DNA from: Myxococcales bacterium | GTDB lineage: Bacteria > Myxococcota > B64-G9 | Direction of reading: 5' to 3' | DNA length: 47,631 bases | Assembly: GCA_027031935.1 (NCBI GenBank) | Contig: JALVPF010000093.1 | Span: 1 to 47,631, forward strand | Shown: in pieces, positions 1 through 47,631 of the stretch | Layout of the letters: the number at the start of each line of letters is the position of its first letter | Numbering within the stretch: the stretch's first letter is position 1 | Notes under the pieces: generated by a model | What the model saw: only the letters and a program-made list of their open reading frames with translations | What the model was told of the DNA's origin: nothing | Database searches by the model: none | Translations under genes and position numbers: made by a program

Positions 1-713
1 GATTCGACGGCCCCTACCAGAAGTTCTGCCATGATTCCAACACCTGCCGTTGAAACCACAAGCCAAATCAAGGCTTTTTTCACAGACCAGTGTTCGGAAT
101 GATCCACGTCCTTTTCGTCCACCACTCCGTAGAGGTGCTTATGGGTGACGAGCGAAAAGACCAGACTTAGACCATAGGCTGCAAAAAGAACCAGTGCTAT
201 GGCCAGGCTAAGCTCATGCTCGGTTTCGACACCGCTTCTGATGCCATGCTCGAGCATGTGAAAAACAGCAGGGACCACAAGTCCCACCATGGAGAGCAAC
301 ATCAGGCTTGCGCCCAGCCCTGCCGCCATTCGATTGAATTTTTGGGTCGACTGCTTCAAGCCTCCAGCAAGGATGGCCATGCCCAAAACCAGAAGACTAT
401 TGCCAACTATTGATCCAGTGACAGATGCGAGCACCATGTCGTGGAGACCTCGCTGTAAAGCCAAAATACCGATGATCAGCTCAGCAGCGTTTCCAAAAGT
501 TGCGTTGAGCAGCCCCCCTGCTCCAGGCCCCAGTCTTGCAGCAAGGTGCTCTGTAGCCTCTCCCATCCAACCTGCCATGGGTATTATGGAAAGAGCCGAA
601 GTGACAAAAATCCACACGGACTCATCCGGCATGACAAACCTCAACACCAGCGCCACCGGAAAGAACACAGCCATGAAGCTCAGAGGGTGGATCTGCAAGG
701 AACCTAATCGCAT
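1..713 (-). CDS. Ca2+/H+ (cation/proton) exchanger, CaCA/CAX (ChaA-like) family; C-terminus lies beyond the window edge
   Basis: Absent from the ORF track because it runs off the window. My own minus-strand translation from the ATG at 713 gives MRLGSLQIHPLSFMAVFFPVALVLRF...GEATEHLAARLGPGAGGLLNATFGNAAELIIGILALQRG...SVTGSIVGNSLLVLGMAILAGG... It is a polytopic membrane protein with the GNAAE alpha-repeat signature of CAX/ChaA exchangers. Confidence 0.75.
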   Translation of the reverse strand, partial: MRLGSLQIHPLSFMAVFFPVALVLRFVMPDESVWIFVTSALSIIPMAGWMGEATEHLAARLGPGAGGLLNATFGNAAELIIGILALQRGLHDMVLASVTGSIVGNSLLVLGMAILAGGLKQSTQKFNRMAAGLGASLMLLSMVGLVVPAVFHMLEHGIRSGVETEHELSLAIALVLFAAYGLSLVFSLVTHKHLYGVVDEKDVDHSEHWSVKKALIWLVVSTAGVGIMAELLVGAVE

Positions 714-749
714 GGCCCCTCCATCATGAAATGATTACAACTGATGCAC

Positions 750-2141
750 CTACTCCTCCGATTCAACCACCACATCTCTGGCTTCACCCTCTCCTCCAGG
801 TTTTCCATCAGCGCCCAGAGAGCGTAGTGTATATGCGTTTTTACCCTTGGGCTCATAGATCAGGGAATTTCCATATGAGTCCTTTGGGAGCTCCTTCAAC
901 ATGCCCTTTTTCACCAAGACCCCCAGGCCTTCCTTGGCATCTGGATATCTCATGTAGTCCAGTCTGTACATATCCAAGGCTGTCTGCACATCAGCCAAGG
1001 CCATCTGTGTCTGACTCACTCTGGATTTTCTTGCATAGCCTACAAATGCCGGTATGGCAATGGCCGAGCCTATACCCAAGACGAAAGAAGCGCCAATGGT
1101 CATTTGACGCGATCCGCTTATCTCCACCGTGTTTGCCCTGTGCACCACCGCAGGTTTGTTGGTGACAGGTGGAAAAATCTCGTCCATGGTCTTGCTCACC
1201 GCCTTCTGATTCTTGAGCGCCTCTTTGGCGGCAAGAGGCATTTCCGGCATCTTGTCCAGGTCAAATCCCAACAAGAACTTGCCGTAAGCCCTGTACATGT
1301 GCGAGCCGCCTAGCATGAACTCCCTCATGCCCTTTAGAAAATACTCTCCCCTCTGTGCGCCTTTTGCATCGTCGAAATCCAGAGAAAGACTAAAGCCCTC
1401 ACCGGCCCTGAGACGGACCCTCGAAAGAGATCCAAGAAGCGTGGATACAGCCCGCAAATCGGGTTCGACTGCAATTTCTTTCAAAAACTTCCCGAAGGCA
1501 ACATCCATCTTCATAATCTCGTCACCAGCGAGGCCAGAACCGAGGTACGGATGAGCCTTCAGTATGCTTTCTGCCCCGTGTTTGTTCTTGAGTACGGCGG
1601 GCATTGATGCAGGGTCTGCAAAAACCAGCAAATCATCCAAAAGGCTTATCATCACCGGCCCGTCGTCATCATCGTTGTCCAGATACACCTCATGACCCTC
1701 CATGATCTGAGGCTGTGCTCCATCGGCGATCATGGATGGTAGTTGTTTGGCAAATTTCCCCTGCACCACCGCAACCAGGCCAGGTTCACCCTGATTTGCG
1801 AAGCGGATTCCTATGGCCATGAGATGAAGATCCTTAAAAATATCCACCGAGTATTGTTGCTGAATTTTTTTCAGCTCATCGTCTAATTGCCCAAACTGTT
1901 TTTCCAGTTCAGCCTTGGCCGCAGGAGTTGAAGCCACGGCAGGAGTTTGCATCATCCAATTTCTGACCTTTTGGTAGTCAGCGGAGACCTTGTCCAAATC
2001 AACGATTACAACCATATTGCTCTCAGGCTCGAGTACTGACAACAGTCTGGCAAATTTTCCACCATCATCCGCTCCAGCCCTTGCCGGAGAGCAAAGACAC
2101 AAAGCGAGTATTGCAATGCTTACGAATCTCCCAGTCATCAC
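750..2141 (-). CDS. Secreted protein: N-terminal ~330-aa domain of unknown function, then an internal pilin-like hydrophobic helix and a C-terminal GspG-like (T2SS major pseudopilin) domain
   Basis: 463-aa ORF with signal peptide MMTGRFVSIAILALCLCSPARA. The C-terminal 120 aa (GIGSAIAIPAFVGYARKSRVSQTQMALADVQTALDMYRLDYMRYPDAKEGLGVLV...LPKDSYGNSLIYEPKGKNAYTLRSLGADGKPGGEGEARDV) align by eye with GspG/EpsG. It is a paralogue of the upstream ORF. Confidence 0.8.
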   Translation of the reverse strand: MMTGRFVSIAILALCLCSPARAGADDGGKFARLLSVLEPESNMVVIVDLDKVSADYQKVRNWMMQTPAVASTPAAKAELEKQFGQLDDELKKIQQQYSVDIFKDLHLMAIGIRFANQGEPGLVAVVQGKFAKQLPSMIADGAQPQIMEGHEVYLDNDDDDGPVMISLLDDLLVFADPASMPAVLKNKHGAESILKAHPYLGSGLAGDEIMKMDVAFGKFLKEIAVEPDLRAVSTLLGSLSRVRLRAGEGFSLSLDFDDAKGAQRGEYFLKGMREFMLGGSHMYRAYGKFLLGFDLDKMPEMPLAAKEALKNQKAVSKTMDEIFPPVTNKPAVVHRANTVEISGSRQMTIGASFVLGIGSAIAIPAFVGYARKSRVSQTQMALADVQTALDMYRLDYMRYPDAKEGLGVLVKKGMLKELPKDSYGNSLIYEPKGKNAYTLRSLGADGKPGGEGEARDVVVESEE

Positions 2142-3406
2142 CTGGCCTCCTTCTTTTTTGCTGCACCCTTGCTGTCGTCCATGCGAAGAGTCCCGTCAGG
2201 ATTCACCTTTGGTGCCGAGTCCATTTTCATCAGGGCCTCATTCTGCTTCTTTTGTTCCAACTCCATCTCCGCCCTCTCGTTCTTCACTGCCTGCTGGTAC
2301 TTGATAAAACTTGGCACAGCCACAGAAGCCAGTATTCCGATTATGGACAAAGAGCCTTTGAGCATTCCCAGATCAGCCAGGAGTGTTACCTTTTTTCCAT
2401 CCACTTCCACTCTTGGAGCTTTTTGCGATTCTGGAAACAAAAAGTCCAAGCTTTGCTCCTGGGCTTTCCTGTCAGCCAATGCCGTCCTTATCTCTGGAGG
2501 CAGACCATCCAACAGGTCCAAATCCAGGGCCATGCTCATGAAAGTGATACCCCTTATCAGTTGCCGACCACCCATCATCATCTCTGCCTCTGCCTGAAGC
2601 AGGTTCTTGACATGGTCTGCACCATTATCGTCTGCACACACAAGTGACACCTCAACCTGGTCAGCTACGTCTACAAACAGTTGCCGTACGGAAAAAAGAC
2701 TCTCTACCATCATCAAATCCGGTGCCTGGTCCATTTCCTGTTTTGCCCATATCACGATCCATGGGGCCATGAAAAAGGACATGCGCAAATAGGATTTGGT
2801 GGCATCATCCCTGAAAAGTTCCGGATGGTGTTTGAGCAAAGTCTCAGAAACATCACCGCCCTTGAGCCTCTTTTCGGTCATGTCCCCGCTGCAGGCCACG
2901 AGAGTCTTGCCCCCCTCTATGGCCACCTGAAAGCCTGACTCGGGAATGGTCCAGACATCGGTTCCAAACTTTTTCTCGGGATTGACGCCCGGAAGGACTT
3001 TCTGAAAAACACCAGGTGGAATTTTTCCATCGATCACAGCCACCACGCTTGGAACCTCACCATTTTGCTTCAGATGGATTCCGATGGCCATGCGGTGGAA
3101 ATCCTTCAAGACATCGAATCCCAACATTCCCCTGGCAAGGGCAAGGCTGGAATCCAGAATGTTCAACTGCTGCTCTATCATTCGCTTGAGTTCAGGGTGC
3201 GCCGCCACGATGGGCACGGTCGTAACTGTCTTGCGCAGCTTGTCGAAGCCCCTGCTCAAGGACGCCAGGTCCACGATAAATACAACATCCGATTCCGCAT
3301 CCAGCCTGGAGACCAGTGGAACATAGGGCCCCTTTGGTGCCTTACTGCTTCCACATCCATAAACGAGCAGGCAGACTCCGATGAAAGATATTAGAGCGCG
3401 TCTCAT
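2138..3406 (-). CDS. Probable lipoprotein, paralogue of 750..2141, with a pilin-like hydrophobic helix near the C-terminus and a charged Lys/Glu-rich tail
   Basis: 422-aa ORF with lipobox-like LLVYGCGSS. It shares blocks with the downstream ORF (VFIVDLASLS/VVIVDLDKVS; DVLKDFHRMAIGI/DIFKDLHLMAIGI). The segment KGSLSIIGILASVAVPSFIKYQQA resembles a type IV pilin N-terminal helix. A 4-nt ATGA overlap with the next gene (2138..2141) is present. Confidence 0.75.
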   Translation of the reverse strand: MRRALISFIGVCLLVYGCGSSKAPKGPYVPLVSRLDAESDVVFIVDLASLSRGFDKLRKTVTTVPIVAAHPELKRMIEQQLNILDSSLALARGMLGFDVLKDFHRMAIGIHLKQNGEVPSVVAVIDGKIPPGVFQKVLPGVNPEKKFGTDVWTIPESGFQVAIEGGKTLVACSGDMTEKRLKGGDVSETLLKHHPELFRDDATKSYLRMSFFMAPWIVIWAKQEMDQAPDLMMVESLFSVRQLFVDVADQVEVSLVCADDNGADHVKNLLQAEAEMMMGGRQLIRGITFMSMALDLDLLDGLPPEIRTALADRKAQEQSLDFLFPESQKAPRVEVDGKKVTLLADLGMLKGSLSIIGILASVAVPSFIKYQQAVKNERAEMELEQKKQNEALMKMDSAPKVNPDGTLRMDDSKGAAKKKEAR

Positions 3407-3483
3407 GAAAAACTCCCTCCGTAAAATTGGCCAAATATTCAGTGATACAACGAAAGATGCATATCACAATCTCCCATCATCTG

Positions 3484-3525
3484 GAATCAGATTTCCCATA
3501 AGGTTTGTGGGGGTCGGTAAGATTG
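3484..3525. repeat. Degenerate partial copy of the 5' part of the 150-nt repeat found at 35736 and 43811
   Basis: GAATCAGATTTCCCA is identical to both full copies. The following ~25 nt (TAAGGTTTGTGGGGGTCGGTAAGAT) match only partly (..TTGTG.GG.TC.GG.AGAT). It lies in the divergent intergenic region between 3406 and 3600. Confidence 0.4.
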
Positions 3526-3599
3526 ACATGCCGTCCCATGCATCTGTATCATGCGCACACGTGTATAAACTTCGTCAGATGATTCACGGGAGGGTTTCC

Positions 3600-5297
3600 A
3601 TGACCATTTCAGAACAAAGACCTTGGCTTGACAATTGGCCAGAGAACGTCCCCAAACATCTCGATTACCCGGACAAGTCCCTGGGTGAAATTTTCGACGA
3701 CACATGTTCTCAATACTCGGACAGGCCTGCTGTCATTTTTCCATACAACCAGAAAATGGACTCCACCATAAGCTACGCTCAACTAAAGGCATGGGTGGAT
3801 TCGTTTGCTACTTCCCTGTCCCAGTTGGGAGTAAAAAAGGGAGACGTTGTAGGCATCAGGCTTCCCAATACCATTCACTATGTCATCGCCTATTTTGCAG
3901 CCATGAAACTCGGAGCCATAGTCACGGCCAACAACCCCCTGTACAAGGCGGCTGAGGTGGAACACCAGTTCAACGACTCAGGAGCCAAGGTCCTCGTGGT
4001 AATGGATATCGTATACGAAGAAGCAGCAAGGGCCCTTCCCAAAACAAAGATCGAAAAGGTCATCGGCTGCAATATCGCCGACTTCATGCCAGGCTTGAAA
4101 CGTTTCCTCGGCAAGCTCCTGGGCAAGATTCCACAGGCTCCCATGAGCGCGGATGTTCTACGGTTTACCGATCTCCTCCACACGAAGCCATCCCTGCCCA
4201 AGGTGGAGTTGAACCCCAGAGAGGATCTGGCGGTGCTCCAATACACGGGCGGAACCACGGGTCGCCCAAAGGGTGCCATGCTCACCCACTACAACCTGGT
4301 CTGCAACGCATACCAGACAAAGGCATGGGAGTGGAAGAACCGACCGGGTGAGGACCTCATATGCGGGGTGCTGCCATTGTTCCACATCTACGCCATGACT
4401 ACGGTGATGAACCTTGCCGTGATTTCCGGAAGCTCCATGCTGCTTTTCCCCAAACCCCCTGAAGACTGGGCGGTGTTGCTGGCTGCCATAGAGAAGTACA
4501 AAGTGAATCTTTTTCCAGGTGTGGCCGCTTTGTACAACGCCATAAACAATCATCCAAAGGTCAAGGAATACGATCTGTCTTCCATCAGGGCATGTCTGTC
4601 AGGAGCAGGTCCCTTACCGGAACAGATACAGACCAGGTTCGAAGAACTCTCCGGCGCGAGGCTCATCGAAGGTTATGGTCTGACCGAAGCTTCTCCGGTC
4701 ACCCATGCAAATCCTCTCTACGGTCGCAGAAAAATCGGCTCCATTGGTCTGCCCTTTCCGGACACGGAAGCAAAGATCATGGACAAGGACACGGGTGAAA
4801 AGGAATTGGAGCCCGGCCGAATAGGAGAACTGGTTGTCAAAGGTCCGCAGGTGATGAAAGGTTATTACAACACGGACGAAAACTCTGATGTGCTGAGAGA
4901 TGGGTGGCTGTATACAGGCGATCTGGGAACAGTGGATGAGGAGGGGTACTTCAAGATCGTGGATCGCAAGAAAGACATGATAAAACGCAGCGGATATTCG
5001 GTATTTCCGGCAGAAGTGGAAGAATATCTCTATCAAAACGAACACGTGCTCGAATGTGCTGTCATCGGGATTCCGGACAAGAAATCCGGCGAGGAGATAA
5101 AAGCCTTCATAGCCCTCAAACCTGAATCTGTAGGCAAGGTCAGTGAGCAGGATATCATACAGTGGGCCAAGGACAACATGGCAGCATACAAATACCCGCG
5201 GCTGGTGGAATTCAGAGAAGAAATTCCCAAAGGCACAGCAGGAAAAATACTGCGCCGAGAACTCAAGGAAGAGGAGTTGGAAAAGAAAAAATCATGA
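3600..5297 (+). CDS. fadD: Long-chain fatty-acid--CoA ligase (AMP-dependent synthetase/ligase, FadD-like)
   Basis: AMP-binding motifs are present: LQYTGGTTGRPKGAMLTHYN, GYGLTEASP, YTGDLG, DRKKDMIKRSGYSVFP. The start was moved from the ORF-track 3381 to the ATG at 3600 (MTISEQRPWLDNWPE) for two reasons: a GGGAGGG lies 8-14 nt upstream, and 3381 would overlap the divergent gene that starts at 3406. Confidence 0.9.
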   Translation: MTISEQRPWLDNWPENVPKHLDYPDKSLGEIFDDTCSQYSDRPAVIFPYNQKMDSTISYAQLKAWVDSFATSLSQLGVKKGDVVGIRLPNTIHYVIAYFAAMKLGAIVTANNPLYKAAEVEHQFNDSGAKVLVVMDIVYEEAARALPKTKIEKVIGCNIADFMPGLKRFLGKLLGKIPQAPMSADVLRFTDLLHTKPSLPKVELNPREDLAVLQYTGGTTGRPKGAMLTHYNLVCNAYQTKAWEWKNRPGEDLICGVLPLFHIYAMTTVMNLAVISGSSMLLFPKPPEDWAVLLAAIEKYKVNLFPGVAALYNAINNHPKVKEYDLSSIRACLSGAGPLPEQIQTRFEELSGARLIEGYGLTEASPVTHANPLYGRRKIGSIGLPFPDTEAKIMDKDTGEKELEPGRIGELVVKGPQVMKGYYNTDENSDVLRDGWLYTGDLGTVDEEGYFKIVDRKKDMIKRSGYSVFPAEVEEYLYQNEHVLECAVIGIPDKKSGEEIKAFIALKPESVGKVSEQDIIQWAKDNMAAYKYPRLVEFREEIPKGTAGKILRRELKEEELEKKKS

Positions 5298-7705
5298 CCT
5301 TCAAAATCCCAGAAATTCATCCCGGAATATTTCCAATATTTGTTCTGTTTTTTTCCACCACTCTCATGGCACAGGATATCTCGGAAACAAAAAAGATATC
5401 CATTCTTTTCACTACAGATCTCTATGGATTGTTCAGCCCGGTAAAATGTGATGCTCCACCACAAACCGACTTTGCCAACCTGGTGGGAACCATAAAAAAG
5501 ATACGCGAAGAAAACAAAAGACAAGGGCTGAGTGAGCCGCTCGTACTCAACGGTGGCGACAACATCGGTCCCAGGGCCTTTGCCAGGTTCGTACTCATAC
5601 AAGGTCAATCTGGTGGCGAGGCCATGGCCAGATGGCTCAAGGCTGCAGGCTATGGACTAATCGCTTTGGGCAACCAGGATTTTTATGCCGTTGCCCAACG
5701 ACTGGCTGCGTACCTCAAGGGAGGAAAGGATCTCGGCCTGGATTTCTCAGCAGCCAACCTGGACTGCAAGACCAAAAAAGGCATCTGCAAGTATATTGGA
5801 GCTGGTCCGGGTCGGTTCAAGATGTTCCAACGCGATGGATTGAACATTGCGGTACTGAGCGTTATACACGCTGACCTGGCAAAGCTGGTCGGGCCCGGAA
5901 GGCTCGACAACATACAGGTCGAAGACCCGGCACAAAGAGCGAAAGAGGTTATTGAGGCAGCACGCCAGGCAGGGGCTGACCTGGTGATCGTCATCTCTCA
6001 TACGGAACACGCAGAGACATCTCCACGTACCACCATTGCCTTGGCAAGGGCCATTCCAGACGCTGATCTTGTGATCGCAAACGCCTTTACCGTGAACAAG
6101 GATGATAGAGGTATCGGTGTAATCAGGTTTTCCGATGGTGCGTCACCCATTATCGGATGCGATCTCATGGGTGAACACCTCTGCCTGGCGCAACTCGAAG
6201 CAAAAAAGACCGGGGGCAGGTGGCGAGTGTCGAATCTGTCCAACCAGGAGCTGAATCCTTCGTCAGCAAAACCGGACGAACAGGTACGCAAAGAAATTGA
6301 AGAATACCTGAAAGACTACTGCTCAAAGTGGGATAAGCCTGTGGGCAAGGGGAAGCTGGCCCGGGCGATGAACCCGGACGATTTCCGAAGATACATAATG
6401 GAGATCATGCGTGCATCGAGCAAAAGCGAACTTGCATTCATAAACCGGGGCCTGGTGGATGAATCGGTCGTCTTCCCCATGAAAGGGCACATCACGAGAC
6501 ACGATTTTTTTGCAGGTCTTCCCCACAGAAACAAGCTCTACACCTTTGGGCTGAAAGGCAAGCAGGTAAATGCACTGTGTAAAAAACTGCTCAAGGAAAA
6601 ACAAGTAAGCGGCAAGACCAGGCTCGAACATCTTGGTCTGTCCTGTGGGAAGAAAAACAGGGTAAACGGCAGACTCATCGATCCCAACGATACCTATACG
6701 GCAATAACCATTGAATACCTGGCGGCTGGAGTCCTCGGATACTTCGATCCGAAAAAAATCCACATGAAGCCCTTCATGCAGCAAGGATTCGATCATCAAC
6801 CCATACTTGGTCAGGTGGCGAGAAAATTTCTCTCCAGCCCCAGGTTCCAAGGCGACAACCCGGAGCTCATCGACCCTGATCAAAACTTCTCCGATCTGTC
6901 ACGTACGCTGAGATGGACCTTCTTCGGTGGACTCAACCTGAACCTGTCAGACACTGCCATATACAACGATCGTGCATATGATCAATCGCAACTTGCCAGG
7001 GACGAGTTCATGGCCCTGAAAGGAGAAATAAGGGCCAGGATTGAGGCAAACTCCAGAATTCACGGCCTGTCCATAGATGCAAGGCTGAAATATGCAAAAT
7101 CGTCCACAGCTGACGGACCCTGGATAGAGAGTGAAGACCTGACCACAGTCAACGCGGTATACAAGCTCAAGTCTTTCAGGGATGCCAACTCTGGCTGGTA
7201 CGTTCCCATGCCCTACCTGGAATCCAAGCTGGAGACGGAACTGACCAAGCCCCAGGACGATCCTGCAACAACGGAGATTGATGAAGGTCGCTCATACCAC
7301 CACCTGGAAGTAACCGCCACCTTGGGCACCAGGTTCAAGCTGCTGCAGACCCTGGAGGCAAAAGCAGGATTCGGTCTCAGGGACGAGACATTAGACCCCG
7401 ACGCAAAGCCGGTATATGGATTCGACATAGGCTACCTGCTGAAGAAAACGAACCTGCTGAGCTTGCTGGGAAGTCCTCTTCAGATGGAATCGCAACTCAC
7501 GGCATTCTTCGGAGACCTGGGCCGTACCAACACCCTGAAGGGGACCTGGACAAATCGCTTGTATTTTTCCATCATCGGGCCCATATACTTCAATATCACC
7601 CACGAATTGTTCGTTTACAGATACTCCACGTGGGATTACGGAATTGCTTCGGATTTCACATTCGGCCTGAGCTATAACGCTCAGACTTCGTTGCAGGCAT
7701 TTTGA
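5294..7705 (+). CDS. Secreted 5'-nucleotidase/metallophosphoesterase-like protein with degenerate metal-binding motifs, fused to a C-terminal putative outer-membrane beta-barrel
   Basis: Start is at the ATG at 5294 (MTFKIPEIHPGIFPIFVLFFSTTLMA|QD signal peptide), in an ATGA overlap with the fadD stop. The N-terminal ~540 aa have UshA/CpdB-like order (LFTTDLYG, NGGDNIGP, GNQDFY, VISHTEH, then a 5'-nucleotidase C-terminal-like AFINRG...TIEYLAAGVLGY). The last ~260 aa have alternating beta-strand patterns and end in ...SLQAF, with the terminal Phe of an OMP beta-signal. Confidence 0.75.
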   Translation: MTFKIPEIHPGIFPIFVLFFSTTLMAQDISETKKISILFTTDLYGLFSPVKCDAPPQTDFANLVGTIKKIREENKRQGLSEPLVLNGGDNIGPRAFARFVLIQGQSGGEAMARWLKAAGYGLIALGNQDFYAVAQRLAAYLKGGKDLGLDFSAANLDCKTKKGICKYIGAGPGRFKMFQRDGLNIAVLSVIHADLAKLVGPGRLDNIQVEDPAQRAKEVIEAARQAGADLVIVISHTEHAETSPRTTIALARAIPDADLVIANAFTVNKDDRGIGVIRFSDGASPIIGCDLMGEHLCLAQLEAKKTGGRWRVSNLSNQELNPSSAKPDEQVRKEIEEYLKDYCSKWDKPVGKGKLARAMNPDDFRRYIMEIMRASSKSELAFINRGLVDESVVFPMKGHITRHDFFAGLPHRNKLYTFGLKGKQVNALCKKLLKEKQVSGKTRLEHLGLSCGKKNRVNGRLIDPNDTYTAITIEYLAAGVLGYFDPKKIHMKPFMQQGFDHQPILGQVARKFLSSPRFQGDNPELIDPDQNFSDLSRTLRWTFFGGLNLNLSDTAIYNDRAYDQSQLARDEFMALKGEIRARIEANSRIHGLSIDARLKYAKSSTADGPWIESEDLTTVNAVYKLKSFRDANSGWYVPMPYLESKLETELTKPQDDPATTEIDEGRSYHHLEVTATLGTRFKLLQTLEAKAGFGLRDETLDPDAKPVYGFDIGYLLKKTNLLSLLGSPLQMESQLTAFFGDLGRTNTLKGTWTNRLYFSIIGPIYFNITHELFVYRYSTWDYGIASDFTFGLSYNAQTSLQAF

Positions 7706-7747
7706 GACGGTCGGTTCGGACCTGCACAACACAAACGGAGGGCTATC

Positions 7748-8968
7748 ATGGATTTCAATATCTTGTCTTCTCTCGCCACCAAGTCGAAATCAAAGGTGTT
7801 GCTGGTTGTCCTGGACGGCCTTGGTGGTCTGCCGGGAGAGCAGGGGCTGACAGCACTGGAGGCCGCAGAAACTCCCAACATGAACAAGGTTGCAGAATAT
7901 GGTGAATGTGGTTTCCACGATCCCGTGTCTCCTGGAATCACCCCGGGGTCCGGACCTGCTCATATCGGACTTTTCGGCTACGCTCCCTTCAAGTACAACA
8001 TCGGCAGAGGGGTGCTGGACACGGCTGGAACACCTTTTGTTTTCGAACCCGGCGACCTGGCAGCCCGATTGAACTTTGCAACCCTGGCTGCAGACGGAAC
8101 CATCTCGGACAGGAGAGCTGGACGCATTTCCGACGAAGAAGGAAAGCGGGTCGTAAAAAAGCTTTCGGAAAAAATCACCGAGATTGATGGAGTCAAGTTA
8201 CTCCTGCAGCATGTAAAGGAATACAGGGCTGCAGCCATATTCCGCGGTGCCGAACTCGATGGCAAGCTGTGCGACTCGGACCCCCAAAAAGTAGGACTGA
8301 AGCCACTGGAGGTCAAACCGCTGACAGACGAACCAGACCCAAAGGCAGAGCTTGGTGCAAAACTGGCCAACGAGTTCATTCGCCAGGCAAAAGAAGTTCT
8401 AAAGGACGAGCCCAAGGCCAATTTCCTGATGATGCGCGGCTTTGATGTATACGATCCCCTGCCCAATTTCAGCACGATGTACAAATGGACGGCAACTGCG
8501 GTCGCTGCTTACCCCATGTACAAGGGTGTGGCCAAGCTGGCTGGGATGAACGTCATAGAAAGAGGCCAGAACACCATCGAAGAGGAAGTTCAAATCGTGG
8601 AAGATATATGGAACGAGACGGACTTCGTCTTTCTCCATATAAAGAAAACCGATTCAGCGGGCGAAGACGGAAACATGTCCAAAAAGATCGAGGTGATAGA
8701 ACACTTTGACCGGGTCTTGCCCAGGCTTCTTGCGCTCAAGCCAGATGTCCTGTGCATCACGGGAGATCACTCGACCCCGTGTACCATGAAGAGCCATTCA
8801 TGGCATCCAGTACCCATCTGTATCAACTCTGCTGTCAACAGGATCGACAATGTGAAGAAATTCGGAGAGCGAGACTTCATGCAAGGCGGCCTTGGACGCA
8901 TCCACTCAACCGATGTAATGCCATTACTGCTCGCCCACGCAGGACGTCTGAAAAAATACGGCGCGTGA
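7748..8968 (+). CDS. apgM: 2,3-bisphosphoglycerate-independent phosphoglycerate mutase, archaeal-type (ApgM family)
   Basis: 406 aa. KVLLVVLDGLGGLP...LEAAETPNMNKVA...GITPGSGPAHIGLFGY...HIKKTDSAGEDGN...ITGDHSTPC are typical of the ApgM/cofactor-independent PGM alkaline-phosphatase superfamily. Confidence 0.88.
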   Translation: MDFNILSSLATKSKSKVLLVVLDGLGGLPGEQGLTALEAAETPNMNKVAEYGECGFHDPVSPGITPGSGPAHIGLFGYAPFKYNIGRGVLDTAGTPFVFEPGDLAARLNFATLAADGTISDRRAGRISDEEGKRVVKKLSEKITEIDGVKLLLQHVKEYRAAAIFRGAELDGKLCDSDPQKVGLKPLEVKPLTDEPDPKAELGAKLANEFIRQAKEVLKDEPKANFLMMRGFDVYDPLPNFSTMYKWTATAVAAYPMYKGVAKLAGMNVIERGQNTIEEEVQIVEDIWNETDFVFLHIKKTDSAGEDGNMSKKIEVIEHFDRVLPRLLALKPDVLCITGDHSTPCTMKSHSWHPVPICINSAVNRIDNVKKFGERDFMQGGLGRIHSTDVMPLLLAHAGRLKKYGA

Positions 8969-9059
8969 TCTGAGAGTCCAAAAAACTACAGATTCTTCAT
9001 ATTATCTCGAGTTGCGAATCGAGTTAGGGTTTGCATTTTCAATGGACCGGGTGTTACGA

Positions 9060-9088
9060 TTTACGCTTGATCGCAGAGGTCGTATAGT
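9060..9088 (+). promoter_or_regulatory. Candidate sigma70-type promoter upstream of hsp20 (TTTACG-17 nt-TATAGT)
   Basis: This is a motif match only: -35 TTTACG at 9060..9065, a 17-nt spacer, and -10 TATAGT at 9083..9088, about 23 nt upstream of the hsp20 ATG. No heat-shock operator (CIRCE) was seen. Confidence 0.25.
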
Positions 9089-9111
9089 TTGACGCGGCCT
9101 GAAAGGAACCA

Positions 9112-9552
9112 ATGGGTATTACAGAAGAATCCATAGAAAGGCTGCTATCCCTTCGCAGAGAACTGGACAGGATTTTCAGAGATTTTTTTGATCCGAGCCG
9201 TCCCGAAGCAATGGAGGACGGACAGGTGGATCTTACCACCGACATCTTCGAGACCGTTGAAGAAATAGTGTTGGAAATAGAGCTCCCGGGAATACAGAAG
9301 CAGGATCTGAAGCTAAGCGTGCTCAGGGATGTGATCATAGTCGAAGGAAAAAAGCCCAGGCCATTGCAAGCAAAAGGAATTCACCACATCTGCATGGAAC
9401 GTACATCAGGACACTTCAGGAGGATCATCGAGTTGCCTGGCGCTGGTGACACGAGCAACATCAGTGCTGAACTCAAAAATGGCCTGCTTGTAATCAGAAT
9501 GCCAAAAATCGAGGATCGAAGGGGACGACACAGGACCATACCAATCTCCTGA
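9112..9552 (+). CDS. Small heat-shock protein, Hsp20/alpha-crystallin family
   Basis: 146 aa with an alpha-crystallin domain: DIFETVEEIVLEIELPGIQKQDLKLSV...VIIVEGKK...ERTSGHFRRIIELPGAGDTSNISAELKNGLLVIRMPK. Confidence 0.9.
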   Translation: MGITEESIERLLSLRRELDRIFRDFFDPSRPEAMEDGQVDLTTDIFETVEEIVLEIELPGIQKQDLKLSVLRDVIIVEGKKPRPLQAKGIHHICMERTSGHFRRIIELPGAGDTSNISAELKNGLLVIRMPKIEDRRGRHRTIPIS

Positions 9553-9579
9553 GACTCAAAGCCGGGTGGGGTGACAAAC

Positions 9580-12012
9580 ATGAACGAGAATACCACCGAC
9601 GAGCAGTTGCAAATCCCTGAAGAACTCCCAGTTCTCCCCATCAGGGATCTGGTGATTTTTCCGGACATGATCGCCCCACTCGTAGCAAGTCGCTCAACAT
9701 CACAGTCAGCGGTTGAAGCGGCGCTGGATGACTCCAGGATGGTGATGCTGGTCACCCAGAGAAACACAGAGACAGCCGAACCCGGACCAGAGGATGTTTT
9801 CCAGGTCGGTACTGTAGGCATTGTCGTGCGAGTAAAGAAAGAAGAAGACGGTCGTCTCAAGCTGATGGTTCAAGGACTCAGAAAAGCCAGGGTGGGTTCT
9901 TTCACACAGGATCATCCACACATGGTCGCCAACATCAAGCCGATCCTGGACCTGCCCTTGGACGAAATATCCACAGAAACACAGGCCCTGATGCGTTCGG
10001 CCCTGGAACAAGTTCTAAGCTACAGCCGCATACAGGGCACTCCTGCGGCCGGGGTTATTGCAACCATGGAAAACACCTCGGACCCGGGACGCCTGGCAGA
10101 CCTTATCGTCTCCCATCTTCCCCTGGCTCCTTCCGATGCTCAAAAGGTCCTGGAAACGCCGGACCCCATCCGAAGGCTCAGGGCTGTGGTCGAACACCAG
10201 GCCAAAGAACTGGAGTTGCTGAGCGCAAAAGAACACATAGAAAGACAGGTACGGGAGGGTCTGGACAAATCTCAACGCGAATATTATCTGCGTCAACAAC
10301 TCAAGGAAATCCGAAGTGAGTTGGGTGACGAAGCAGAGGATGACATAGAGGAACTGGAGCAGCGCCTGGCCGCTAGCGCCATGGACGAGCAGGCACGCAA
10401 GGAAGCCAACAAGCAGATCAAGCGGCTTGCAAAAATGCATGCCGAGAGTTCAGAAGCATCCACTCTCAGGACTTATCTAGAACAGCTTCTGGACATGCCA
10501 TGGGGCAAGAAGAGTGAAGATCAGCTGGATCTCGCCAGGGCACAGAAAATTCTGGACGAAGATCATCTTGGGATGGATGAGGTCAAGGACAGGCTCTTGG
10601 AACACCTGGCCGTCCGAAAACTCAACCCGTCTAGTCCCGCACCCATAATGTGTCTCATAGGGCCTCCCGGTGTTGGAAAGACATCCCTGGGCAAGAGCAT
10701 AGCTCGTGCCCTTGGCCGAAAGTTCGTGCGAGTGTCGCTTGGCGGAGTGCGCGACGAGGCAGAAATACGAGGTCACCGCAGGACCTACGTTGGAGCCATG
10801 CCCGGCAGGATAATACAAGCCATAACCCAGGCAGGCACCATGAACCCTCTCATCGCGCTGGACGAGATAGACAAGGTCGGGCGCGATCTTCGGGGAGATC
10901 CCACAGCAGCATTATTGGAAGTGCTGGATCCCGAACAAAACAATGCTTTCGTAGATCATTATCTAAACGTACCCTTTGATTTGAGTTCTGTTCTATTTTT
11001 TGCCACCGGCAACCGTACAGACACCATTCCCCCAGCGCTCCTGGACAGAATGGAACTGATACCTGTTTCAGGATACGATCTGGAACAAAAGGCGTCCATC
11101 GCTGCGCACTATTTGCTCCCACGGCAGATCTCCAAGTGTGGTCTCAAGCCTGAACAATTGGAAATGGACGAGATAGTCCTGCAGCAACTTGTGGAAAACT
11201 ACACTAGGGAGTCGGGAGTAAGACAATTGGAACAAACCATAGGCAGACTGGCTCGAAAGATCGCCAGGCAGGTTGCACAAAAGGGAGAAGTTTCTGACAA
11301 GCTTACTTCTCAACGCATAAGAAGAATGCTGGGGCCACCCATCTTTCACTCGCTACCGGCCCTGGAAACTGACTCGGTCGGCATAGCAAACGGTCTGGCC
11401 TGGACACCAGCAGGGGGTGAGGTTCTTCAACTGGAAGCCACATCCATGCGCGGAAGAGGGCGCCTGATCCTGACGGGTCAACTGGGTGACGTCATGCAGG
11501 AATCAGCCCAGACAGCTTTGAGCTACACAAAATCTCTGGATGCACGCAAGTCAGAGGACAGTGGCCCCTTTGCCGGCCAGGACATACACATCCATATTCC
11601 GGCAGGAGCCATACCAAAAGATGGACCATCGGCAGGTGTGGCCATGGCAGTTGTACTCGTATCACTTCTTACTCGTATACCTGTCAGGAGCGACCTGGCC
11701 ATGACAGGAGAGATCTCCCTCAGAGGACGTTTGTTGCCTGTGGGCGGTCTAAGGGAGAAGATTCTTGCCGCTCTACGTGCGGGTCTAAACCAGGTGATAG
11801 TTCCTGCGCGTAATGCTGATCAGGTACAGGAATTACCCAAGGATCTGAAAAACAGGATAGAGGTCCTTCTTGCGGAATCTGTGGAGCAAGCTCTCGATTG
11901 GGCCCTTGTGTCCAGCCCCTTCGCTCCTGACCACCGTGGATGGACCAGAAGCGAAAATAACGAACAAGGCATAACTGAAAACCCGGGTACATTATTAGGG
12001 GGAGGAGCCTGA
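9580..12012 (+). CDS. lon: ATP-dependent Lon protease (LonA type)
   Basis: LON N-domain ([19 protein letters not shown]), AAA+ Walker [16 protein letters not shown], Walker [10 protein letters not shown], and protease catalytic [13 protein letters not shown]. The ATG at 9580 is preferred over the track's GTG at 9571 on the spacing from GGTGGGG; either start is possible. Confidence 0.95.
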
Positions 12013-12018
12013 AGAAAT

Positions 12019-12717
12019 ATGGTTCAGATCAACATGCAACAGCGTGAGTTGACGCTGAAGATCGTCTTTTACGGGCCTGCGTTGTCCGGCAAGACCACAA
12101 ACTTGCAGGCAATACATCGCCTGATGTCTGAAGATGCCAGGGGACGATTGATGGTCTTGGACACATCAGACGATCGAACCCTTTTCTTCGATCTGATGCC
12201 GGTCTTTTTCAAAAGTGAATCCGGTTTTACGGTAAAAGTTAAACTCTTTACCGTACCTGGTCAGGTCATGCACGACTCCACCAGGAGAATCGTACTTCAG
12301 GGTGCAGATGGAATTGCGTTCATAGCCGATTCGCAAATAGAAATGACAAGCGCAAACAATGACTCGTGGCGCAACATGATGAACAATCTCAAAATAAACG
12401 GAATCGACCCTGCTTCAATACCAATTGTCATACAATTCAACAAAAGAGACTTGCCGGGAACAAGGCCTGACAACGAAATCGACGAGGTTGCAAGAAAAGG
12501 CAAGGAACCAATTTTCAAGGCGTCTGCTATTTCTGGAAAGGGTGTCATGGAGACTTTCGAGGGCATTTTACGCCTGACCTGGAGAACTATGGATGACCTT
12601 TATGATCTGGAGGAAAAGCTACAGGTCAAGGAAGAAGAGTTCATCAACAACCTCCTGAGAAAAAACACTGCTCGCCCCATTTCTAATCCCAGATTGGACA
12701 CGGAGGGTCGCAGATGA
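12019..12717 (+). CDS. MglA-family Ras-like small GTPase
   Basis: 232 aa. LKIVFYGPALSGKTTNLQ (P-loop), DRTLFFD (switch I Arg/Thr), FTVPGQV (switch II Gln) and QFNKRDL (NKxD) are nearly colinear with M. xanthus MglA as I remember it. There is an extra ~35-aa C-terminal tail. The gene starts 6 nt after the lon stop. Confidence 0.85.
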   Translation: MVQINMQQRELTLKIVFYGPALSGKTTNLQAIHRLMSEDARGRLMVLDTSDDRTLFFDLMPVFFKSESGFTVKVKLFTVPGQVMHDSTRRIVLQGADGIAFIADSQIEMTSANNDSWRNMMNNLKINGIDPASIPIVIQFNKRDLPGTRPDNEIDEVARKGKEPIFKASAISGKGVMETFEGILRLTWRTMDDLYDLEEKLQVKEEEFINNLLRKNTARPISNPRLDTEGRR

Positions 12718-14129
12718 CAGGACTGGACCCACTGGCCAGCAATGGTTCATCCGTTTTGCAACGGAGATTCTCCCTTGGTGAACTTGTTGACGCATCTTCC
12801 TTTCGTGAGGTCTGCTCAAGTTATGCCGAGTTATTCCGTATAAGCTTCAAGGTATTCGATTCCGACGGTCAATTGTTGGTGGACGCAAAAGGTAACAGGG
12901 GCGATCTGTGCGCGTACGTACGACAACTTCCAAAGGGTAGAAGCAGCTGCACCAAGGAAGTCACCACCATCAGAGAAAAGGCCATGGCAGCAGACAAGCT
13001 GTCGTACTTCGATTGCTTTACCGGTCTCAGGTACATTATTGCACCCATAAAGCATGAAGGCGACGCCCTGGGATCGGTTGTTTATGGACCATACCGACCT
13101 CAGGGCGTAAAAATGCCGGATTTGGCAAAATTGGACGCAAAGGTAAATCCTGAGACGATCAAACGACTGCAGGCAAGAACTCCCGCTGCCGCCGAAGAGG
13201 TTGCCAAAAGAGTTGTGGACCACCTCGTTCAGGTAATCGAAGTGATTCTTTACACCGGTTACAAGCAAATACTTACTTCCAGACTTCACTTCGAGGCTGT
13301 GACCTCCAGTTACGAAGAGCTGCAAAGAAAGAACAAGCAGCTAAGGGATTCCTTCGAACGCCTAAAGGAGTTGGACAAGCTGAAAAGCAGTTTTCTTGCG
13401 ACCGTTTCTCATGAACTGCGAACTCCATTGACGTCGGTAATCGGTTACAGTGAAATGCTCATGGAGGGTCTGGCGGGCAAGCTGAACGAAGAACAGATGG
13501 AATACGTAAAAACCATAATGGAGAAAGGCGAAAACCTACTCTCCCTCATCGCCAGCATACTGGATTTCTCAAAAGTGGAGTCTGGCAACCTGCGTCTTGC
13601 AAGGAAGCTGACAGATGTAAAATCAGTAGTAAATGAAGCCATGTCCACCGTAATACCCATTGCCCAGAAGGGACAAATAAATTTGATTTCTGAGGTATCT
13701 TCCGACCTGCCGCAGATCAATATGGATGGAGAGAAAATCAGGCAAGCCATTATAAATATCCTTGGCAATGCCGTGAAATTCAATAAACCCGGAGGCCAGG
13801 TCAAGCTGAAGGCGAACACCATCAAGGTTCCCAAAAAAATTCAAAAGGACGATTTGATACCGGCAGCCTTCGCTCCTCCGGATGAATCCTTCCTGCAGAT
13901 TTGTATCACCGACACGGGCATAGGAATTCCAGAGGATAAGCTCTCGAAGGTGTTCGACTCCTTTTACCAGGTAGACGGATCATCGACGAGGGAATATGGG
14001 GGAACAGGGCTGGGACTTGCTATTTCGAACAGCTACATAACTGCACACGGTGGACACATAGAGCTGGAAAGCGAGCGAGGCAAGGGCTCTTCCTTTACCA
14101 TCTATATTCCCATGGAGACCGTTCCATGA
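12714..14129 (+). CDS. Soluble sensor histidine kinase with an N-terminal PocR-like sensory domain
   Basis: No TM segment is present. The PocR-like block is CAYVRQLPKGRSSCTKEV...YFDCFTGLRYIIAPIKHEGDALGSVVYGPY. HisKA is SFLATVSHELRTPLTSVIGYSEML; HATPase_c is NAVKFNKPGG...DTGIGIP...GGTGLGLAIS. ATGA overlap with the GTPase gene. Confidence 0.9.
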   Translation: MTGLDPLASNGSSVLQRRFSLGELVDASSFREVCSSYAELFRISFKVFDSDGQLLVDAKGNRGDLCAYVRQLPKGRSSCTKEVTTIREKAMAADKLSYFDCFTGLRYIIAPIKHEGDALGSVVYGPYRPQGVKMPDLAKLDAKVNPETIKRLQARTPAAAEEVAKRVVDHLVQVIEVILYTGYKQILTSRLHFEAVTSSYEELQRKNKQLRDSFERLKELDKLKSSFLATVSHELRTPLTSVIGYSEMLMEGLAGKLNEEQMEYVKTIMEKGENLLSLIASILDFSKVESGNLRLARKLTDVKSVVNEAMSTVIPIAQKGQINLISEVSSDLPQINMDGEKIRQAIINILGNAVKFNKPGGQVKLKANTIKVPKKIQKDDLIPAAFAPPDESFLQICITDTGIGIPEDKLSKVFDSFYQVDGSSTREYGGTGLGLAISNSYITAHGGHIELESERGKGSSFTIYIPMETVP

Positions 14130-14509
14130 CTGATGACAAAAAAAAAGCACATATACTGATCGTAGACGACGATCATGATATTCTCACCCTGGAACGAAAA
14201 ATCCTGGAGCGAGAAGGGTTTGTCGTATCCGCCGCCAATGATGGAAAAGAGGCTGTGGAAAAAATCGAGACAAGTGATTTCGATCTCATTCTTCTCGATA
14301 TCATGATGCCAGGAATCGACGGTTTCGAGGTCAGCCGAGTCATTCAGCGGAAACCAGGCGAGAGAAACACCCCGGTGGTCTTTGTAACTGCTCGGGATGA
14401 TTCTGAATCCATGCGGGAAGGATTTCGCTCCGGTGGAACAGTTTTCTTGTCTAAACCGTTTACGTCGAATCAGTTATTGCGACTTGTCAAAGCGATGATC
14501 GTACAATGA
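14126..14509 (+). CDS. Stand-alone response-regulator receiver protein (CheY-like)
   Basis: 127 aa: ILIVDDDHDIL...FDLILLDIMMPGIDGFEV...VVFVTARDD...FLSKPF. ATGA overlap with the kinase gene. Confidence 0.9.
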   Translation: MTDDKKKAHILIVDDDHDILTLERKILEREGFVVSAANDGKEAVEKIETSDFDLILLDIMMPGIDGFEVSRVIQRKPGERNTPVVFVTARDDSESMREGFRSGGTVFLSKPFTSNQLLRLVKAMIVQ

Positions 14510-14546
14510 CAAAACGCATTTGGTGGCTACATAAGAAAGATCTTCA

Positions 14547-15821
14547 ATGAGGCTTTTGAGCAAAATACTCCTTTCGCACCTGTTGGTTGTAGCCCTTCCA
14601 ATAACTGCCGCCTTTGCCATTCCCTCTGATATGAACCCGTCATGGATTCGCCCAGTGACGGCGCTGGGCCTCACTGCCATCGCTCTTGTGGGTGCGTCTA
14701 TCTGGGGAATAAAACTGAACAAGCGACTTCAGTCATTGGCCGATCTTGCCGAAAAGGTCAGTGGAGGAGATCTTTCCTCTGGGGTAGATCTGAGCCGACA
14801 CAAAGGCCCTGTAGATGAAATCAGTGAACTCGGTGCCTACATTGAACAAATGCGCAAGGACCTGGTACAAACTCTTCGAATGTTGCAACAGACTTCCAAA
14901 AGATCCAACGAAGCATCAGGCTCCCTGACCCAGTTGGCAAAAAAGATAAATATTTCTGCTGGCGAGATCTCCTCTTCCATGGACAAGATCACCAAAGGAG
15001 CTGAACTGCAAAGCGACCTCGTTGAGCAAACCTCGGCCTTGATTCAGGAAGTGGCACGATCCATACAGCGCACCGCCCGTTCAGCCGAAGACGCAGCAAG
15101 GTCTTCTGCCGAAGCAAGCACGGTAGCCCAGTCCGGAAGCAAGATGGCGAGCCAGGCTGCGGACAAACTCAGAGGTGTTTTCGAACAAATCGAACGTACA
15201 GCAGAGCGGGTGTTCCAATTCAGCCAAAGGACAAAGGAAATCGGCGCAACGGTGCGTGTCATAACCGAGGTTGCACAGCAAACGCATCTGCTGGCTATCA
15301 ACGCGACCATAGAAGCAGCACGTGCCGGGGATGCAGGTCGAGGCTTTGCAGTGGTGGCCGAAGAGATTCGACAACTTGCAGAAAACACATCCCGCTCTAC
15401 TGACAAGATTTCAAAGATTGTCGATGAAGTGGGTGTCACTTCATACGAAACTGTCCAGGAGGTCTGGGCCAGCACAAAGCAACTCAGCGAAGGCAGAGAG
15501 CAGTTGGAATCCATCGTTGACGCGCTGAAGAACATTGCGGCCACTGTGACATCGGGTTCAGATAGGGTGCAAATAATCAGTAAACTCGCCAAGGAACAGA
15601 TCGCCGGCGCAGAACAATCTGTTACAGCTATCGAAAATATCTCCCTGGTCGCTCAAGAAAACGCTTCATCCACCTCGCTGGTCAGAAGCACATCCACGGC
15701 TCAAAGTGAGTCGATCTTACAGGTGACCAGGCTTGCTACCGAACTCGTTGAAATATCCAAGACCATGGACGAAGAAGTCGGTAGATTCCGTTTACAGGAA
15801 GACGACAGTGACACAGGATAA
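14547..15821 (+). CDS. Methyl-accepting chemotaxis protein (two N-terminal TM helices with a minimal loop, HAMP, MA signalling domain)
   Basis: The highly conserved MCP hairpin tip VAQQTHLLAINATIEAARAGDAGRGFAVVAEEIRQLAENT is present, with HAMP-like LADLAEKVSGGDLSSGVD. There is no sizeable periplasmic sensor domain. Confidence 0.9.
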   Translation: MRLLSKILLSHLLVVALPITAAFAIPSDMNPSWIRPVTALGLTAIALVGASIWGIKLNKRLQSLADLAEKVSGGDLSSGVDLSRHKGPVDEISELGAYIEQMRKDLVQTLRMLQQTSKRSNEASGSLTQLAKKINISAGEISSSMDKITKGAELQSDLVEQTSALIQEVARSIQRTARSAEDAARSSAEASTVAQSGSKMASQAADKLRGVFEQIERTAERVFQFSQRTKEIGATVRVITEVAQQTHLLAINATIEAARAGDAGRGFAVVAEEIRQLAENTSRSTDKISKIVDEVGVTSYETVQEVWASTKQLSEGREQLESIVDALKNIAATVTSGSDRVQIISKLAKEQIAGAEQSVTAIENISLVAQENASSTSLVRSTSTAQSESILQVTRLATELVEISKTMDEEVGRFRLQEDDSDTG

Positions 15822-16272
15822 TCATAACCTGAGCACAAGCGACAAAGACAAGGTGCTGGAACAGACCCTGGTATTCAAAGCAGGTCAGGAGTTGTTTGGA
15901 ATCTCACTAGCCAGTGTGCTCGAGGTCTTTCAGCCCTCTTCGTCCATAAGACCGGTTCCTGGTGCTCCACGCTGGCTTGCAGGAATGCTCCACCACCAGG
16001 GCGAAGTCCTGCCTGTTGTTCGTGCTGATGCCCTTCTTGGAGCAGAGGCAGAACAACAAGCTAACATTCAATTGATTCTGATGGATCTCAACATTCAAAA
16101 AATTCTTCTTCAGGTTGACGAGATCGTGGCTTTGGAGAGTATACAATCAGGAGGCCCCGCAAGGTCCGATGGCCAACGCCGTGCATGGCTCAAAGGCAGG
16201 CTTCTCACCGTTTTGGATATCGACAATGTAAACCGTTTAATCAAAAGCAGATTAAAAACAACAATCAACTGA
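15808..16272 (+). CDS. cheW: CheW-like coupling protein
   Basis: LVFKAGQELFGISLASVLEVFQP...VPGAPRWLAGMLHHQGEVLPVVRADALLG is a CheW domain. The track ORF begins at 15733, inside the MCP gene. I prefer the in-frame GTG at 15808, which is preceded by AGGAAG at 15795..15800, but the start is uncertain. Confidence 0.75.
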   Translation: MTQDNHNLSTSDKDKVLEQTLVFKAGQELFGISLASVLEVFQPSSSIRPVPGAPRWLAGMLHHQGEVLPVVRADALLGAEAEQQANIQLILMDLNIQKILLQVDEIVALESIQSGGPARSDGQRRAWLKGRLLTVLDIDNVNRLIKSRLKTTIN

Positions 16273-16336
16273 AATCTTTTACACACTGGTTCTTGAATAC
16301 AAGCCCACTGTATGATTTCATGTTGCCACTCAAAAG

Positions 16337-17374
16337 ATGTTTATCCAAGAGCGAATGGAAAAGAAGATGAAGGAACATGCTCAAAATCCGCAGAAAATCG
16401 CTCGACATCTTTGGAGCGAGTTGATTCGCATTTCAAGGAGAGCAAAAATTCGAATGGAAAATCTATCCATGGACGAGATCAAGGCAAACTGCCTGTCATC
16501 CATCTCAGAGCTTGCTGGTGGTGGAGTTGGTTTGCTGCTGGAACAGGAAGAATCGGGGCTATTCAAGACAGGAATGGCTTCTGATGCATTGCCTTTCGAT
16601 GGAAAAGAACTGAGCATTGATCCTGCGCTGGTAGATCCGACGGGGACACTCCCTGCCGAGGTCAAGGCTGAGATGCTGGCAAAATCGACAAAAGATCTCA
16701 TAGAAAGCATGGCAGCAGACCTTACTGTTTTTGCCGAATGCATACTGGATTCAGATAAAATACTCGCCATACTGGTTTTTGTTGCAACCGACACCGAAGG
16801 AGTCTCTCACGCAACCGAGGAAAAACTCCGGCAATTGACCACCTCCATTGGCTTGGTGATGATCGCCGCTGAAGAAATGAACGACTCCCTTCAAAACTCC
16901 AACATCGATCCACTGACTGGCTTTTTCAACCGAAGGTATCTCGAGCCTGGTCTTCGGACCGAACTAGCACGAGCGTCTCGCTACGGACATACCCTGAGTC
17001 TAGTGTGTTTTCAGCCGGACCATTTGGAAAACGCTGATGAGTTCACTCGCGAAATTTCAAAGCTTCTTAGATCCAACGCCGATCCCATGAGCGTTCTTTT
17101 CTCTTTCAGAACTTCTGATATTCCCTTGAGAACAGGCAAAAACCAGTTCATGGTGATGCTGCCAGAGACTCCAAAATGGGGAGCATTGACAAAGGCAGAC
17201 AGGTTCAGAAAAGCCGTCAGGGAATTGCCCCTTGGAGGCAAGCATCAGACTGTGTCTGTAGGTGTAGCGACATTTCCAGAAGATGCTTCAGACCACACTG
17301 CATTGGTAAACGCAGCACAGTACGCCATGGACCAGGCTGCAAAGAACGGCGGTGACAAGGTCATACAAGCCTGA
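16337..17374 (+). CDS. Degenerate GGDEF-domain protein (GKNQF in place of GGDEF, RxxD I-site retained) with an N-terminal GAF-like region
   Basis: The GGDEF-domain scaffold is DPLTGFFNRRYLE...SLVCFQPDH...FRTSDIPLRTGKNQFMVMLPET...VSVGVATFPEDA...NAAQYAMDQAAKNGGDKV. Which of the N-terminal Met codons (16337, 16355, 16367) is used is uncertain. Confidence 0.8.
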   Translation: MFIQERMEKKMKEHAQNPQKIARHLWSELIRISRRAKIRMENLSMDEIKANCLSSISELAGGGVGLLLEQEESGLFKTGMASDALPFDGKELSIDPALVDPTGTLPAEVKAEMLAKSTKDLIESMAADLTVFAECILDSDKILAILVFVATDTEGVSHATEEKLRQLTTSIGLVMIAAEEMNDSLQNSNIDPLTGFFNRRYLEPGLRTELARASRYGHTLSLVCFQPDHLENADEFTREISKLLRSNADPMSVLFSFRTSDIPLRTGKNQFMVMLPETPKWGALTKADRFRKAVRELPLGGKHQTVSVGVATFPEDASDHTALVNAAQYAMDQAAKNGGDKVIQA

Positions 17375-17392
17375 CCATTAAAAAACAAAAAA

Positions 17393-17425
17393 GGCCGGTG
17401 CCCGGGCTGGGCATCGGCCTTTTTC
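17393..17425. terminator. Bidirectional rho-independent terminator between convergent genes
   Basis: GGCCGGTGCC-cgggctg-GGCATCGGCC forms a 10-bp stem with one mismatch. It is flanked by an A-run upstream (aaaaaacaaaaaa) and TTTTT downstream, so both strands read stem plus U-tract. Confidence 0.8.
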
Positions 17426-17442
17426 ATTTATGCCTCTTGCTT

Positions 17443-20400
17443 CTACTGTGGATATATGAAGCTTACACCGTTGATATCCGACTCGGCCAACGACACCTTG
17501 CTCATGTCGCAATAATCCACGGCATAGTACATGGTGGCGTTGAACACATCAGGATGATCCAGTCCTAAGAGGTGGCCCTCTTCGTGGGTTGCAACTCCAT
17601 CCAGATCCATCTGGTTGGAGCATGGGTCACCATTCCTGACAAAAGGCACTCCATCGTTGAACACTATATCTGCATCGGTAATTCGATAGAAAGTCACGCC
17701 ATTTGTCGTTGTGGTCTGACTGTTATAAATAGGAAGGGTTGCACCGAGAACACCCGAAGCCAACTCTCCATCCGGGTCCTCGAAGGACATGGTATTGTAG
17801 CCATCGTTTATAAACCCGCCAGAGCCGGCAGAGGCCTGAGAGAGTTCGTTGAAGGTGATAGTTGCCGTGGCCACGTTCTGCCATTGGTCAAAACCATTGC
17901 GGATTGCATCACGTGTGGATGTTTGACCCAGGTCGCCCTCGTAGTTGTTGGCCACAAACCTGAACCCCACAGGCATATCGGAATCAAACCATTTCCTAGG
18001 CGGATCCAAAAGCTCAAAGGTTGTTGCATCACCTACCGTTACCGGTTGAGGACCGTCCACGTTGTCTGTCTCGTCCGATTCAGCAATGGCGTCATTGGTG
18101 TCCGCCTGCACCCACGCGGTGTACGACCCGTTTGGAGCATTCTGCCATACAAGATCGTACGGTTTGGACTCACCCACTGCCAAGCCTGTGGGATTATCTG
18201 ACCAGTCACCAGCATCACCCACACCAGGGGCACTGGCGCGATCCGTGTATAGGTCTACCTGGAACGAATTGATCACATCCACGTTTCCTGTGTTCACCAC
18301 ATCCCAGTGGTATTGTATATCATTACCCACCAGGGTTGCTGTGAAATTCTGGATGCTGATGTTCTTTGTTCCGCCGGCCAACTGAATGGGCACCTGGTCG
18401 TTCCACGTGGTGGTACCATCTGTAAGCTCCAGGTCCAGGACATACTGGAACGCGTCGGCAGATGCCGAGACATTGATCACGAAGCCGTTTGCTGTTGCTG
18501 TGCTACCTGCGCTGACGGTGCCAAACGATCTTGTTGCAGTGGTAACCGTTACATCTGGGTCAGAAGAAGACAGGGTACCAGTCACGCCTGTGGCATCCTG
18601 GGCTCCATCGTTTTTCACGGTTATGTTCAAGGTTGCACTCTGACCCTTTTGGATGGGATCGGGGGTGGATGTCAGAGAATCATAAACGAGTTCCGTGGAT
18701 TGACAGCCGTTTACCTTGATGATGAAAGACGAATATATGGGCGACCAGGTTCCTTCGCTTTCGTCCCAAAGATAACCGTTCATCTGCGAGTTGTTCTGGG
18801 TATCACCGTCATCGGAGAGCACCGCAAAATCAGTAGCGCTGAGATCTGTCTGGGATTCCACCACCACGAAGAAAGTATCACCGGTTTTGAATGTCAAAGG
18901 AGTGGGCAGGCTGAATGTTTCAACAGTCGGTGTACCTCCGCCATTGGCTGTCACCGACTGCCAGTTGGACTGGTAGATCAGCTTATCAGGATAACCTGCC
19001 TGGTAAGTATAAACCTTCAGCCTGAAGGTACCGGTTCCGCTCCCGCTGGAGTTATTGTAAAGGAAGCTCACATCAGCAGAGGTCATGGCAAAGGACGTGG
19101 AGTCAACGACAAAATAGTTACCCGTCTCATCGCCTGCTGCCGGGGGGATAATATACTTTGGGGTATCATTGTCGGTGGCCAGCACGTGGTTTTCTGTCAC
19201 ACAGCCGGAGCCCTGCACGTACACACCGTATGAGGTGACCCATGAGTTTGGACCATCTGAGCTGTTGAGTACCATGCCATATATTCCGTAGGCAGTTGCG
19301 TCTGCCGAGATCCCGTAGGCAGGTGATCCAGCGGCGGTGGCACCGGCAGTAATAGTACCAAAGTTTGCCGTATCGCTGGTCAATACCATCTCTGGTGCAC
19401 CAGAACTCAATACACCACTTACGGTAGCCGAATCATCAAAGCCACGATTTTTCAGCGTGGCAGTGGAGGTAATGGATCCACCAGCAGGAAGGGGAGTCTG
19501 ACTCTCTGCATGGTCTGAAAGCTCCAACCACGGCCCCTCTCCGCATCCCTGTACCCTGATCAACCAGTTACCCAGGACGCCATAATACTGCCCATCGGAT
19601 TGCTGTTTGAGCACGCCACCAGCATAAGTGTCTGCGATTCCACCATCCATCAGGGGCAGGAACAGGTTGGTCGTCTGGTCAGCTTCCGAGCGAACACCTA
19701 CCCAAAGGAGCTCACCGTTTGTAAACCCGACAGGAGATGAAAGGGTAAAGGTATGGGGTGCATCCCATGCTTCTGTCACAGTATCAGGACCAGCCGATGC
19801 CAGTTCGGTACCAGGCAGTCCATCGTTGTCAGCATAGACATGCAGGGAATAGCTTCCCTGGGCATTTCCGCTCCCGCCTGAGAAATCATAAAAATAAACA
19901 TCGACGGAGATGGCATTATAAGAAGACGAATTGATGAAAAATGCGTTGATCGCCTCGTCTCCCGCGTTCAAGCCATAGCTGGTCAAGGGAAAACCATTGT
20001 CTATCTGCAATAGCCCCTCGGGTACTGCAGTATCACAGGAGGCACAACCCTCGTCGATGATCCTGTTGCAGTTGTTGTCAATGCCATCGCATGCCTCTGT
20101 GGCACCAGGGTTGATGTCAGGATTGGAATCATCGCAGTCATCTCCGGTGCATGCACCTGTACCATCGCCATATCCATCGGAATCCTGGTCCCTTATGGTT
20201 CCTGTGCAGTTGCCGCCCACGCACATGTCGTTTTCTGTACACGCATCGCCATCATTACAGGCTTCGCTGTTGTTGGTGTGTACGCATCCAAGTTGAGGAT
20301 CACAGGAATCATCTGTACATATGTTCGAATCATCACAGCTTATGCCGGTTCCAACACAAATCCCACCGGAGCAATGGTCGCTCGAAGTACAGCCATTGCC

Positions 20401-22281
20401 ATCATCACAGGTGTTGCTGTCATTTGCCGTGTTGACACAACCCTGGTTCGCCACACAGGAATCGTCCGTACAATCGTTGTTGTCATTGCAATCGAGTGTA
20501 CCGGCACCGGCCTGACAGGTTCCACCCGAACAGGTATCCCCGGTTGAGCAAGGATCACCATCATCACAGGGTGCCGTGTTGTTGGCAAACACACATCCAG
20601 TCGCAGGTACACAGGAATCGTCCGTGCAAGGATTGGAGTCATCACAGGTCAATGTTCCGGCACCAGCCTGACAGGTTCCACCAGAACACACGTCACCAGT
20701 TGTACATGCGTTGCCATCATCGCATGGTGCGGTGTTGTTAGCATGCTGACATCCAGATACGGGATCGCATGTATCCGTAGTGCATGGGTTACCACTATCG
20801 CAGTTCAGTGCAGTGCCTGCCACACAAGAGCCGGCAGAACAGGTCTCGGTACCATTGCAAACGTTTCCGTCATCGCAATCCGAGTCGTCACCGCAGGTAT
20901 TGCAACCAGGGTCCTGTGCATCCGAAAGCTGGTTGCAATTGTTGTCAACACCATCTGAACACACCGGATCACCGGCTGGACCTTCGAATGCTCCCGGGTT
21001 AATGGCAGCCACATCATCGTTACAGTCGTCACCACCACAATTTTCATCGATGTAACCATCGGAATCCGCATCCTTTGGAAGACCAGAGCATACCCCGTTA
21101 GAGCAAGTGTCGCCGGTTGTACAGCTATCACCATCGTCACATGGGGAGGTATTGTAGGTGTGGCTGCAACCATTCACAGGATCACAGGTGTCATCGGTGC
21201 ACGGGTCACCATCATCACAATCAAAAGCTGCCTCACCGGACACGCACTGACCGGCCTGACAATGATCTCCATCCGTACATGCGTTTCCATCGTCACAAGA
21301 AGCTGTGTTGTTGGCATGTACACAACCCAGACCCTGTACACAGGAGTCATCGGTACAATCCTCGTGATCGTCACAATCCCTCGCAGCACCAGCCTGGCAT
21401 GCTCCATCAGCACAGGTATCACCCACTGTACAGTCATCTCCATCATCACAGGGGTCGGTGTTGTTTTCGTGTTGGCAACCATTTGCTACGTCGCATGAAT
21501 CAGTGGTGCAGTCATTGCCGTCATCACAGTTCAAGGCAGTGCCATGGCATGAACCCTGGTCACAGGCGTCGTTTTCCGTACACGCGTTCTCGTCGTCACA
21601 TGGAGCTATGTTGAAAGAATGAACACATCCTAAGGAATCATCACAGCTGTCCTCGGTACATGGGTTGTTATCATCACAATCAACGCTCGAATCTCCAACA
21701 CAAACACCGTTGGAACAATGGTCGTTGGAAGAACAAGCCTGTCCGTCGTCACATTCGTTGGAGTTGGGAGAATACACGCAACCAGAGGCGGGATCGCATG
21801 AATCATCCGTACATTCGTTTCCATCATCGCAGGTCAAGGCATCTCCGCCCACACAGGAGCCATTGGAACACACGTCGCCTATGGTGCAAGCGTTATCGTC
21901 ATCACAGGGCGCGCTATTGGGGATATAGACGCAGCCTTCGGAGTCATCGCAGGAGTCGTTTGTGCAAGGATTGCCGTCATCGCAACCAACAGCTGTCCCG
22001 GAACATACTCCATCGGAACATACATCGTTTTCAGAGCAAGCCTGACCATCGTCACAGGGAGCCGTGTTGTTTGTGTTTACGCATTTTCCCTGCACACATG
22101 TATCATCCGTACACGGGTTTTCATCGTCGCATTGTGCAGCAGATGTACACTCCACATTACCACCATCACCACCGTCTATGCCACCATCTTCAGGGTTGGT
22201 GCCTCCATCGGAACATCCACCAATGGCCAGCATCAAGGCCAAGGTCAGTCCCATGAATAAACTGGTTGATAGGCGTCTCAT
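17443..22281 (-). CDS. Giant (1612 aa) Cys-rich lipoprotein ending in a matrixin-like (metzincin, M10-type) zinc metalloprotease domain
   Basis: Lipobox LAIGGCS. Residues ~45-750 hold about 11 tandem ~51-aa Cys-rich units (CDDGNPCTxDSCdxxxGCVxxxNxxxCDDGnACTxxDxCxxGxCxG), interrupted twice by MopE-like putative metal-binding motifs (DSDGY..DDC(N/D)D....INPGA.E.CDG(V/I)DNNCN). A duplicated ~330-aa beta-rich two-domain module follows, then a CARDB-like domain (NISIQNFTATLVGNDIQYHWDVVNTGNVDV...), then VATHEEGHLLGLDHP...ATMYY (HExxHxxGxxH plus Met-turn, nt 17554..17586). Confidence 0.9.
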   Translation of the reverse strand: MRRLSTSLFMGLTLALMLAIGGCSDGGTNPEDGGIDGGDGGNVECTSAAQCDDENPCTDDTCVQGKCVNTNNTAPCDDGQACSENDVCSDGVCSGTAVGCDDGNPCTNDSCDDSEGCVYIPNSAPCDDDNACTIGDVCSNGSCVGGDALTCDDGNECTDDSCDPASGCVYSPNSNECDDGQACSSNDHCSNGVCVGDSSVDCDDNNPCTEDSCDDSLGCVHSFNIAPCDDENACTENDACDQGSCHGTALNCDDGNDCTTDSCDVANGCQHENNTDPCDDGDDCTVGDTCADGACQAGAARDCDDHEDCTDDSCVQGLGCVHANNTASCDDGNACTDGDHCQAGQCVSGEAAFDCDDGDPCTDDTCDPVNGCSHTYNTSPCDDGDSCTTGDTCSNGVCSGLPKDADSDGYIDENCGGDDCNDDVAAINPGAFEGPAGDPVCSDGVDNNCNQLSDAQDPGCNTCGDDSDCDDGNVCNGTETCSAGSCVAGTALNCDSGNPCTTDTCDPVSGCQHANNTAPCDDGNACTTGDVCSGGTCQAGAGTLTCDDSNPCTDDSCVPATGCVFANNTAPCDDGDPCSTGDTCSGGTCQAGAGTLDCNDNNDCTDDSCVANQGCVNTANDSNTCDDGNGCTSSDHCSGGICVGTGISCDDSNICTDDSCDPQLGCVHTNNSEACNDGDACTENDMCVGGNCTGTIRDQDSDGYGDGTGACTGDDCDDSNPDINPGATEACDGIDNNCNRIIDEGCASCDTAVPEGLLQIDNGFPLTSYGLNAGDEAINAFFINSSSYNAISVDVYFYDFSGGSGNAQGSYSLHVYADNDGLPGTELASAGPDTVTEAWDAPHTFTLSSPVGFTNGELLWVGVRSEADQTTNLFLPLMDGGIADTYAGGVLKQQSDGQYYGVLGNWLIRVQGCGEGPWLELSDHAESQTPLPAGGSITSTATLKNRGFDDSATVSGVLSSGAPEMVLTSDTANFGTITAGATAAGSPAYGISADATAYGIYGMVLNSSDGPNSWVTSYGVYVQGSGCVTENHVLATDNDTPKYIIPPAAGDETGNYFVVDSTSFAMTSADVSFLYNNSSGSGTGTFRLKVYTYQAGYPDKLIYQSNWQSVTANGGGTPTVETFSLPTPLTFKTGDTFFVVVESQTDLSATDFAVLSDDGDTQNNSQMNGYLWDESEGTWSPIYSSFIIKVNGCQSTELVYDSLTSTPDPIQKGQSATLNITVKNDGAQDATGVTGTLSSSDPDVTVTTATRSFGTVSAGSTATANGFVINVSASADAFQYVLDLELTDGTTTWNDQVPIQLAGGTKNISIQNFTATLVGNDIQYHWDVVNTGNVDVINSFQVDLYTDRASAPGVGDAGDWSDNPTGLAVGESKPYDLVWQNAPNGSYTAWVQADTNDAIAESDETDNVDGPQPVTVGDATTFELLDPPRKWFDSDMPVGFRFVANNYEGDLGQTSTRDAIRNGFDQWQNVATATITFNELSQASAGSGGFINDGYNTMSFEDPDGELASGVLGATLPIYNSQTTTTNGVTFYRITDADIVFNDGVPFVRNGDPCSNQMDLDGVATHEEGHLLGLDHPDVFNATMYYAVDYCDMSKVSLAESDINGVSFIYPQ
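20032..22149 (-). repeat. Tandem coding repeats (~153-nt period) encoding the CDDGNxCT Cys-rich units of the giant metalloprotease
   Basis: Spacing of equivalent Cys residues is 50-52 aa (C100, C151, C202, C252, C303, C355; then C494, C546, C598, C649, my own residue count). Adjacent units at nt ~20500-20700 share long near-identical strings, e.g. g(t/a)(a/t)ccggcacc(g/a)gcctgacaggttccacc. Confidence 0.85.
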
Positions 22282-22826
22282 TTTGAACCTCCTGCAAACA
22301 AGGCCCGGACTTCATCAAGAGAGTGAAGGCTTACACCAGCCGGGTTTGAGCCCACAGCCTTTACTCCTGCTTCGGGCATATCCCGGATGACCATCTCCCT
22401 GCCTGTCTTGGCATCCGTAAACACCTTGAATTTGCCCATGTACAGTCCGATGGTCAAATACCCTTCTCCGTCCTTGCGGGGCTCCAAGAAAACCAGCACC
22501 TTCTCGCCCTTGGCAAACTTGGGAGCGCCATCGAGTTTGGCAAAGGTGTCACCCACCCTGCCTCCTATGGTTTTGACCACTACCGTACCCATCTTTGCGG
22601 GACCCTTGAGGATCTCCGTGGGGTTAATCCACACGCGTGTATGAATTTTTGTCTTGTCAGCATTCCAGCTGGCTTCCACCCGGTTTACTTCTCCCACCAA
22701 CACCACCTTCGCCACAGGCGCCATCTGGTCGATATCCATATTGACCACTACCGTGGCTGATGCCGGTAGCGCAATTGCCAGCGTCACTGCGGCGATGGCT
22801 ATTGAGACTTTCAGGTAACTACGCAT
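22278..22826 (-). CDS. Small secreted beta-rich protein of unknown function, translationally coupled to the giant metalloprotease gene
   Basis: 182 aa with signal peptide MRSYLKVSIAIAAVTLAIALPASA|T. A 4-nt overlap with the start of 17443..22281 is present. I recognise no family. Confidence 0.7.
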   Translation of the reverse strand: MRSYLKVSIAIAAVTLAIALPASATVVVNMDIDQMAPVAKVVLVGEVNRVEASWNADKTKIHTRVWINPTEILKGPAKMGTVVVKTIGGRVGDTFAKLDGAPKFAKGEKVLVFLEPRKDGEGYLTIGLYMGKFKVFTDAKTGREMVIRDMPEAGVKAVGSNPAGVSLHSLDEVRALFAGGSK

Positions 22827-22901
22827 AACGTCTTCTCCTTGAAAAATAATATTTGTTCGGATTTATTCCATTGGATTCAAACTCTTGATACCAACTTCAA
22901 A

Positions 22902-22927
22902 AGCCGGGGCGCCCCTGCGCCCCGGCT
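22902..22927 (-). terminator. Rho-independent terminator downstream of the 1271-aa gene
   Basis: Perfect 11-bp GC-rich stem AGCCGGGGCGC / GCGCCCCGGCT with a 4-nt loop. On the minus strand it is followed by TTTTG, and it lies 15 nt after the stop at 22942. Confidence 0.8.
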
Positions 22928-22941
22928 TGATTTCGATGGCC

Positions 22942-25900
22942 CTAGTAAGCAACACCTGTATTGAACATGTCAGCGTGGAACTGAGGGAAGGACCCAGCAG
23001 ACTCAGCAGGGCCTGCCGTAGCCAGGATCGTTATGAGATTTCCATCTTTTGGATCCACGACGAGAATGTAGCCGTATCCAGCCTGAGAAGAAGCGATCCA
23101 GGTGGGAGAAGAATGTATCCACGCATCATCAGGTTGTGAAGTAGATATGGATGCATACCACTGTAAGGATCCATCCATCCCATAATTGAGTATGTATGCG
23201 CCGGCATGCAGGGTGGCTGAACCGTCATCGCCAAGGCCAAAGCTGCTCATCAACATGCCAAACCCACCAACAGCACCAGTTACCGAAGATCCATCATAGC
23301 TCAACAAGTAGAAATCTCCATCAGGCGACCTTGAAGTCATTCTAATCAAGGTATTGCCGTTTCCGTCAGGCATGGCCACAGGTGAACAGCCATCAACGTC
23401 CTTGGTGGCTCCACCGTTAGATATATCAATTGGGAACCCTGGAGCCGTGCTGCCGTCATCCAGGTTATATGCGTAGAGTATACCATCATCACAACCTATG
23501 TAGACCACACCGTCTGCTATGGCAGGAGACGAGTTGCATCCACCGCCAGTGGCAGCGCTTTCCCAAAGCACATCCCCGGCATCGACACAAGGAGCAGAGC
23601 CTGTGGCAGTCGTACAAAGGGCCACTACCTTGCCAGTGCCGACACCACCCACTCCGAACACCACCACCTCGTCAGATGCCGTGGTGAATCCGATGGAAGG
23701 AGAGCTGTCCACCCATGCGCCACCAGTATCGTAGTTGAACCTCTGCGTGCCGTCAGAGTTGAAGCCGAAGAAGCCTGCGCCCTGTGTACCGAAGAAGACA
23801 GCGCCATCTGTCAAACTCACTGCAGGAGTTGATTGGACCGTGTTACCAGCAGCGAGAGGACCAACCGAAATATTCAGGTCTATCGTGAAAGGATCAGGAT
23901 CATCTGCGGTAATATTAAGAGTATACCCATACACACCATTGTCAGTACCCACATAGGCTACATTTGGATCGGCAATCAAATCCATGGCTACCGAGCTTTT
24001 GGCATAAACACCACTTACCGGCAAATCATCATCCGATTCCGCAAAACCTGGTTTGGTCACATTCACCCATCCATAACTATCAATGGTCCACACGTAGCTG
24101 GCAGAATCCATTGCTGGTGTAGACGTTCCACCGTAAACATAAGACTGGGCGACAACCAGGCCAGGACCTTCCCAGCCGGGAGAGCAGTTGTTCAGTGTGC
24201 GACGGTAGAAATCCACTGCGTTATCATCCGTGTCATCATGAGCCGCATCACGGCTGAGGCAATACATCACGCCACCAGAGGGATCCGCAGCAGGTGCCGC
24301 GTGAGTGTAATCCGCACCTTCTCCTGCGAAGTTATCCGTATCGCTGAATGTATCGTATGCCAGGGCGTCTACCACCTGCGTGCCCAACCATCTTACCTGT
24401 ACGCTGTCAGGACCATTCTGCAGGTCCACGTCATTGGTCAGAAGGTCAGCCTCTGCCACCAGCGCCGCATCTCCGTTGGGCCGGGCTATTACGAAATGAC
24501 CGTCTGAAGGCATGGTGTATCCATCCAGTGGAATAACCACATAATCGGGGTTGGACGCACTCGAGTTACCATTTACCCCCACCACTGAGTAGCCGGTGAG
24601 ATCCTGGCCTGCGGTTCCATAGAGTTCTATGAACAGGAAGTTTCCATCCTGGGTATCGGTGCCTTCGTTGTTATACAGCACCTCGTTTATCAACACCGTG
24701 CTCGGGGCCGTGTCTGAGAAACAAGAGGCGTTGTAACAAACCGGGGTCGCACCGGAACAAGTTGTCTGGGTTCCCCATTCCAGGCATTCGTCCGAATCGA
24801 AGTTGGCAGCGCATACCTCGACGGTGTTTCCATTACACTGTGTATCGTTCAAGGCAGGGCAATCATCTGTGCATACAACCTGGCAACCCGTGACGCCGTT
24901 GCCATCATCTCCACACTGCTCGCCATAGCCACAGGCCAGGGGAGTGCTCAGGTCAAGACAGCTGTCCGAATCATATTCACCACAGATGCGGTAGGTCTTG
25001 CCCGTAGGGTCATCAGCAGAGCATACTATAGTCCCATTGGTATCACACTCATCGGAACAGGTAGCAGCGCAGACACCGTTGGAGCAAACTTCTCCATCGG
25101 GACAAGCGACCGGATTATCCGTGTTCCACTCCATGCATGGGTCCCCATCCCATTCACCACACTCCTCTGTGCCCGAACCATCAGGTGTACATCTCAAGGA
25201 ACCAGTGGGTAGACAATCATCTGTACAATCCAACACGCACTGAGAAGTGGACGGGTCACAAGCATAATACTGCTGGCAATTGACCGGGGTTCCCCACTCC
25301 AGGCAAGGATCGGCATCCCAGTTGGCAGCACACACCTGGTAGCCGCTCAGGTCGTTGGTGCACTGCTGGGCGCCACCGGAAGGACACTCATCCGAACAGG
25401 TCAATACACAAGTTGCGGAAGCGGGATCACAGGCATAAAAAGCATCGCAGTTTGTCACATCAGACCATACCCAGCAATCCGCATTGGGATCCTGGGGATC
25501 AGCAACTGCCACACACTCGTGCCATCCGCCTCCTGAGCACTCTCTGTCACCTTCGTTGCACTGGGTGACGCACACCTCTGAGCACTGGCCACCTATGCAG
25601 GTCTGATTGTCATCACAACTGGTAATATCCGCGCTCCACTCCAGGCAGGAGTCGGCATCATAGTTACCGCAGGTGCGATACCCATTGCCATCACACACAT
25701 GGGCACCAGCAGTGTCACAATCATTGGTGCAATTCTCCACGCAATTGCCGTTTTCACATGTGTAACCACCCTGACAGGAAGTAAAAGAACCGAACTCCAG
25801 GCAAGGATCGTTATCGAAGTTACCACACACTTCCCAACCTACCTGACCATTGATCTCGTTGCAGCGCTTTTCACCTGTATCGCACTCGTCGCTGCAGGCA

Positions 25901-26757
25901 GTCTCGCAAGCGCCGTCCTTGCAGATCTCGTAAGCCGCACAGTTGGTAACACCTGACCAATCAAGACAAGGATCTGCATCATAGCTTCCACATTGCCTGT
26001 AGCCGTTGCCTTCGCAGATTTTCTGGTTGGGTGTACAATCATCAGTACACTCTGACGAGCAGGTGCCTGCCGAGCAGGTCTCGCCCTGCGGACACAGGGT
26101 CAAACCACCCCATTCCAGACACGAGTCACCATCGAAGTTACCACAGACCATGAAACCATTGTCCGGGGGCGCTGCGCAGGTTCGATCACCTTCTGCAGGG
26201 CACTCGTCTACGCACGATTCCACACAAGCACCCTCCACGCATGTCTGTCCAGTCGGGCAATTGTTCAGCTCGCCGTATTCCAGGCAGTCGTCGTCATCGA
26301 AGTTGCCACACACCCTGAATCCGTTTGCGCCATTTGTATCGCAAACCTTGGCATCTTCGCGTGTGCACTCATCACTACAGGCCGTGACACACTCGCCATC
26401 CTGACAAACCTGGTCTACACCGCAGCTTATGGCAGGTGTCCACTCGAGGCAGGTGTCGCCGTCGGGATCGCCACATTCCTGATACTGGGAGGTGGATCCG
26501 GGCGCACACTGTTTCTCGCCCATCATGCACTCGTTCTGACACGCTACACATTGACCGGCAGCACAATACTGGCCGGCCATGCAGGAATTCCCACAGGCCC
26601 CGCAGTTATCCCGGTCTGTAGCCGTATCAACACACTTGTCAGCGCAACTCGACTGCCCCACGGGACAATCTGTACCGGAATCGCCGGAGCAGCCACTGGA
26701 GACAAAGGCTCCCACAGCCAAAACGCCAAGAAAGAAATTCATCAGTTTGGACTTCAT
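22942..26757 (-). CDS. Giant (1271 aa) Cys-rich lipoprotein: 11 x six-Cys repeats, a lamin-tail (LTD) domain and C-terminal PQQ-like beta-propeller repeats
   Basis: The start is moved to the ATG at 26757 (MKSKLMNFFLGVLAVGAFVSSGCSG, lipobox), with GGAGG 9 nt upstream. The track's 26805 start adds 16 non-signal residues. Repeat consensus: C(S/T)DEC..G...C...G..(Y/F)..CGN(F/Y)D.D.CLEW.....C....C..G.C. LTD: LINEVLYNNEGTDTQDGNFLFIELYGTAGQDLTGYSV. Propeller-like: GVVYIGCDDGILYAYNLDDGS, AVFFGTQGAGFFGFNSDGT. Confidence 0.9.
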   Translation of the reverse strand: MKSKLMNFFLGVLAVGAFVSSGCSGDSGTDCPVGQSSCADKCVDTATDRDNCGACGNSCMAGQYCAAGQCVACQNECMMGEKQCAPGSTSQYQECGDPDGDTCLEWTPAISCGVDQVCQDGECVTACSDECTREDAKVCDTNGANGFRVCGNFDDDDCLEYGELNNCPTGQTCVEGACVESCVDECPAEGDRTCAAPPDNGFMVCGNFDGDSCLEWGGLTLCPQGETCSAGTCSSECTDDCTPNQKICEGNGYRQCGSYDADPCLDWSGVTNCAAYEICKDGACETACSDECDTGEKRCNEINGQVGWEVCGNFDNDPCLEFGSFTSCQGGYTCENGNCVENCTNDCDTAGAHVCDGNGYRTCGNYDADSCLEWSADITSCDDNQTCIGGQCSEVCVTQCNEGDRECSGGGWHECVAVADPQDPNADCWVWSDVTNCDAFYACDPASATCVLTCSDECPSGGAQQCTNDLSGYQVCAANWDADPCLEWGTPVNCQQYYACDPSTSQCVLDCTDDCLPTGSLRCTPDGSGTEECGEWDGDPCMEWNTDNPVACPDGEVCSNGVCAATCSDECDTNGTIVCSADDPTGKTYRICGEYDSDSCLDLSTPLACGYGEQCGDDGNGVTGCQVVCTDDCPALNDTQCNGNTVEVCAANFDSDECLEWGTQTTCSGATPVCYNASCFSDTAPSTVLINEVLYNNEGTDTQDGNFLFIELYGTAGQDLTGYSVVGVNGNSSASNPDYVVIPLDGYTMPSDGHFVIARPNGDAALVAEADLLTNDVDLQNGPDSVQVRWLGTQVVDALAYDTFSDTDNFAGEGADYTHAAPAADPSGGVMYCLSRDAAHDDTDDNAVDFYRRTLNNCSPGWEGPGLVVAQSYVYGGTSTPAMDSASYVWTIDSYGWVNVTKPGFAESDDDLPVSGVYAKSSVAMDLIADPNVAYVGTDNGVYGYTLNITADDPDPFTIDLNISVGPLAAGNTVQSTPAVSLTDGAVFFGTQGAGFFGFNSDGTQRFNYDTGGAWVDSSPSIGFTTASDEVVVFGVGGVGTGKVVALCTTATGSAPCVDAGDVLWESAATGGGCNSSPAIADGVVYIGCDDGILYAYNLDDGSTAPGFPIDISNGGATKDVDGCSPVAMPDGNGNTLIRMTSRSPDGDFYLLSYDGSSVTGAVGGFGMLMSSFGLGDDGSATLHAGAYILNYGMDGSLQWYASISTSQPDDAWIHSSPTWIASSQAGYGYILVVDPKDGNLITILATAGPAESAGSFPQFHADMFNTGVAY
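24718..26541 (-). repeat. Eleven tandem ~52-58-aa six-cysteine coding repeats
   Basis: Residues ~73-680 of the 1271-aa protein by my count. Each unit starts C(S/T/V/Q)(D/N/T)(E/D/Q)C and contains the CGN(F/Y)D-D-CLEW core. Confidence 0.8.
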
Positions 26758-27059
26758 CACTTTTGGTCCTCCATTTTTTTGATTTTGTCTGCAATAGTCA
26801 TGCAAACGTTTAGGTATCCAGTAAAGATTTCACACAACCTAGCACCTTTCCACACATTTAAGCAATGCAAAGATTTCAGGGGATGGAGACGGAAAAGATC
26901 CGGGGTTTCTTCATTTTTTCCGTTTTTTTTCAATTTCGGATATTTCAACGAGCACTTTCCGGACAGTTCCTTTATATCCAGCAACCTTTAAGGCTTGAAG
27001 ATACAGACCATTGTGCTACCGTCTGCCTTCACATGGAAACCACAGAACAAGGAGCACCC

Positions 27060-29234
27060 ATGGACACTCCTGAACAAAAAGGATCCAAGCTTCTGCCCGC
27101 AAATGCGTATACCAAGCTGGCGCCAGGAGAAGAATATCAACCCATAGTCCCTGCCTCGGATACTCGCGCTGAGGTCACTCCATGGTCCATTGGCCTTGGA
27201 ATCGTGATGGTGATGATTTTCACTGCAGCATGCGTGTACATAGCCCTCAGGGCTGGAAATGGCATCGAGGCATCCATCCCCATAGCCATTCTGGCCATCT
27301 TTTTCGGCATGATGAAAAAGACCAAGAGTACCATCCTTGAAAACGTGATGGTCCAGAGCGTGGGCCAGGCATCGGGAGTGGTGGCGGCAGGGGCCACCTT
27401 TGTAATACCTGCCTTGTACATAAACCGTCTGGACGTGGCCTGGTGGCAGATTTTTCTTGCCTGTACCATTGGGGGCATCCTGGGTGTCGTGCTCATCATT
27501 CCACTGAGAAAATACTTCGTCAAAGAACTCCATGGCGAGCTGCCATTCCCGGAAGCTACGGCAATAAACGAGGTCCTGGTAACCGGAGAGAGTTCAGCCG
27601 GCGGTGCAGGAAAAATTCTCATCATGGCCTTTTTGCTTGGTGCCGGATACGACTTTTTGGCAGAAGCCTTCCACCTGTGGAACCCGGCCATCTCCACAAA
27701 TGACATCCTTGGATCAGTGGGTCAGTCCATGGAGAGCATACGCATGGAGATACAAATAGCAGGCCTGGCTGCCCTGTTCGGTCTCGGTTATATTATCGGG
27801 ATAAAATACGCTTCGATCATAGCCTCTGGTTCGGTGCTCGCCATGCTCGTGATGGTGCCCATGGTTTACCTGTTTGGAAAAGACGCGGGCTCCTTTTCTT
27901 ATGCAGGTGGTGTTTTCGATATCGGCACCATGAGTTCCGGGAAAATCTTCGCGAGCTTCGTAAAACCCATTGGAATCGGTGCCATAGCCATAAGCGGACT
28001 CATAGGAATCATCCGCATGGGAGACATAGTGCTCGGCTCCGTGACCCTTGGATTCAAGGGTCTTTCGGGAAAGGGGAAGAAGAAGGAATCCGAGCGCACC
28101 CAGCTGGACATGGCCCCAAGAAACGTGTTGCTCATCCAGATCGTATCCACCCTGGCCATGGGTATACTGTTTTACATAGTAGCCTCGACGACATCGGTGG
28201 GAGGCGAGTCATACAGCGCCTCTGACAGCCTGATGTATGCGGTTGTGGGCATGGTCGCCGGCTTCCTGCTGTCTTTTCTGTTTACGCCGGTTGCCGCCCA
28301 GGCCATCGCCATCGTGGGAGTCAATCCAGTCTCTGGCATGACCCTCATAACAGTCGTGCTTGCCATAGGCTCCATGATCCTCTTCGGCCTGACGGGTAAG
28401 GCCGGCATGATAATCGCACTTGTGGTGGGGACCGCCGTATGTACCGCCCTGTCCACCTCTGGAGCTTTGATCTCCGATTTCAAGGTGGGATATTGGATAG
28501 GATCCACTCCACGGGCACAGCAACGATGGAAATTTTTGGGAATAGTCGTTGCCGCATTGGTAGTGGCATTCGTCATTCCCCTGATGGACCAGGCTTTTCA
28601 TTTCGTAATCCAGGACCCCACCACACAACAATTCATCTCCAACGAATCGGTACTTCCGGCCCCACAGGCAAACATGTTGGCAGCAGTATCAAAGGGACTC
28701 ATGGAAGACCCATCCCTGCAGCCATGGCTTTTGTACGGCCTGGGAGGCATCGTGGCAATCATGTTGTACATGGCAGGGGTGCCCATGTTGGCCTTTGCAC
28801 TGGGCATGTACCTGCCCATCTCCATCAACATGGCCGTGTTGCTCGGAGCAGCCACAGCGTGGATCATCTCCAGGACGGGAAAAAGCGACGAGGTAAAAAA
28901 AGCCAGGGCAGAACAAGGCACACTCATCGCATCTGGAATGATGGCAGGAGCTGCCATTTTCGGAATACTCACTGCCGTGATGCGCTTGCCTGACATGGGC
29001 GCGCTCATACAGTACATCAGCGTTGGGGTAAAATTCGAGGTGGTCGATGGGCTATTGAAGGAGACCGCCAGCGAATGGTTCAAAGGCAGCACAGGTCAAC
29101 TTGTAAGCCTGGGCATGCTCGTGATCTTGGCACTGGCCTGTTATGCCTTGGCGCGACTGGGTGCAAACTGGCAGTTGAAAAAAAATCCGTTACCGCCAAA
29201 GCAGGACGAAGCACAAACAGATTCTCAAGAGTAG
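27060..29234 (+). CDS. OPT-family oligopeptide transporter
   Basis: Polytopic membrane protein of ~724 aa with an OPT-like N-terminus (LPANAYTKLAPGEEYQPIVP...EVTPWSIGLGIVMVMIF) and many TM helices. The start is placed at the ATG at 27060, which is preceded by AAGGAG at 27049..27054. The ATG at 27033 and the track start at 26865 are alternatives. Confidence 0.8.
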   Translation: MDTPEQKGSKLLPANAYTKLAPGEEYQPIVPASDTRAEVTPWSIGLGIVMVMIFTAACVYIALRAGNGIEASIPIAILAIFFGMMKKTKSTILENVMVQSVGQASGVVAAGATFVIPALYINRLDVAWWQIFLACTIGGILGVVLIIPLRKYFVKELHGELPFPEATAINEVLVTGESSAGGAGKILIMAFLLGAGYDFLAEAFHLWNPAISTNDILGSVGQSMESIRMEIQIAGLAALFGLGYIIGIKYASIIASGSVLAMLVMVPMVYLFGKDAGSFSYAGGVFDIGTMSSGKIFASFVKPIGIGAIAISGLIGIIRMGDIVLGSVTLGFKGLSGKGKKKESERTQLDMAPRNVLLIQIVSTLAMGILFYIVASTTSVGGESYSASDSLMYAVVGMVAGFLLSFLFTPVAAQAIAIVGVNPVSGMTLITVVLAIGSMILFGLTGKAGMIIALVVGTAVCTALSTSGALISDFKVGYWIGSTPRAQQRWKFLGIVVAALVVAFVIPLMDQAFHFVIQDPTTQQFISNESVLPAPQANMLAAVSKGLMEDPSLQPWLLYGLGGIVAIMLYMAGVPMLAFALGMYLPISINMAVLLGAATAWIISRTGKSDEVKKARAEQGTLIASGMMAGAAIFGILTAVMRLPDMGALIQYISVGVKFEVVDGLLKETASEWFKGSTGQLVSLGMLVILALACYALARLGANWQLKKNPLPPKQDEAQTDSQE

Positions 29235-29252
29235 CAAGCCTGGGAACATACA

Positions 29253-30491
29253 GTGAGCATTCTTACACTGAATTGCGGATCGTCTTCCGTCAAATACTCT
29301 CTTTTCTCTCCGGCCTCAAAAGCTTTTGTGTGTCGCGGCATAGTGGAGAGAGTGGGTACAGAAAAAAGCGTCTTGACCCACGAGTACCAGGGACGCAAGG
29401 TGTCGAGGGAAAAAGCCTTATCGGATCACAGCGCAGCGGTGGAGATGGTCCTAGATATACTAACCGAGGGCAGTCAGGCACCAATATCCGACAAGTTGTC
29501 TATAAAAGGAGTGGGCCACAGGGTTGTACATGGTGGAGAGAGCTTTTCTCGCTCGGCCCTCGTCACTCCAGAGCTTATCGGTGCAGTGGAAAAAGTCTCC
29601 GACCTCGCCCCCTTGCACAACCCCCCAAACCTGGCAGGGATCAGGGCCGCCATGGAACTTTTGCCCCATGCTCCCCACGTCGCGGTTTTCGACACGGCTT
29701 TTCACCAGTCCATGCCGCCAGAAGCCTTCACCTATGCGCTTCCCCGTCAATGGTATGAAAAGTACGGTATCAGAAAATACGGATTTCACGGTACAAGTCA
29801 TCTATACGTTTCCCACAGGGCAGCTTCCTTGCTGGGCAGACCATTGTCACAGCTCAAGCTCATCACCTTGCACATAGGAAACGGCGCTTCTGCATGTGCG
29901 GTGCTGGAGGGCAAATCAATAGACACATCCATGGGCTTTACTCCCCTGGAGGGCCTGGTCATGGGCACCAGGTGCGGATGGATAGATCCGGCAATCCCGC
30001 TTTGGCTCATGGGCAAGGAGGGGATAAAACCAGAGCACATGGATCGACAACTGAACAAGCACAGCGGCGTGTTGGGAATTACCGAAAAATTCACCGACAG
30101 GCGGGACATACTCAAGGCTGCAGATGATGGCGACAACCTATGCCAACTGGCCCTGGAAATTGAGACTCGCACCATCAAGAAAGTCATAGGCAGTTACTCC
30201 GCGCTCATGGGTGGTCTGGACTGCGTGGTGTTCACGGCAGGGGTTGGAGAAAACGCTCCGGCCATAAGGGCTGCGGCATTACAAGGCCTGGAATTTTTGG
30301 GTATCGAACTGGATGACGACAAGAACACACAAGCGGTGGGCGGCAAAGTGGAGATGATCATTACAAAACGCGAAAGCCCGGTCACCGTGGCCGTTATCCC
30401 CACAAACGAAGAGCTGGTCATAGCAGAAGACACCCTGGCCATCATAGAAAAGAAATTTGACCATGCAGATTTCTCATATTCCTTCTCCTGA
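29253..30491 (+). CDS. ackA: Acetate kinase
   Basis: ILTLNCGSSSVKYSLF, GHRVVHGGE, APLHNPPN, FHGTSH, HIGNGASACA and TMGFTPLEGLVMGTRCG are classic AckA motifs. GTG start. Confidence 0.95.
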   Translation: MSILTLNCGSSSVKYSLFSPASKAFVCRGIVERVGTEKSVLTHEYQGRKVSREKALSDHSAAVEMVLDILTEGSQAPISDKLSIKGVGHRVVHGGESFSRSALVTPELIGAVEKVSDLAPLHNPPNLAGIRAAMELLPHAPHVAVFDTAFHQSMPPEAFTYALPRQWYEKYGIRKYGFHGTSHLYVSHRAASLLGRPLSQLKLITLHIGNGASACAVLEGKSIDTSMGFTPLEGLVMGTRCGWIDPAIPLWLMGKEGIKPEHMDRQLNKHSGVLGITEKFTDRRDILKAADDGDNLCQLALEIETRTIKKVIGSYSALMGGLDCVVFTAGVGENAPAIRAAALQGLEFLGIELDDDKNTQAVGGKVEMIITKRESPVTVAVIPTNEELVIAEDTLAIIEKKFDHADFSYSFS

Positions 30492-30564
30492 ATCATTCCC
30501 CATGCAGTAAAACCTCTTCGGTATGGCTATCGCCTTGAACAGGAAATATGACCCGGAAAAACGA

Positions 30565-30930
30565 TCAGGGGGCCATTCCGCACCTTATGGATACCTTTAT
30601 CCTCGATTTTTCACATCTCTGCCTGGAGTCTTCGCATGTCTGTCTCATGGATTTTTCCTGAGGGTGTCGATCAGAAATCAGGCAGATCCTTCGGCTCAAC
30701 TCACAGATGGTTTTCAACAGATCCTGCGCCTTATGGCAATCAGGCTTAGCTGAAAGCCTGAGATCGTCCACCAGGTGTTCTTGGTCTGTTTCCAGTTTCT
30801 GAGCCAACTGCTCCATCTGCTTTTCATCACGACCAAGATCCGGCCCGGTTCCGCCGGAAGAAGAAAAACCTGCCGCACATCCGGAAAGCATGGGCAGCAG
30901 GGCTATTAGGAATATGGATCGAACGAACAT
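30565..30930 (-). CDS. Small Cys-containing lipoprotein, unknown function (last gene of the ECF sigma operon)
   Basis: Start is taken at MFVRSIFLIALLPMLSGCAAG (lipobox), 4 nt after the upstream stop. The mature part is charged and helical with 5 Cys. Confidence 0.55.
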   Translation of the reverse strand: MFVRSIFLIALLPMLSGCAAGFSSSGGTGPDLGRDEKQMEQLAQKLETDQEHLVDDLRLSAKPDCHKAQDLLKTICELSRRICLISDRHPQEKSMRQTCEDSRQRCEKSRIKVSIRCGMAP

Positions 30931-30934
30931 GGTG

Positions 30935-31432
30935 TCACTTCCCCTCGCCAAGAAGATCATCCAAAAGCCTTTCGTTGATTTGCAACGCCTTGTTGAACGA
31001 TTTTATGGCTCCTGCGTCATCACCGCTCTTTTCAAGAGCATGGCCCTTTGCAATATACAGGTTTGCACAAAAAACATCATCATGGCATCCCAAAGACAGT
31101 CCACGCTTCACCCACCTCAAGGCTACGTCCCACTGCGACTGTCGAATCTCAACGCCGGCCAATCGAAAATACACATCCTGCAACACCGAACTCAATACTC
31201 CATGGTCCACACCATCGGGGGCCTTGGTGTTTAGCAGCTTCTTGAGAGAGGTCCTCGCTTTATCCAGCTCTCCCCTGTCCAGATCCACGTCCACCGAACG
31301 ATGTACCCTCTGCACCTGCTCAAGCCACTTGACCACAGAGCCGTCCCCTGCAGGGGAGTCACCAGGACCAGGACAAGCCGACAAGAAGATCATACAGATA
31401 AATACAAGCACAAGCTGAACACGTTTACCCAT
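30935..31432 (-). CDS. TPR-like lipoprotein, unknown function
   Basis: Start at MGKRVQLVLVFICMIFLSACPG (lipobox), overlapping the upstream stop by 1 nt (TGATG). TPR-like helices include FCANLYIAKGHALEKSGDDAGAIKSFNKALQIN. Confidence 0.6.
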   Translation of the reverse strand: MGKRVQLVLVFICMIFLSACPGPGDSPAGDGSVVKWLEQVQRVHRSVDVDLDRGELDKARTSLKKLLNTKAPDGVDHGVLSSVLQDVYFRLAGVEIRQSQWDVALRWVKRGLSLGCHDDVFCANLYIAKGHALEKSGDDAGAIKSFNKALQINERLLDDLLGEGK

Positions 31433-31911
31433 CAGCCGCCCCCCGACAAGGAACATCCAAGAGCTGCGAACATTTTTAACCTGTACCCACGCATGTTTTC
31501 CTGCAGTTCACCCATGTCATGTCCCGCTGCAGCCTTGCCCTGAGCATGCAGCAGCACAGAACCAGGGGCCGGCATCTTCACGACAGGACCATGGCCTCCA
31601 GACAGAAGCAGCAGGAGCAGGACCATGGCCACAGCTGCAGCGCCAAGGGGGATAAGGCCCCTCCAGTGCCATCCGAACACACTCCCGGATGACCTTTTTT
31701 GTTCCAGGCCAGCCATCACCCTGTTGAACACAGCGTCGGCTCGATCGGTCTTCAGCTCCGTGTCTCCAAGCTTCAACAAGCGCACGGCGGCCATTTCTTC
31801 CGGCAAGGCATCATCTCCAGACGATTGCCCGTCCAGTGCAGCAGCCAGTGATTCGGCCTGTTGCTGTTCGGGTTCTTGTCCCTCAGAGTCGTGTTCTTCA
31901 TCATGGCTCAT
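31432..31911 (-). CDS. Putative anti-sigma factor (single-pass membrane protein downstream of the ECF sigma)
   Basis: Called on position (11-nt overlap with the sigma gene) and topology: an acidic cytoplasmic N-terminus, then one TM helix LIPLGAAAVAMVLLLLLL. There is no zinc-binding HxxxCxxC motif, so the functional call is an inference. Confidence 0.45.
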   Translation of the reverse strand: MSHDEEHDSEGQEPEQQQAESLAAALDGQSSGDDALPEEMAAVRLLKLGDTELKTDRADAVFNRVMAGLEQKRSSGSVFGWHWRGLIPLGAAAVAMVLLLLLLSGGHGPVVKMPAPGSVLLHAQGKAAAGHDMGELQENMRGYRLKMFAALGCSLSGGG

Positions 31912-32497
31912 GGATCCACTCCTTTCGAAACGCTCTCAAACTCCTAAGCAACAACACGTCGAAAGTGCCTATCTTCAGTTCCAGGCGCCTCGCGCATTCC
32001 TTTCTGTCCAGTCCCTGGATAAACCTGAGTTCCAGGGCTTTTGCATACCTGGGTCTAATGAGTTTCAAAACACGCCTTATCCTCTTTCTGAGACCTTCTG
32101 AATCCAACAGCCGGATTATCTCCGTGTCCTGTTGGTCCTGTTTGTCCAACAAGGGCCTCAGCAGTCTCTCCATTTCTCTGGACGCCTTTTCAGCCCTGGC
32201 GTTTTTCCTGTATACGTCCGTGAGCTTGTTTGATGCTATGCGTGCAAGCCAAAAAAACATGCTTAGCCCTCGGGATTCGAACTTGTCCAACATGCCAAAG
32301 GCAGTGACAAAGGTGTCAGCCAAAACGTCCTCGGCCATGGATTCGTCCAAGACCTTGGGCATCAGCACCTGTCCGTATATTACAGGCGCAAAAACAGCAT
32401 AGAGTTCGGCCATGGCAGCGCGCTCTCCTCGTCTTGCCTTTTTCAACAGACGACGCTCTTTTTTTAACCAATGTGGCTTTTGAAAATCCCGATCCAA
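31901..32497 (-). CDS. ECF-type RNA polymerase sigma-70 family factor
   Basis: Region 2 (AMAELYAVFAPVIYGQVL...FFWLARIASNKLTDVYRK) and region 4 HTH (LRPRYAKALELRFIQGLDRKECARRLELKIGTFDVLLLRSLRAFRK). Confidence 0.85.
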   Translation of the reverse strand: MDRDFQKPHWLKKERRLLKKARRGERAAMAELYAVFAPVIYGQVLMPKVLDESMAEDVLADTFVTAFGMLDKFESRGLSMFFWLARIASNKLTDVYRKNARAEKASREMERLLRPLLDKQDQQDTEIIRLLDSEGLRKRIRRVLKLIRPRYAKALELRFIQGLDRKECARRLELKIGTFDVLLLRSLRAFRKEWIHEP

Positions 32498-32690
32498 GGC
32501 AGACGTCTTCCTCCCTGGGCAAAGGACTATAGCAGCCTTGGCATCTCATGGTCACCTTCCTTTTGTGATCAAACGCACACCTCCCAGCTTGGCTTACAGA
32601 ATAATGCTTACAAAAAAGTGTAAGCAAAAGCCCCGCAGGCGCGTTTGTCCAAGTGAATGTACACAAACTCAAAAAAGGAGGACTATTCGA

Positions 32691-33506
32691 ATGAACACAT
32701 CGAGCCTTCGGGCAAGGTCGATCTTTGGACTGATTTGTTTTCTGGCTTTAGCATCCGGTTGTGCTGCGACCAGGGGGAGGATTTCGCCACCAAGGCTCAA
32801 GGCCTTGCCGCTGGTCACAGCCCCTGTAAAAACCGATCATTTCAAAAGGGACAAGTCGGGCGGCATATCCGAACAGGCCCTGCACAGATTGCTCTTGACA
32901 CCTGTATTTCTTGAACAAGATGCCCGCATAGGGGTCGTACAGGTGTCAAACGATTACAAACCCGATGAAGATCTGCCCATGGTCACCGTTCCCCATGTTC
33001 TTGCCAATGCCATGGAAAGCTCGGGCCTTTTCCAGGTCGCCACAGAGGTCTCCACCGACTGGCCCATCGATTCAGGTGTTGCCGGACTCAGGGAACTCGG
33101 TGCCAGGTACAGGACAGAATACCTGCTTCTCTACCGCCACAGGTTCATAGACAGGACATATACAAATTCACTGGGATGGCTCTACCTCACCGTCATCGGA
33201 ATTTTCACCGTACCGGCAGAGACCATGGAATCAGCCGGGGTCCTGGAGGCCACCTTGTTCGATGTCAAGACAGGTACCATCATGTTTACCGTCTTTGAGC
33301 GGGTCAGGGATCAACGAGATGAAAATATCTGGAACAATGATCGAAAACGTAGAGAACTCAAATTGAGTTTGATGAAAAAAGCGGCAAAGGGCCTGGCTGA
33401 ACAAACATTGACAAAGCTCAGAATACTCGCATCATCCCGTCCCGGGAAAAAAGAGCACGAAGACTCCATGGCATCCATGTACAGACGACCTCCGCTCAGT
33501 CCGTAA
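32691..33506 (+). CDS. Lipoprotein of unknown function
   Basis: Start at the ATG at 32691 (MNTSSLRARSIFGLICFLALASGCAATRG, lipobox), with AAGGAGG at 32675..32681. The track's 32538 start adds an implausible basic extension. Confidence 0.7.
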   Translation: MNTSSLRARSIFGLICFLALASGCAATRGRISPPRLKALPLVTAPVKTDHFKRDKSGGISEQALHRLLLTPVFLEQDARIGVVQVSNDYKPDEDLPMVTVPHVLANAMESSGLFQVATEVSTDWPIDSGVAGLRELGARYRTEYLLLYRHRFIDRTYTNSLGWLYLTVIGIFTVPAETMESAGVLEATLFDVKTGTIMFTVFERVRDQRDENIWNNDRKRRELKLSLMKKAAKGLAEQTLTKLRILASSRPGKKEHEDSMASMYRRPPLSP

Positions 33507-34596
33507 CCCCCGATGGCCTGTCCTTGAGATGCACCCTTGCCAACAGGGGATTGTGGTCCGTGTTGGCAAACTCCAGGTCCTCTACGTGTACCTGGTCTAC
33601 AGAGATATCCGGTCCCACCAGGAGGGCATCGACGGTGGTGACGAAGGTCTTTGAAGGAGAATATGGTTCGCTCGTTGCCCTCAGACTGGGGATATTTTTA
33701 TCATAGGCCCAGGTCCAGCCCGGGGGAGTCCAGTCTTGCGGTACTGACTGCAACCAGAAAGGTCTCGCTGCCTGGCTGAAGCTTCGGGCATTCAAGCCAG
33801 GCGGAACATGGTTCCAGTCACCGCCCACTATGACGTGATGCCCCTGTGAATATAACTTCAGCATCAAGCGGCGCAGGAAATTCATCTGCTCCGTCCGAAG
33901 TCGGCCATCCTTGTCAAAAGCGCTGAGGTGCAGGTGCAAAATTACCCAGTCCTTACCATCCGGCGCAGCAAAACGAAGCTCGTGAACACAGCGTTTCAGG
34001 TGAAACACCCTAACGGGCCATGTATAAAACCCCGGGAGCTGAATCCTCGCGGCAGAAAGGGGCTTGAGCCGACTCAAGGTCAACAGACCGCTTTTCATTC
34101 TTCCAAGGGGCTGGCGCAGGGGATAGGGAATATATGCCACCTTGAAGTTCAAGGCTATCGAACTGAAATATTCAGGTAGAGCTTTTACAAGTGTCGCCCC
34201 TTCGTCCTGCCCGAAAGTGCGTTTGGAATCGAAATCCACCTCCTGCAAAAGCATCACGTCTCGCGAGTGTTCCCTGAGCCACTTGCTCATGGAGTCGATG
34301 TTGGATCTTACCTTCTCCAGGCTTGGTGGCAGGACCTGCTTTCCACCATCCATGAAAAAATCCGCACTGGCGTCGAGCCCACCGTAGCCCAGGTTCCAAC
34401 TGAGGATTGAAAGAGACCAGGGAGCATTTTGCTCAGAGCCGCTGTGTTCGCTTTGAGCACCGGAAACAGGAGGCATGACCGGTGTTGTCTGTCGTGATTC
34501 AGGCCTCCATTCCATGATGAGCAATACTACACCCACCAACACGACAAATGCCAACAACAGCAACGGGAGTTTGACCCATCTTCCAAAACGAACCAT
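33496..34596 (-). CDS. Membrane-anchored endonuclease/exonuclease/phosphatase (EEP) family protein
   Basis: N-terminal TM helix (LPLLLLAFVVLVGVVLLI). EEP motifs: LSILSWNLGYGG, VMLLQEVD, VGGDWNH, NTDHNPLLARVHL. Its 3' end overlaps the convergent lipoprotein gene by 11 nt. Confidence 0.85.
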   Translation of the reverse strand: MVRFGRWVKLPLLLLAFVVLVGVVLLIMEWRPESRQTTPVMPPVSGAQSEHSGSEQNAPWSLSILSWNLGYGGLDASADFFMDGGKQVLPPSLEKVRSNIDSMSKWLREHSRDVMLLQEVDFDSKRTFGQDEGATLVKALPEYFSSIALNFKVAYIPYPLRQPLGRMKSGLLTLSRLKPLSAARIQLPGFYTWPVRVFHLKRCVHELRFAAPDGKDWVILHLHLSAFDKDGRLRTEQMNFLRRLMLKLYSQGHHVIVGGDWNHVPPGLNARSFSQAARPFWLQSVPQDWTPPGWTWAYDKNIPSLRATSEPYSPSKTFVTTVDALLVGPDISVDQVHVEDLEFANTDHNPLLARVHLKDRPSGVTD

Positions 34597-34669
34597 AATG
34601 TCTTTTTATAGGACACCATGGGAATTTTGGCTATCAATACCACGCACCATGGCTAGGAGGTTTTGGCAG

Positions 34670-35116
34670 ATGTCCGATGACAAACGGGAATCGGCGCGAC
34701 GTCCCATGTTCAAGGTCTGTCGGTACAACATCGAGGGAAGGGAGTATGCAGATCTCTCGACGAACATCTCCGAACGCGGCATCTTCATCAAGAACTACTA
34801 CCCGCCCCCTCTTGGCACCAAGGTGACCTTGTCGGTAACCTTGCCTGACGAATGGGGCAACCAGCCCATAAAGATCATTGGAAGGGTCGCATGGGTTGAC
34901 GAAGGAGACGATCCTCACAAGCGAGGCATGGGCATAGAATTCATCTCGGTACAGGCAGAGACGGTGCCCATCATCGAGTATTTTGTCAAAGAGGTCTACG
35001 AGCAAAACCAGCTGAAGCAAAAGAAACTCAGAACCAAGACCGACACGGGCGATGATTCCGCAGAGTCTTTTGAATATGATCTAGACTTGGACATCGAAGT
35101 GGAAGAACCCGAGTAA
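34670..35116 (+). CDS. Single-domain PilZ protein (canonical c-di-GMP-binding motifs)
   Basis: Start at the ATG at 34670, preceded by TAGGAGG at 34654..34660. RESAR (RxxxR) and DLSTNISERG ((D/N)xSxxG) are both present. The C-terminal tail is acidic. Confidence 0.8.
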   Translation: MSDDKRESARRPMFKVCRYNIEGREYADLSTNISERGIFIKNYYPPPLGTKVTLSVTLPDEWGNQPIKIIGRVAWVDEGDDPHKRGMGIEFISVQAETVPIIEYFVKEVYEQNQLKQKKLRTKTDTGDDSAESFEYDLDLDIEVEEPE

Positions 35117-35134
35117 AGCAGGAAGCCGACCCAC

Positions 35135-35755
35135 TTGAGCACATACAATCGCAAAGACTCCTATTACAAGAAAGCGAAGGCCGCTGGCTATCGCTCCAGG
35201 GCGGCATACAAGCTCCTGGAACTCACCAAGAGAGAAAAACTCTTCGCCAAGCAAATGAAAGTGCTGGACCTGGGGTGTGCTCCCGGTGGTTGGCTGCAGG
35301 TAGCAGCCAAACTCGTCGGCCCAAAAGGACTGGTTGTGGGAATAGACAGGCTCGAGGTGCAGGCTCTCGATCTTGCCAACGTGAAGGTCATACAGGGAGA
35401 CATTACAGACAGCAACACCAGGGAAAGCTTGACGAAAGCTCTCGGAGGCAAGGCCGGGCTGGTGCTTTCGGACATGGCTCCTGACACCAGTGGAGTCGGC
35501 TTTGCCGACCATCATCAATCCGTACAGCTAGTACGAATGGCCGTTCAAATTGGTGCACAGACCCTTGTACCTGGAGGAAAATTCTGCGCCAAGGTTTTCG
35601 AAGGAGCAGAACTCAATGAGCTGATTTCGGAGATAAAGAAAGACTTCAAGAAGGTTCGCAGGGTCAAGCCCAAGGCCACGAGGAAAGGCTCCAGAGAGCT
35701 GTACCTGATCTGCACGGGTTTCGGTCTGGCGCAACCAAATCTCCCACATTATTGA
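35135..35755 (+). CDS. rlmE: 23S rRNA (uridine-2'-O)-methyltransferase RlmE/FtsJ
   Basis: YYKKAKAAGYRSRAAYKLLEL, VLDLGCAPGGWLQVA, VLSDMAP and K.FEG are typical RlmE motifs. TTG start per the ORF track. The last ~6 codons lie inside repeat copy 1. Confidence 0.9.
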   Translation: MSTYNRKDSYYKKAKAAGYRSRAAYKLLELTKREKLFAKQMKVLDLGCAPGGWLQVAAKLVGPKGLVVGIDRLEVQALDLANVKVIQGDITDSNTRESLTKALGGKAGLVLSDMAPDTSGVGFADHHQSVQLVRMAVQIGAQTLVPGGKFCAKVFEGAELNELISEIKKDFKKVRRVKPKATRKGSRELYLICTGFGLAQPNLPHY

Positions 35756-35885
35756 ATCAGATTTCCCAAATCGCTTGTGAGGTCACGGAGATGCAAGGAA
35801 TCGTCCGCAGTCGTGGATTCACCACGTCGAGGACAGATTCCGAAGCATCGACACAGAGATCGCAAGCGAGGTGGGAAATCTTGGA
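35736..35885. repeat. Structured 150-nt repeat, copy 1 (direct repeat of 43811..43975)
   Basis: Aligned by eye to copy 2: 5 substitutions plus one 15-nt indel over ~150 nt. Terminal inverted segments AGATTTCCC..CGCTTG / CAAGCG..GGGAAATCT can close a long stem. It overlaps the rlmE stop codon. Confidence 0.85.
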
Positions 35886-35959
35886 CGCCAGCATCATCTT
35901 GACATTATAGTCTCCCTTGTTCGATTCTCTGCATGATACGCTGGAGGCATGGCTCAAAA

Positions 35960-36955
35960 ATGGCTCAGACCCAAAAAGCTGCACAACAACTCGCTGAAGA
36001 TTTTCGGAAGGATTTTCAACGGCTGGTGGATGAAGTCGGAAAAGTCATAGTAGGCTACCGGGATGTCATCGACGCCGTACTCACCAGTCTGCTTTGCGAT
36101 GGACACGCGCTATTGGAGGGAGTGCCAGGGGTGGGAAAGACCCTGCTGGTAAATACCCTGGCAACCGTTCTGGATCTGAAGTTCAACCGCATACAGTTCA
36201 CACCTGACCTCATGCCCGCCGATGTCACGGGCACAAGCGTCATTTTCGAAGACCCGGAGACCCACGCGAGAAACATCCAGTTTCAACGCGGTCCCGTGTT
36301 TGCCAACGTGGTGCTAGCCGATGAGATAAACAGGGCCACACCAAAAACCCAGTCGGCCTTGCTGGAAGCCATGCAGGAACAAAGCGTCACATCGGGAAAC
36401 ACCACATACAAGCTTGAACCACCATTTATAGTTCTGGCCACCCAGAATCCCCTGGAAATGGAGGGGACCTACCCCCTGCCCGAGGCTCAACTGGACAGGT
36501 TCCTGTTCAAGGTAATCTTTGCCTTTCCCTCCCAGGAGGAGATCGCAGAAATTCTGGCCAGGACCACCTCCGTGGCCATGCCTGAAGCATCGCGGATAAT
36601 GGGTGCAAAAGAGATCATGGCCATGAGACACACGGTGCGCCAAGTTCCGGTGGCTGACCACGTCAGAGATTATGCGATTCGCCTGGTGCTCAACACCCAC
36701 CCGGAGCTGGACAATGCGCCGGATTTCACCAGACAATATGTAAGATACGGTTCCAGCCCCAGGGGCGCGCAGGCGCTCATGCTTGGAGGTAAGCTCAGAG
36801 CATTGCTGGACAATCGATTCGCCGTATCAAAAGAGGACATTTCCGCCGTATGTCATCTGGCGCTGAGGCACAGGATGGTGTTGAATTTCGAAGGGGAAGC
36901 AGCGGGATATTCCACGGATGATATACTGGACGAAATATTAAAAACGACCAGGTGA
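35960..36955 (+). CDS. MoxR-family AAA+ ATPase
   Basis: VIVGYRDVIDAVLTSLLCDGHALLEGVPGVGKTLLVNTLA, RIQFTPDLMPADVTG, VLADEINRATPKTQSALLEAMQE, ATQNPLEMEGTYPLPEAQLDRF and GSSPRGAQAL. Start is at the ATG at 35960 (the track gives 35933). Confidence 0.9.
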   Translation: MAQTQKAAQQLAEDFRKDFQRLVDEVGKVIVGYRDVIDAVLTSLLCDGHALLEGVPGVGKTLLVNTLATVLDLKFNRIQFTPDLMPADVTGTSVIFEDPETHARNIQFQRGPVFANVVLADEINRATPKTQSALLEAMQEQSVTSGNTTYKLEPPFIVLATQNPLEMEGTYPLPEAQLDRFLFKVIFAFPSQEEIAEILARTTSVAMPEASRIMGAKEIMAMRHTVRQVPVADHVRDYAIRLVLNTHPELDNAPDFTRQYVRYGSSPRGAQALMLGGKLRALLDNRFAVSKEDISAVCHLALRHRMVLNFEGEAAGYSTDDILDEILKTTR

Positions 36956-36964
36956 GCATTTTCA

Positions 36965-37375
36965 ATGGTTGATTCCAACGATAGCGACAGGCGGAAATAT
37001 CTTAGACTCGAAAGGCGTGACGAGGTCAAGATAAAGCAATACTCCTACCCGGAACGAGGCACCTACACCAAGGCAAGGATCGTCGACATATCCGGAGGCG
37101 GCCTGCAGTTGGAGACAAGGCAACACTTCCCTGATGGTACCCAGCTCAAGATCGAGATGAACTTCGTTGGCTGGCAAAAATTCACTCCGAGCTTCCTAAA
37201 ATACTTCGGCGATGCAGCCCGTAGACCGCTGGTGGTTTTGGCTGAAGTGCTTCGATGCACCAGCCTTGTGGCGGGAAGAAAGTACGAAGTGGCAACGAAA
37301 TTTACCGGCATTGACGAAAACCACCGAAGGGCGCTGATTCGATTTATCAGAAGCCAACTGGCCCTAAAAAAATAA
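36965..37375 (+). CDS. Single-domain PilZ protein (canonical motifs)
   Basis: RRKYLRLERR (RxxxR) and ARIVDISGGGLQLE (DxSxxG); 136 aa. Confidence 0.8.
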   Translation: MVDSNDSDRRKYLRLERRDEVKIKQYSYPERGTYTKARIVDISGGGLQLETRQHFPDGTQLKIEMNFVGWQKFTPSFLKYFGDAARRPLVVLAEVLRCTSLVAGRKYEVATKFTGIDENHRRALIRFIRSQLALKK

Positions 37376-37408
37376 AAGCAACATCCTACTTCCATTCAGG
37401 AGCAACTC

Positions 37409-38719
37409 TTGTCCGAATTTTACGAAACAGTGTTTATCGGTGCTGGGATAAGCTGCCTGGCCGCAGCCAGAAGATTGCGTGGGGACAATATCATACTCGA
37501 GGCCGAGGCGCGACCAGGGGGCATGTGCAAAACGGATATCAAGGACGGGTTCACCTTTGACAGGACAGGTCACCTGCTCCACCTGTACAATCCCAAAACG
37601 AAAAAATGGCTGGGCAGGCTGCTGAAAGGAAAGATGTTGCGATGCCAGAGGTCCAGCTGGATATACTCCCACGGAGTATTCACCCGCTACCCATTCCAGG
37701 CACACTTTCATGGTTTGCCACCCGAGGTTGCAGCAGAATGCCTGGAGGGAGTATTCGAGGCCCATTACAGGCCTCCACGTGCCTGGAACAAAAAAAGTTC
37801 TCCTGAGTCATTCAGACGGTGGGTACTGAAAAGATTCGGCCGAGGAGTCGCGAAACACTTCCTGTTTCCATACAACGAAAAACTCTGGACGGTAAAACCG
37901 CAGGTGCTTACCAGCGAGTGGCTGGGGCGCTTCGTACCCAAACCAGATCTGCACCAGGTGGTCATGGGGGCCCTTGAAGATCAGGCCGAGCCCATGGGCT
38001 ACAACGCTGAGTTTCTCTATCCCGAAAGAGGCGGTATCGAAATTCTGGTGCAGGCTCTTGCCAGGGGATTGAAGATCCGTACCAGGGCCAGAGTGCTAGC
38101 CCTGGACCTGAAAAAGAAGATCCTGACCATGGCGGACGGTAACCAAATAAGATTCGGCAGAATCATATCCAGCGCGCCTTTGCCGGCGCTGGTAAAAATG
38201 TCCGAGGCGCCAGAGCGCATACGCTCATATTCCAAAAAGCTGCGGGCTGCATCGGTCTACAATCTCAACCTCGGTGTCGTAGACAGGGGAGAGAAAAAAC
38301 ACTGGGTCTATGTTCCGGAGCGAAATTTTTCCATCTACCGTTTCGGTTACGCAAACAACTTCAGCCCATACGTGGCCCCCAAGGGCTATGCAGCCGTATA
38401 TACTGAGACATCGTTTCCCATGGGGAGCAGGCCGGACCTTAAAACCCTGAGGACGAAGGTCATCGCTGACATGAAAAAAATCGGGGTCATAGGTAAAAAG
38501 CAGGATATCGTACTTGAGCATGTAAACGTGCTCCATGGTGCCTATGCCATCTATGACAGAAACCGGACAAGATCTGTAAGGGCGATTCAAAAATTTTTCC
38601 TCGGACACGATGTCTACTCCATAGGCAGGTGGGGCACTTGGTCGTATGGATCCATGGAAGACGCCATACTGCAAGGCCTGGAGATTGCGGATCTCATCAA
38701 AGGACATCCACCCTCTTGA
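37409..38719 (+). CDS. FAD-dependent oxidoreductase (protoporphyrinogen-oxidase / UDP-galactopyranose-mutase-like fold)
   Basis: N-terminal dinucleotide-binding VFIGAGISCLAAARRL...LEAEARPGG, FPYNEKLW, and C-terminal GRWGTWSYGSMEDAI. TTG start preceded by AGGAGC. The substrate is unknown. Confidence 0.75.
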   Translation: MSEFYETVFIGAGISCLAAARRLRGDNIILEAEARPGGMCKTDIKDGFTFDRTGHLLHLYNPKTKKWLGRLLKGKMLRCQRSSWIYSHGVFTRYPFQAHFHGLPPEVAAECLEGVFEAHYRPPRAWNKKSSPESFRRWVLKRFGRGVAKHFLFPYNEKLWTVKPQVLTSEWLGRFVPKPDLHQVVMGALEDQAEPMGYNAEFLYPERGGIEILVQALARGLKIRTRARVLALDLKKKILTMADGNQIRFGRIISSAPLPALVKMSEAPERIRSYSKKLRAASVYNLNLGVVDRGEKKHWVYVPERNFSIYRFGYANNFSPYVAPKGYAAVYTETSFPMGSRPDLKTLRTKVIADMKKIGVIGKKQDIVLEHVNVLHGAYAIYDRNRTRSVRAIQKFFLGHDVYSIGRWGTWSYGSMEDAILQGLEIADLIKGHPPS

Positions 38720-38868
38720 AAAGTCGATATTTCTTGACCAGGCTTTTGGTTCATGGTCTATTTCCCAACCATTGAAACCTCTTCCGGTGAAAGTGACAAT
38801 TTTGCGTCTTTTCCGGAAGAAGATATGCGTTGGAAAAGCCAAATATTTACAACTGAGGACGGTCAAAA

Positions 38869-39411
38869 GTGATCAACCGAAGCGTAGCACGTCGGTACGC
38901 CAGGGCGCTGTTAGACTTAGTGGAGAAAAATCCCGCCGACACGGTCGAAAGGCTTTCTGGCTTTGTTCAATTGATGAAGTCCAACCGAACACTTGCTCAG
39001 GTACTTGTCAACCCAGCCTTTTCCCTGGATGAACGCAACAGAGTCCTGGGGCGAATACTCAAGGAACTCCAATGGGGACCACCGGTAGACAGATTTTTGC
39101 ATCTGCTGGTGGAGCGCCGCAGGATTTCTTATATTGAAGCCATCGCACAAGAGTTCCGCGCCATGGTGGATGAAATACAGGGCATCGTACGGGTCAAGGT
39201 CGAATCGGCACACGAACTCGGGCAAGAACCTGTGGCTCGCATGAAGAGTGTGCTGGCAGATGCCCTGAAGAAAAAAATCATTGTGGAGCAATCGGTCGAA
39301 CCAGAACTCATTGCAGGTGTTGCTGTACGAATAGGCAGCCTGGTGGTGGACGGGACCATGAAGTCCCAAATCGCCAGGCTTAGAGAATCTCTAGCTAGAA
39401 CTCGAACCTGA
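38869..39411 (+). CDS. atpH: F-type ATP synthase subunit delta (OSCP)
   Basis: 180 aa, GTG start. The N-terminal [13 protein letters not shown], the C-terminal GG(V/I)xVRIGS..DGT...L-type motif ([24 protein letters not shown]) and the position upstream of atpA support the call. Confidence 0.85.
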
Positions 39412-39431
39412 AACAACACGTCGAGGTTGCC

Positions 39432-40970
39432 ATGCAGATCAAGGCGGAAGAAATCAGCAGAATCATCAAGGAAGAGATAGCGGACTACGACAGTCGTGTG
39501 GAGGTGGCCGAAACCGGCTCCGTGATCAACGTGGGTGATGGTATCGCCCGCGTTCATGGCCTGGACAAGGTCATGGCAGGAGAGTTGGTGGAGCTACCCC
39601 ACGGCCTTTCCGGTCTGGTGCTGAACCTGGAAGAGGACAACGTGGGTATCGCCATCATGGGTGAAGTGGACAAGATCAGCGAAGGTGATTGGGTCAAGCG
39701 CACGGGAAAAATCGCCTCCGTTCCGGTTGGGGAGCAAATGGCAGGCAGGGTCGTAAACGCGCTTGGCCAGCCTCTGGACGGCAAGGGGCCCATAGATTCC
39801 ACCGAGACGAGAGTCATTGAATTCAAGGCCCCTGGTATCATTGCGCGACAATCGGTCAAGGAACCCCTGCAGACAGGAATCACCGCCATCGATTCCATGA
39901 TCCCCATAGGTCGTGGGCAGCGTGAGCTGATCATCGGTGATCGACAGACCGGAAAAACCGCTATCGCCATAGACACCATCATCAACCAGAAAAACACCGA
40001 CGTCTATTGCATCTATGTGGCCATAGGCCAGAAGCAATCCACGGTGGCTCAGGTGGTGGACAAGCTGAGACGCGAAGGTGCCATGGACTACACCACGGTG
40101 GTTACCGCTGGTGCTTCCGAACCGGCCCCTCTGCAATTTTTGGCAGCATACTCTGGTTGTACCATGGGTGAATGGTACCGCGACAACGGCAAGCACTGTG
40201 TCATCTTCTACGATGATCTCTCCAAGCAGGCGGTTGCATACAGGCAGCTGTCTCTGCTGCTGAGGCGTCCACCCGGACGTGAAGCTTATCCTGGTGATGT
40301 CTTCTATCTGCACTCTCGCCTGCTGGAGCGGGCAGCCAAGATGTCCGACGAATTGGGTGGAGGCTCACTGACTGCGCTGCCGATCATCGAGACGCAGGCG
40401 GGAGATGTCTCTGCCTACATTCCAACCAACGTCATATCCATCACAGACGGACAGATATATCTCGAGACCGACCTGTTCTATGCCGGCCAGCGTCCTGCCG
40501 TCTCCACCGGTCTTTCGGTATCCCGTGTGGGAGGAAACGCACAGATCAAGGCCATGAAGCAAGTAGCAGGCATGCTTCGACTAGAGCTTGCCCAATACAG
40601 GGAGCTTCGCGCCTTTGCCCAGTTTGGCTCAGACCTGGACAAGGCCACCCAGGAACAACTCGCCCGTGGCGAGCGCCTGTTCGAGCTTCTCAAGCAAAAT
40701 CAATACTCGCCATATCCTGTAGAAGAGCAAATCCTTATCCTCTATGCGGGTACCGCAACAGATTCGGACGGAGTGAACTGGATTCGAAAGGTGGAGATTT
40801 CGGACATCGGCAGGTTCCGTGATGAACTTCTTGCCTTCGCAAAAGACAAGCATGCCGACGTATTGAAGGAAATCGTGGAGCAGAAAAAACTGACGGATGA
40901 GATCGAGAAGAAGCTGGACTCCGTGCTGGAAGAGTTCCAAAAGATTTTCGTACCCTCGGACAAGCAATAG
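39432..40970 (+). CDS. atpA: F-type ATP synthase subunit alpha
   Basis: [18 protein letters not shown] (P-loop), [12 protein letters not shown] and [42 protein letters not shown]. Confidence 0.97.
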
Positions 40971-41012
40971 GCTCAGCAGGAACCGGCAGGGAACAAAGCA
41001 AGGGAAGACCAA

Positions 41013-41891
41013 ATGCCATCGTTGCGCCACATACGAAAACGAATCAGTTCGGTAAAAAACACCGAGCAGATCACAAGGGCGATGAAGATGGTTGCCGCCG
41101 CGAGATTTCGAAAAGCGCAGGAGGCTGTCATCGCCGCTCGCCCCTTTGCCAGGGGAATGCATCAAGTATTAGCCCGGGTTGCTCTGCACAAGGATGTTCG
41201 GGATCATCCGCTGTTGGCGCACAGAGAGCCAGCCAAGAAAGAAGATCTCTACGTCTTGACTTCCGACAGGGGCCTGTGCGGATCGTTCAACTCGAGCGTT
41301 CTAAGAGCTCTCGAACACTATCTGCTGGATCACTATGAAAAACGCGATTCCATCCGCGTCCACACCATAGGTCAAAAAGGCTACCAGTACTGCAAGAAAA
41401 ACAAGCTGGACATCTATGAAAATGTCGAAGACCTGCTTGGCTCTCCAAACTACCATCGCGCCATGGACCTGGCCCAGGATCTTTCCAGACGCTTCATCGA
41501 TGGCGAAGTGGACAGGGTCACGCTCCTGCTGGCGGAGTTCAAATCAGCAGTTCAACAGAACGTGGTCTTCAGAACCCTGCTGCCTTTAGACCCTCCTGAA
41601 CTGCAGGAAGAAGATCTATCCAGGGTGGACTACCTTTTCGAACCACCCAAGCCGGAATTTTTGGATAAAATTGTTCATCGATACCTGGCAAACCAACTTT
41701 TCATGGTCATACTGGAGTCAGTCGCATCCGAGCAAGGCGCCAGAATGACTGCCATGGAAAACGCATCGGAAAACGCCAAAGAGATGATCGGCGACCTTAC
41801 ACTGCAATACAACAAAGCCCGCCAAGCTGCTATCACTCGCGAGTTGATGGAGATCGTTGGCGGCGCAGAGGCGCTAAAGAGCGCCGGCTGA
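41013..41891 (+). CDS. atpG: F-type ATP synthase subunit gamma
   Basis: IRKRISSVKNTEQITRAMKMVAAARFRKAQ at the N-terminus and NKARQAAITRELMEIVGGAEAL at the C-terminus. Confidence 0.95.
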   Translation: MPSLRHIRKRISSVKNTEQITRAMKMVAAARFRKAQEAVIAARPFARGMHQVLARVALHKDVRDHPLLAHREPAKKEDLYVLTSDRGLCGSFNSSVLRALEHYLLDHYEKRDSIRVHTIGQKGYQYCKKNKLDIYENVEDLLGSPNYHRAMDLAQDLSRRFIDGEVDRVTLLLAEFKSAVQQNVVFRTLLPLDPPELQEEDLSRVDYLFEPPKPEFLDKIVHRYLANQLFMVILESVASEQGARMTAMENASENAKEMIGDLTLQYNKARQAAITRELMEIVGGAEALKSAG

Positions 41892-43340
<1,449 letters not shown>

Positions 43341-43356
43341 TCCCAAGGAGCTTGAC

Positions 43357-43776
43357 GTGGCTGGAACTTTCAAACTCAGGCTGCTAACTCCATATTGCAG
43401 CTGTTTTGAAGCAGATGCACAGGGCGTGATGCTTCCCGGCGAGCAGGGCGAATTCGGCATACTGAGCAATCACACGAAGTTTGCTTCAACCCTCAAGCCA
43501 GGGGCGGTTCGAATCGTCACCGATGATGGCAAGACCACGGTGTTTGCCATCACCGGCGGCTTTGCAGAAGTCAGCGACATGGGAGTCATGGTTCTGGCCG
43601 ACTCTGCGGAAAGGCCCGAGGATATAGACATCGAGCGAGCCAAAAAATCCAAGGCTGATGCCGAGGCAGAGCTTGCGTCCATAGATCCATCCAACGAGTT
43701 GTTGAAAAAGCGCATGGAAAAACGCATCGAAAGAGCAGACAATCGTATCAGGCTGGCCACTCACGCAGGGCACTAG
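43357..43776 (+). CDS. atpC: F-type ATP synthase subunit epsilon
   Basis: 139 aa, GTG start. It has a beta-sandwich plus helical-hairpin layout (LPGEQGEFGILSNH...; C-terminal ERAKKSKADAEAEL) and sits after atpD. Confidence 0.9.
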   Translation: MAGTFKLRLLTPYCSCFEADAQGVMLPGEQGEFGILSNHTKFASTLKPGAVRIVTDDGKTTVFAITGGFAEVSDMGVMVLADSAERPEDIDIERAKKSKADAEAELASIDPSNELLKKRMEKRIERADNRIRLATHAGH

Positions 43777-43810
43777 TCTCTACATCTCAGGCAATTTCCC
43801 CTGATTTCCT

Positions 43811-43975
43811 CAAATCTCCCACACTATTGAATCAGATTTCCCGGATCGCTTGTGAGGTCACGGAGATGCAAGGAATCGTCCGCAGTCGTGGATTCACCAC
43901 GTCGAGGCCTCACCTTACCGAAACAGATTCCGCAGCATCGACACAGAGATCGCAGGCGAGGTGGGAAATCTTGGA
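43811..43975. repeat. Structured repeat, copy 2 (165 nt; carries a 15-nt insertion relative to copy 1)
   Basis: Same sequence as 35736..35885, except T>C, AA>GG, A>C, A>G and an inserted CCTCACCTTACCGAA after ..CGTCGAGG. It lies between atpC and the AT-rich ATPase/Toprim-like module. Confidence 0.85.
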
Positions 43976-44035
43976 TTTCCTTCCCAATTGCAATTATGAG
44001 GGGCAGCGTTCCATCCTGGCGTGATTTTACGATGC

Positions 44036-44608
44036 CTATGATTTCGCCAGCGCGTCATTGACAAGATCTCTCACGCCGGTAAGGAAAAAATAAAAACTCC
44101 GAGACTTGTTTTTCTCACCAAGAATCGTACCAATTGCACGTGATCCGGATATTTTCTGATAGACCCCCTCGGTCTCCTTCGCCAGTTCTTCTGACGGATT
44201 CCCAAGTCTGTCCGGTTCTCTGAATTTGCTTTTTTCCTGTTTTTGGGCAATACCACGGATATCGAGTCCCTTCTCGACAGCTTCCAGGTCTCCCAGGTAC
44301 CAGCTTTCTATCTCATGGCAGGCGATGCGAACGAGGGTTTCAGGATGATTTGCCTCCTGGCAGAGTTCAAGCAACCTCTTCTTTACATCTTTGCAATCTT
44401 CAGAATCCTGGTCTCTCAGAACGATAAAGTAGCTGTCAGGCTTTTTCCAGTGACGCATTTTCCGTACTAGCTGTTTTTCGAGATCCTGTTTGCCCTCGAA
44501 AACGATAAACCTTAGTTCTAGTGATTGCATGGGAAGAAAACGAGGCAGCAATACTTTGAGTAATGCCTCTGCTGATTTTTCTTCAAGAAAAAATACAAGT
44601 GTGATCAT
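44036..44608 (-). CDS. Small Toprim-like protein (DUF4276-like), partner of the upstream AAA ATPase
   Basis: 190 aa. The N-terminal strand with acidic residues MITLVFFLEEKSAEALLKVLLPRFLP and a downstream YFIVLRDQDSED (DxD) fit the Toprim Glu + DxD pattern and my recollection of DUF4276 family proteins. ATGA overlap with the ATPase gene. Confidence 0.75.
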   Translation of the reverse strand: MITLVFFLEEKSAEALLKVLLPRFLPMQSLELRFIVFEGKQDLEKQLVRKMRHWKKPDSYFIVLRDQDSEDCKDVKKRLLELCQEANHPETLVRIACHEIESWYLGDLEAVEKGLDIRGIAQKQEKSKFREPDRLGNPSEELAKETEGVYQKISGSRAIGTILGEKNKSRSFYFFLTGVRDLVNDALAKS

Positions 44609-45798
44609 TCGGGATCCGCCCCCTTGAAGAACCCCTGTTTCCAGAGGTATCCCATTTGATCACCCTCCATCACGTAAGTCTTGATTTGTTCATCGTCTCC
44701 TGCCCGATAAACCTGTGCGTACCCGTCTCCGCCCCTGGCGAGCCAAAATACCTCTTCGAGTCGAACAGCGTTGAGGAAATCAGGGGAATGAGTTGAGACG
44801 AAAACCTGGCCACCACGCCTGGCATAGTCACGAAACTCCTCGGCAAGTTCATGAAGCAAGCCAGGGTAAAGCTGGTTTTCCGGTTCCTCGACGCACAGCA
44901 AAGGATGGGGATTTGGATCGTTGAGCAAAATCAAGTAGGCAAACATCTTGATGGTTCCATCAGAGACATACCGATCTACGAAAGGCTGTTTGAATGAACG
45001 ATCTTTGAAGCCAAGCAGCAAACGACCATCCTCTGTAAGAATTGGCTCCACGTTTTCGATGCCAGGCACCCGGCGTTTCATTGTAGCAATAATCTTGTCA
45101 AAAACCTCGCGATGATTGTCATACAGGTTTCGAGCAACTAGTTGGAGATTGTCTCCGCTGTCTGAAAGGTGCTCATCATAGCCAACAGCGTCCTTTGTTC
45201 CTCTTGCCTTGTCTATGTGAAAGTCTGAAACATGCCAGTTTTCTATCAGTTGACGAAAAGTGCTTGCCGCCTTGAACTGGGAGAACTGTCCTAGTCCCTT
45301 GACTGCCAGAATATCAGGTGAGTCCAGAGACTGATCCTCACGAGTTAATTTTTCATCAGGCTTGTTGAAGTCCTCTTCGTTGGAAATCGCATAACCCCTT
45401 CCATGCTGGAAATCTAGAAAGTGAAAAGGTGATCCGTGTCTGCCGCGCTTATAACGAAGCACTTCACGTTCCACAGTGATATCATTGTCTTTTTGACCAA
45501 TACAAAGAAGATAGGTTACAAGACGTTCCACCCTGGCGATATTCATGCGAAACTTGATTTCGATTTCTATCTTCTGTTCATTGGATCCACGACTGACAAG
45601 TTCGCTCATACCTCCTCGTTTTTGAATGGCACTTTTGACATTGTATGTGAGGCAATCTTTCAAAAAACCGAATACATCGAAAAGGGTGGTCTTTCCGCTT
45701 CCATTGGCGCCAACGAAAACACAAAACTCGGGTAAATCTTGCAAGTCAACATTGTTGAATGCTTTGAAGTTTTTTAGTCGAATGGATTCAATTTTCAT
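44605..45798 (-). CDS. ABC/SMC-type AAA ATPase (AAA_21/AAA_15-like, OLD/AriA/AbiLi-like ATPase module)
   Basis: 397 aa. N-terminal IESIRLKNFKAFNNVDL...VFVGANGSGKTTLFDVFGFL (Walker A, K36), signature-like YVSDGTIKMFAYLILL, Walker B HPLLCVEEPENQLYP, and H-loop QVFVSTHSPDF. GGAGGG lies 8 nt upstream of the ATG. Confidence 0.85.
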   Translation of the reverse strand: MKIESIRLKNFKAFNNVDLQDLPEFCVFVGANGSGKTTLFDVFGFLKDCLTYNVKSAIQKRGGMSELVSRGSNEQKIEIEIKFRMNIARVERLVTYLLCIGQKDNDITVEREVLRYKRGRHGSPFHFLDFQHGRGYAISNEEDFNKPDEKLTREDQSLDSPDILAVKGLGQFSQFKAASTFRQLIENWHVSDFHIDKARGTKDAVGYDEHLSDSGDNLQLVARNLYDNHREVFDKIIATMKRRVPGIENVEPILTEDGRLLLGFKDRSFKQPFVDRYVSDGTIKMFAYLILLNDPNPHPLLCVEEPENQLYPGLLHELAEEFRDYARRGGQVFVSTHSPDFLNAVRLEEVFWLARGGDGYAQVYRAGDDEQIKTYVMEGDQMGYLWKQGFFKGADPE

Positions 45799-45928
45799 CT
45801 ATAGGGCCCTCCAGGGTCCACATGATCGCCTGTATTTGGCCGTATATCTAAATTGCTGCGATCAAGAACCTCTATAAATTTCCAAGCTTGTGCATAGTAG
45901 TTCAGTTTTGTTCCAAGCTCAAAAATTT

Positions 45929-46771
45929 TCAAAGCTCGTCTTCAGCCAGTACGACGATGGTGTCCTTGGGCCCAATCTCTATCTCCCGGTTTTTATCCAC
46001 GTTCAAGATTACACCGAAGTTTTCCCTTGGGCTATATGCCAGCTCGGCCTTGCGAAAACCCAGGCAGATCTCGTCTCGCTTCAGCACCTGTCCAATCAGG
46101 TCTGCGAAGGTCAGTTTGATGGGTAATGACCCGAAGTATAGACTTGCCGGTTTCAGGTAGATCTCGCTGCCTTCCTCCTGGAAGATATCATCGTAGAGAT
46201 CCTTGATGCGCGGTTCTTCGCTGAGTTGGGCAAAGATCATGGTGATTAGCTTGTTACTGATGATGAAATCGTCCACGTTGGTCTGGGTGATCAGCTCCTG
46301 GTTTTCCGAGTTCAGGACCTGGGTGATCAGCTTCGTGTTTATCTTGTGAACCGAGCTATCCTTCAGGATCTTTCTGAGCAGCAATAAAATCACCAGCGTC
46401 TCAGAATCTGTCCTCTCAGGTGAACTCACCCCTTCTTCCTGTGAGAGAATTATGACGTTGTCGTATATAAAGGGTTTGAGAGCCTGCAGGTCGGCAAACA
46501 CCATGGGGTTTGCGTTGACAAGCTCTATTCTCAGGCTGGTTTTTTCTCTCCGCAGCCTCTGAACCTCAGAGACCACTGCCTCGGATGGATTGTGTACCAC
46601 GATGTCTATTTGCGAACCATTGAGCAAATAGTCGGAGTATTGGTCAACCACTATATGAGCTATACCGTGCCAGCCGAGAATGAGTTCTTTCTCTCTATGT
46701 TTTTCAAGGGCCACCTTTTTATAGGGCAACTGCCGCGGCTTGCAAACAGGCTCACGATTGAAAGGGATCAT
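45929..46771 (-). CDS. RCK/TrkA-like regulatory domain protein resembling the C-terminal half of CASTOR/POLLUX-type ion channels; possibly a 5'-truncated remnant
   Basis: 280 aa: KELILGWHGIAHIVVDQYSDYLLNGSQIDIVV...VIILSQEE...DSETLVILLLLRKI...LITQVLNSENQELI...DDFIISNKLITMIFAQLSEEP...IYLKPASLYF...LTFADL...EICLGFRK. There is no TM or pore region, no Shine-Dalgarno, and an in-frame stop 6 codons upstream of the ATG. Confidence 0.55.
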   Translation of the reverse strand: MIPFNREPVCKPRQLPYKKVALEKHREKELILGWHGIAHIVVDQYSDYLLNGSQIDIVVHNPSEAVVSEVQRLRREKTSLRIELVNANPMVFADLQALKPFIYDNVIILSQEEGVSSPERTDSETLVILLLLRKILKDSSVHKINTKLITQVLNSENQELITQTNVDDFIISNKLITMIFAQLSEEPRIKDLYDDIFQEEGSEIYLKPASLYFGSLPIKLTFADLIGQVLKRDEICLGFRKAELAYSPRENFGVILNVDKNREIEIGPKDTIVVLAEDEL

Positions 46772-47074
46772 ATATACAAGGTACTTGTTCTACTGTGAGC
46801 CGAGAGAGCTCAAAGGATCAATAAAAAAACTTGCCATTGCATCAATCATCTGTATGATTCCCGTCCGTGTTTAACTGACTAGGGAGTTTGTCCCTTTATG
46901 GACGTCAACCTACATAGCCCGTGCTTGTGCGTGGATTAAGGCAGGTGGCTGTCTCCAGACTCCAGTAACCCACCTCCCCTTTTCCGTCGAACACCAAATC
47001 TCCTTTGGCATCACAGGCGCGGCATAGCACCAGGCTTTGCACCCTAGGGCACGGGTACGAGCAAAGGAGAGAGG

Positions 47075-47497
47075 ATGGTGGGCACCTTGCACCAGTTAGG
47101 AACTCATCTTATAGTAGAGCTGACAGGATGTGACTTCAGGAACCTGGATGACGAAGGCAAAATCAGGGACCTGATGGTCCATGCTGCCAAAAAGGCCAGG
47201 GCCACGGTCTTGGATGCAACTTTTCACAAGTTTTCACCACAAGGAGTAAGCGGAGTGGTGGTCCTTGCAGAAAGCCACATGTCCATTCACACATGGCCCG
47301 AATTGGGCTATGCAGCCGTGGACGTTTTCACCTGTGGCGACTATGCCATGCCGCATCGGGCTGTGGACGAACTCGTCAGTGCCCTCAAGCCCCAACGTAC
47401 TGATGTTCAGGAAATGCCAAGAGGCGTACCTGAACCAGAACCTGCTTATGCTCAAAGCAGCTTCTCCCTGGATCTGCTAACGCAGGAGTCTTTGTGA
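47075..47497 (+). CDS. speH: S-adenosylmethionine decarboxylase proenzyme (pyruvoyl-dependent, small bacterial/archaeal class)
   Basis: GTHLIVELTGC...VVVLAESHMSIHTWPELGYAAVDVFTCGD contains the E-S self-cleavage site and the HTWPE motif. AAGGAGAGAGG precedes the ATG. Confidence 0.9.
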   Translation: MVGTLHQLGTHLIVELTGCDFRNLDDEGKIRDLMVHAAKKARATVLDATFHKFSPQGVSGVVVLAESHMSIHTWPELGYAAVDVFTCGDYAMPHRAVDELVSALKPQRTDVQEMPRGVPEPEPAYAQSSFSLDLLTQESL

Positions 47498-47631
47498 GCT
47501 GGGAAAACGATAATAACTGGCTAAAGGATGATCTATCCAAGGATCAAGTCATTCTTCACAGGATCAACAAGAGGGTATGCTCCGCCCAGACCCCGTTCCA
47601 AAAGGTGGAATTGATCCAGACCGCCAGGTAT
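47494..47631 (+). CDS. speE: Spermidine synthase, N-terminal fragment (continues beyond the window)
   Basis: My own translation from the GTG at 47494 (GTGA overlap with the speH stop): VSWENDNNWLKDDLSKDQVILHRINKRVCSAQTPFQKVELIQTARY. This fits the SpeE N-terminal pattern (...S.yQ.i.i.et..fG) and the usual speH-speE order. Confidence 0.7.
   Translation, partial: MSWENDNNWLKDDLSKDQVILHRINKRVCSAQTPFQKVELIQTARY

Follow-up and report, generated by a model that had tools for sequence, protein, structure and literature searches.

A tandem pair of putatively exported paralogues in a Myxococcota bacterium joins a leaderless pilin helix, and in one of them a GspG head, to a predicted TP0453/DUF3352-fold domain

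Introduction

Type IV pilins are defined by an N-terminal class III signal peptide, and to our knowledge membrane entry, processing and polymerisation all proceed via this signal in every known pilin and pseudopilin. In modular type IV pilins (e.g., PilB and PilC of Streptococcus sanguinis) an extra module is placed after the pilin, the class III signal is intact and the proteins are polymerised. Among other exported proteins, TP0453 of Treponema pallidum attaches to the outer membrane via amphipathic helices. The class III signal peptide consists of a short hydrophilic leader at the N-terminus, which ends with Gly or Ala and is followed by 20-25 hydrophobic residues (PMC10191384).

Here we describe a locus of a Myxococcales bacterium (GCA_027031935.1; contig JALVPF010000093.1), analysed in a window of 47,631 nucleotides. 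Two exported paralogues, the putative lipoprotein P0002 and the putatively Sec-secreted P0001, are encoded in an operon of two genes and have a domain of predicted TP0453/DUF3352 fold in common. Each protein ends in a type IV pilin α1 helix from which the leader and about nine residues at the mature N-terminus are missing; in P0001 this helix continues into a GspG head. The initial annotation knew of no described family with such a layout, and we likewise found no paper describing this architecture. DUF3352 was mentioned nowhere in the literature searched, the topics of DUF1559 with pilin and of pilin domains with lipoproteins gave no relevant results, and a paper on TP0453 employed that protein merely for negative controls. 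The locus represents a real, conserved and previously undescribed reuse of a pilin.

Results

Organization of the gene pair

Both genes, and all features given below, lie on the minus strand. Gene A (2138..3406) encodes P0002 with 422 aa, composed of an N-domain, a pilin-like stalk and a charged tail, and gene B (750..2141) encodes P0001 with 463 aa (462 aa from the ATG at 2138), composed of an N-domain, a pilin stalk and the GspG head. Both frames had been annotated with these lengths and positions, which the ORF list bears out, and every peptide string quoted at that time is present in the translations. The junction had to be corrected, as the ATGA overlap proposed for 2138..2141 reads GTGATG in the sequence. 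In this translational coupling junction (2136..2150) GGAGG (2146-2150) is followed by GTGATG, in which gene A stops and gene B starts. With the GTG at 2141 as start the two genes overlap by GTGA, and with the ATG at 2138 by one nucleotide (TGATG). The ATG at 2138 is better spaced from GGAGG, and the database protein has 462 aa. In BLASTP the proteins share 26% identity over 407 columns (E 4e-36), in agreement with the common domain of about 300 aa noted earlier, which covers about 320 aa here.

A signal peptide at the start of each protein, as had been suggested, was read by eye from the sequence. P0002 carries a putative signal peptide (3353..3406) with the lipobox L-V-Y-G-C18, which is L-L-Y-G-C in its orthologue P0006, giving a lipobox-like L-[VL]-Y-G-C in both. 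P0001 has a putative SPI-type signal peptide instead (residues 1-22; 2076..2141), with a site between A-R-A and G that in the orthologues lies between V-Q-A and G. In the structure model this region of P0001 has a pLDDT <50.

The neighbours of the pair are genes for a CaCA antiporter and an acyl-CoA ligase, a 5'-nucleotidase-like gene and apgM. Neither T2SS nor T4P genes adjoin the pair here or the homologues in four other genomes, where the paralogue is the sole conserved partner, and the canonical gspF-lspA-gspG-gspH cluster of the genome is located on contig C500, apart from the pair. As for co-occurrence with T2SS/T4P loci, T2SSG is found in 40/41 relatives, which is uninformative because it is found there with or without the family.

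Conservation of the pair

With 613 contigs the MAG is fragmented, and we considered whether an assembly chimera or frameshift had fused an upstream lipoprotein gene with a short pseudopilin gene of the normal kind, an outcome that the initial annotation had named as its refutation; nothing further was found in favour of it. Orthologues of P0001 (62% and 57% identity) have the same uninterrupted architecture in two other assemblies, and orthologues of P0002 with 65% identity are present in L003 and L005. Together with its flanking genes the pair is found as continuous ORFs in GCA_964431605.1 and in a Logan contig, i.e., with conserved synteny in three independent assemblies in total. The same junction occurs in about 30 further family representatives. 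In addition, the stalk is without the leader and first residues that would be expected from a normal pseudopilin gene. Since dS is saturated in most comparisons, only pN and pS are given: for the head pN is 0.25-0.30 versus a pS of 0.61-0.78, the N-domain and the stalk are similar, and for the P0002 tail compared to its orthologue pN is 0.33 and pS 0.63. Because the pair recurs in three assemblies and pN is far below pS over the junction, it is not a frameshift or assembly fusion, and the probability that we assign to such an artefact is close to nil.

The family was present in 11/17 sampled genomes of one Myxococcota family, and an upstream lipoprotein gene with a downstream gene at a 4-nt overlap is found in other genera too (L009, L011, L013). 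All close family members keep an A-[IV]-A-[IV]-P-x-F motif. A search for related loci with narrow alignment returned only the already known sister MAG, whereas broader alignments contained no stretch of sufficient conservation. Among the long T2SSG-containing open frames of other genomes, which resembled further fusions, L024-L026 proved to be normal GspG genes whose ORFs extend too far.

The N-domain and pairing of the two proteins

The N-domain comprises residues 24-344 of P0001 (1110..2072) and residues 20-345 of P0002 (2372..3349), where the latter aligns with the former and matches the family profile with E 1.3e-152. Modelled alone by AF2, the P0001 N-domain reached a pLDDT of 94.5. An exhaustive VIA search, from which the EpsG match described below was also obtained, aligned 198/251 residues with TP0453 (3k8g_A) at Z 12.2, the next match having Z 6.4. 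AFDB clusters of DUF3352 were matched with E 1e-11 to 2e-14 and probability 1.00, and an ESM Atlas cluster with PF11832 matched with TM 0.71 by hit. The HMMs PF20740 (TP0453) and PF11832 (DUF3352) gave no match at E <= 1 in either protein, and Foldseek of the full model against the PDB gave nothing usable (best E 0.08). On the basis of the models the N-domain of both proteins is assigned to the TP0453/DUF3352 fold, which was absent from the initial annotation. By analogy only, the role of the domain may be membrane or lipid interaction.

In a complex model P0001 and P0002 reached an ipSAE of 0.71 versus 0.48 for the best control; the ipSAE mark used is reached by 51/78 solved complexes and 2/108 mismatched pairs, and a pass does not tell a heterodimer from a homodimer of paralogues. 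The predicted interface on P0001 (residues 230-326; 1164..1454) includes a long helix (259-291) and the conserved G279, R284 and D294, and it coincides with the most conserved block of the family. The model supports pairing of P0001 with P0002; confident contacts between the stalks were not predicted.

The stalk is a truncated pilin helix

In P0001 the N-domain is followed by a truncated pilin α1N stalk (residues 345-370; 1032..1109), which includes the invariant G350 (1092-1094), G356 and P364. The corresponding α1-like hydrophobic stalk of P0002 (residues 346-368; 2303..2371) is supported by Kyte-Doolittle analysis and the PilA_Myxo profile and is followed by a charged C-terminal tail (residues 369-422; 2141..2302) without a globular head or family match. 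The 19-residue Kyte-Doolittle mean is about 2.0 at residues 349-367 of P0001 and 346-364 of P0002, with a range of 1.85-2.07 in the P0002 stalk. P0002 has no Pfam match; its cut-out tail matches positions 22-52 of the NCBIfam PilA_Myxo model with E 8e-5. Family members match residues 11-61 of M. xanthus PilA (8tj2) with E 5e-7, and they also match the PilA and GspG models of NCBIfam from about profile position 12-24. In the P0001 model the helix is unbroken from residue 345 to 396, and residues 327-460 align with residues 4-129 of PulG (5wda; Z 9.9). The spacing of G356 and P364 equals that of G14 and P22 in pilins, and the G...P spacing in P0002 does likewise.

The pilin homology of the stalk begins at about mature-pilin residue 10-11, and the equivalent of positions 1-9, with Phe1 and Glu5, is missing. 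No Asp or Glu is found in residues 346-369 of P0001 or 351-368 of P0002, which confirms that Glu+5 is absent. PF07963 (N_methyl) has no match at E <= 1. A class III signal peptide is absent as well, as the helix starts only at about residue 345, where it is preceded by a putative SPI or lipoprotein signal and the 320-aa domain. The pilin-like helix noticed earlier some 340 residues into each protein is thus significantly homologous to pilins, but it is a truncated and not a complete α1.

Gly350 directly precedes the stalk and is invariant in 13/13 aligned family members, as would fit a pro-pilin with a giant pro-region, from which about 345 residues are removed at G350 so that a mini-pseudopilin is assembled into the T2SS endopilus or a type 4 filament. 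The genuine GspG head with its calcium loop and the presence of a T2SS with canonical GspG in the genome are in line with this. However, because of its own Sec or lipoprotein signal the N-domain should be periplasmic, so that G350 would face the periplasm, and cleavage by prepilin peptidase takes place on the cytoplasmic side (PMC10191384). The Gly is followed by Ser, Ala, Asn or Gly and not by Phe, Met or Leu. Glu5 and an N_methyl match are lacking, and a cut would leave a hydrophobic stretch of only about 17 residues with homology from pilin residue ~10. In one orthologue the stalk is longer by an insertion of 5 residues, a poor fit with exact filament packing, and many family members are headless. 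We therefore consider a pro-pilin very improbable, while, given the invariant G350, a cut by some protease keeps a slight probability.

The GspG head and its exchange within the family

The globular head of P0001 (residues 367-458; 768..1043) matches PF08334 (T2SSG) with E 1.4e-18 and 67.4 bits versus a cut-off of 21, and a genome search returned the same coordinates. It shares 38% identity with the canonical GspG of the same genome, and the modelled head superimposes on V. cholerae EpsG (4lw9) with Z 12.3, an rmsd of 1.8 Å and 39% identity. Both the profile and the EpsG-like model therefore confirm the GspG/EpsG-colinear domain that had been recognized at the C-terminus. For the TIGR01710 equivalog P0001 scores 71.4 bits as a whole and 76.5 bits with the tail only, both below the cut-off of 88.85, and the tail of its relative P0009 reaches 93.2 bits.

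A calcium-binding loop has a described role in major pseudopilins (PMC13081927). The loop L-G-A-D-G-x-x-G-G-x-G-x-x-x-D of P0001 (residues 442-456; 774..818) aligns residue for residue with those of XcpT (2kep) and EpsG (3gn9), and D445, G446, G449, G450, G452 and D456 are invariant across five GspG-type fusions. This putative calcium loop is kept in the P0001 head.

Across the family the tails are of GspG type, Cys2 type or Cys4 type, or short, and more distant homologues end in a hydrophobic helix and a short tail, like C-terminal anchors. In the tree of the N-domains, heads of different types are interspersed. In the head tree the five GspG heads form one clade with a support of 96/100, with no resolved placement of this clade relative to the GspG of family f1; row L001 of the tree, a GspH-like gene with a very long branch, is to be disregarded. 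The GspG head goes back to a single capture from a pseudopilin gene, and the stalk is the constant element whereas the heads are modular and were swapped or lost. Of the two readings offered at the outset this favours a pilin module recruited for anchoring or docking, and disfavours a long pro-region.

Location of the head

Following Sec logic, a uniformly hydrophobic helix located behind an exported domain is expected to stop transfer and serve as an anchor, which would place the head in the cytoplasm. Both proteins could then be type I bitopic inner-membrane proteins, with a periplasmic N-domain, an N-out/C-in stop-transfer helix and a cytoplasmic head or charged tail; the pilin would have contributed merely a TM segment, and the head would be a passenger or serve interactions in the cytoplasm. 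Consistent with this, the helix is not amphipathic and has the high hydropathy given above, and in the AF2 model it is an exposed rod between the two domains with a reduced pLDDT of 75-78, resembling a TM segment. The small-xxx-small spacing of G350, G356, A360 and P364 fits TM helix packing, and the short tails of the distant members are often basic. On the other hand, the two Cys that are invariant in 11/11 heads of the sister subfamily and the conserved calcium ligands would be needless in the cytoplasm and were counted for a periplasmic head, and three different complete pilin heads are retained under purifying selection. On an additive insertion scale the scores of the stalk resemble those of a cleavable signal peptide, at about +2.4 to +3.7 versus -2.0 kcal/mol for the pseudopilin TM segments of the genome (approximate values). 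It is therefore far less hydrophobic on this scale than those segments, which was also counted for a periplasmic head. A weaker hint is that the predicted lipidated Cys of P0002 is followed by Gly/Ser, with no obvious inner-membrane retention signal. The K/R residues flanking the helix in 67 family members (3.1 upstream versus 2.4 downstream) did not discriminate between the topologies. Overall, the head is probably periplasmic and a cytoplasmic location has a clearly smaller share of the probability; the bitopic arrangement as a whole is possible, though rather unlikely.

Discussion

Taken alone, the architectural statements on P0001 and P0002 are very probably correct. For the whole mechanism, in which an exported heterodimer uses a non-polymerisable pilin module as anchor or pairing helix and as docking head, we see about an even chance. 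P0001 and P0002 would pair via the long conserved helix of the N-domain, and the hydrophobic stalks may serve as a membrane-anchoring or mutually shielding element. The GspG head would be periplasmic and act as a docking module, possibly for T2SS components. Given the lack of a class III signal and an N-domain that uses a signal of its own for export, cleavage by prepilin peptidase and normal entry into a filament from the inner-membrane platform should be impossible for both proteins.

A more specific reading is that the pair is an accessory of the T2SS endopilus, where the stalk and GspG head dock as a subunit and cap, terminate or tether the endopilus. Once docked, the bulky N-domain and the missing Glu5 would block further extension. 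We regard this as improbable. If true, sister proteins with PilA-like heads might do likewise for type IV pili, and decapitated pilins would form a widespread, unrecognised class of filament regulators.

The recruited module indicates that the pilin fold is used in the cell envelope in a second way, independent of filaments or at least non-canonical, and it raises a question of topology, namely whether a half-length α1N acts as stop-transfer or not. Should the head dock on parts of the T2SS or T4P, the pair could show how endopilus length or activity is controlled, and if the stalk merely anchors, it would be a modest curiosity of domain shuffling.

Compared to known systems, the P0001 head resembles GspG (PulG, EpsG, XcpT; PF08334, TIGR01710) in fold, sequence and calcium loop, and as in GspG a long α1 helix continues into the head. 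In difference to GspG, P0001 is without the class III signal peptide, Phe1 and Glu5, and its helix is preceded by about 345 residues of a Sec-exported protein. Its gene lies outside the T2SS operon, its score is below the equivalog cut-off of TIGR01710, and the fusion heads form a long separate branch of the head tree. With TP0453 (PDB 3k8g; PF20740) and DUF3352 (PF11832) the N-domain of about 320 aa shares the predicted α/β/α fold and, going by the putative signals of P0002 and P0001, the context of an exported lipoprotein or secreted protein. However, TP0453 has only about 10% identity to the N-domain without a sequence-level Pfam match, and it carries no pilin module. The modular pilins PilB and PilC also have a pilin module covalently joined to a large extra domain, but the order is reversed in P0001, where the extra domain precedes the pilin and replaces its signal.

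The same order is found in leaderless fusions of Planctomycetota, Rifleibacteriota and Myxococcota. In the ESM Atlas, 209 Planctomycetota proteins with PF07596 form a cluster that has an exported DUF3352-like domain followed by a pilin-type stalk and head, a Rifleibacteriota cluster with ComGC_C has the domain order of P0001, and AFDB matches named 'DUF1559 domain-containing' aligned across the N-domain and stalk. The likeness of a DUF3352-like domain, stalk and head in this order is by shape only, and these fusions differ in being usually larger proteins with other head classes (DUF1559/SBP_bac_10, ComGC, PilA-like). P0001 and P0002 are set apart from them by the tandem of a putative lipoprotein and a head-bearing paralogue and by the GspG head.

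Gene pair and its conservation

Two adjacent ORFs on the reverse strand, at window positions 2138-3406 (-) and 750-2141 (-), encode P0002 (422 aa) and P0001 (463 aa), respectively, and every peptide string quoted for them in the initial annotation was found in the window sequence. The two proteins are tandem paralogues, as proposed there, with 26% identity over 407 columns (E 4e-36). The genes also overlap, but not by ATGA as was claimed: the junction reads GTGATG with GGAGG upstream, giving a GTGA overlap if P0001 starts at the GTG at 2141 and an overlap of 1 base if it starts at the ATG at 2138. The database version of P0001 has 462 aa, which agrees with the ATG start. Whichever start codon is used, the junction indicates that both genes are translationally coupled.

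Inspection by eye supported a signal peptide at the start of each protein, which looks SPI-type in P0001 with an A-R-A|G end (V-Q-A|G in orthologues) and lipobox-like in P0002 (L-V-Y-G-C18; L-L-Y-G-C in the orthologue). About 345 residues into each protein, where the initial annotation had placed it, there is a single further strongly hydrophobic segment (Kyte-Doolittle 19-residue mean about 2.0).

GCA_964431605.1 carries both genes with an identical overlap; its proteins are 57-65% identical to those of the window and the neighbours are shared, namely an acyl-CoA ligase, a 5'-nucleotidase-like gene and apgM on one side and a CaCA antiporter across the pair from them. A Logan contig of another run also contains the junction with the upstream paralogue. 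In N-domain (the shared ~320-aa domain), stalk and head, non-synonymous differences are much rarer than synonymous ones (head: pN 0.25-0.30 vs pS 0.61-0.78), with dS mostly saturated in this comparison. Gene pair, Logan junction and pN/pS together rule out an assembly or frameshift artefact.

The acyl-CoA ligase gene and an 800-aa gene containing 5'-nucleotidase_C, at window 3600-5294 (+) and 5294-7705 (+), are divergent from the pair and syntenic in the sister genome; the 800-aa gene has only a weak 5_nucleotid_C match (E 1.3e-9).

The GspG head of P0001

The GspG-like nature of the P0001 C-terminus was borne out by profile search and modelling. Residues 367-458 match Pfam T2SSG with E 1.4e-18 (67 bits against a cut-off of 21), and the tail aligns gap-free with the canonical GspG of the same genome (134 aa) at 38% identity. 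The gene of the latter lies on another contig in a canonical T2SS cluster, gspF-lspA-gspG-gspH, in which the signal peptidase II gene lspA (PF01252, E 5.5e-32; locus L001 on contig C500, 1896-2435 (-)) has an unusual place between gspF and gspG.

In an AlphaFold2 model of P0001, built from 35 family sequences (mean pLDDT 89, pTM 0.83), a single helix runs across residues 345-396. The modelled head superposes on Vibrio cholerae EpsG with Z 12.3 (rmsd 1.8 A, 39% identity), and residues 327-460 superpose on residues 4-129 of PulG in the pseudopilus structure with Z 9.9. Residues 442-456 match the calcium loop of the major pseudopilins EpsG and XcpT residue for residue and are invariant across five GspG-type fusions; the role of this loop in major pseudopilins has been described (PMC13081927). 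The pilin part of P0001 is genuine.

The gene directly downstream, at window 3-713 (-), encodes a Ca2+/cation antiporter (PF01699), and the adjacency is kept in the sister genome. Since the head has a calcium loop, this adjacency may be more than chance.

A pilin stalk without leader

The absence of Glu+5 and the non-canonical helix placement noted initially were both confirmed: the helix lies after an exported 320-aa domain, it contains no acidic residue, and a Pfam search of both proteins gave no N_methyl match even at E <= 1. The family tails match residues 11-61 of Myxococcus xanthus PilA (8tj2, E 5e-7), and the NCBIfam PilA and GspG profiles are matched from position ~12-24, so that pilin homology starts at about mature residue 10-11. 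In addition, the G356..P364 spacing in P0001 equals the pilin G14..P22 spacing. Because of the missing N_methyl match and acidic residue, the late start of homology and the kept spacing, we regard the stalk as a pilin module that lacks the leader and the first ~9 residues. This leaderless pilin is real.

The orthologue P0004 (locus L005, 367-1758) carries a 5-residue stalk insertion, an apparent duplication of a G-I-G-x-F unit, which indicates that stalk length is not strictly fixed.

Two readings of the layout had been offered, a recruited pilin module serving as anchor or docking domain and a pilin with a very long pro-region. The second is unlikely, since the helix lies behind an exported domain while the prepilin leader is cleaved where prepilin peptidase acts, in the cytoplasm (PMC10191384). 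Recruitment is the better reading, as the stalk lacks a leader and is constant in the family while the heads vary.

Head exchange within the family

A search of 1.8 billion proteins with the N-domain profile retrieved 85 cluster representatives, of which 28 fall below 1e-30. Within the same GTDB family, 11 of the 17 genomes sampled had a match, whereas the 23 genomes taken from other families in the phylum had none. Every close member has a signal peptide or lipobox and keeps the stalk motif G-x-L-A-A-[IV]-A-I-P-A-F-I-x-Y, with an invariant Gly just before it. Beyond the stalk the proteins differ: 5 representatives have a GspG head, at least 9 a pilin-like head of ~115 aa in which two Cys are invariant, 3 a ~155-aa head with 4-5 Cys, and others, e.g., P0002, a short tail only. 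The C-terminus of more distant members is a hydrophobic helix of non-pilin type.

In the N-domain tree, a short-tailed clade that includes P0002 and mostly has a lipobox stands apart from the clade holding all head-bearing proteins, inside which the head types are intermixed and need at least 14 changes. As the stalk motif is kept throughout this mixing, the stalk is the constant element and the heads are exchanged or lost. In the head tree the five GspG heads form one clade on a long branch (support 96/100), suggesting a single capture. In other genera too (L009, L011 and L013), a lipoprotein gene is followed by a second gene that it overlaps by 4 nt.

Many distant homologues among P0044-P0091 start with M-x(1-3)-G-[FL]-x-E-[LVI] followed by L-L-x-L-G-G-F-G-V-x-A-N-P-x-A-P. 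This conserved, uncharged start has no basic n-region and is unlike a Sec or lipoprotein signal; it bears a faint likeness to a leaderless pilin start. In one relative (locus L019, genome G002, contig C25, 11433-17864 (-)) an open frame of 2143 codons that lacks any Pfam match ends in the upstream paralogue; the frame may be over-extended, the genome being GC-rich, or may encode a much larger fusion.

Topology of the head

By textbook logic, a hydrophobic helix behind an exported domain should act as a stop-transfer segment, and the GspG head would then lie in the cytoplasm; the stalk is indeed modelled as an exposed rod, at lower confidence (pLDDT 75-78). However, the stalk comprises only the less hydrophobic half of alpha1N and scores approximately +2.4 to +3.7 kcal/mol on an additive insertion scale, like the proteins' own cleavable signals, whereas the GspG and GspH segments of the genome score about -2.0 kcal/mol. 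Moreover, the Cys pair is invariant in 11 of 11 sister heads, as a disulfide would predict, the calcium site is conserved, and all heads are of periplasmic-domain origin and still under selection. Charge counts on both helix flanks do not discriminate between the topologies. We therefore consider the head probably periplasmic, and a cytoplasmic location a less likely but serious alternative. If the head is periplasmic, each stalk would need shielding, be it by the other stalk, by membranes or by partner proteins.

N-domain fold and predicted pairing

The N-domain has no match in sequence-family libraries. When a model of the domain alone (pLDDT 94.5) was used for an exhaustive structural search, the best match was TP0453 (3k8g), a lipoprotein of Treponema pallidum (Z 12.2, 198 residues), followed by one at Z 6.4. 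TP0453 is associated with the outer membrane and inserts amphipathic helices into membranes, and by analogy the N-domain might behave similarly. In the first half of the N-domain there is also a likeness to the PknH extracellular domain, TiME and other Mog1/PsbP-like modules. AlphaFold DB clusters named DUF3352, on which a literature search found no paper, match with E 1e-11 to 2e-14. Among reviewed proteins (Swiss-Prot AFDB), only uncharacterised ones matched; E. coli YfaA, whose gene lies in the yfaS alpha-2-macroglobulin operon, and the archaeal MJ0635, MJ1281 and AF_2048 have the fold (E 2.5e-8 to 4.6e-5). These matches suggest a very wide, uncharacterised superfamily.

Complex prediction for mature P0001 and P0002 gave 0.71 in three concordant runs vs 0.48 for the best control; of 78 solved complexes, 51 reach the mark set for this score, as do 2 of 108 mismatched pairs. 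The model supports, rather than demonstrates, binding. The predicted interface is nearly symmetric (P0001 residues ~230-326, P0002 229-313) and includes a long helix with the most conserved residues of the family, G279, R284 and D294. A passing score is the same for a heterodimer and for a homodimer of paralogues; the heterodimer is favoured because the two-gene arrangement is conserved.

Comparison with known systems

In line with the initial remark that no family with this layout had been described, a literature search found no paper describing the architecture. The component domains are of known kinds. New here are a lipoprotein and a head-bearing paralogue that are encoded in tandem and share a predicted dimer interface, the alpha1 truncation point with its invariant Gly, the apparently single capture of a GspG head with its calcium loop retained, and head swapping inside one family. 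That the proteins serve as docking or capping factors for type 4 filaments seems to us improbable. In a shape search, the same domain order was found with the PF07596/DUF1559 pilin class in a Planctomycetota cluster of 209 members and with ComGC_C in a Rifleibacteriota cluster. The defining feature of type 4 pilins is a class III signal peptide at the N-terminus, made up of a short leader with Gly or Ala as its last residue, then 20-25 hydrophobic residues, often with Glu5 (PMC10191384), whereas P0001 and P0002 carry their pilin-like helix behind an exported domain.

Follow-up and report, generated by a model that had tools for sequence, protein, structure and literature searches.

A solitary gene pair of the HEC-01 type, encoding an ABC-type ATPase and a predicted Toprim protein, between housekeeping operons

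Introduction

In the 47.6-kb stretch of DNA analysed here (the window), two overlapping genes are placed between the atp operon on one side and a CASTOR/POLLUX-like ORF together with speD on the other. A preliminary description, made from the sequence, had drawn attention to this position among housekeeping genes and proposed that the two genes constitute a candidate anti-phage system that joins an ABC-type ATPase to a Toprim-like protein of the DUF4276 type. The position is as described; the remaining large ORFs of the window are all housekeeping genes, and the pair is solitary, with no defence island around it. The locus thus raises the question of which kind of system such a pair represents, how it came to be there, and whether a role in phage defence is the best account of its function.

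Reading frames and gene junction

Both reading frames, the ATGA overlap and every motif quoted in the preliminary description were recovered where they were expected (Table 1). The overlap implies, as judged from the junction sequence, a translational coupling of the ATPase and DUF4276 genes, and related loci show overlaps of 4 nt (54 of 72) or 1 nt (12 of 72), together 66 of 72. In addition, a purine-rich stretch within the 3' end of the ATPase gene is a possible internal ribosome-binding site for the second gene. The intergenic region 5' of the ATPase gene, which presumably holds the 5' UTR and the promoter, returned no sigma-70-like site on the ATPase strand in a promoter scan, and it shares no DNA homology with the upstream regions of related loci.

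The foreign composition that had been attributed to the pair was borne out in part. Its GC content of 0.457 lies at the 0.9th percentile among same-sized segments of the window, and its GC3 of 0.46 compares with 0.64-0.65 in atpA and atpD; the overall GC content of the latter two genes is 0.55 and not, as had been given, 60-62%.

Table 1. Features of the pair and its immediate surroundings, in positions of the window.
Feature	Position	Strand	Length	Basis or remark
HEC-01 ABC-type ATPase gene	44605..45798	-	397 aa	ORF, Pfam, PADLOC, AF2, Foldseek
HEC-01 DUF4276 gene (Toprim-fold, putative metal-dependent nuclease)	44036..44608	-	190 aa	ORF, Pfam, PADLOC, AF2, Foldseek
ATGA stop/start overlap	44605..44608	-		junction sequence
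Purine-rich AAGGGGG in ATPase 3' end, ~10 nt 5' of DUF4276 ATG (candidate internal ribosome-binding site)	44619..44625	-		junction sequence
GGAGGG Shine-Dalgarno, 8 nt 5' of ATPase ATG	45807-45812	-		sequence
Intergenic region 5' of ATPase, presumed 5' UTR and promoter	45799..45928	-		sequence
CASTOR/POLLUX-like RCK ORF	45929..46771		280 aa	matches only residues 69-346 of a 346-aa homologue

The ATPase and its small partner

The larger protein carries GANGSGKT from residue 30 (K36), SDGTIKMFAYL from 279, LLCVEEPE from 300 and STHSP from 335, and thereby a motif set composed of Walker A (G30-K36), the Q-loop glutamine Q156, the signature S279-DGTIK, Walker B (L300-LCVEE305) and the H-loop histidine H337; in Walker B, an EE variant (E304-E305) replaces the usual DE. 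The columns G30 to K36, Q156, S279-DGTIK, E304-E305 and H337 are invariant in the family alignment. Since the quoted motifs of both proteins occupy columns that vary little or not at all in alignments of 25-26 sequences (ATPase and DUF4276 families), they are not products of chance. Pfam assigns the protein to AAA_21 (1.9e-33) and AAA_15 (1.1e-23). Its AF2 model (pLDDT 81) finds OLD (6P74), Rad50, PtuA and GajA as top Foldseek matches, and also retron Eco8, with a probability of 1.0 for the OLD, Rad50 and SMC heads. The segment of residues 190-220, although invariant in the family, is modelled with a low pLDDT. The full motif set, taken together with the predicted ABC head fold, identifies the protein as an ABC/SMC-type ATPase. 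At the level of sequence, OLD proteins of known structure are matched in the P-loop region only (E 7e-6 to 6e-4).

The 190-aa protein, which bears FFLEEKSAE at residue 6 and LRDQDSED at residue 64, belongs to a family of 1,925 clusters at 50% identity. It matches DUF4276 (1.7e-12, 48.4 bits against a gathering cut-off of 30.2), which is its sole Pfam match up to an E-value of 1; neither DUF4435 nor RloB (PF13707) appears, in agreement with the earlier statement that the effector belongs to a different family. The AF2 model (pLDDT 96.8) predicts four beta-alpha units, with strands at residues 2-8, 30-36, 59-66 and 92-96, and places E9/E10 after beta-1, D66-x-D68 after beta-3 and E99/E101 after beta-4. 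Of these residues, four (E9, D66, E99 and E101) do not vary in the family alignment, whereas conservation of E10 and D68 is at least 90%. No meaningful match emerged when PDB sequences were searched with the DUF4276 profile; the best Foldseek match of the model in the PDB is the Toprim region of Burkholderia pseudomallei OLD (6NK8; probability 1.0, TM 0.56/0.55). The modelled three-layer alpha/beta fold around four parallel strands, with a glutamate after beta-1 and a DxD motif after beta-3, places the small protein in the Toprim superfamily, and the assignment of the pair as ABC/SMC-type ATPase plus Toprim-like DUF4276 protein is thus upheld by both Pfam and the fold matches. Among the top 150 representatives of the family, all about 120-314 aa long, no fusion of ATPase and DUF4276 was found, and a physical interaction of the two proteins is therefore without Rosetta-stone support.

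Membership of HEC-01 and the published record

Both proteins are matched over their full length by HMMs of PADLOC-DB, the ATPase by PDLC04144 (703 bits at E 2.2e-212, with residues 1-397 aligned to model positions 1-395 of 395) and the DUF4276 protein by PDLC04143 (E 5.3e-78). Further HEC-01 models match as well, PDLC04182 in the case of the ATPase (E 6e-132) and PDLC04202 in that of the DUF4276 protein (E 2e-32). On the basis of these matches and of the same-strand adjacency with its 4-nt overlap, the pair almost certainly belongs to HEC-01, the Hma-embedded candidate 01 of PADLOC-DB v2 (Payne et al., 2024, bioRxiv 10.1101/2024.01.29.577857); the A/B labels of PDLC04143 and PDLC04144 are opposite to the usage in that paper. 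HEC-01 was defined as an ATPase with a TOPRIM partner, the latter having the metal site of OLD (10.1101/2024.01.29.577857), which corresponds to the combination found here, namely an ABC ATPase and a small TOPRIM-like protein with the same predicted OLD-like metal site. Members of the clade occur within Hma systems, as in the defining paper, whereas the copy described here is solitary.

The pair is therefore of a known kind, whose architecture has already been published and catalogued as HEC-01, and the locus adds one more member. The novelty implied by the preliminary description does not hold, given this record (10.1101/2024.01.29.577857) and the publication of DUF4276, alongside RloB, as a new member of the Toprim superfamily (PMC12065111); the family is also shown in a PARIS phylogeny figure (PMC11464382). 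The accompanying statement that the effector family lacks mechanistic characterisation holds within the literature searched, in which none was found for HEC-01 or DUF4276. Functional reports concern other representatives. The HEC-01 pair of Payne et al. gave no protection in E. coli MG1655 against the phages tested (10.1101/2024.01.29.577857), and for E. coli B, protection by a cold-seep HEC-01 representative was reported, covering at least one of the phages T7, T5 and T4; this result came from a single spot assay of a different representative, for which AAA_21 is the sole domain named in the text.

Comparison with other ATPase and Toprim systems

Several better-known systems combine an ABC ATPase with a Toprim partner, and the kinship to PARIS and AbiL that had been proposed is real at this level, with AriA and AbiLi models matching far more weakly than the full-length HEC-01 models of PADLOC. 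PARIS (AriA/AriB) has the same two-gene design, an ABC ATPase (AAA_15/21) with a Toprim effector, and provides a plausible model of a sensor-scaffold from which a nuclease is released. Its AriA models, however, score about 600 bits lower than HEC-01 (best 9e-32; 109 and 90 bits against 703), and membership was rejected, as the effector is DUF4276 here and DUF4435 in AriB, and no AriB model is among the PADLOC matches. PARIS is often phage- or satellite-borne, whereas the HEC-01 family is nearly missing from viral collections; AriB cleaves tRNA, which is no more than a candidate substrate for the HEC-01 family. AbiL (AbiLi/AbiLii) and RloA/RloB pairs likewise consist of an ABC ATPase and a small Toprim-superfamily partner, and RloA/RloB-type pairs are, like HEC-01 pairs, found embedded in type I R-M operons; the missing RloB domain (PF13707) and a weak AbiLi match to the ATPase (1.7e-22, 78 bits) argue against membership. 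In Menshen, variants of NsnC carry a DUF4276 domain, but the NsnA/NsnB context is missing here.

The best structural matches come from the OLD family (P2 Old, the OLD proteins of B. pseudomallei and T. scotoductus, GajA and the retron Eco8 effector), with 6NK8 for the Toprim part and 6P74 for the ATPase, and the E...DxD acidic set is common to this family and the DUF4276 protein. OLD is a single polypeptide, whereas ATPase and Toprim are separate ORFs here, which excludes membership of the single-chain family. In phage P2, old has the position of a lysogenic-conversion gene, and the HEC-01 family member of a P2-like prophage looks like such a gene as well.

In the MADS system of P. aeruginosa (10.1101/2023.03.30.534895), Mad3 is homologous to the ATPase described here (PADLOC mad3, 2.8e-29) and Mad4 is a DUF4276 homologue (PMC12065111), the mad4 model matching the small protein only at E 0.01. 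Deletion of mad3 or mad4 reduces resistance, and both are required for full resistance; the methylase gene mad5 can be deleted only together with mad2 or mad3, and a methylated plasmid stock was taken from a mad3 deletion strain (10.1101/2023.03.30.534895), which leads to the conclusion that Mad3 acts in the restriction function. The pair itself is not a MADS system, since the NCBIfam MAD3 equivalog NF047739 reaches 121 bits against a cut-off of 420 bits, and the mandatory MAD6-8, the methylase, the helicase, the DUF499 ATPase and other mad genes are missing from the window.

Distribution, inheritance and defence association

The pair was found in at least 559 of 185,579 species genomes, with a patchy distribution over many phyla, and the neighbourhood counts given below were taken over the best ~80 loci from these (at least 559) species. 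DUF4276 lies directly 3' of the ATPase gene in 77 of 80 genome loci, and loci with a higher identity in one of the two proteins tend to have it in the other as well (r = 0.64). Across phyla, protein identity amounts to 65-82% and synonymous sites are saturated; since fourfold-degenerate sites show random-level identity, recent horizontal spread was rejected as the cause of the high protein identity. As far as the sequences tell, the pair is under strong purifying selection and is kept intact in solitary contexts too.

Synteny and flank homology are not shared between loci and the genomic position is not conserved, such flank matches as occur being due to common Hma or R-M neighbour genes. Homology at the DNA level to more than 80 loci starts exactly at the ATPase ATG and stops within DUF4276, and the pair has a lower GC content than its flanks in 63 of 68 loci (mean 7.4 points). 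Neither integrase nor transposase is among the commonest nearest-neighbour families, no cassette ends were found at the flanks, and the family is nearly missing from phage and plasmid collections. Horizontal acquisition of a solitary copy is the best explanation of the pair in the window.

The preliminary description had staked the defence reading in advance on an association of related pairs with defence genes, and such an association was found. Hma or R-M genes occur at 22 of 82 loci, 20 of which have them directly adjacent to and co-directional with the pair; the partners at 20 of the 82 loci are a DUF1156 methylase with a DUF499 ATPase, HsdS/HsdM/HsdR or an N6_N4 methylase. About a quarter of the loci thus have the pair inside an operon for Hma/MADS, type I R-M or another methylase, and distal control genes are housekeeping genes. 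Moreover, a copy on the Synechocystis PCC 6803 plasmid pSYSM (SGL_RS00110 and SGL_RS00115) is part of a phosphorothioation/TA/HNH island, 38 nt 3' of a cysteine desulfurase gene and next to a phosphorothioation (PT)-associated methyltransferase gene, and a P2-like prophage carries one copy in its lysogeny module, between repressor and integrase.

Proposed function and its alternatives

Taken together, the pair in the window is probably an HEC-01 module that was acquired horizontally and stands alone, HEC-01 being a split OLD-like system of ATPase and Toprim protein, and an anti-phage role is likely. For the mode of action, we propose an ATPase-gated nuclease, a scheme to which we attach even odds. 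The ATPase and the DUF4276 protein would form a complex, in which the ATPase, with heads that dimerise on ATP, would act as sensor or regulator. Upon a phage-derived cue, candidates for which are anti-restriction proteins, DNA ends and unmodified DNA, the ATPase would license or release the Toprim subunit, which would bind Mg2+/Mn2+ via E9, D66 and D68 (together with E99 and E101) and cut nucleic acid, so that infection would be halted; candidate substrates are DNA, by analogy with OLD and GajA, and tRNA, by analogy with PARIS AriB.

Some observations speak against an anti-phage reading, among them a conservation well above that expected for arms-race genes, the null result of Payne et al., the location of this copy outside defence islands, and the rarity of the family on phages and plasmids. 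One alternative, which we hold to be unlikely, is that the pair is not autonomous and serves as a portable nuclease ('restriction') arm or guard of modification-based defences (Hma/MADS, type I R-M, phosphorothioation), acting on unmodified DNA or firing upon inhibition of the modification system; solitary copies would then pair with a distant methylase or be orphans. The 20 of 82 loci with directly adjacent, co-directional methylase or Hsd genes, the pSYSM pair near a cysteine desulfurase and a PT-associated methyltransferase, and the genetics of Mad3 as part of a restriction function are all consistent with it. Against this, about three quarters of the loci, this one included, have no adjoining modification gene, solitary pairs are intact and strongly purified by selection, the stand-alone cold-seep pair was reported to be protective, and the MAD3 equivalog score (121 against 420 bits) indicates that the MADS genetics may not transfer to this clade. 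A related proposal, which we likewise regard as doubtful, sees the HEC-01 clade neither as an independent abortive-infection pair nor as a mere analogue of OLD. It would be a plug-in nuclease or guard cassette that serves DNA-modification systems of several unrelated kinds (Hma/MADS, type I R-M, N6/N4 methylases, phosphorothioation) and senses something invariant, for example DNA that lacks modification, an anti-restriction strategy of universal occurrence or a host component that is itself conserved, and it would therefore retain 65-82% identity across phyla despite saturated synonymous sites. If so, solitary copies would detect a modification that is introduced by genes at another site of the genome, or would respond to some conserved cue.

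[quoted passage not shown] Conservation across phyla as strong as that of housekeeping genes, together with saturated synonymous sites, a mostly chromosomal location amid housekeeping genes with few copies on phages and plasmids, an ATPase that resembles Rad50/SMC heads as much as defence ATPases, and one heterologous test (Payne et al.) without phage protection would fit such a role. We nevertheless consider it quite improbable, in view of the patchy distribution (at least 559 of 185,579 species genomes), the unconserved genomic position and systematically lower GC content than the host's, the repeated embedding in defence operons and a prophage lysogeny module, and a Toprim subunit that is structurally closest to the defence nuclease OLD and not to RecR. 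More improbable still is a selfish, toxin-antitoxin-like addiction module whose loss is toxic and which confers no anti-phage benefit. The Pfam description of AAA_21 ties the domain to AbiEii/type IV TA systems, the two small genes are tightly coupled and move horizontally, and TA modules adjoin the pair on pSYSM; however, a labile antitoxin-like component is not evident, few copies are found on plasmids, on which addiction modules do well, the flanks carry neither cassette ends nor mobility genes, and a complete and strongly conserved set of catalytic motifs in the ATPase points to a regulated enzyme and not to simple neutralisation.

At the level of the window, the likely anti-phage reading amounts to the annotation of a catalogued candidate defence pair between housekeeping operons. 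For mechanistic work, HEC-01 is rendered tractable by its association with four kinds of DNA-modification systems, by the P2-like lysogeny module and by the Synechocystis pSYSM copy.

Sequence features next to the pair

The neighbouring 280-aa ORF had been described as possibly truncated, which is supported by its partial coverage of the homologue (Table 1). It was considered as a third component of the system and dropped, being an RCK protein with unrelated homologues and contexts, and the HEC-01 loci nearest to this one carry other neighbours. In a search for an empty site, an atpC-speD junction lacking the pair, the AtpC query returned one distant match only (42%) among metagenome contigs, and an Rfam scan of the whole window gave zero matches. 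An 18-nt segment of the 3' flank (43796-43813) is perfectly complementary to the H-loop codons of the ATPase gene (44771-44788); an origin from the remains of a second ATPase gene is unsupported (blastx E 0.09), and a conserved RNA feature was rejected, the complementarity being missing at all other loci. The repeat element noted earlier beside the pair was confirmed, positions 43811-43975 matching 35736-35885 at 88%.

Family identity and predicted folds

[quoted passage not shown] Both match their PADLOC-DB HEC-01 models end to end, the ATPase with PDLC04144 (E 2.2e-212) and the small protein with PDLC04143 (E 5.3e-78), and all other matches in this database are far weaker (AriA 9e-32, mad3 3e-29, AbiLi 2e-22, mad4 0.01). 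In Pfam, the large protein matches AAA_21 (1.9e-33) and AAA_15 (1.1e-23) and the small one DUF4276 (1.7e-12, over the gathering score), with no DUF4435 or RloB signal for the pair. Membership in the NCBIfam MAD3 equivalog was rejected, the score of 121 bits lying below the cut-off of 420 bits. The A and B labels of these two PADLOC-DB models are interchanged with respect to the paper and the remaining HEC-01 models, 'HEC-01A' (PDLC04143, 190 positions) being the DUF4276 protein and 'HEC-01B' (PDLC04144, 395 positions) the ATPase.

[quoted passage not shown] DUF4276 and RloB have been described as new members of the Toprim superfamily, Mad4 being a DUF4276 homologue (PMC12065111), and in the PARIS paper, the AAA15/21 tree includes DUF4276 partners (PMC11464382). 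No paper on the substrate, trigger or structure of HEC-01 was found in our literature search.

The AF2 model of the DUF4276 protein (pLDDT 96.8), built from a 26-sequence alignment, has a core of four beta-alpha units and then a C-terminal half made of helices. In the PDB, only the two chains of 6NK8, which represent the C-terminal Toprim region of B. pseudomallei OLD, match it significantly (E 1.7e-4, prob 1.0), with a TM of 0.56 over the whole length. Invariant in the family alignment are E9, just after beta-1, D66, at the end of beta-3, and E99 and E101, after beta-4, and E10 and D68 reach 90% conservation or more; as read from the alignment, these acids are the Toprim E...DxD pattern with an additional acidic pair. 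The small partner had been called Toprim-like from its motifs, and model and conservation agree. A profile search of PDB sequences gave no match, and thus the DUF4276 family is without a solved member.

The AF2 model of the ATPase (pLDDT 81) matches T. scotoductus OLD, the heads of Rad50 and SMC, PtuA, GajA and the retron Eco8 effector, all with prob 1.0, and Walker A, Q156, the signature, Walker B (in an EE variant) and H337 are invariant in its alignment. Residues ~190-220 (window 45120-45230), near-invariant as SDFH..ARG.KD..G...HLS..GDNLQL, form the least confident stretch of the model (pLDDT 34-54) and may be where the Toprim partner or a substrate binds.

Distribution, pairing and selection

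Sequence searches returned 2,895 matches for the small protein and more than 8,000 for the ATPase, and ATPases labelled from widely different phyla are 70-82% identical to that of the window. When one genome per species was scanned, relatives were found in at least 559 species; the best 80 of these matches are 64-78% identical and fall in Thermodesulfobacteriota, Myxococcota, Planctomycetota, Actinomycetota, Verrucomicrobia, Cyanobacteria, Bacteroidota, Bacillota, Spirochaetes, Campylobacterales, Yersinia and others. Conserved residues show an identity of 0.19-0.42 at their fourfold-degenerate sites, as expected by chance; this holds even for the comparison with the closest relative (82% protein identity). 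Strong purifying selection during long divergence therefore accounts for the high protein identity, and recent spread is ruled out as the cause.

Pairing of the two genes is obligatory, and their overlap implies translational coupling. The DUF4276 gene directly follows the ATPase gene in 77 of the 80 genome loci (the best 80 of at least 559), the stop and start codons overlap by 4 nt in 54 of 72 loci and by 1 nt in 12, and the identities of the two proteins co-vary across loci (r = 0.64). The DUF4276 profile gathers 1,925 clusters (50% identity), of which 365 have E up to 1e-30; each of the top 150 is a short protein standing by itself, and none is fused to an ATPase.

The pair is horizontally acquired. 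In 63 of 68 loci its GC is lower than flank GC (mean difference 7.4 points), and it follows host GC (r = 0.83); between-locus DNA similarity starts precisely at the ATPase start codon and stops within DUF4276, and this comparison revealed no common flanks or cassette ends. The preliminary description had the direction of the compositional difference in the window right and overstated its size, as it put atpA and atpD at 60-62% GC (table below). Both ORFs, their overlap and every motif it quoted were recovered in place by a sequence check.

Features of the pair and its surroundings in the window
Feature	Position	Strand	Basis	Details
HEC-01 ATPase ORF	44605..45798	-	ORF call	397 aa; GANGSGKT at residue 30 (K36), SDGTIKMFAYL 279, LLCVEEPE 300, STHSP 335
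DUF4276 ORF	44036..44608	-	ORF call	190 aa; FFLEEKSAE at residue 6, LRDQDSED 64
ATGA overlap of the two ORFs	44605..44608	-	sequence	
Pair	44036..45798			GC 0.457 (0.9th percentile of same-sized windows), GC3 0.46
atpA, atpD				GC 0.55, GC3 0.64-0.65
CASTOR/POLLUX-like RCK-domain ORF, upstream of pair	45929-46771	-	homologue alignment	280 aa

Neighbourhoods of related copies

The pair is associated with defence. Hma or R-M genes occur in 22 of 82 loci and are directly adjacent and co-directional in 20 of these; beyond 7 kb, the genes of the same loci have ordinary housekeeping functions. In the Hma/MADS-type arrangement, a DUF1156 methylase lies directly upstream and a DUF499 ATPase downstream, and other copies adjoin HsdS, HsdM and HsdR of type I R-M systems or N6_N4 methylases. 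Nearest neighbours are enriched for Hma, R-M and methylase families in Pfam, and the PADLOC counts include HmaB (7), MTase_II (6), type I specificity subunits (4) and mad5 (4).

The three closest relatives are solitary, amid unrelated housekeeping genes. At the second-closest (L002, ATPase 81% identical), two genes for 394-aa AAA_14/DUF4143 ATPases (8210-9394 and 12030-13214), both on the opposite strand, bracket the pair; this family accounts for 3 of 132 nearest neighbours elsewhere.

Plasmid records with the family are rare (10). One is pSYSM of Synechocystis PCC 6803 (L087, record 17880-30168), in which SGL_RS00110 and SGL_RS00115 share an island with a cysteine desulfurase, a DUF4007 gene, a PT-associated methyltransferase, RelE/HigA, NTase/DUF86, and HNH and LAGLIDADG nucleases. 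From phages the family is almost missing, the single IMG/VR contig being that of a P2-like temperate phage (L086 7384-10864, UViG_3300025711_000083). In its lysogeny module, the pair (68% identity) lies between repressor gene and integrase and shares their strand, a position resembling that of lysogenic-conversion defence genes.

Possible modes of action

[quoted passage not shown] We infer that the two proteins form a complex in which the ATPase would sense a cue and gate the Toprim nuclease, which may cut DNA, like OLD and GajA, or tRNA, like AriB. With HEC-01, E. coli MG1655 deltaRM was not protected against the phage set of Payne et al. (10.1101/2024.01.29.577857), and E. coli B gained protection from a cold-seep representative against one or more of T7, T5 and T4 (PMC12881386).

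The pair could also be a plug-in restriction or guard module for DNA-modification systems, a rival kept live by its recurrent embedding in such systems and by MADS genetics, in which deletion of mad3 or mad4 lowers resistance and the methylase gene mad5 is deletable only jointly with mad2 or mad3 (10.1101/2023.03.30.534895). Conservation at the housekeeping level and the solitary chromosomal contexts leave a small probability for a non-defence role in DNA maintenance. The window locus offers no special handle on the mechanism of HEC-01; the pSYSM copy provides a convenient genetic system in a model organism for tests.

The locus in the window

The window copy is solitary, with atpC, the CASTOR/POLLUX-like ORF and speD as neighbours, and all other large ORFs are housekeeping (Lon, acetate kinase, OPT transporter, MCP, AMP-binding enzymes, secreted peptidase). 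The alignment of the CASTOR/POLLUX-like ORF with a 346-aa homologue covers only residues 69-346 of the latter, and other homologues reach 416-483 aa. The ORF appears N-terminally truncated, and the gap to speD is only ~300 nt. A GGAGGG Shine-Dalgarno lies 8 nt upstream of the ATPase ATG, and a purine-rich AAGGGGG ~10 nt upstream of the internal ATG at which DUF4276 starts. Upstream of the ATPase (window 45880-45919, minus strand), the intergenic DNA contains two copies of the 9-nt AGCTTGGAA at a spacing of 31 nt, which may be due to chance or belong to an operator or promoter.

Directly 3' of the pair lies one copy of a sharply bounded intergenic repeat of ~150-165 nt (43811-43975 and 35736-35885; CAAATCTCCCACA...GGGAAATCTTGGA). 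The copies are 88% identical overall, differing mainly by a 15-nt indel, and with imperfect terminal inverted repeats and a long hairpin (z = -3.4, plus strand) the element looks MITE- or REP-like; Rfam gave no match. Furthermore, a perfect 18-nt inverted repeat links the atpC-proximal intergenic region (43796-43813) with the H-loop codons of the ATPase (44771-44788, HSPDFLN; blastn E 1.5e-4, dissimilar flanks). It is absent from all other loci compared, and could pair 3' UTR with coding region in a read-through transcript. Unrelated to the pair, a 1,612-aa ORF (17443-22281, minus strand) combines Dictyostelium-type CTDC repeats, CARDB and a C-terminal matrixin (M10) peptidase, an unusual architecture for a large secreted protease.
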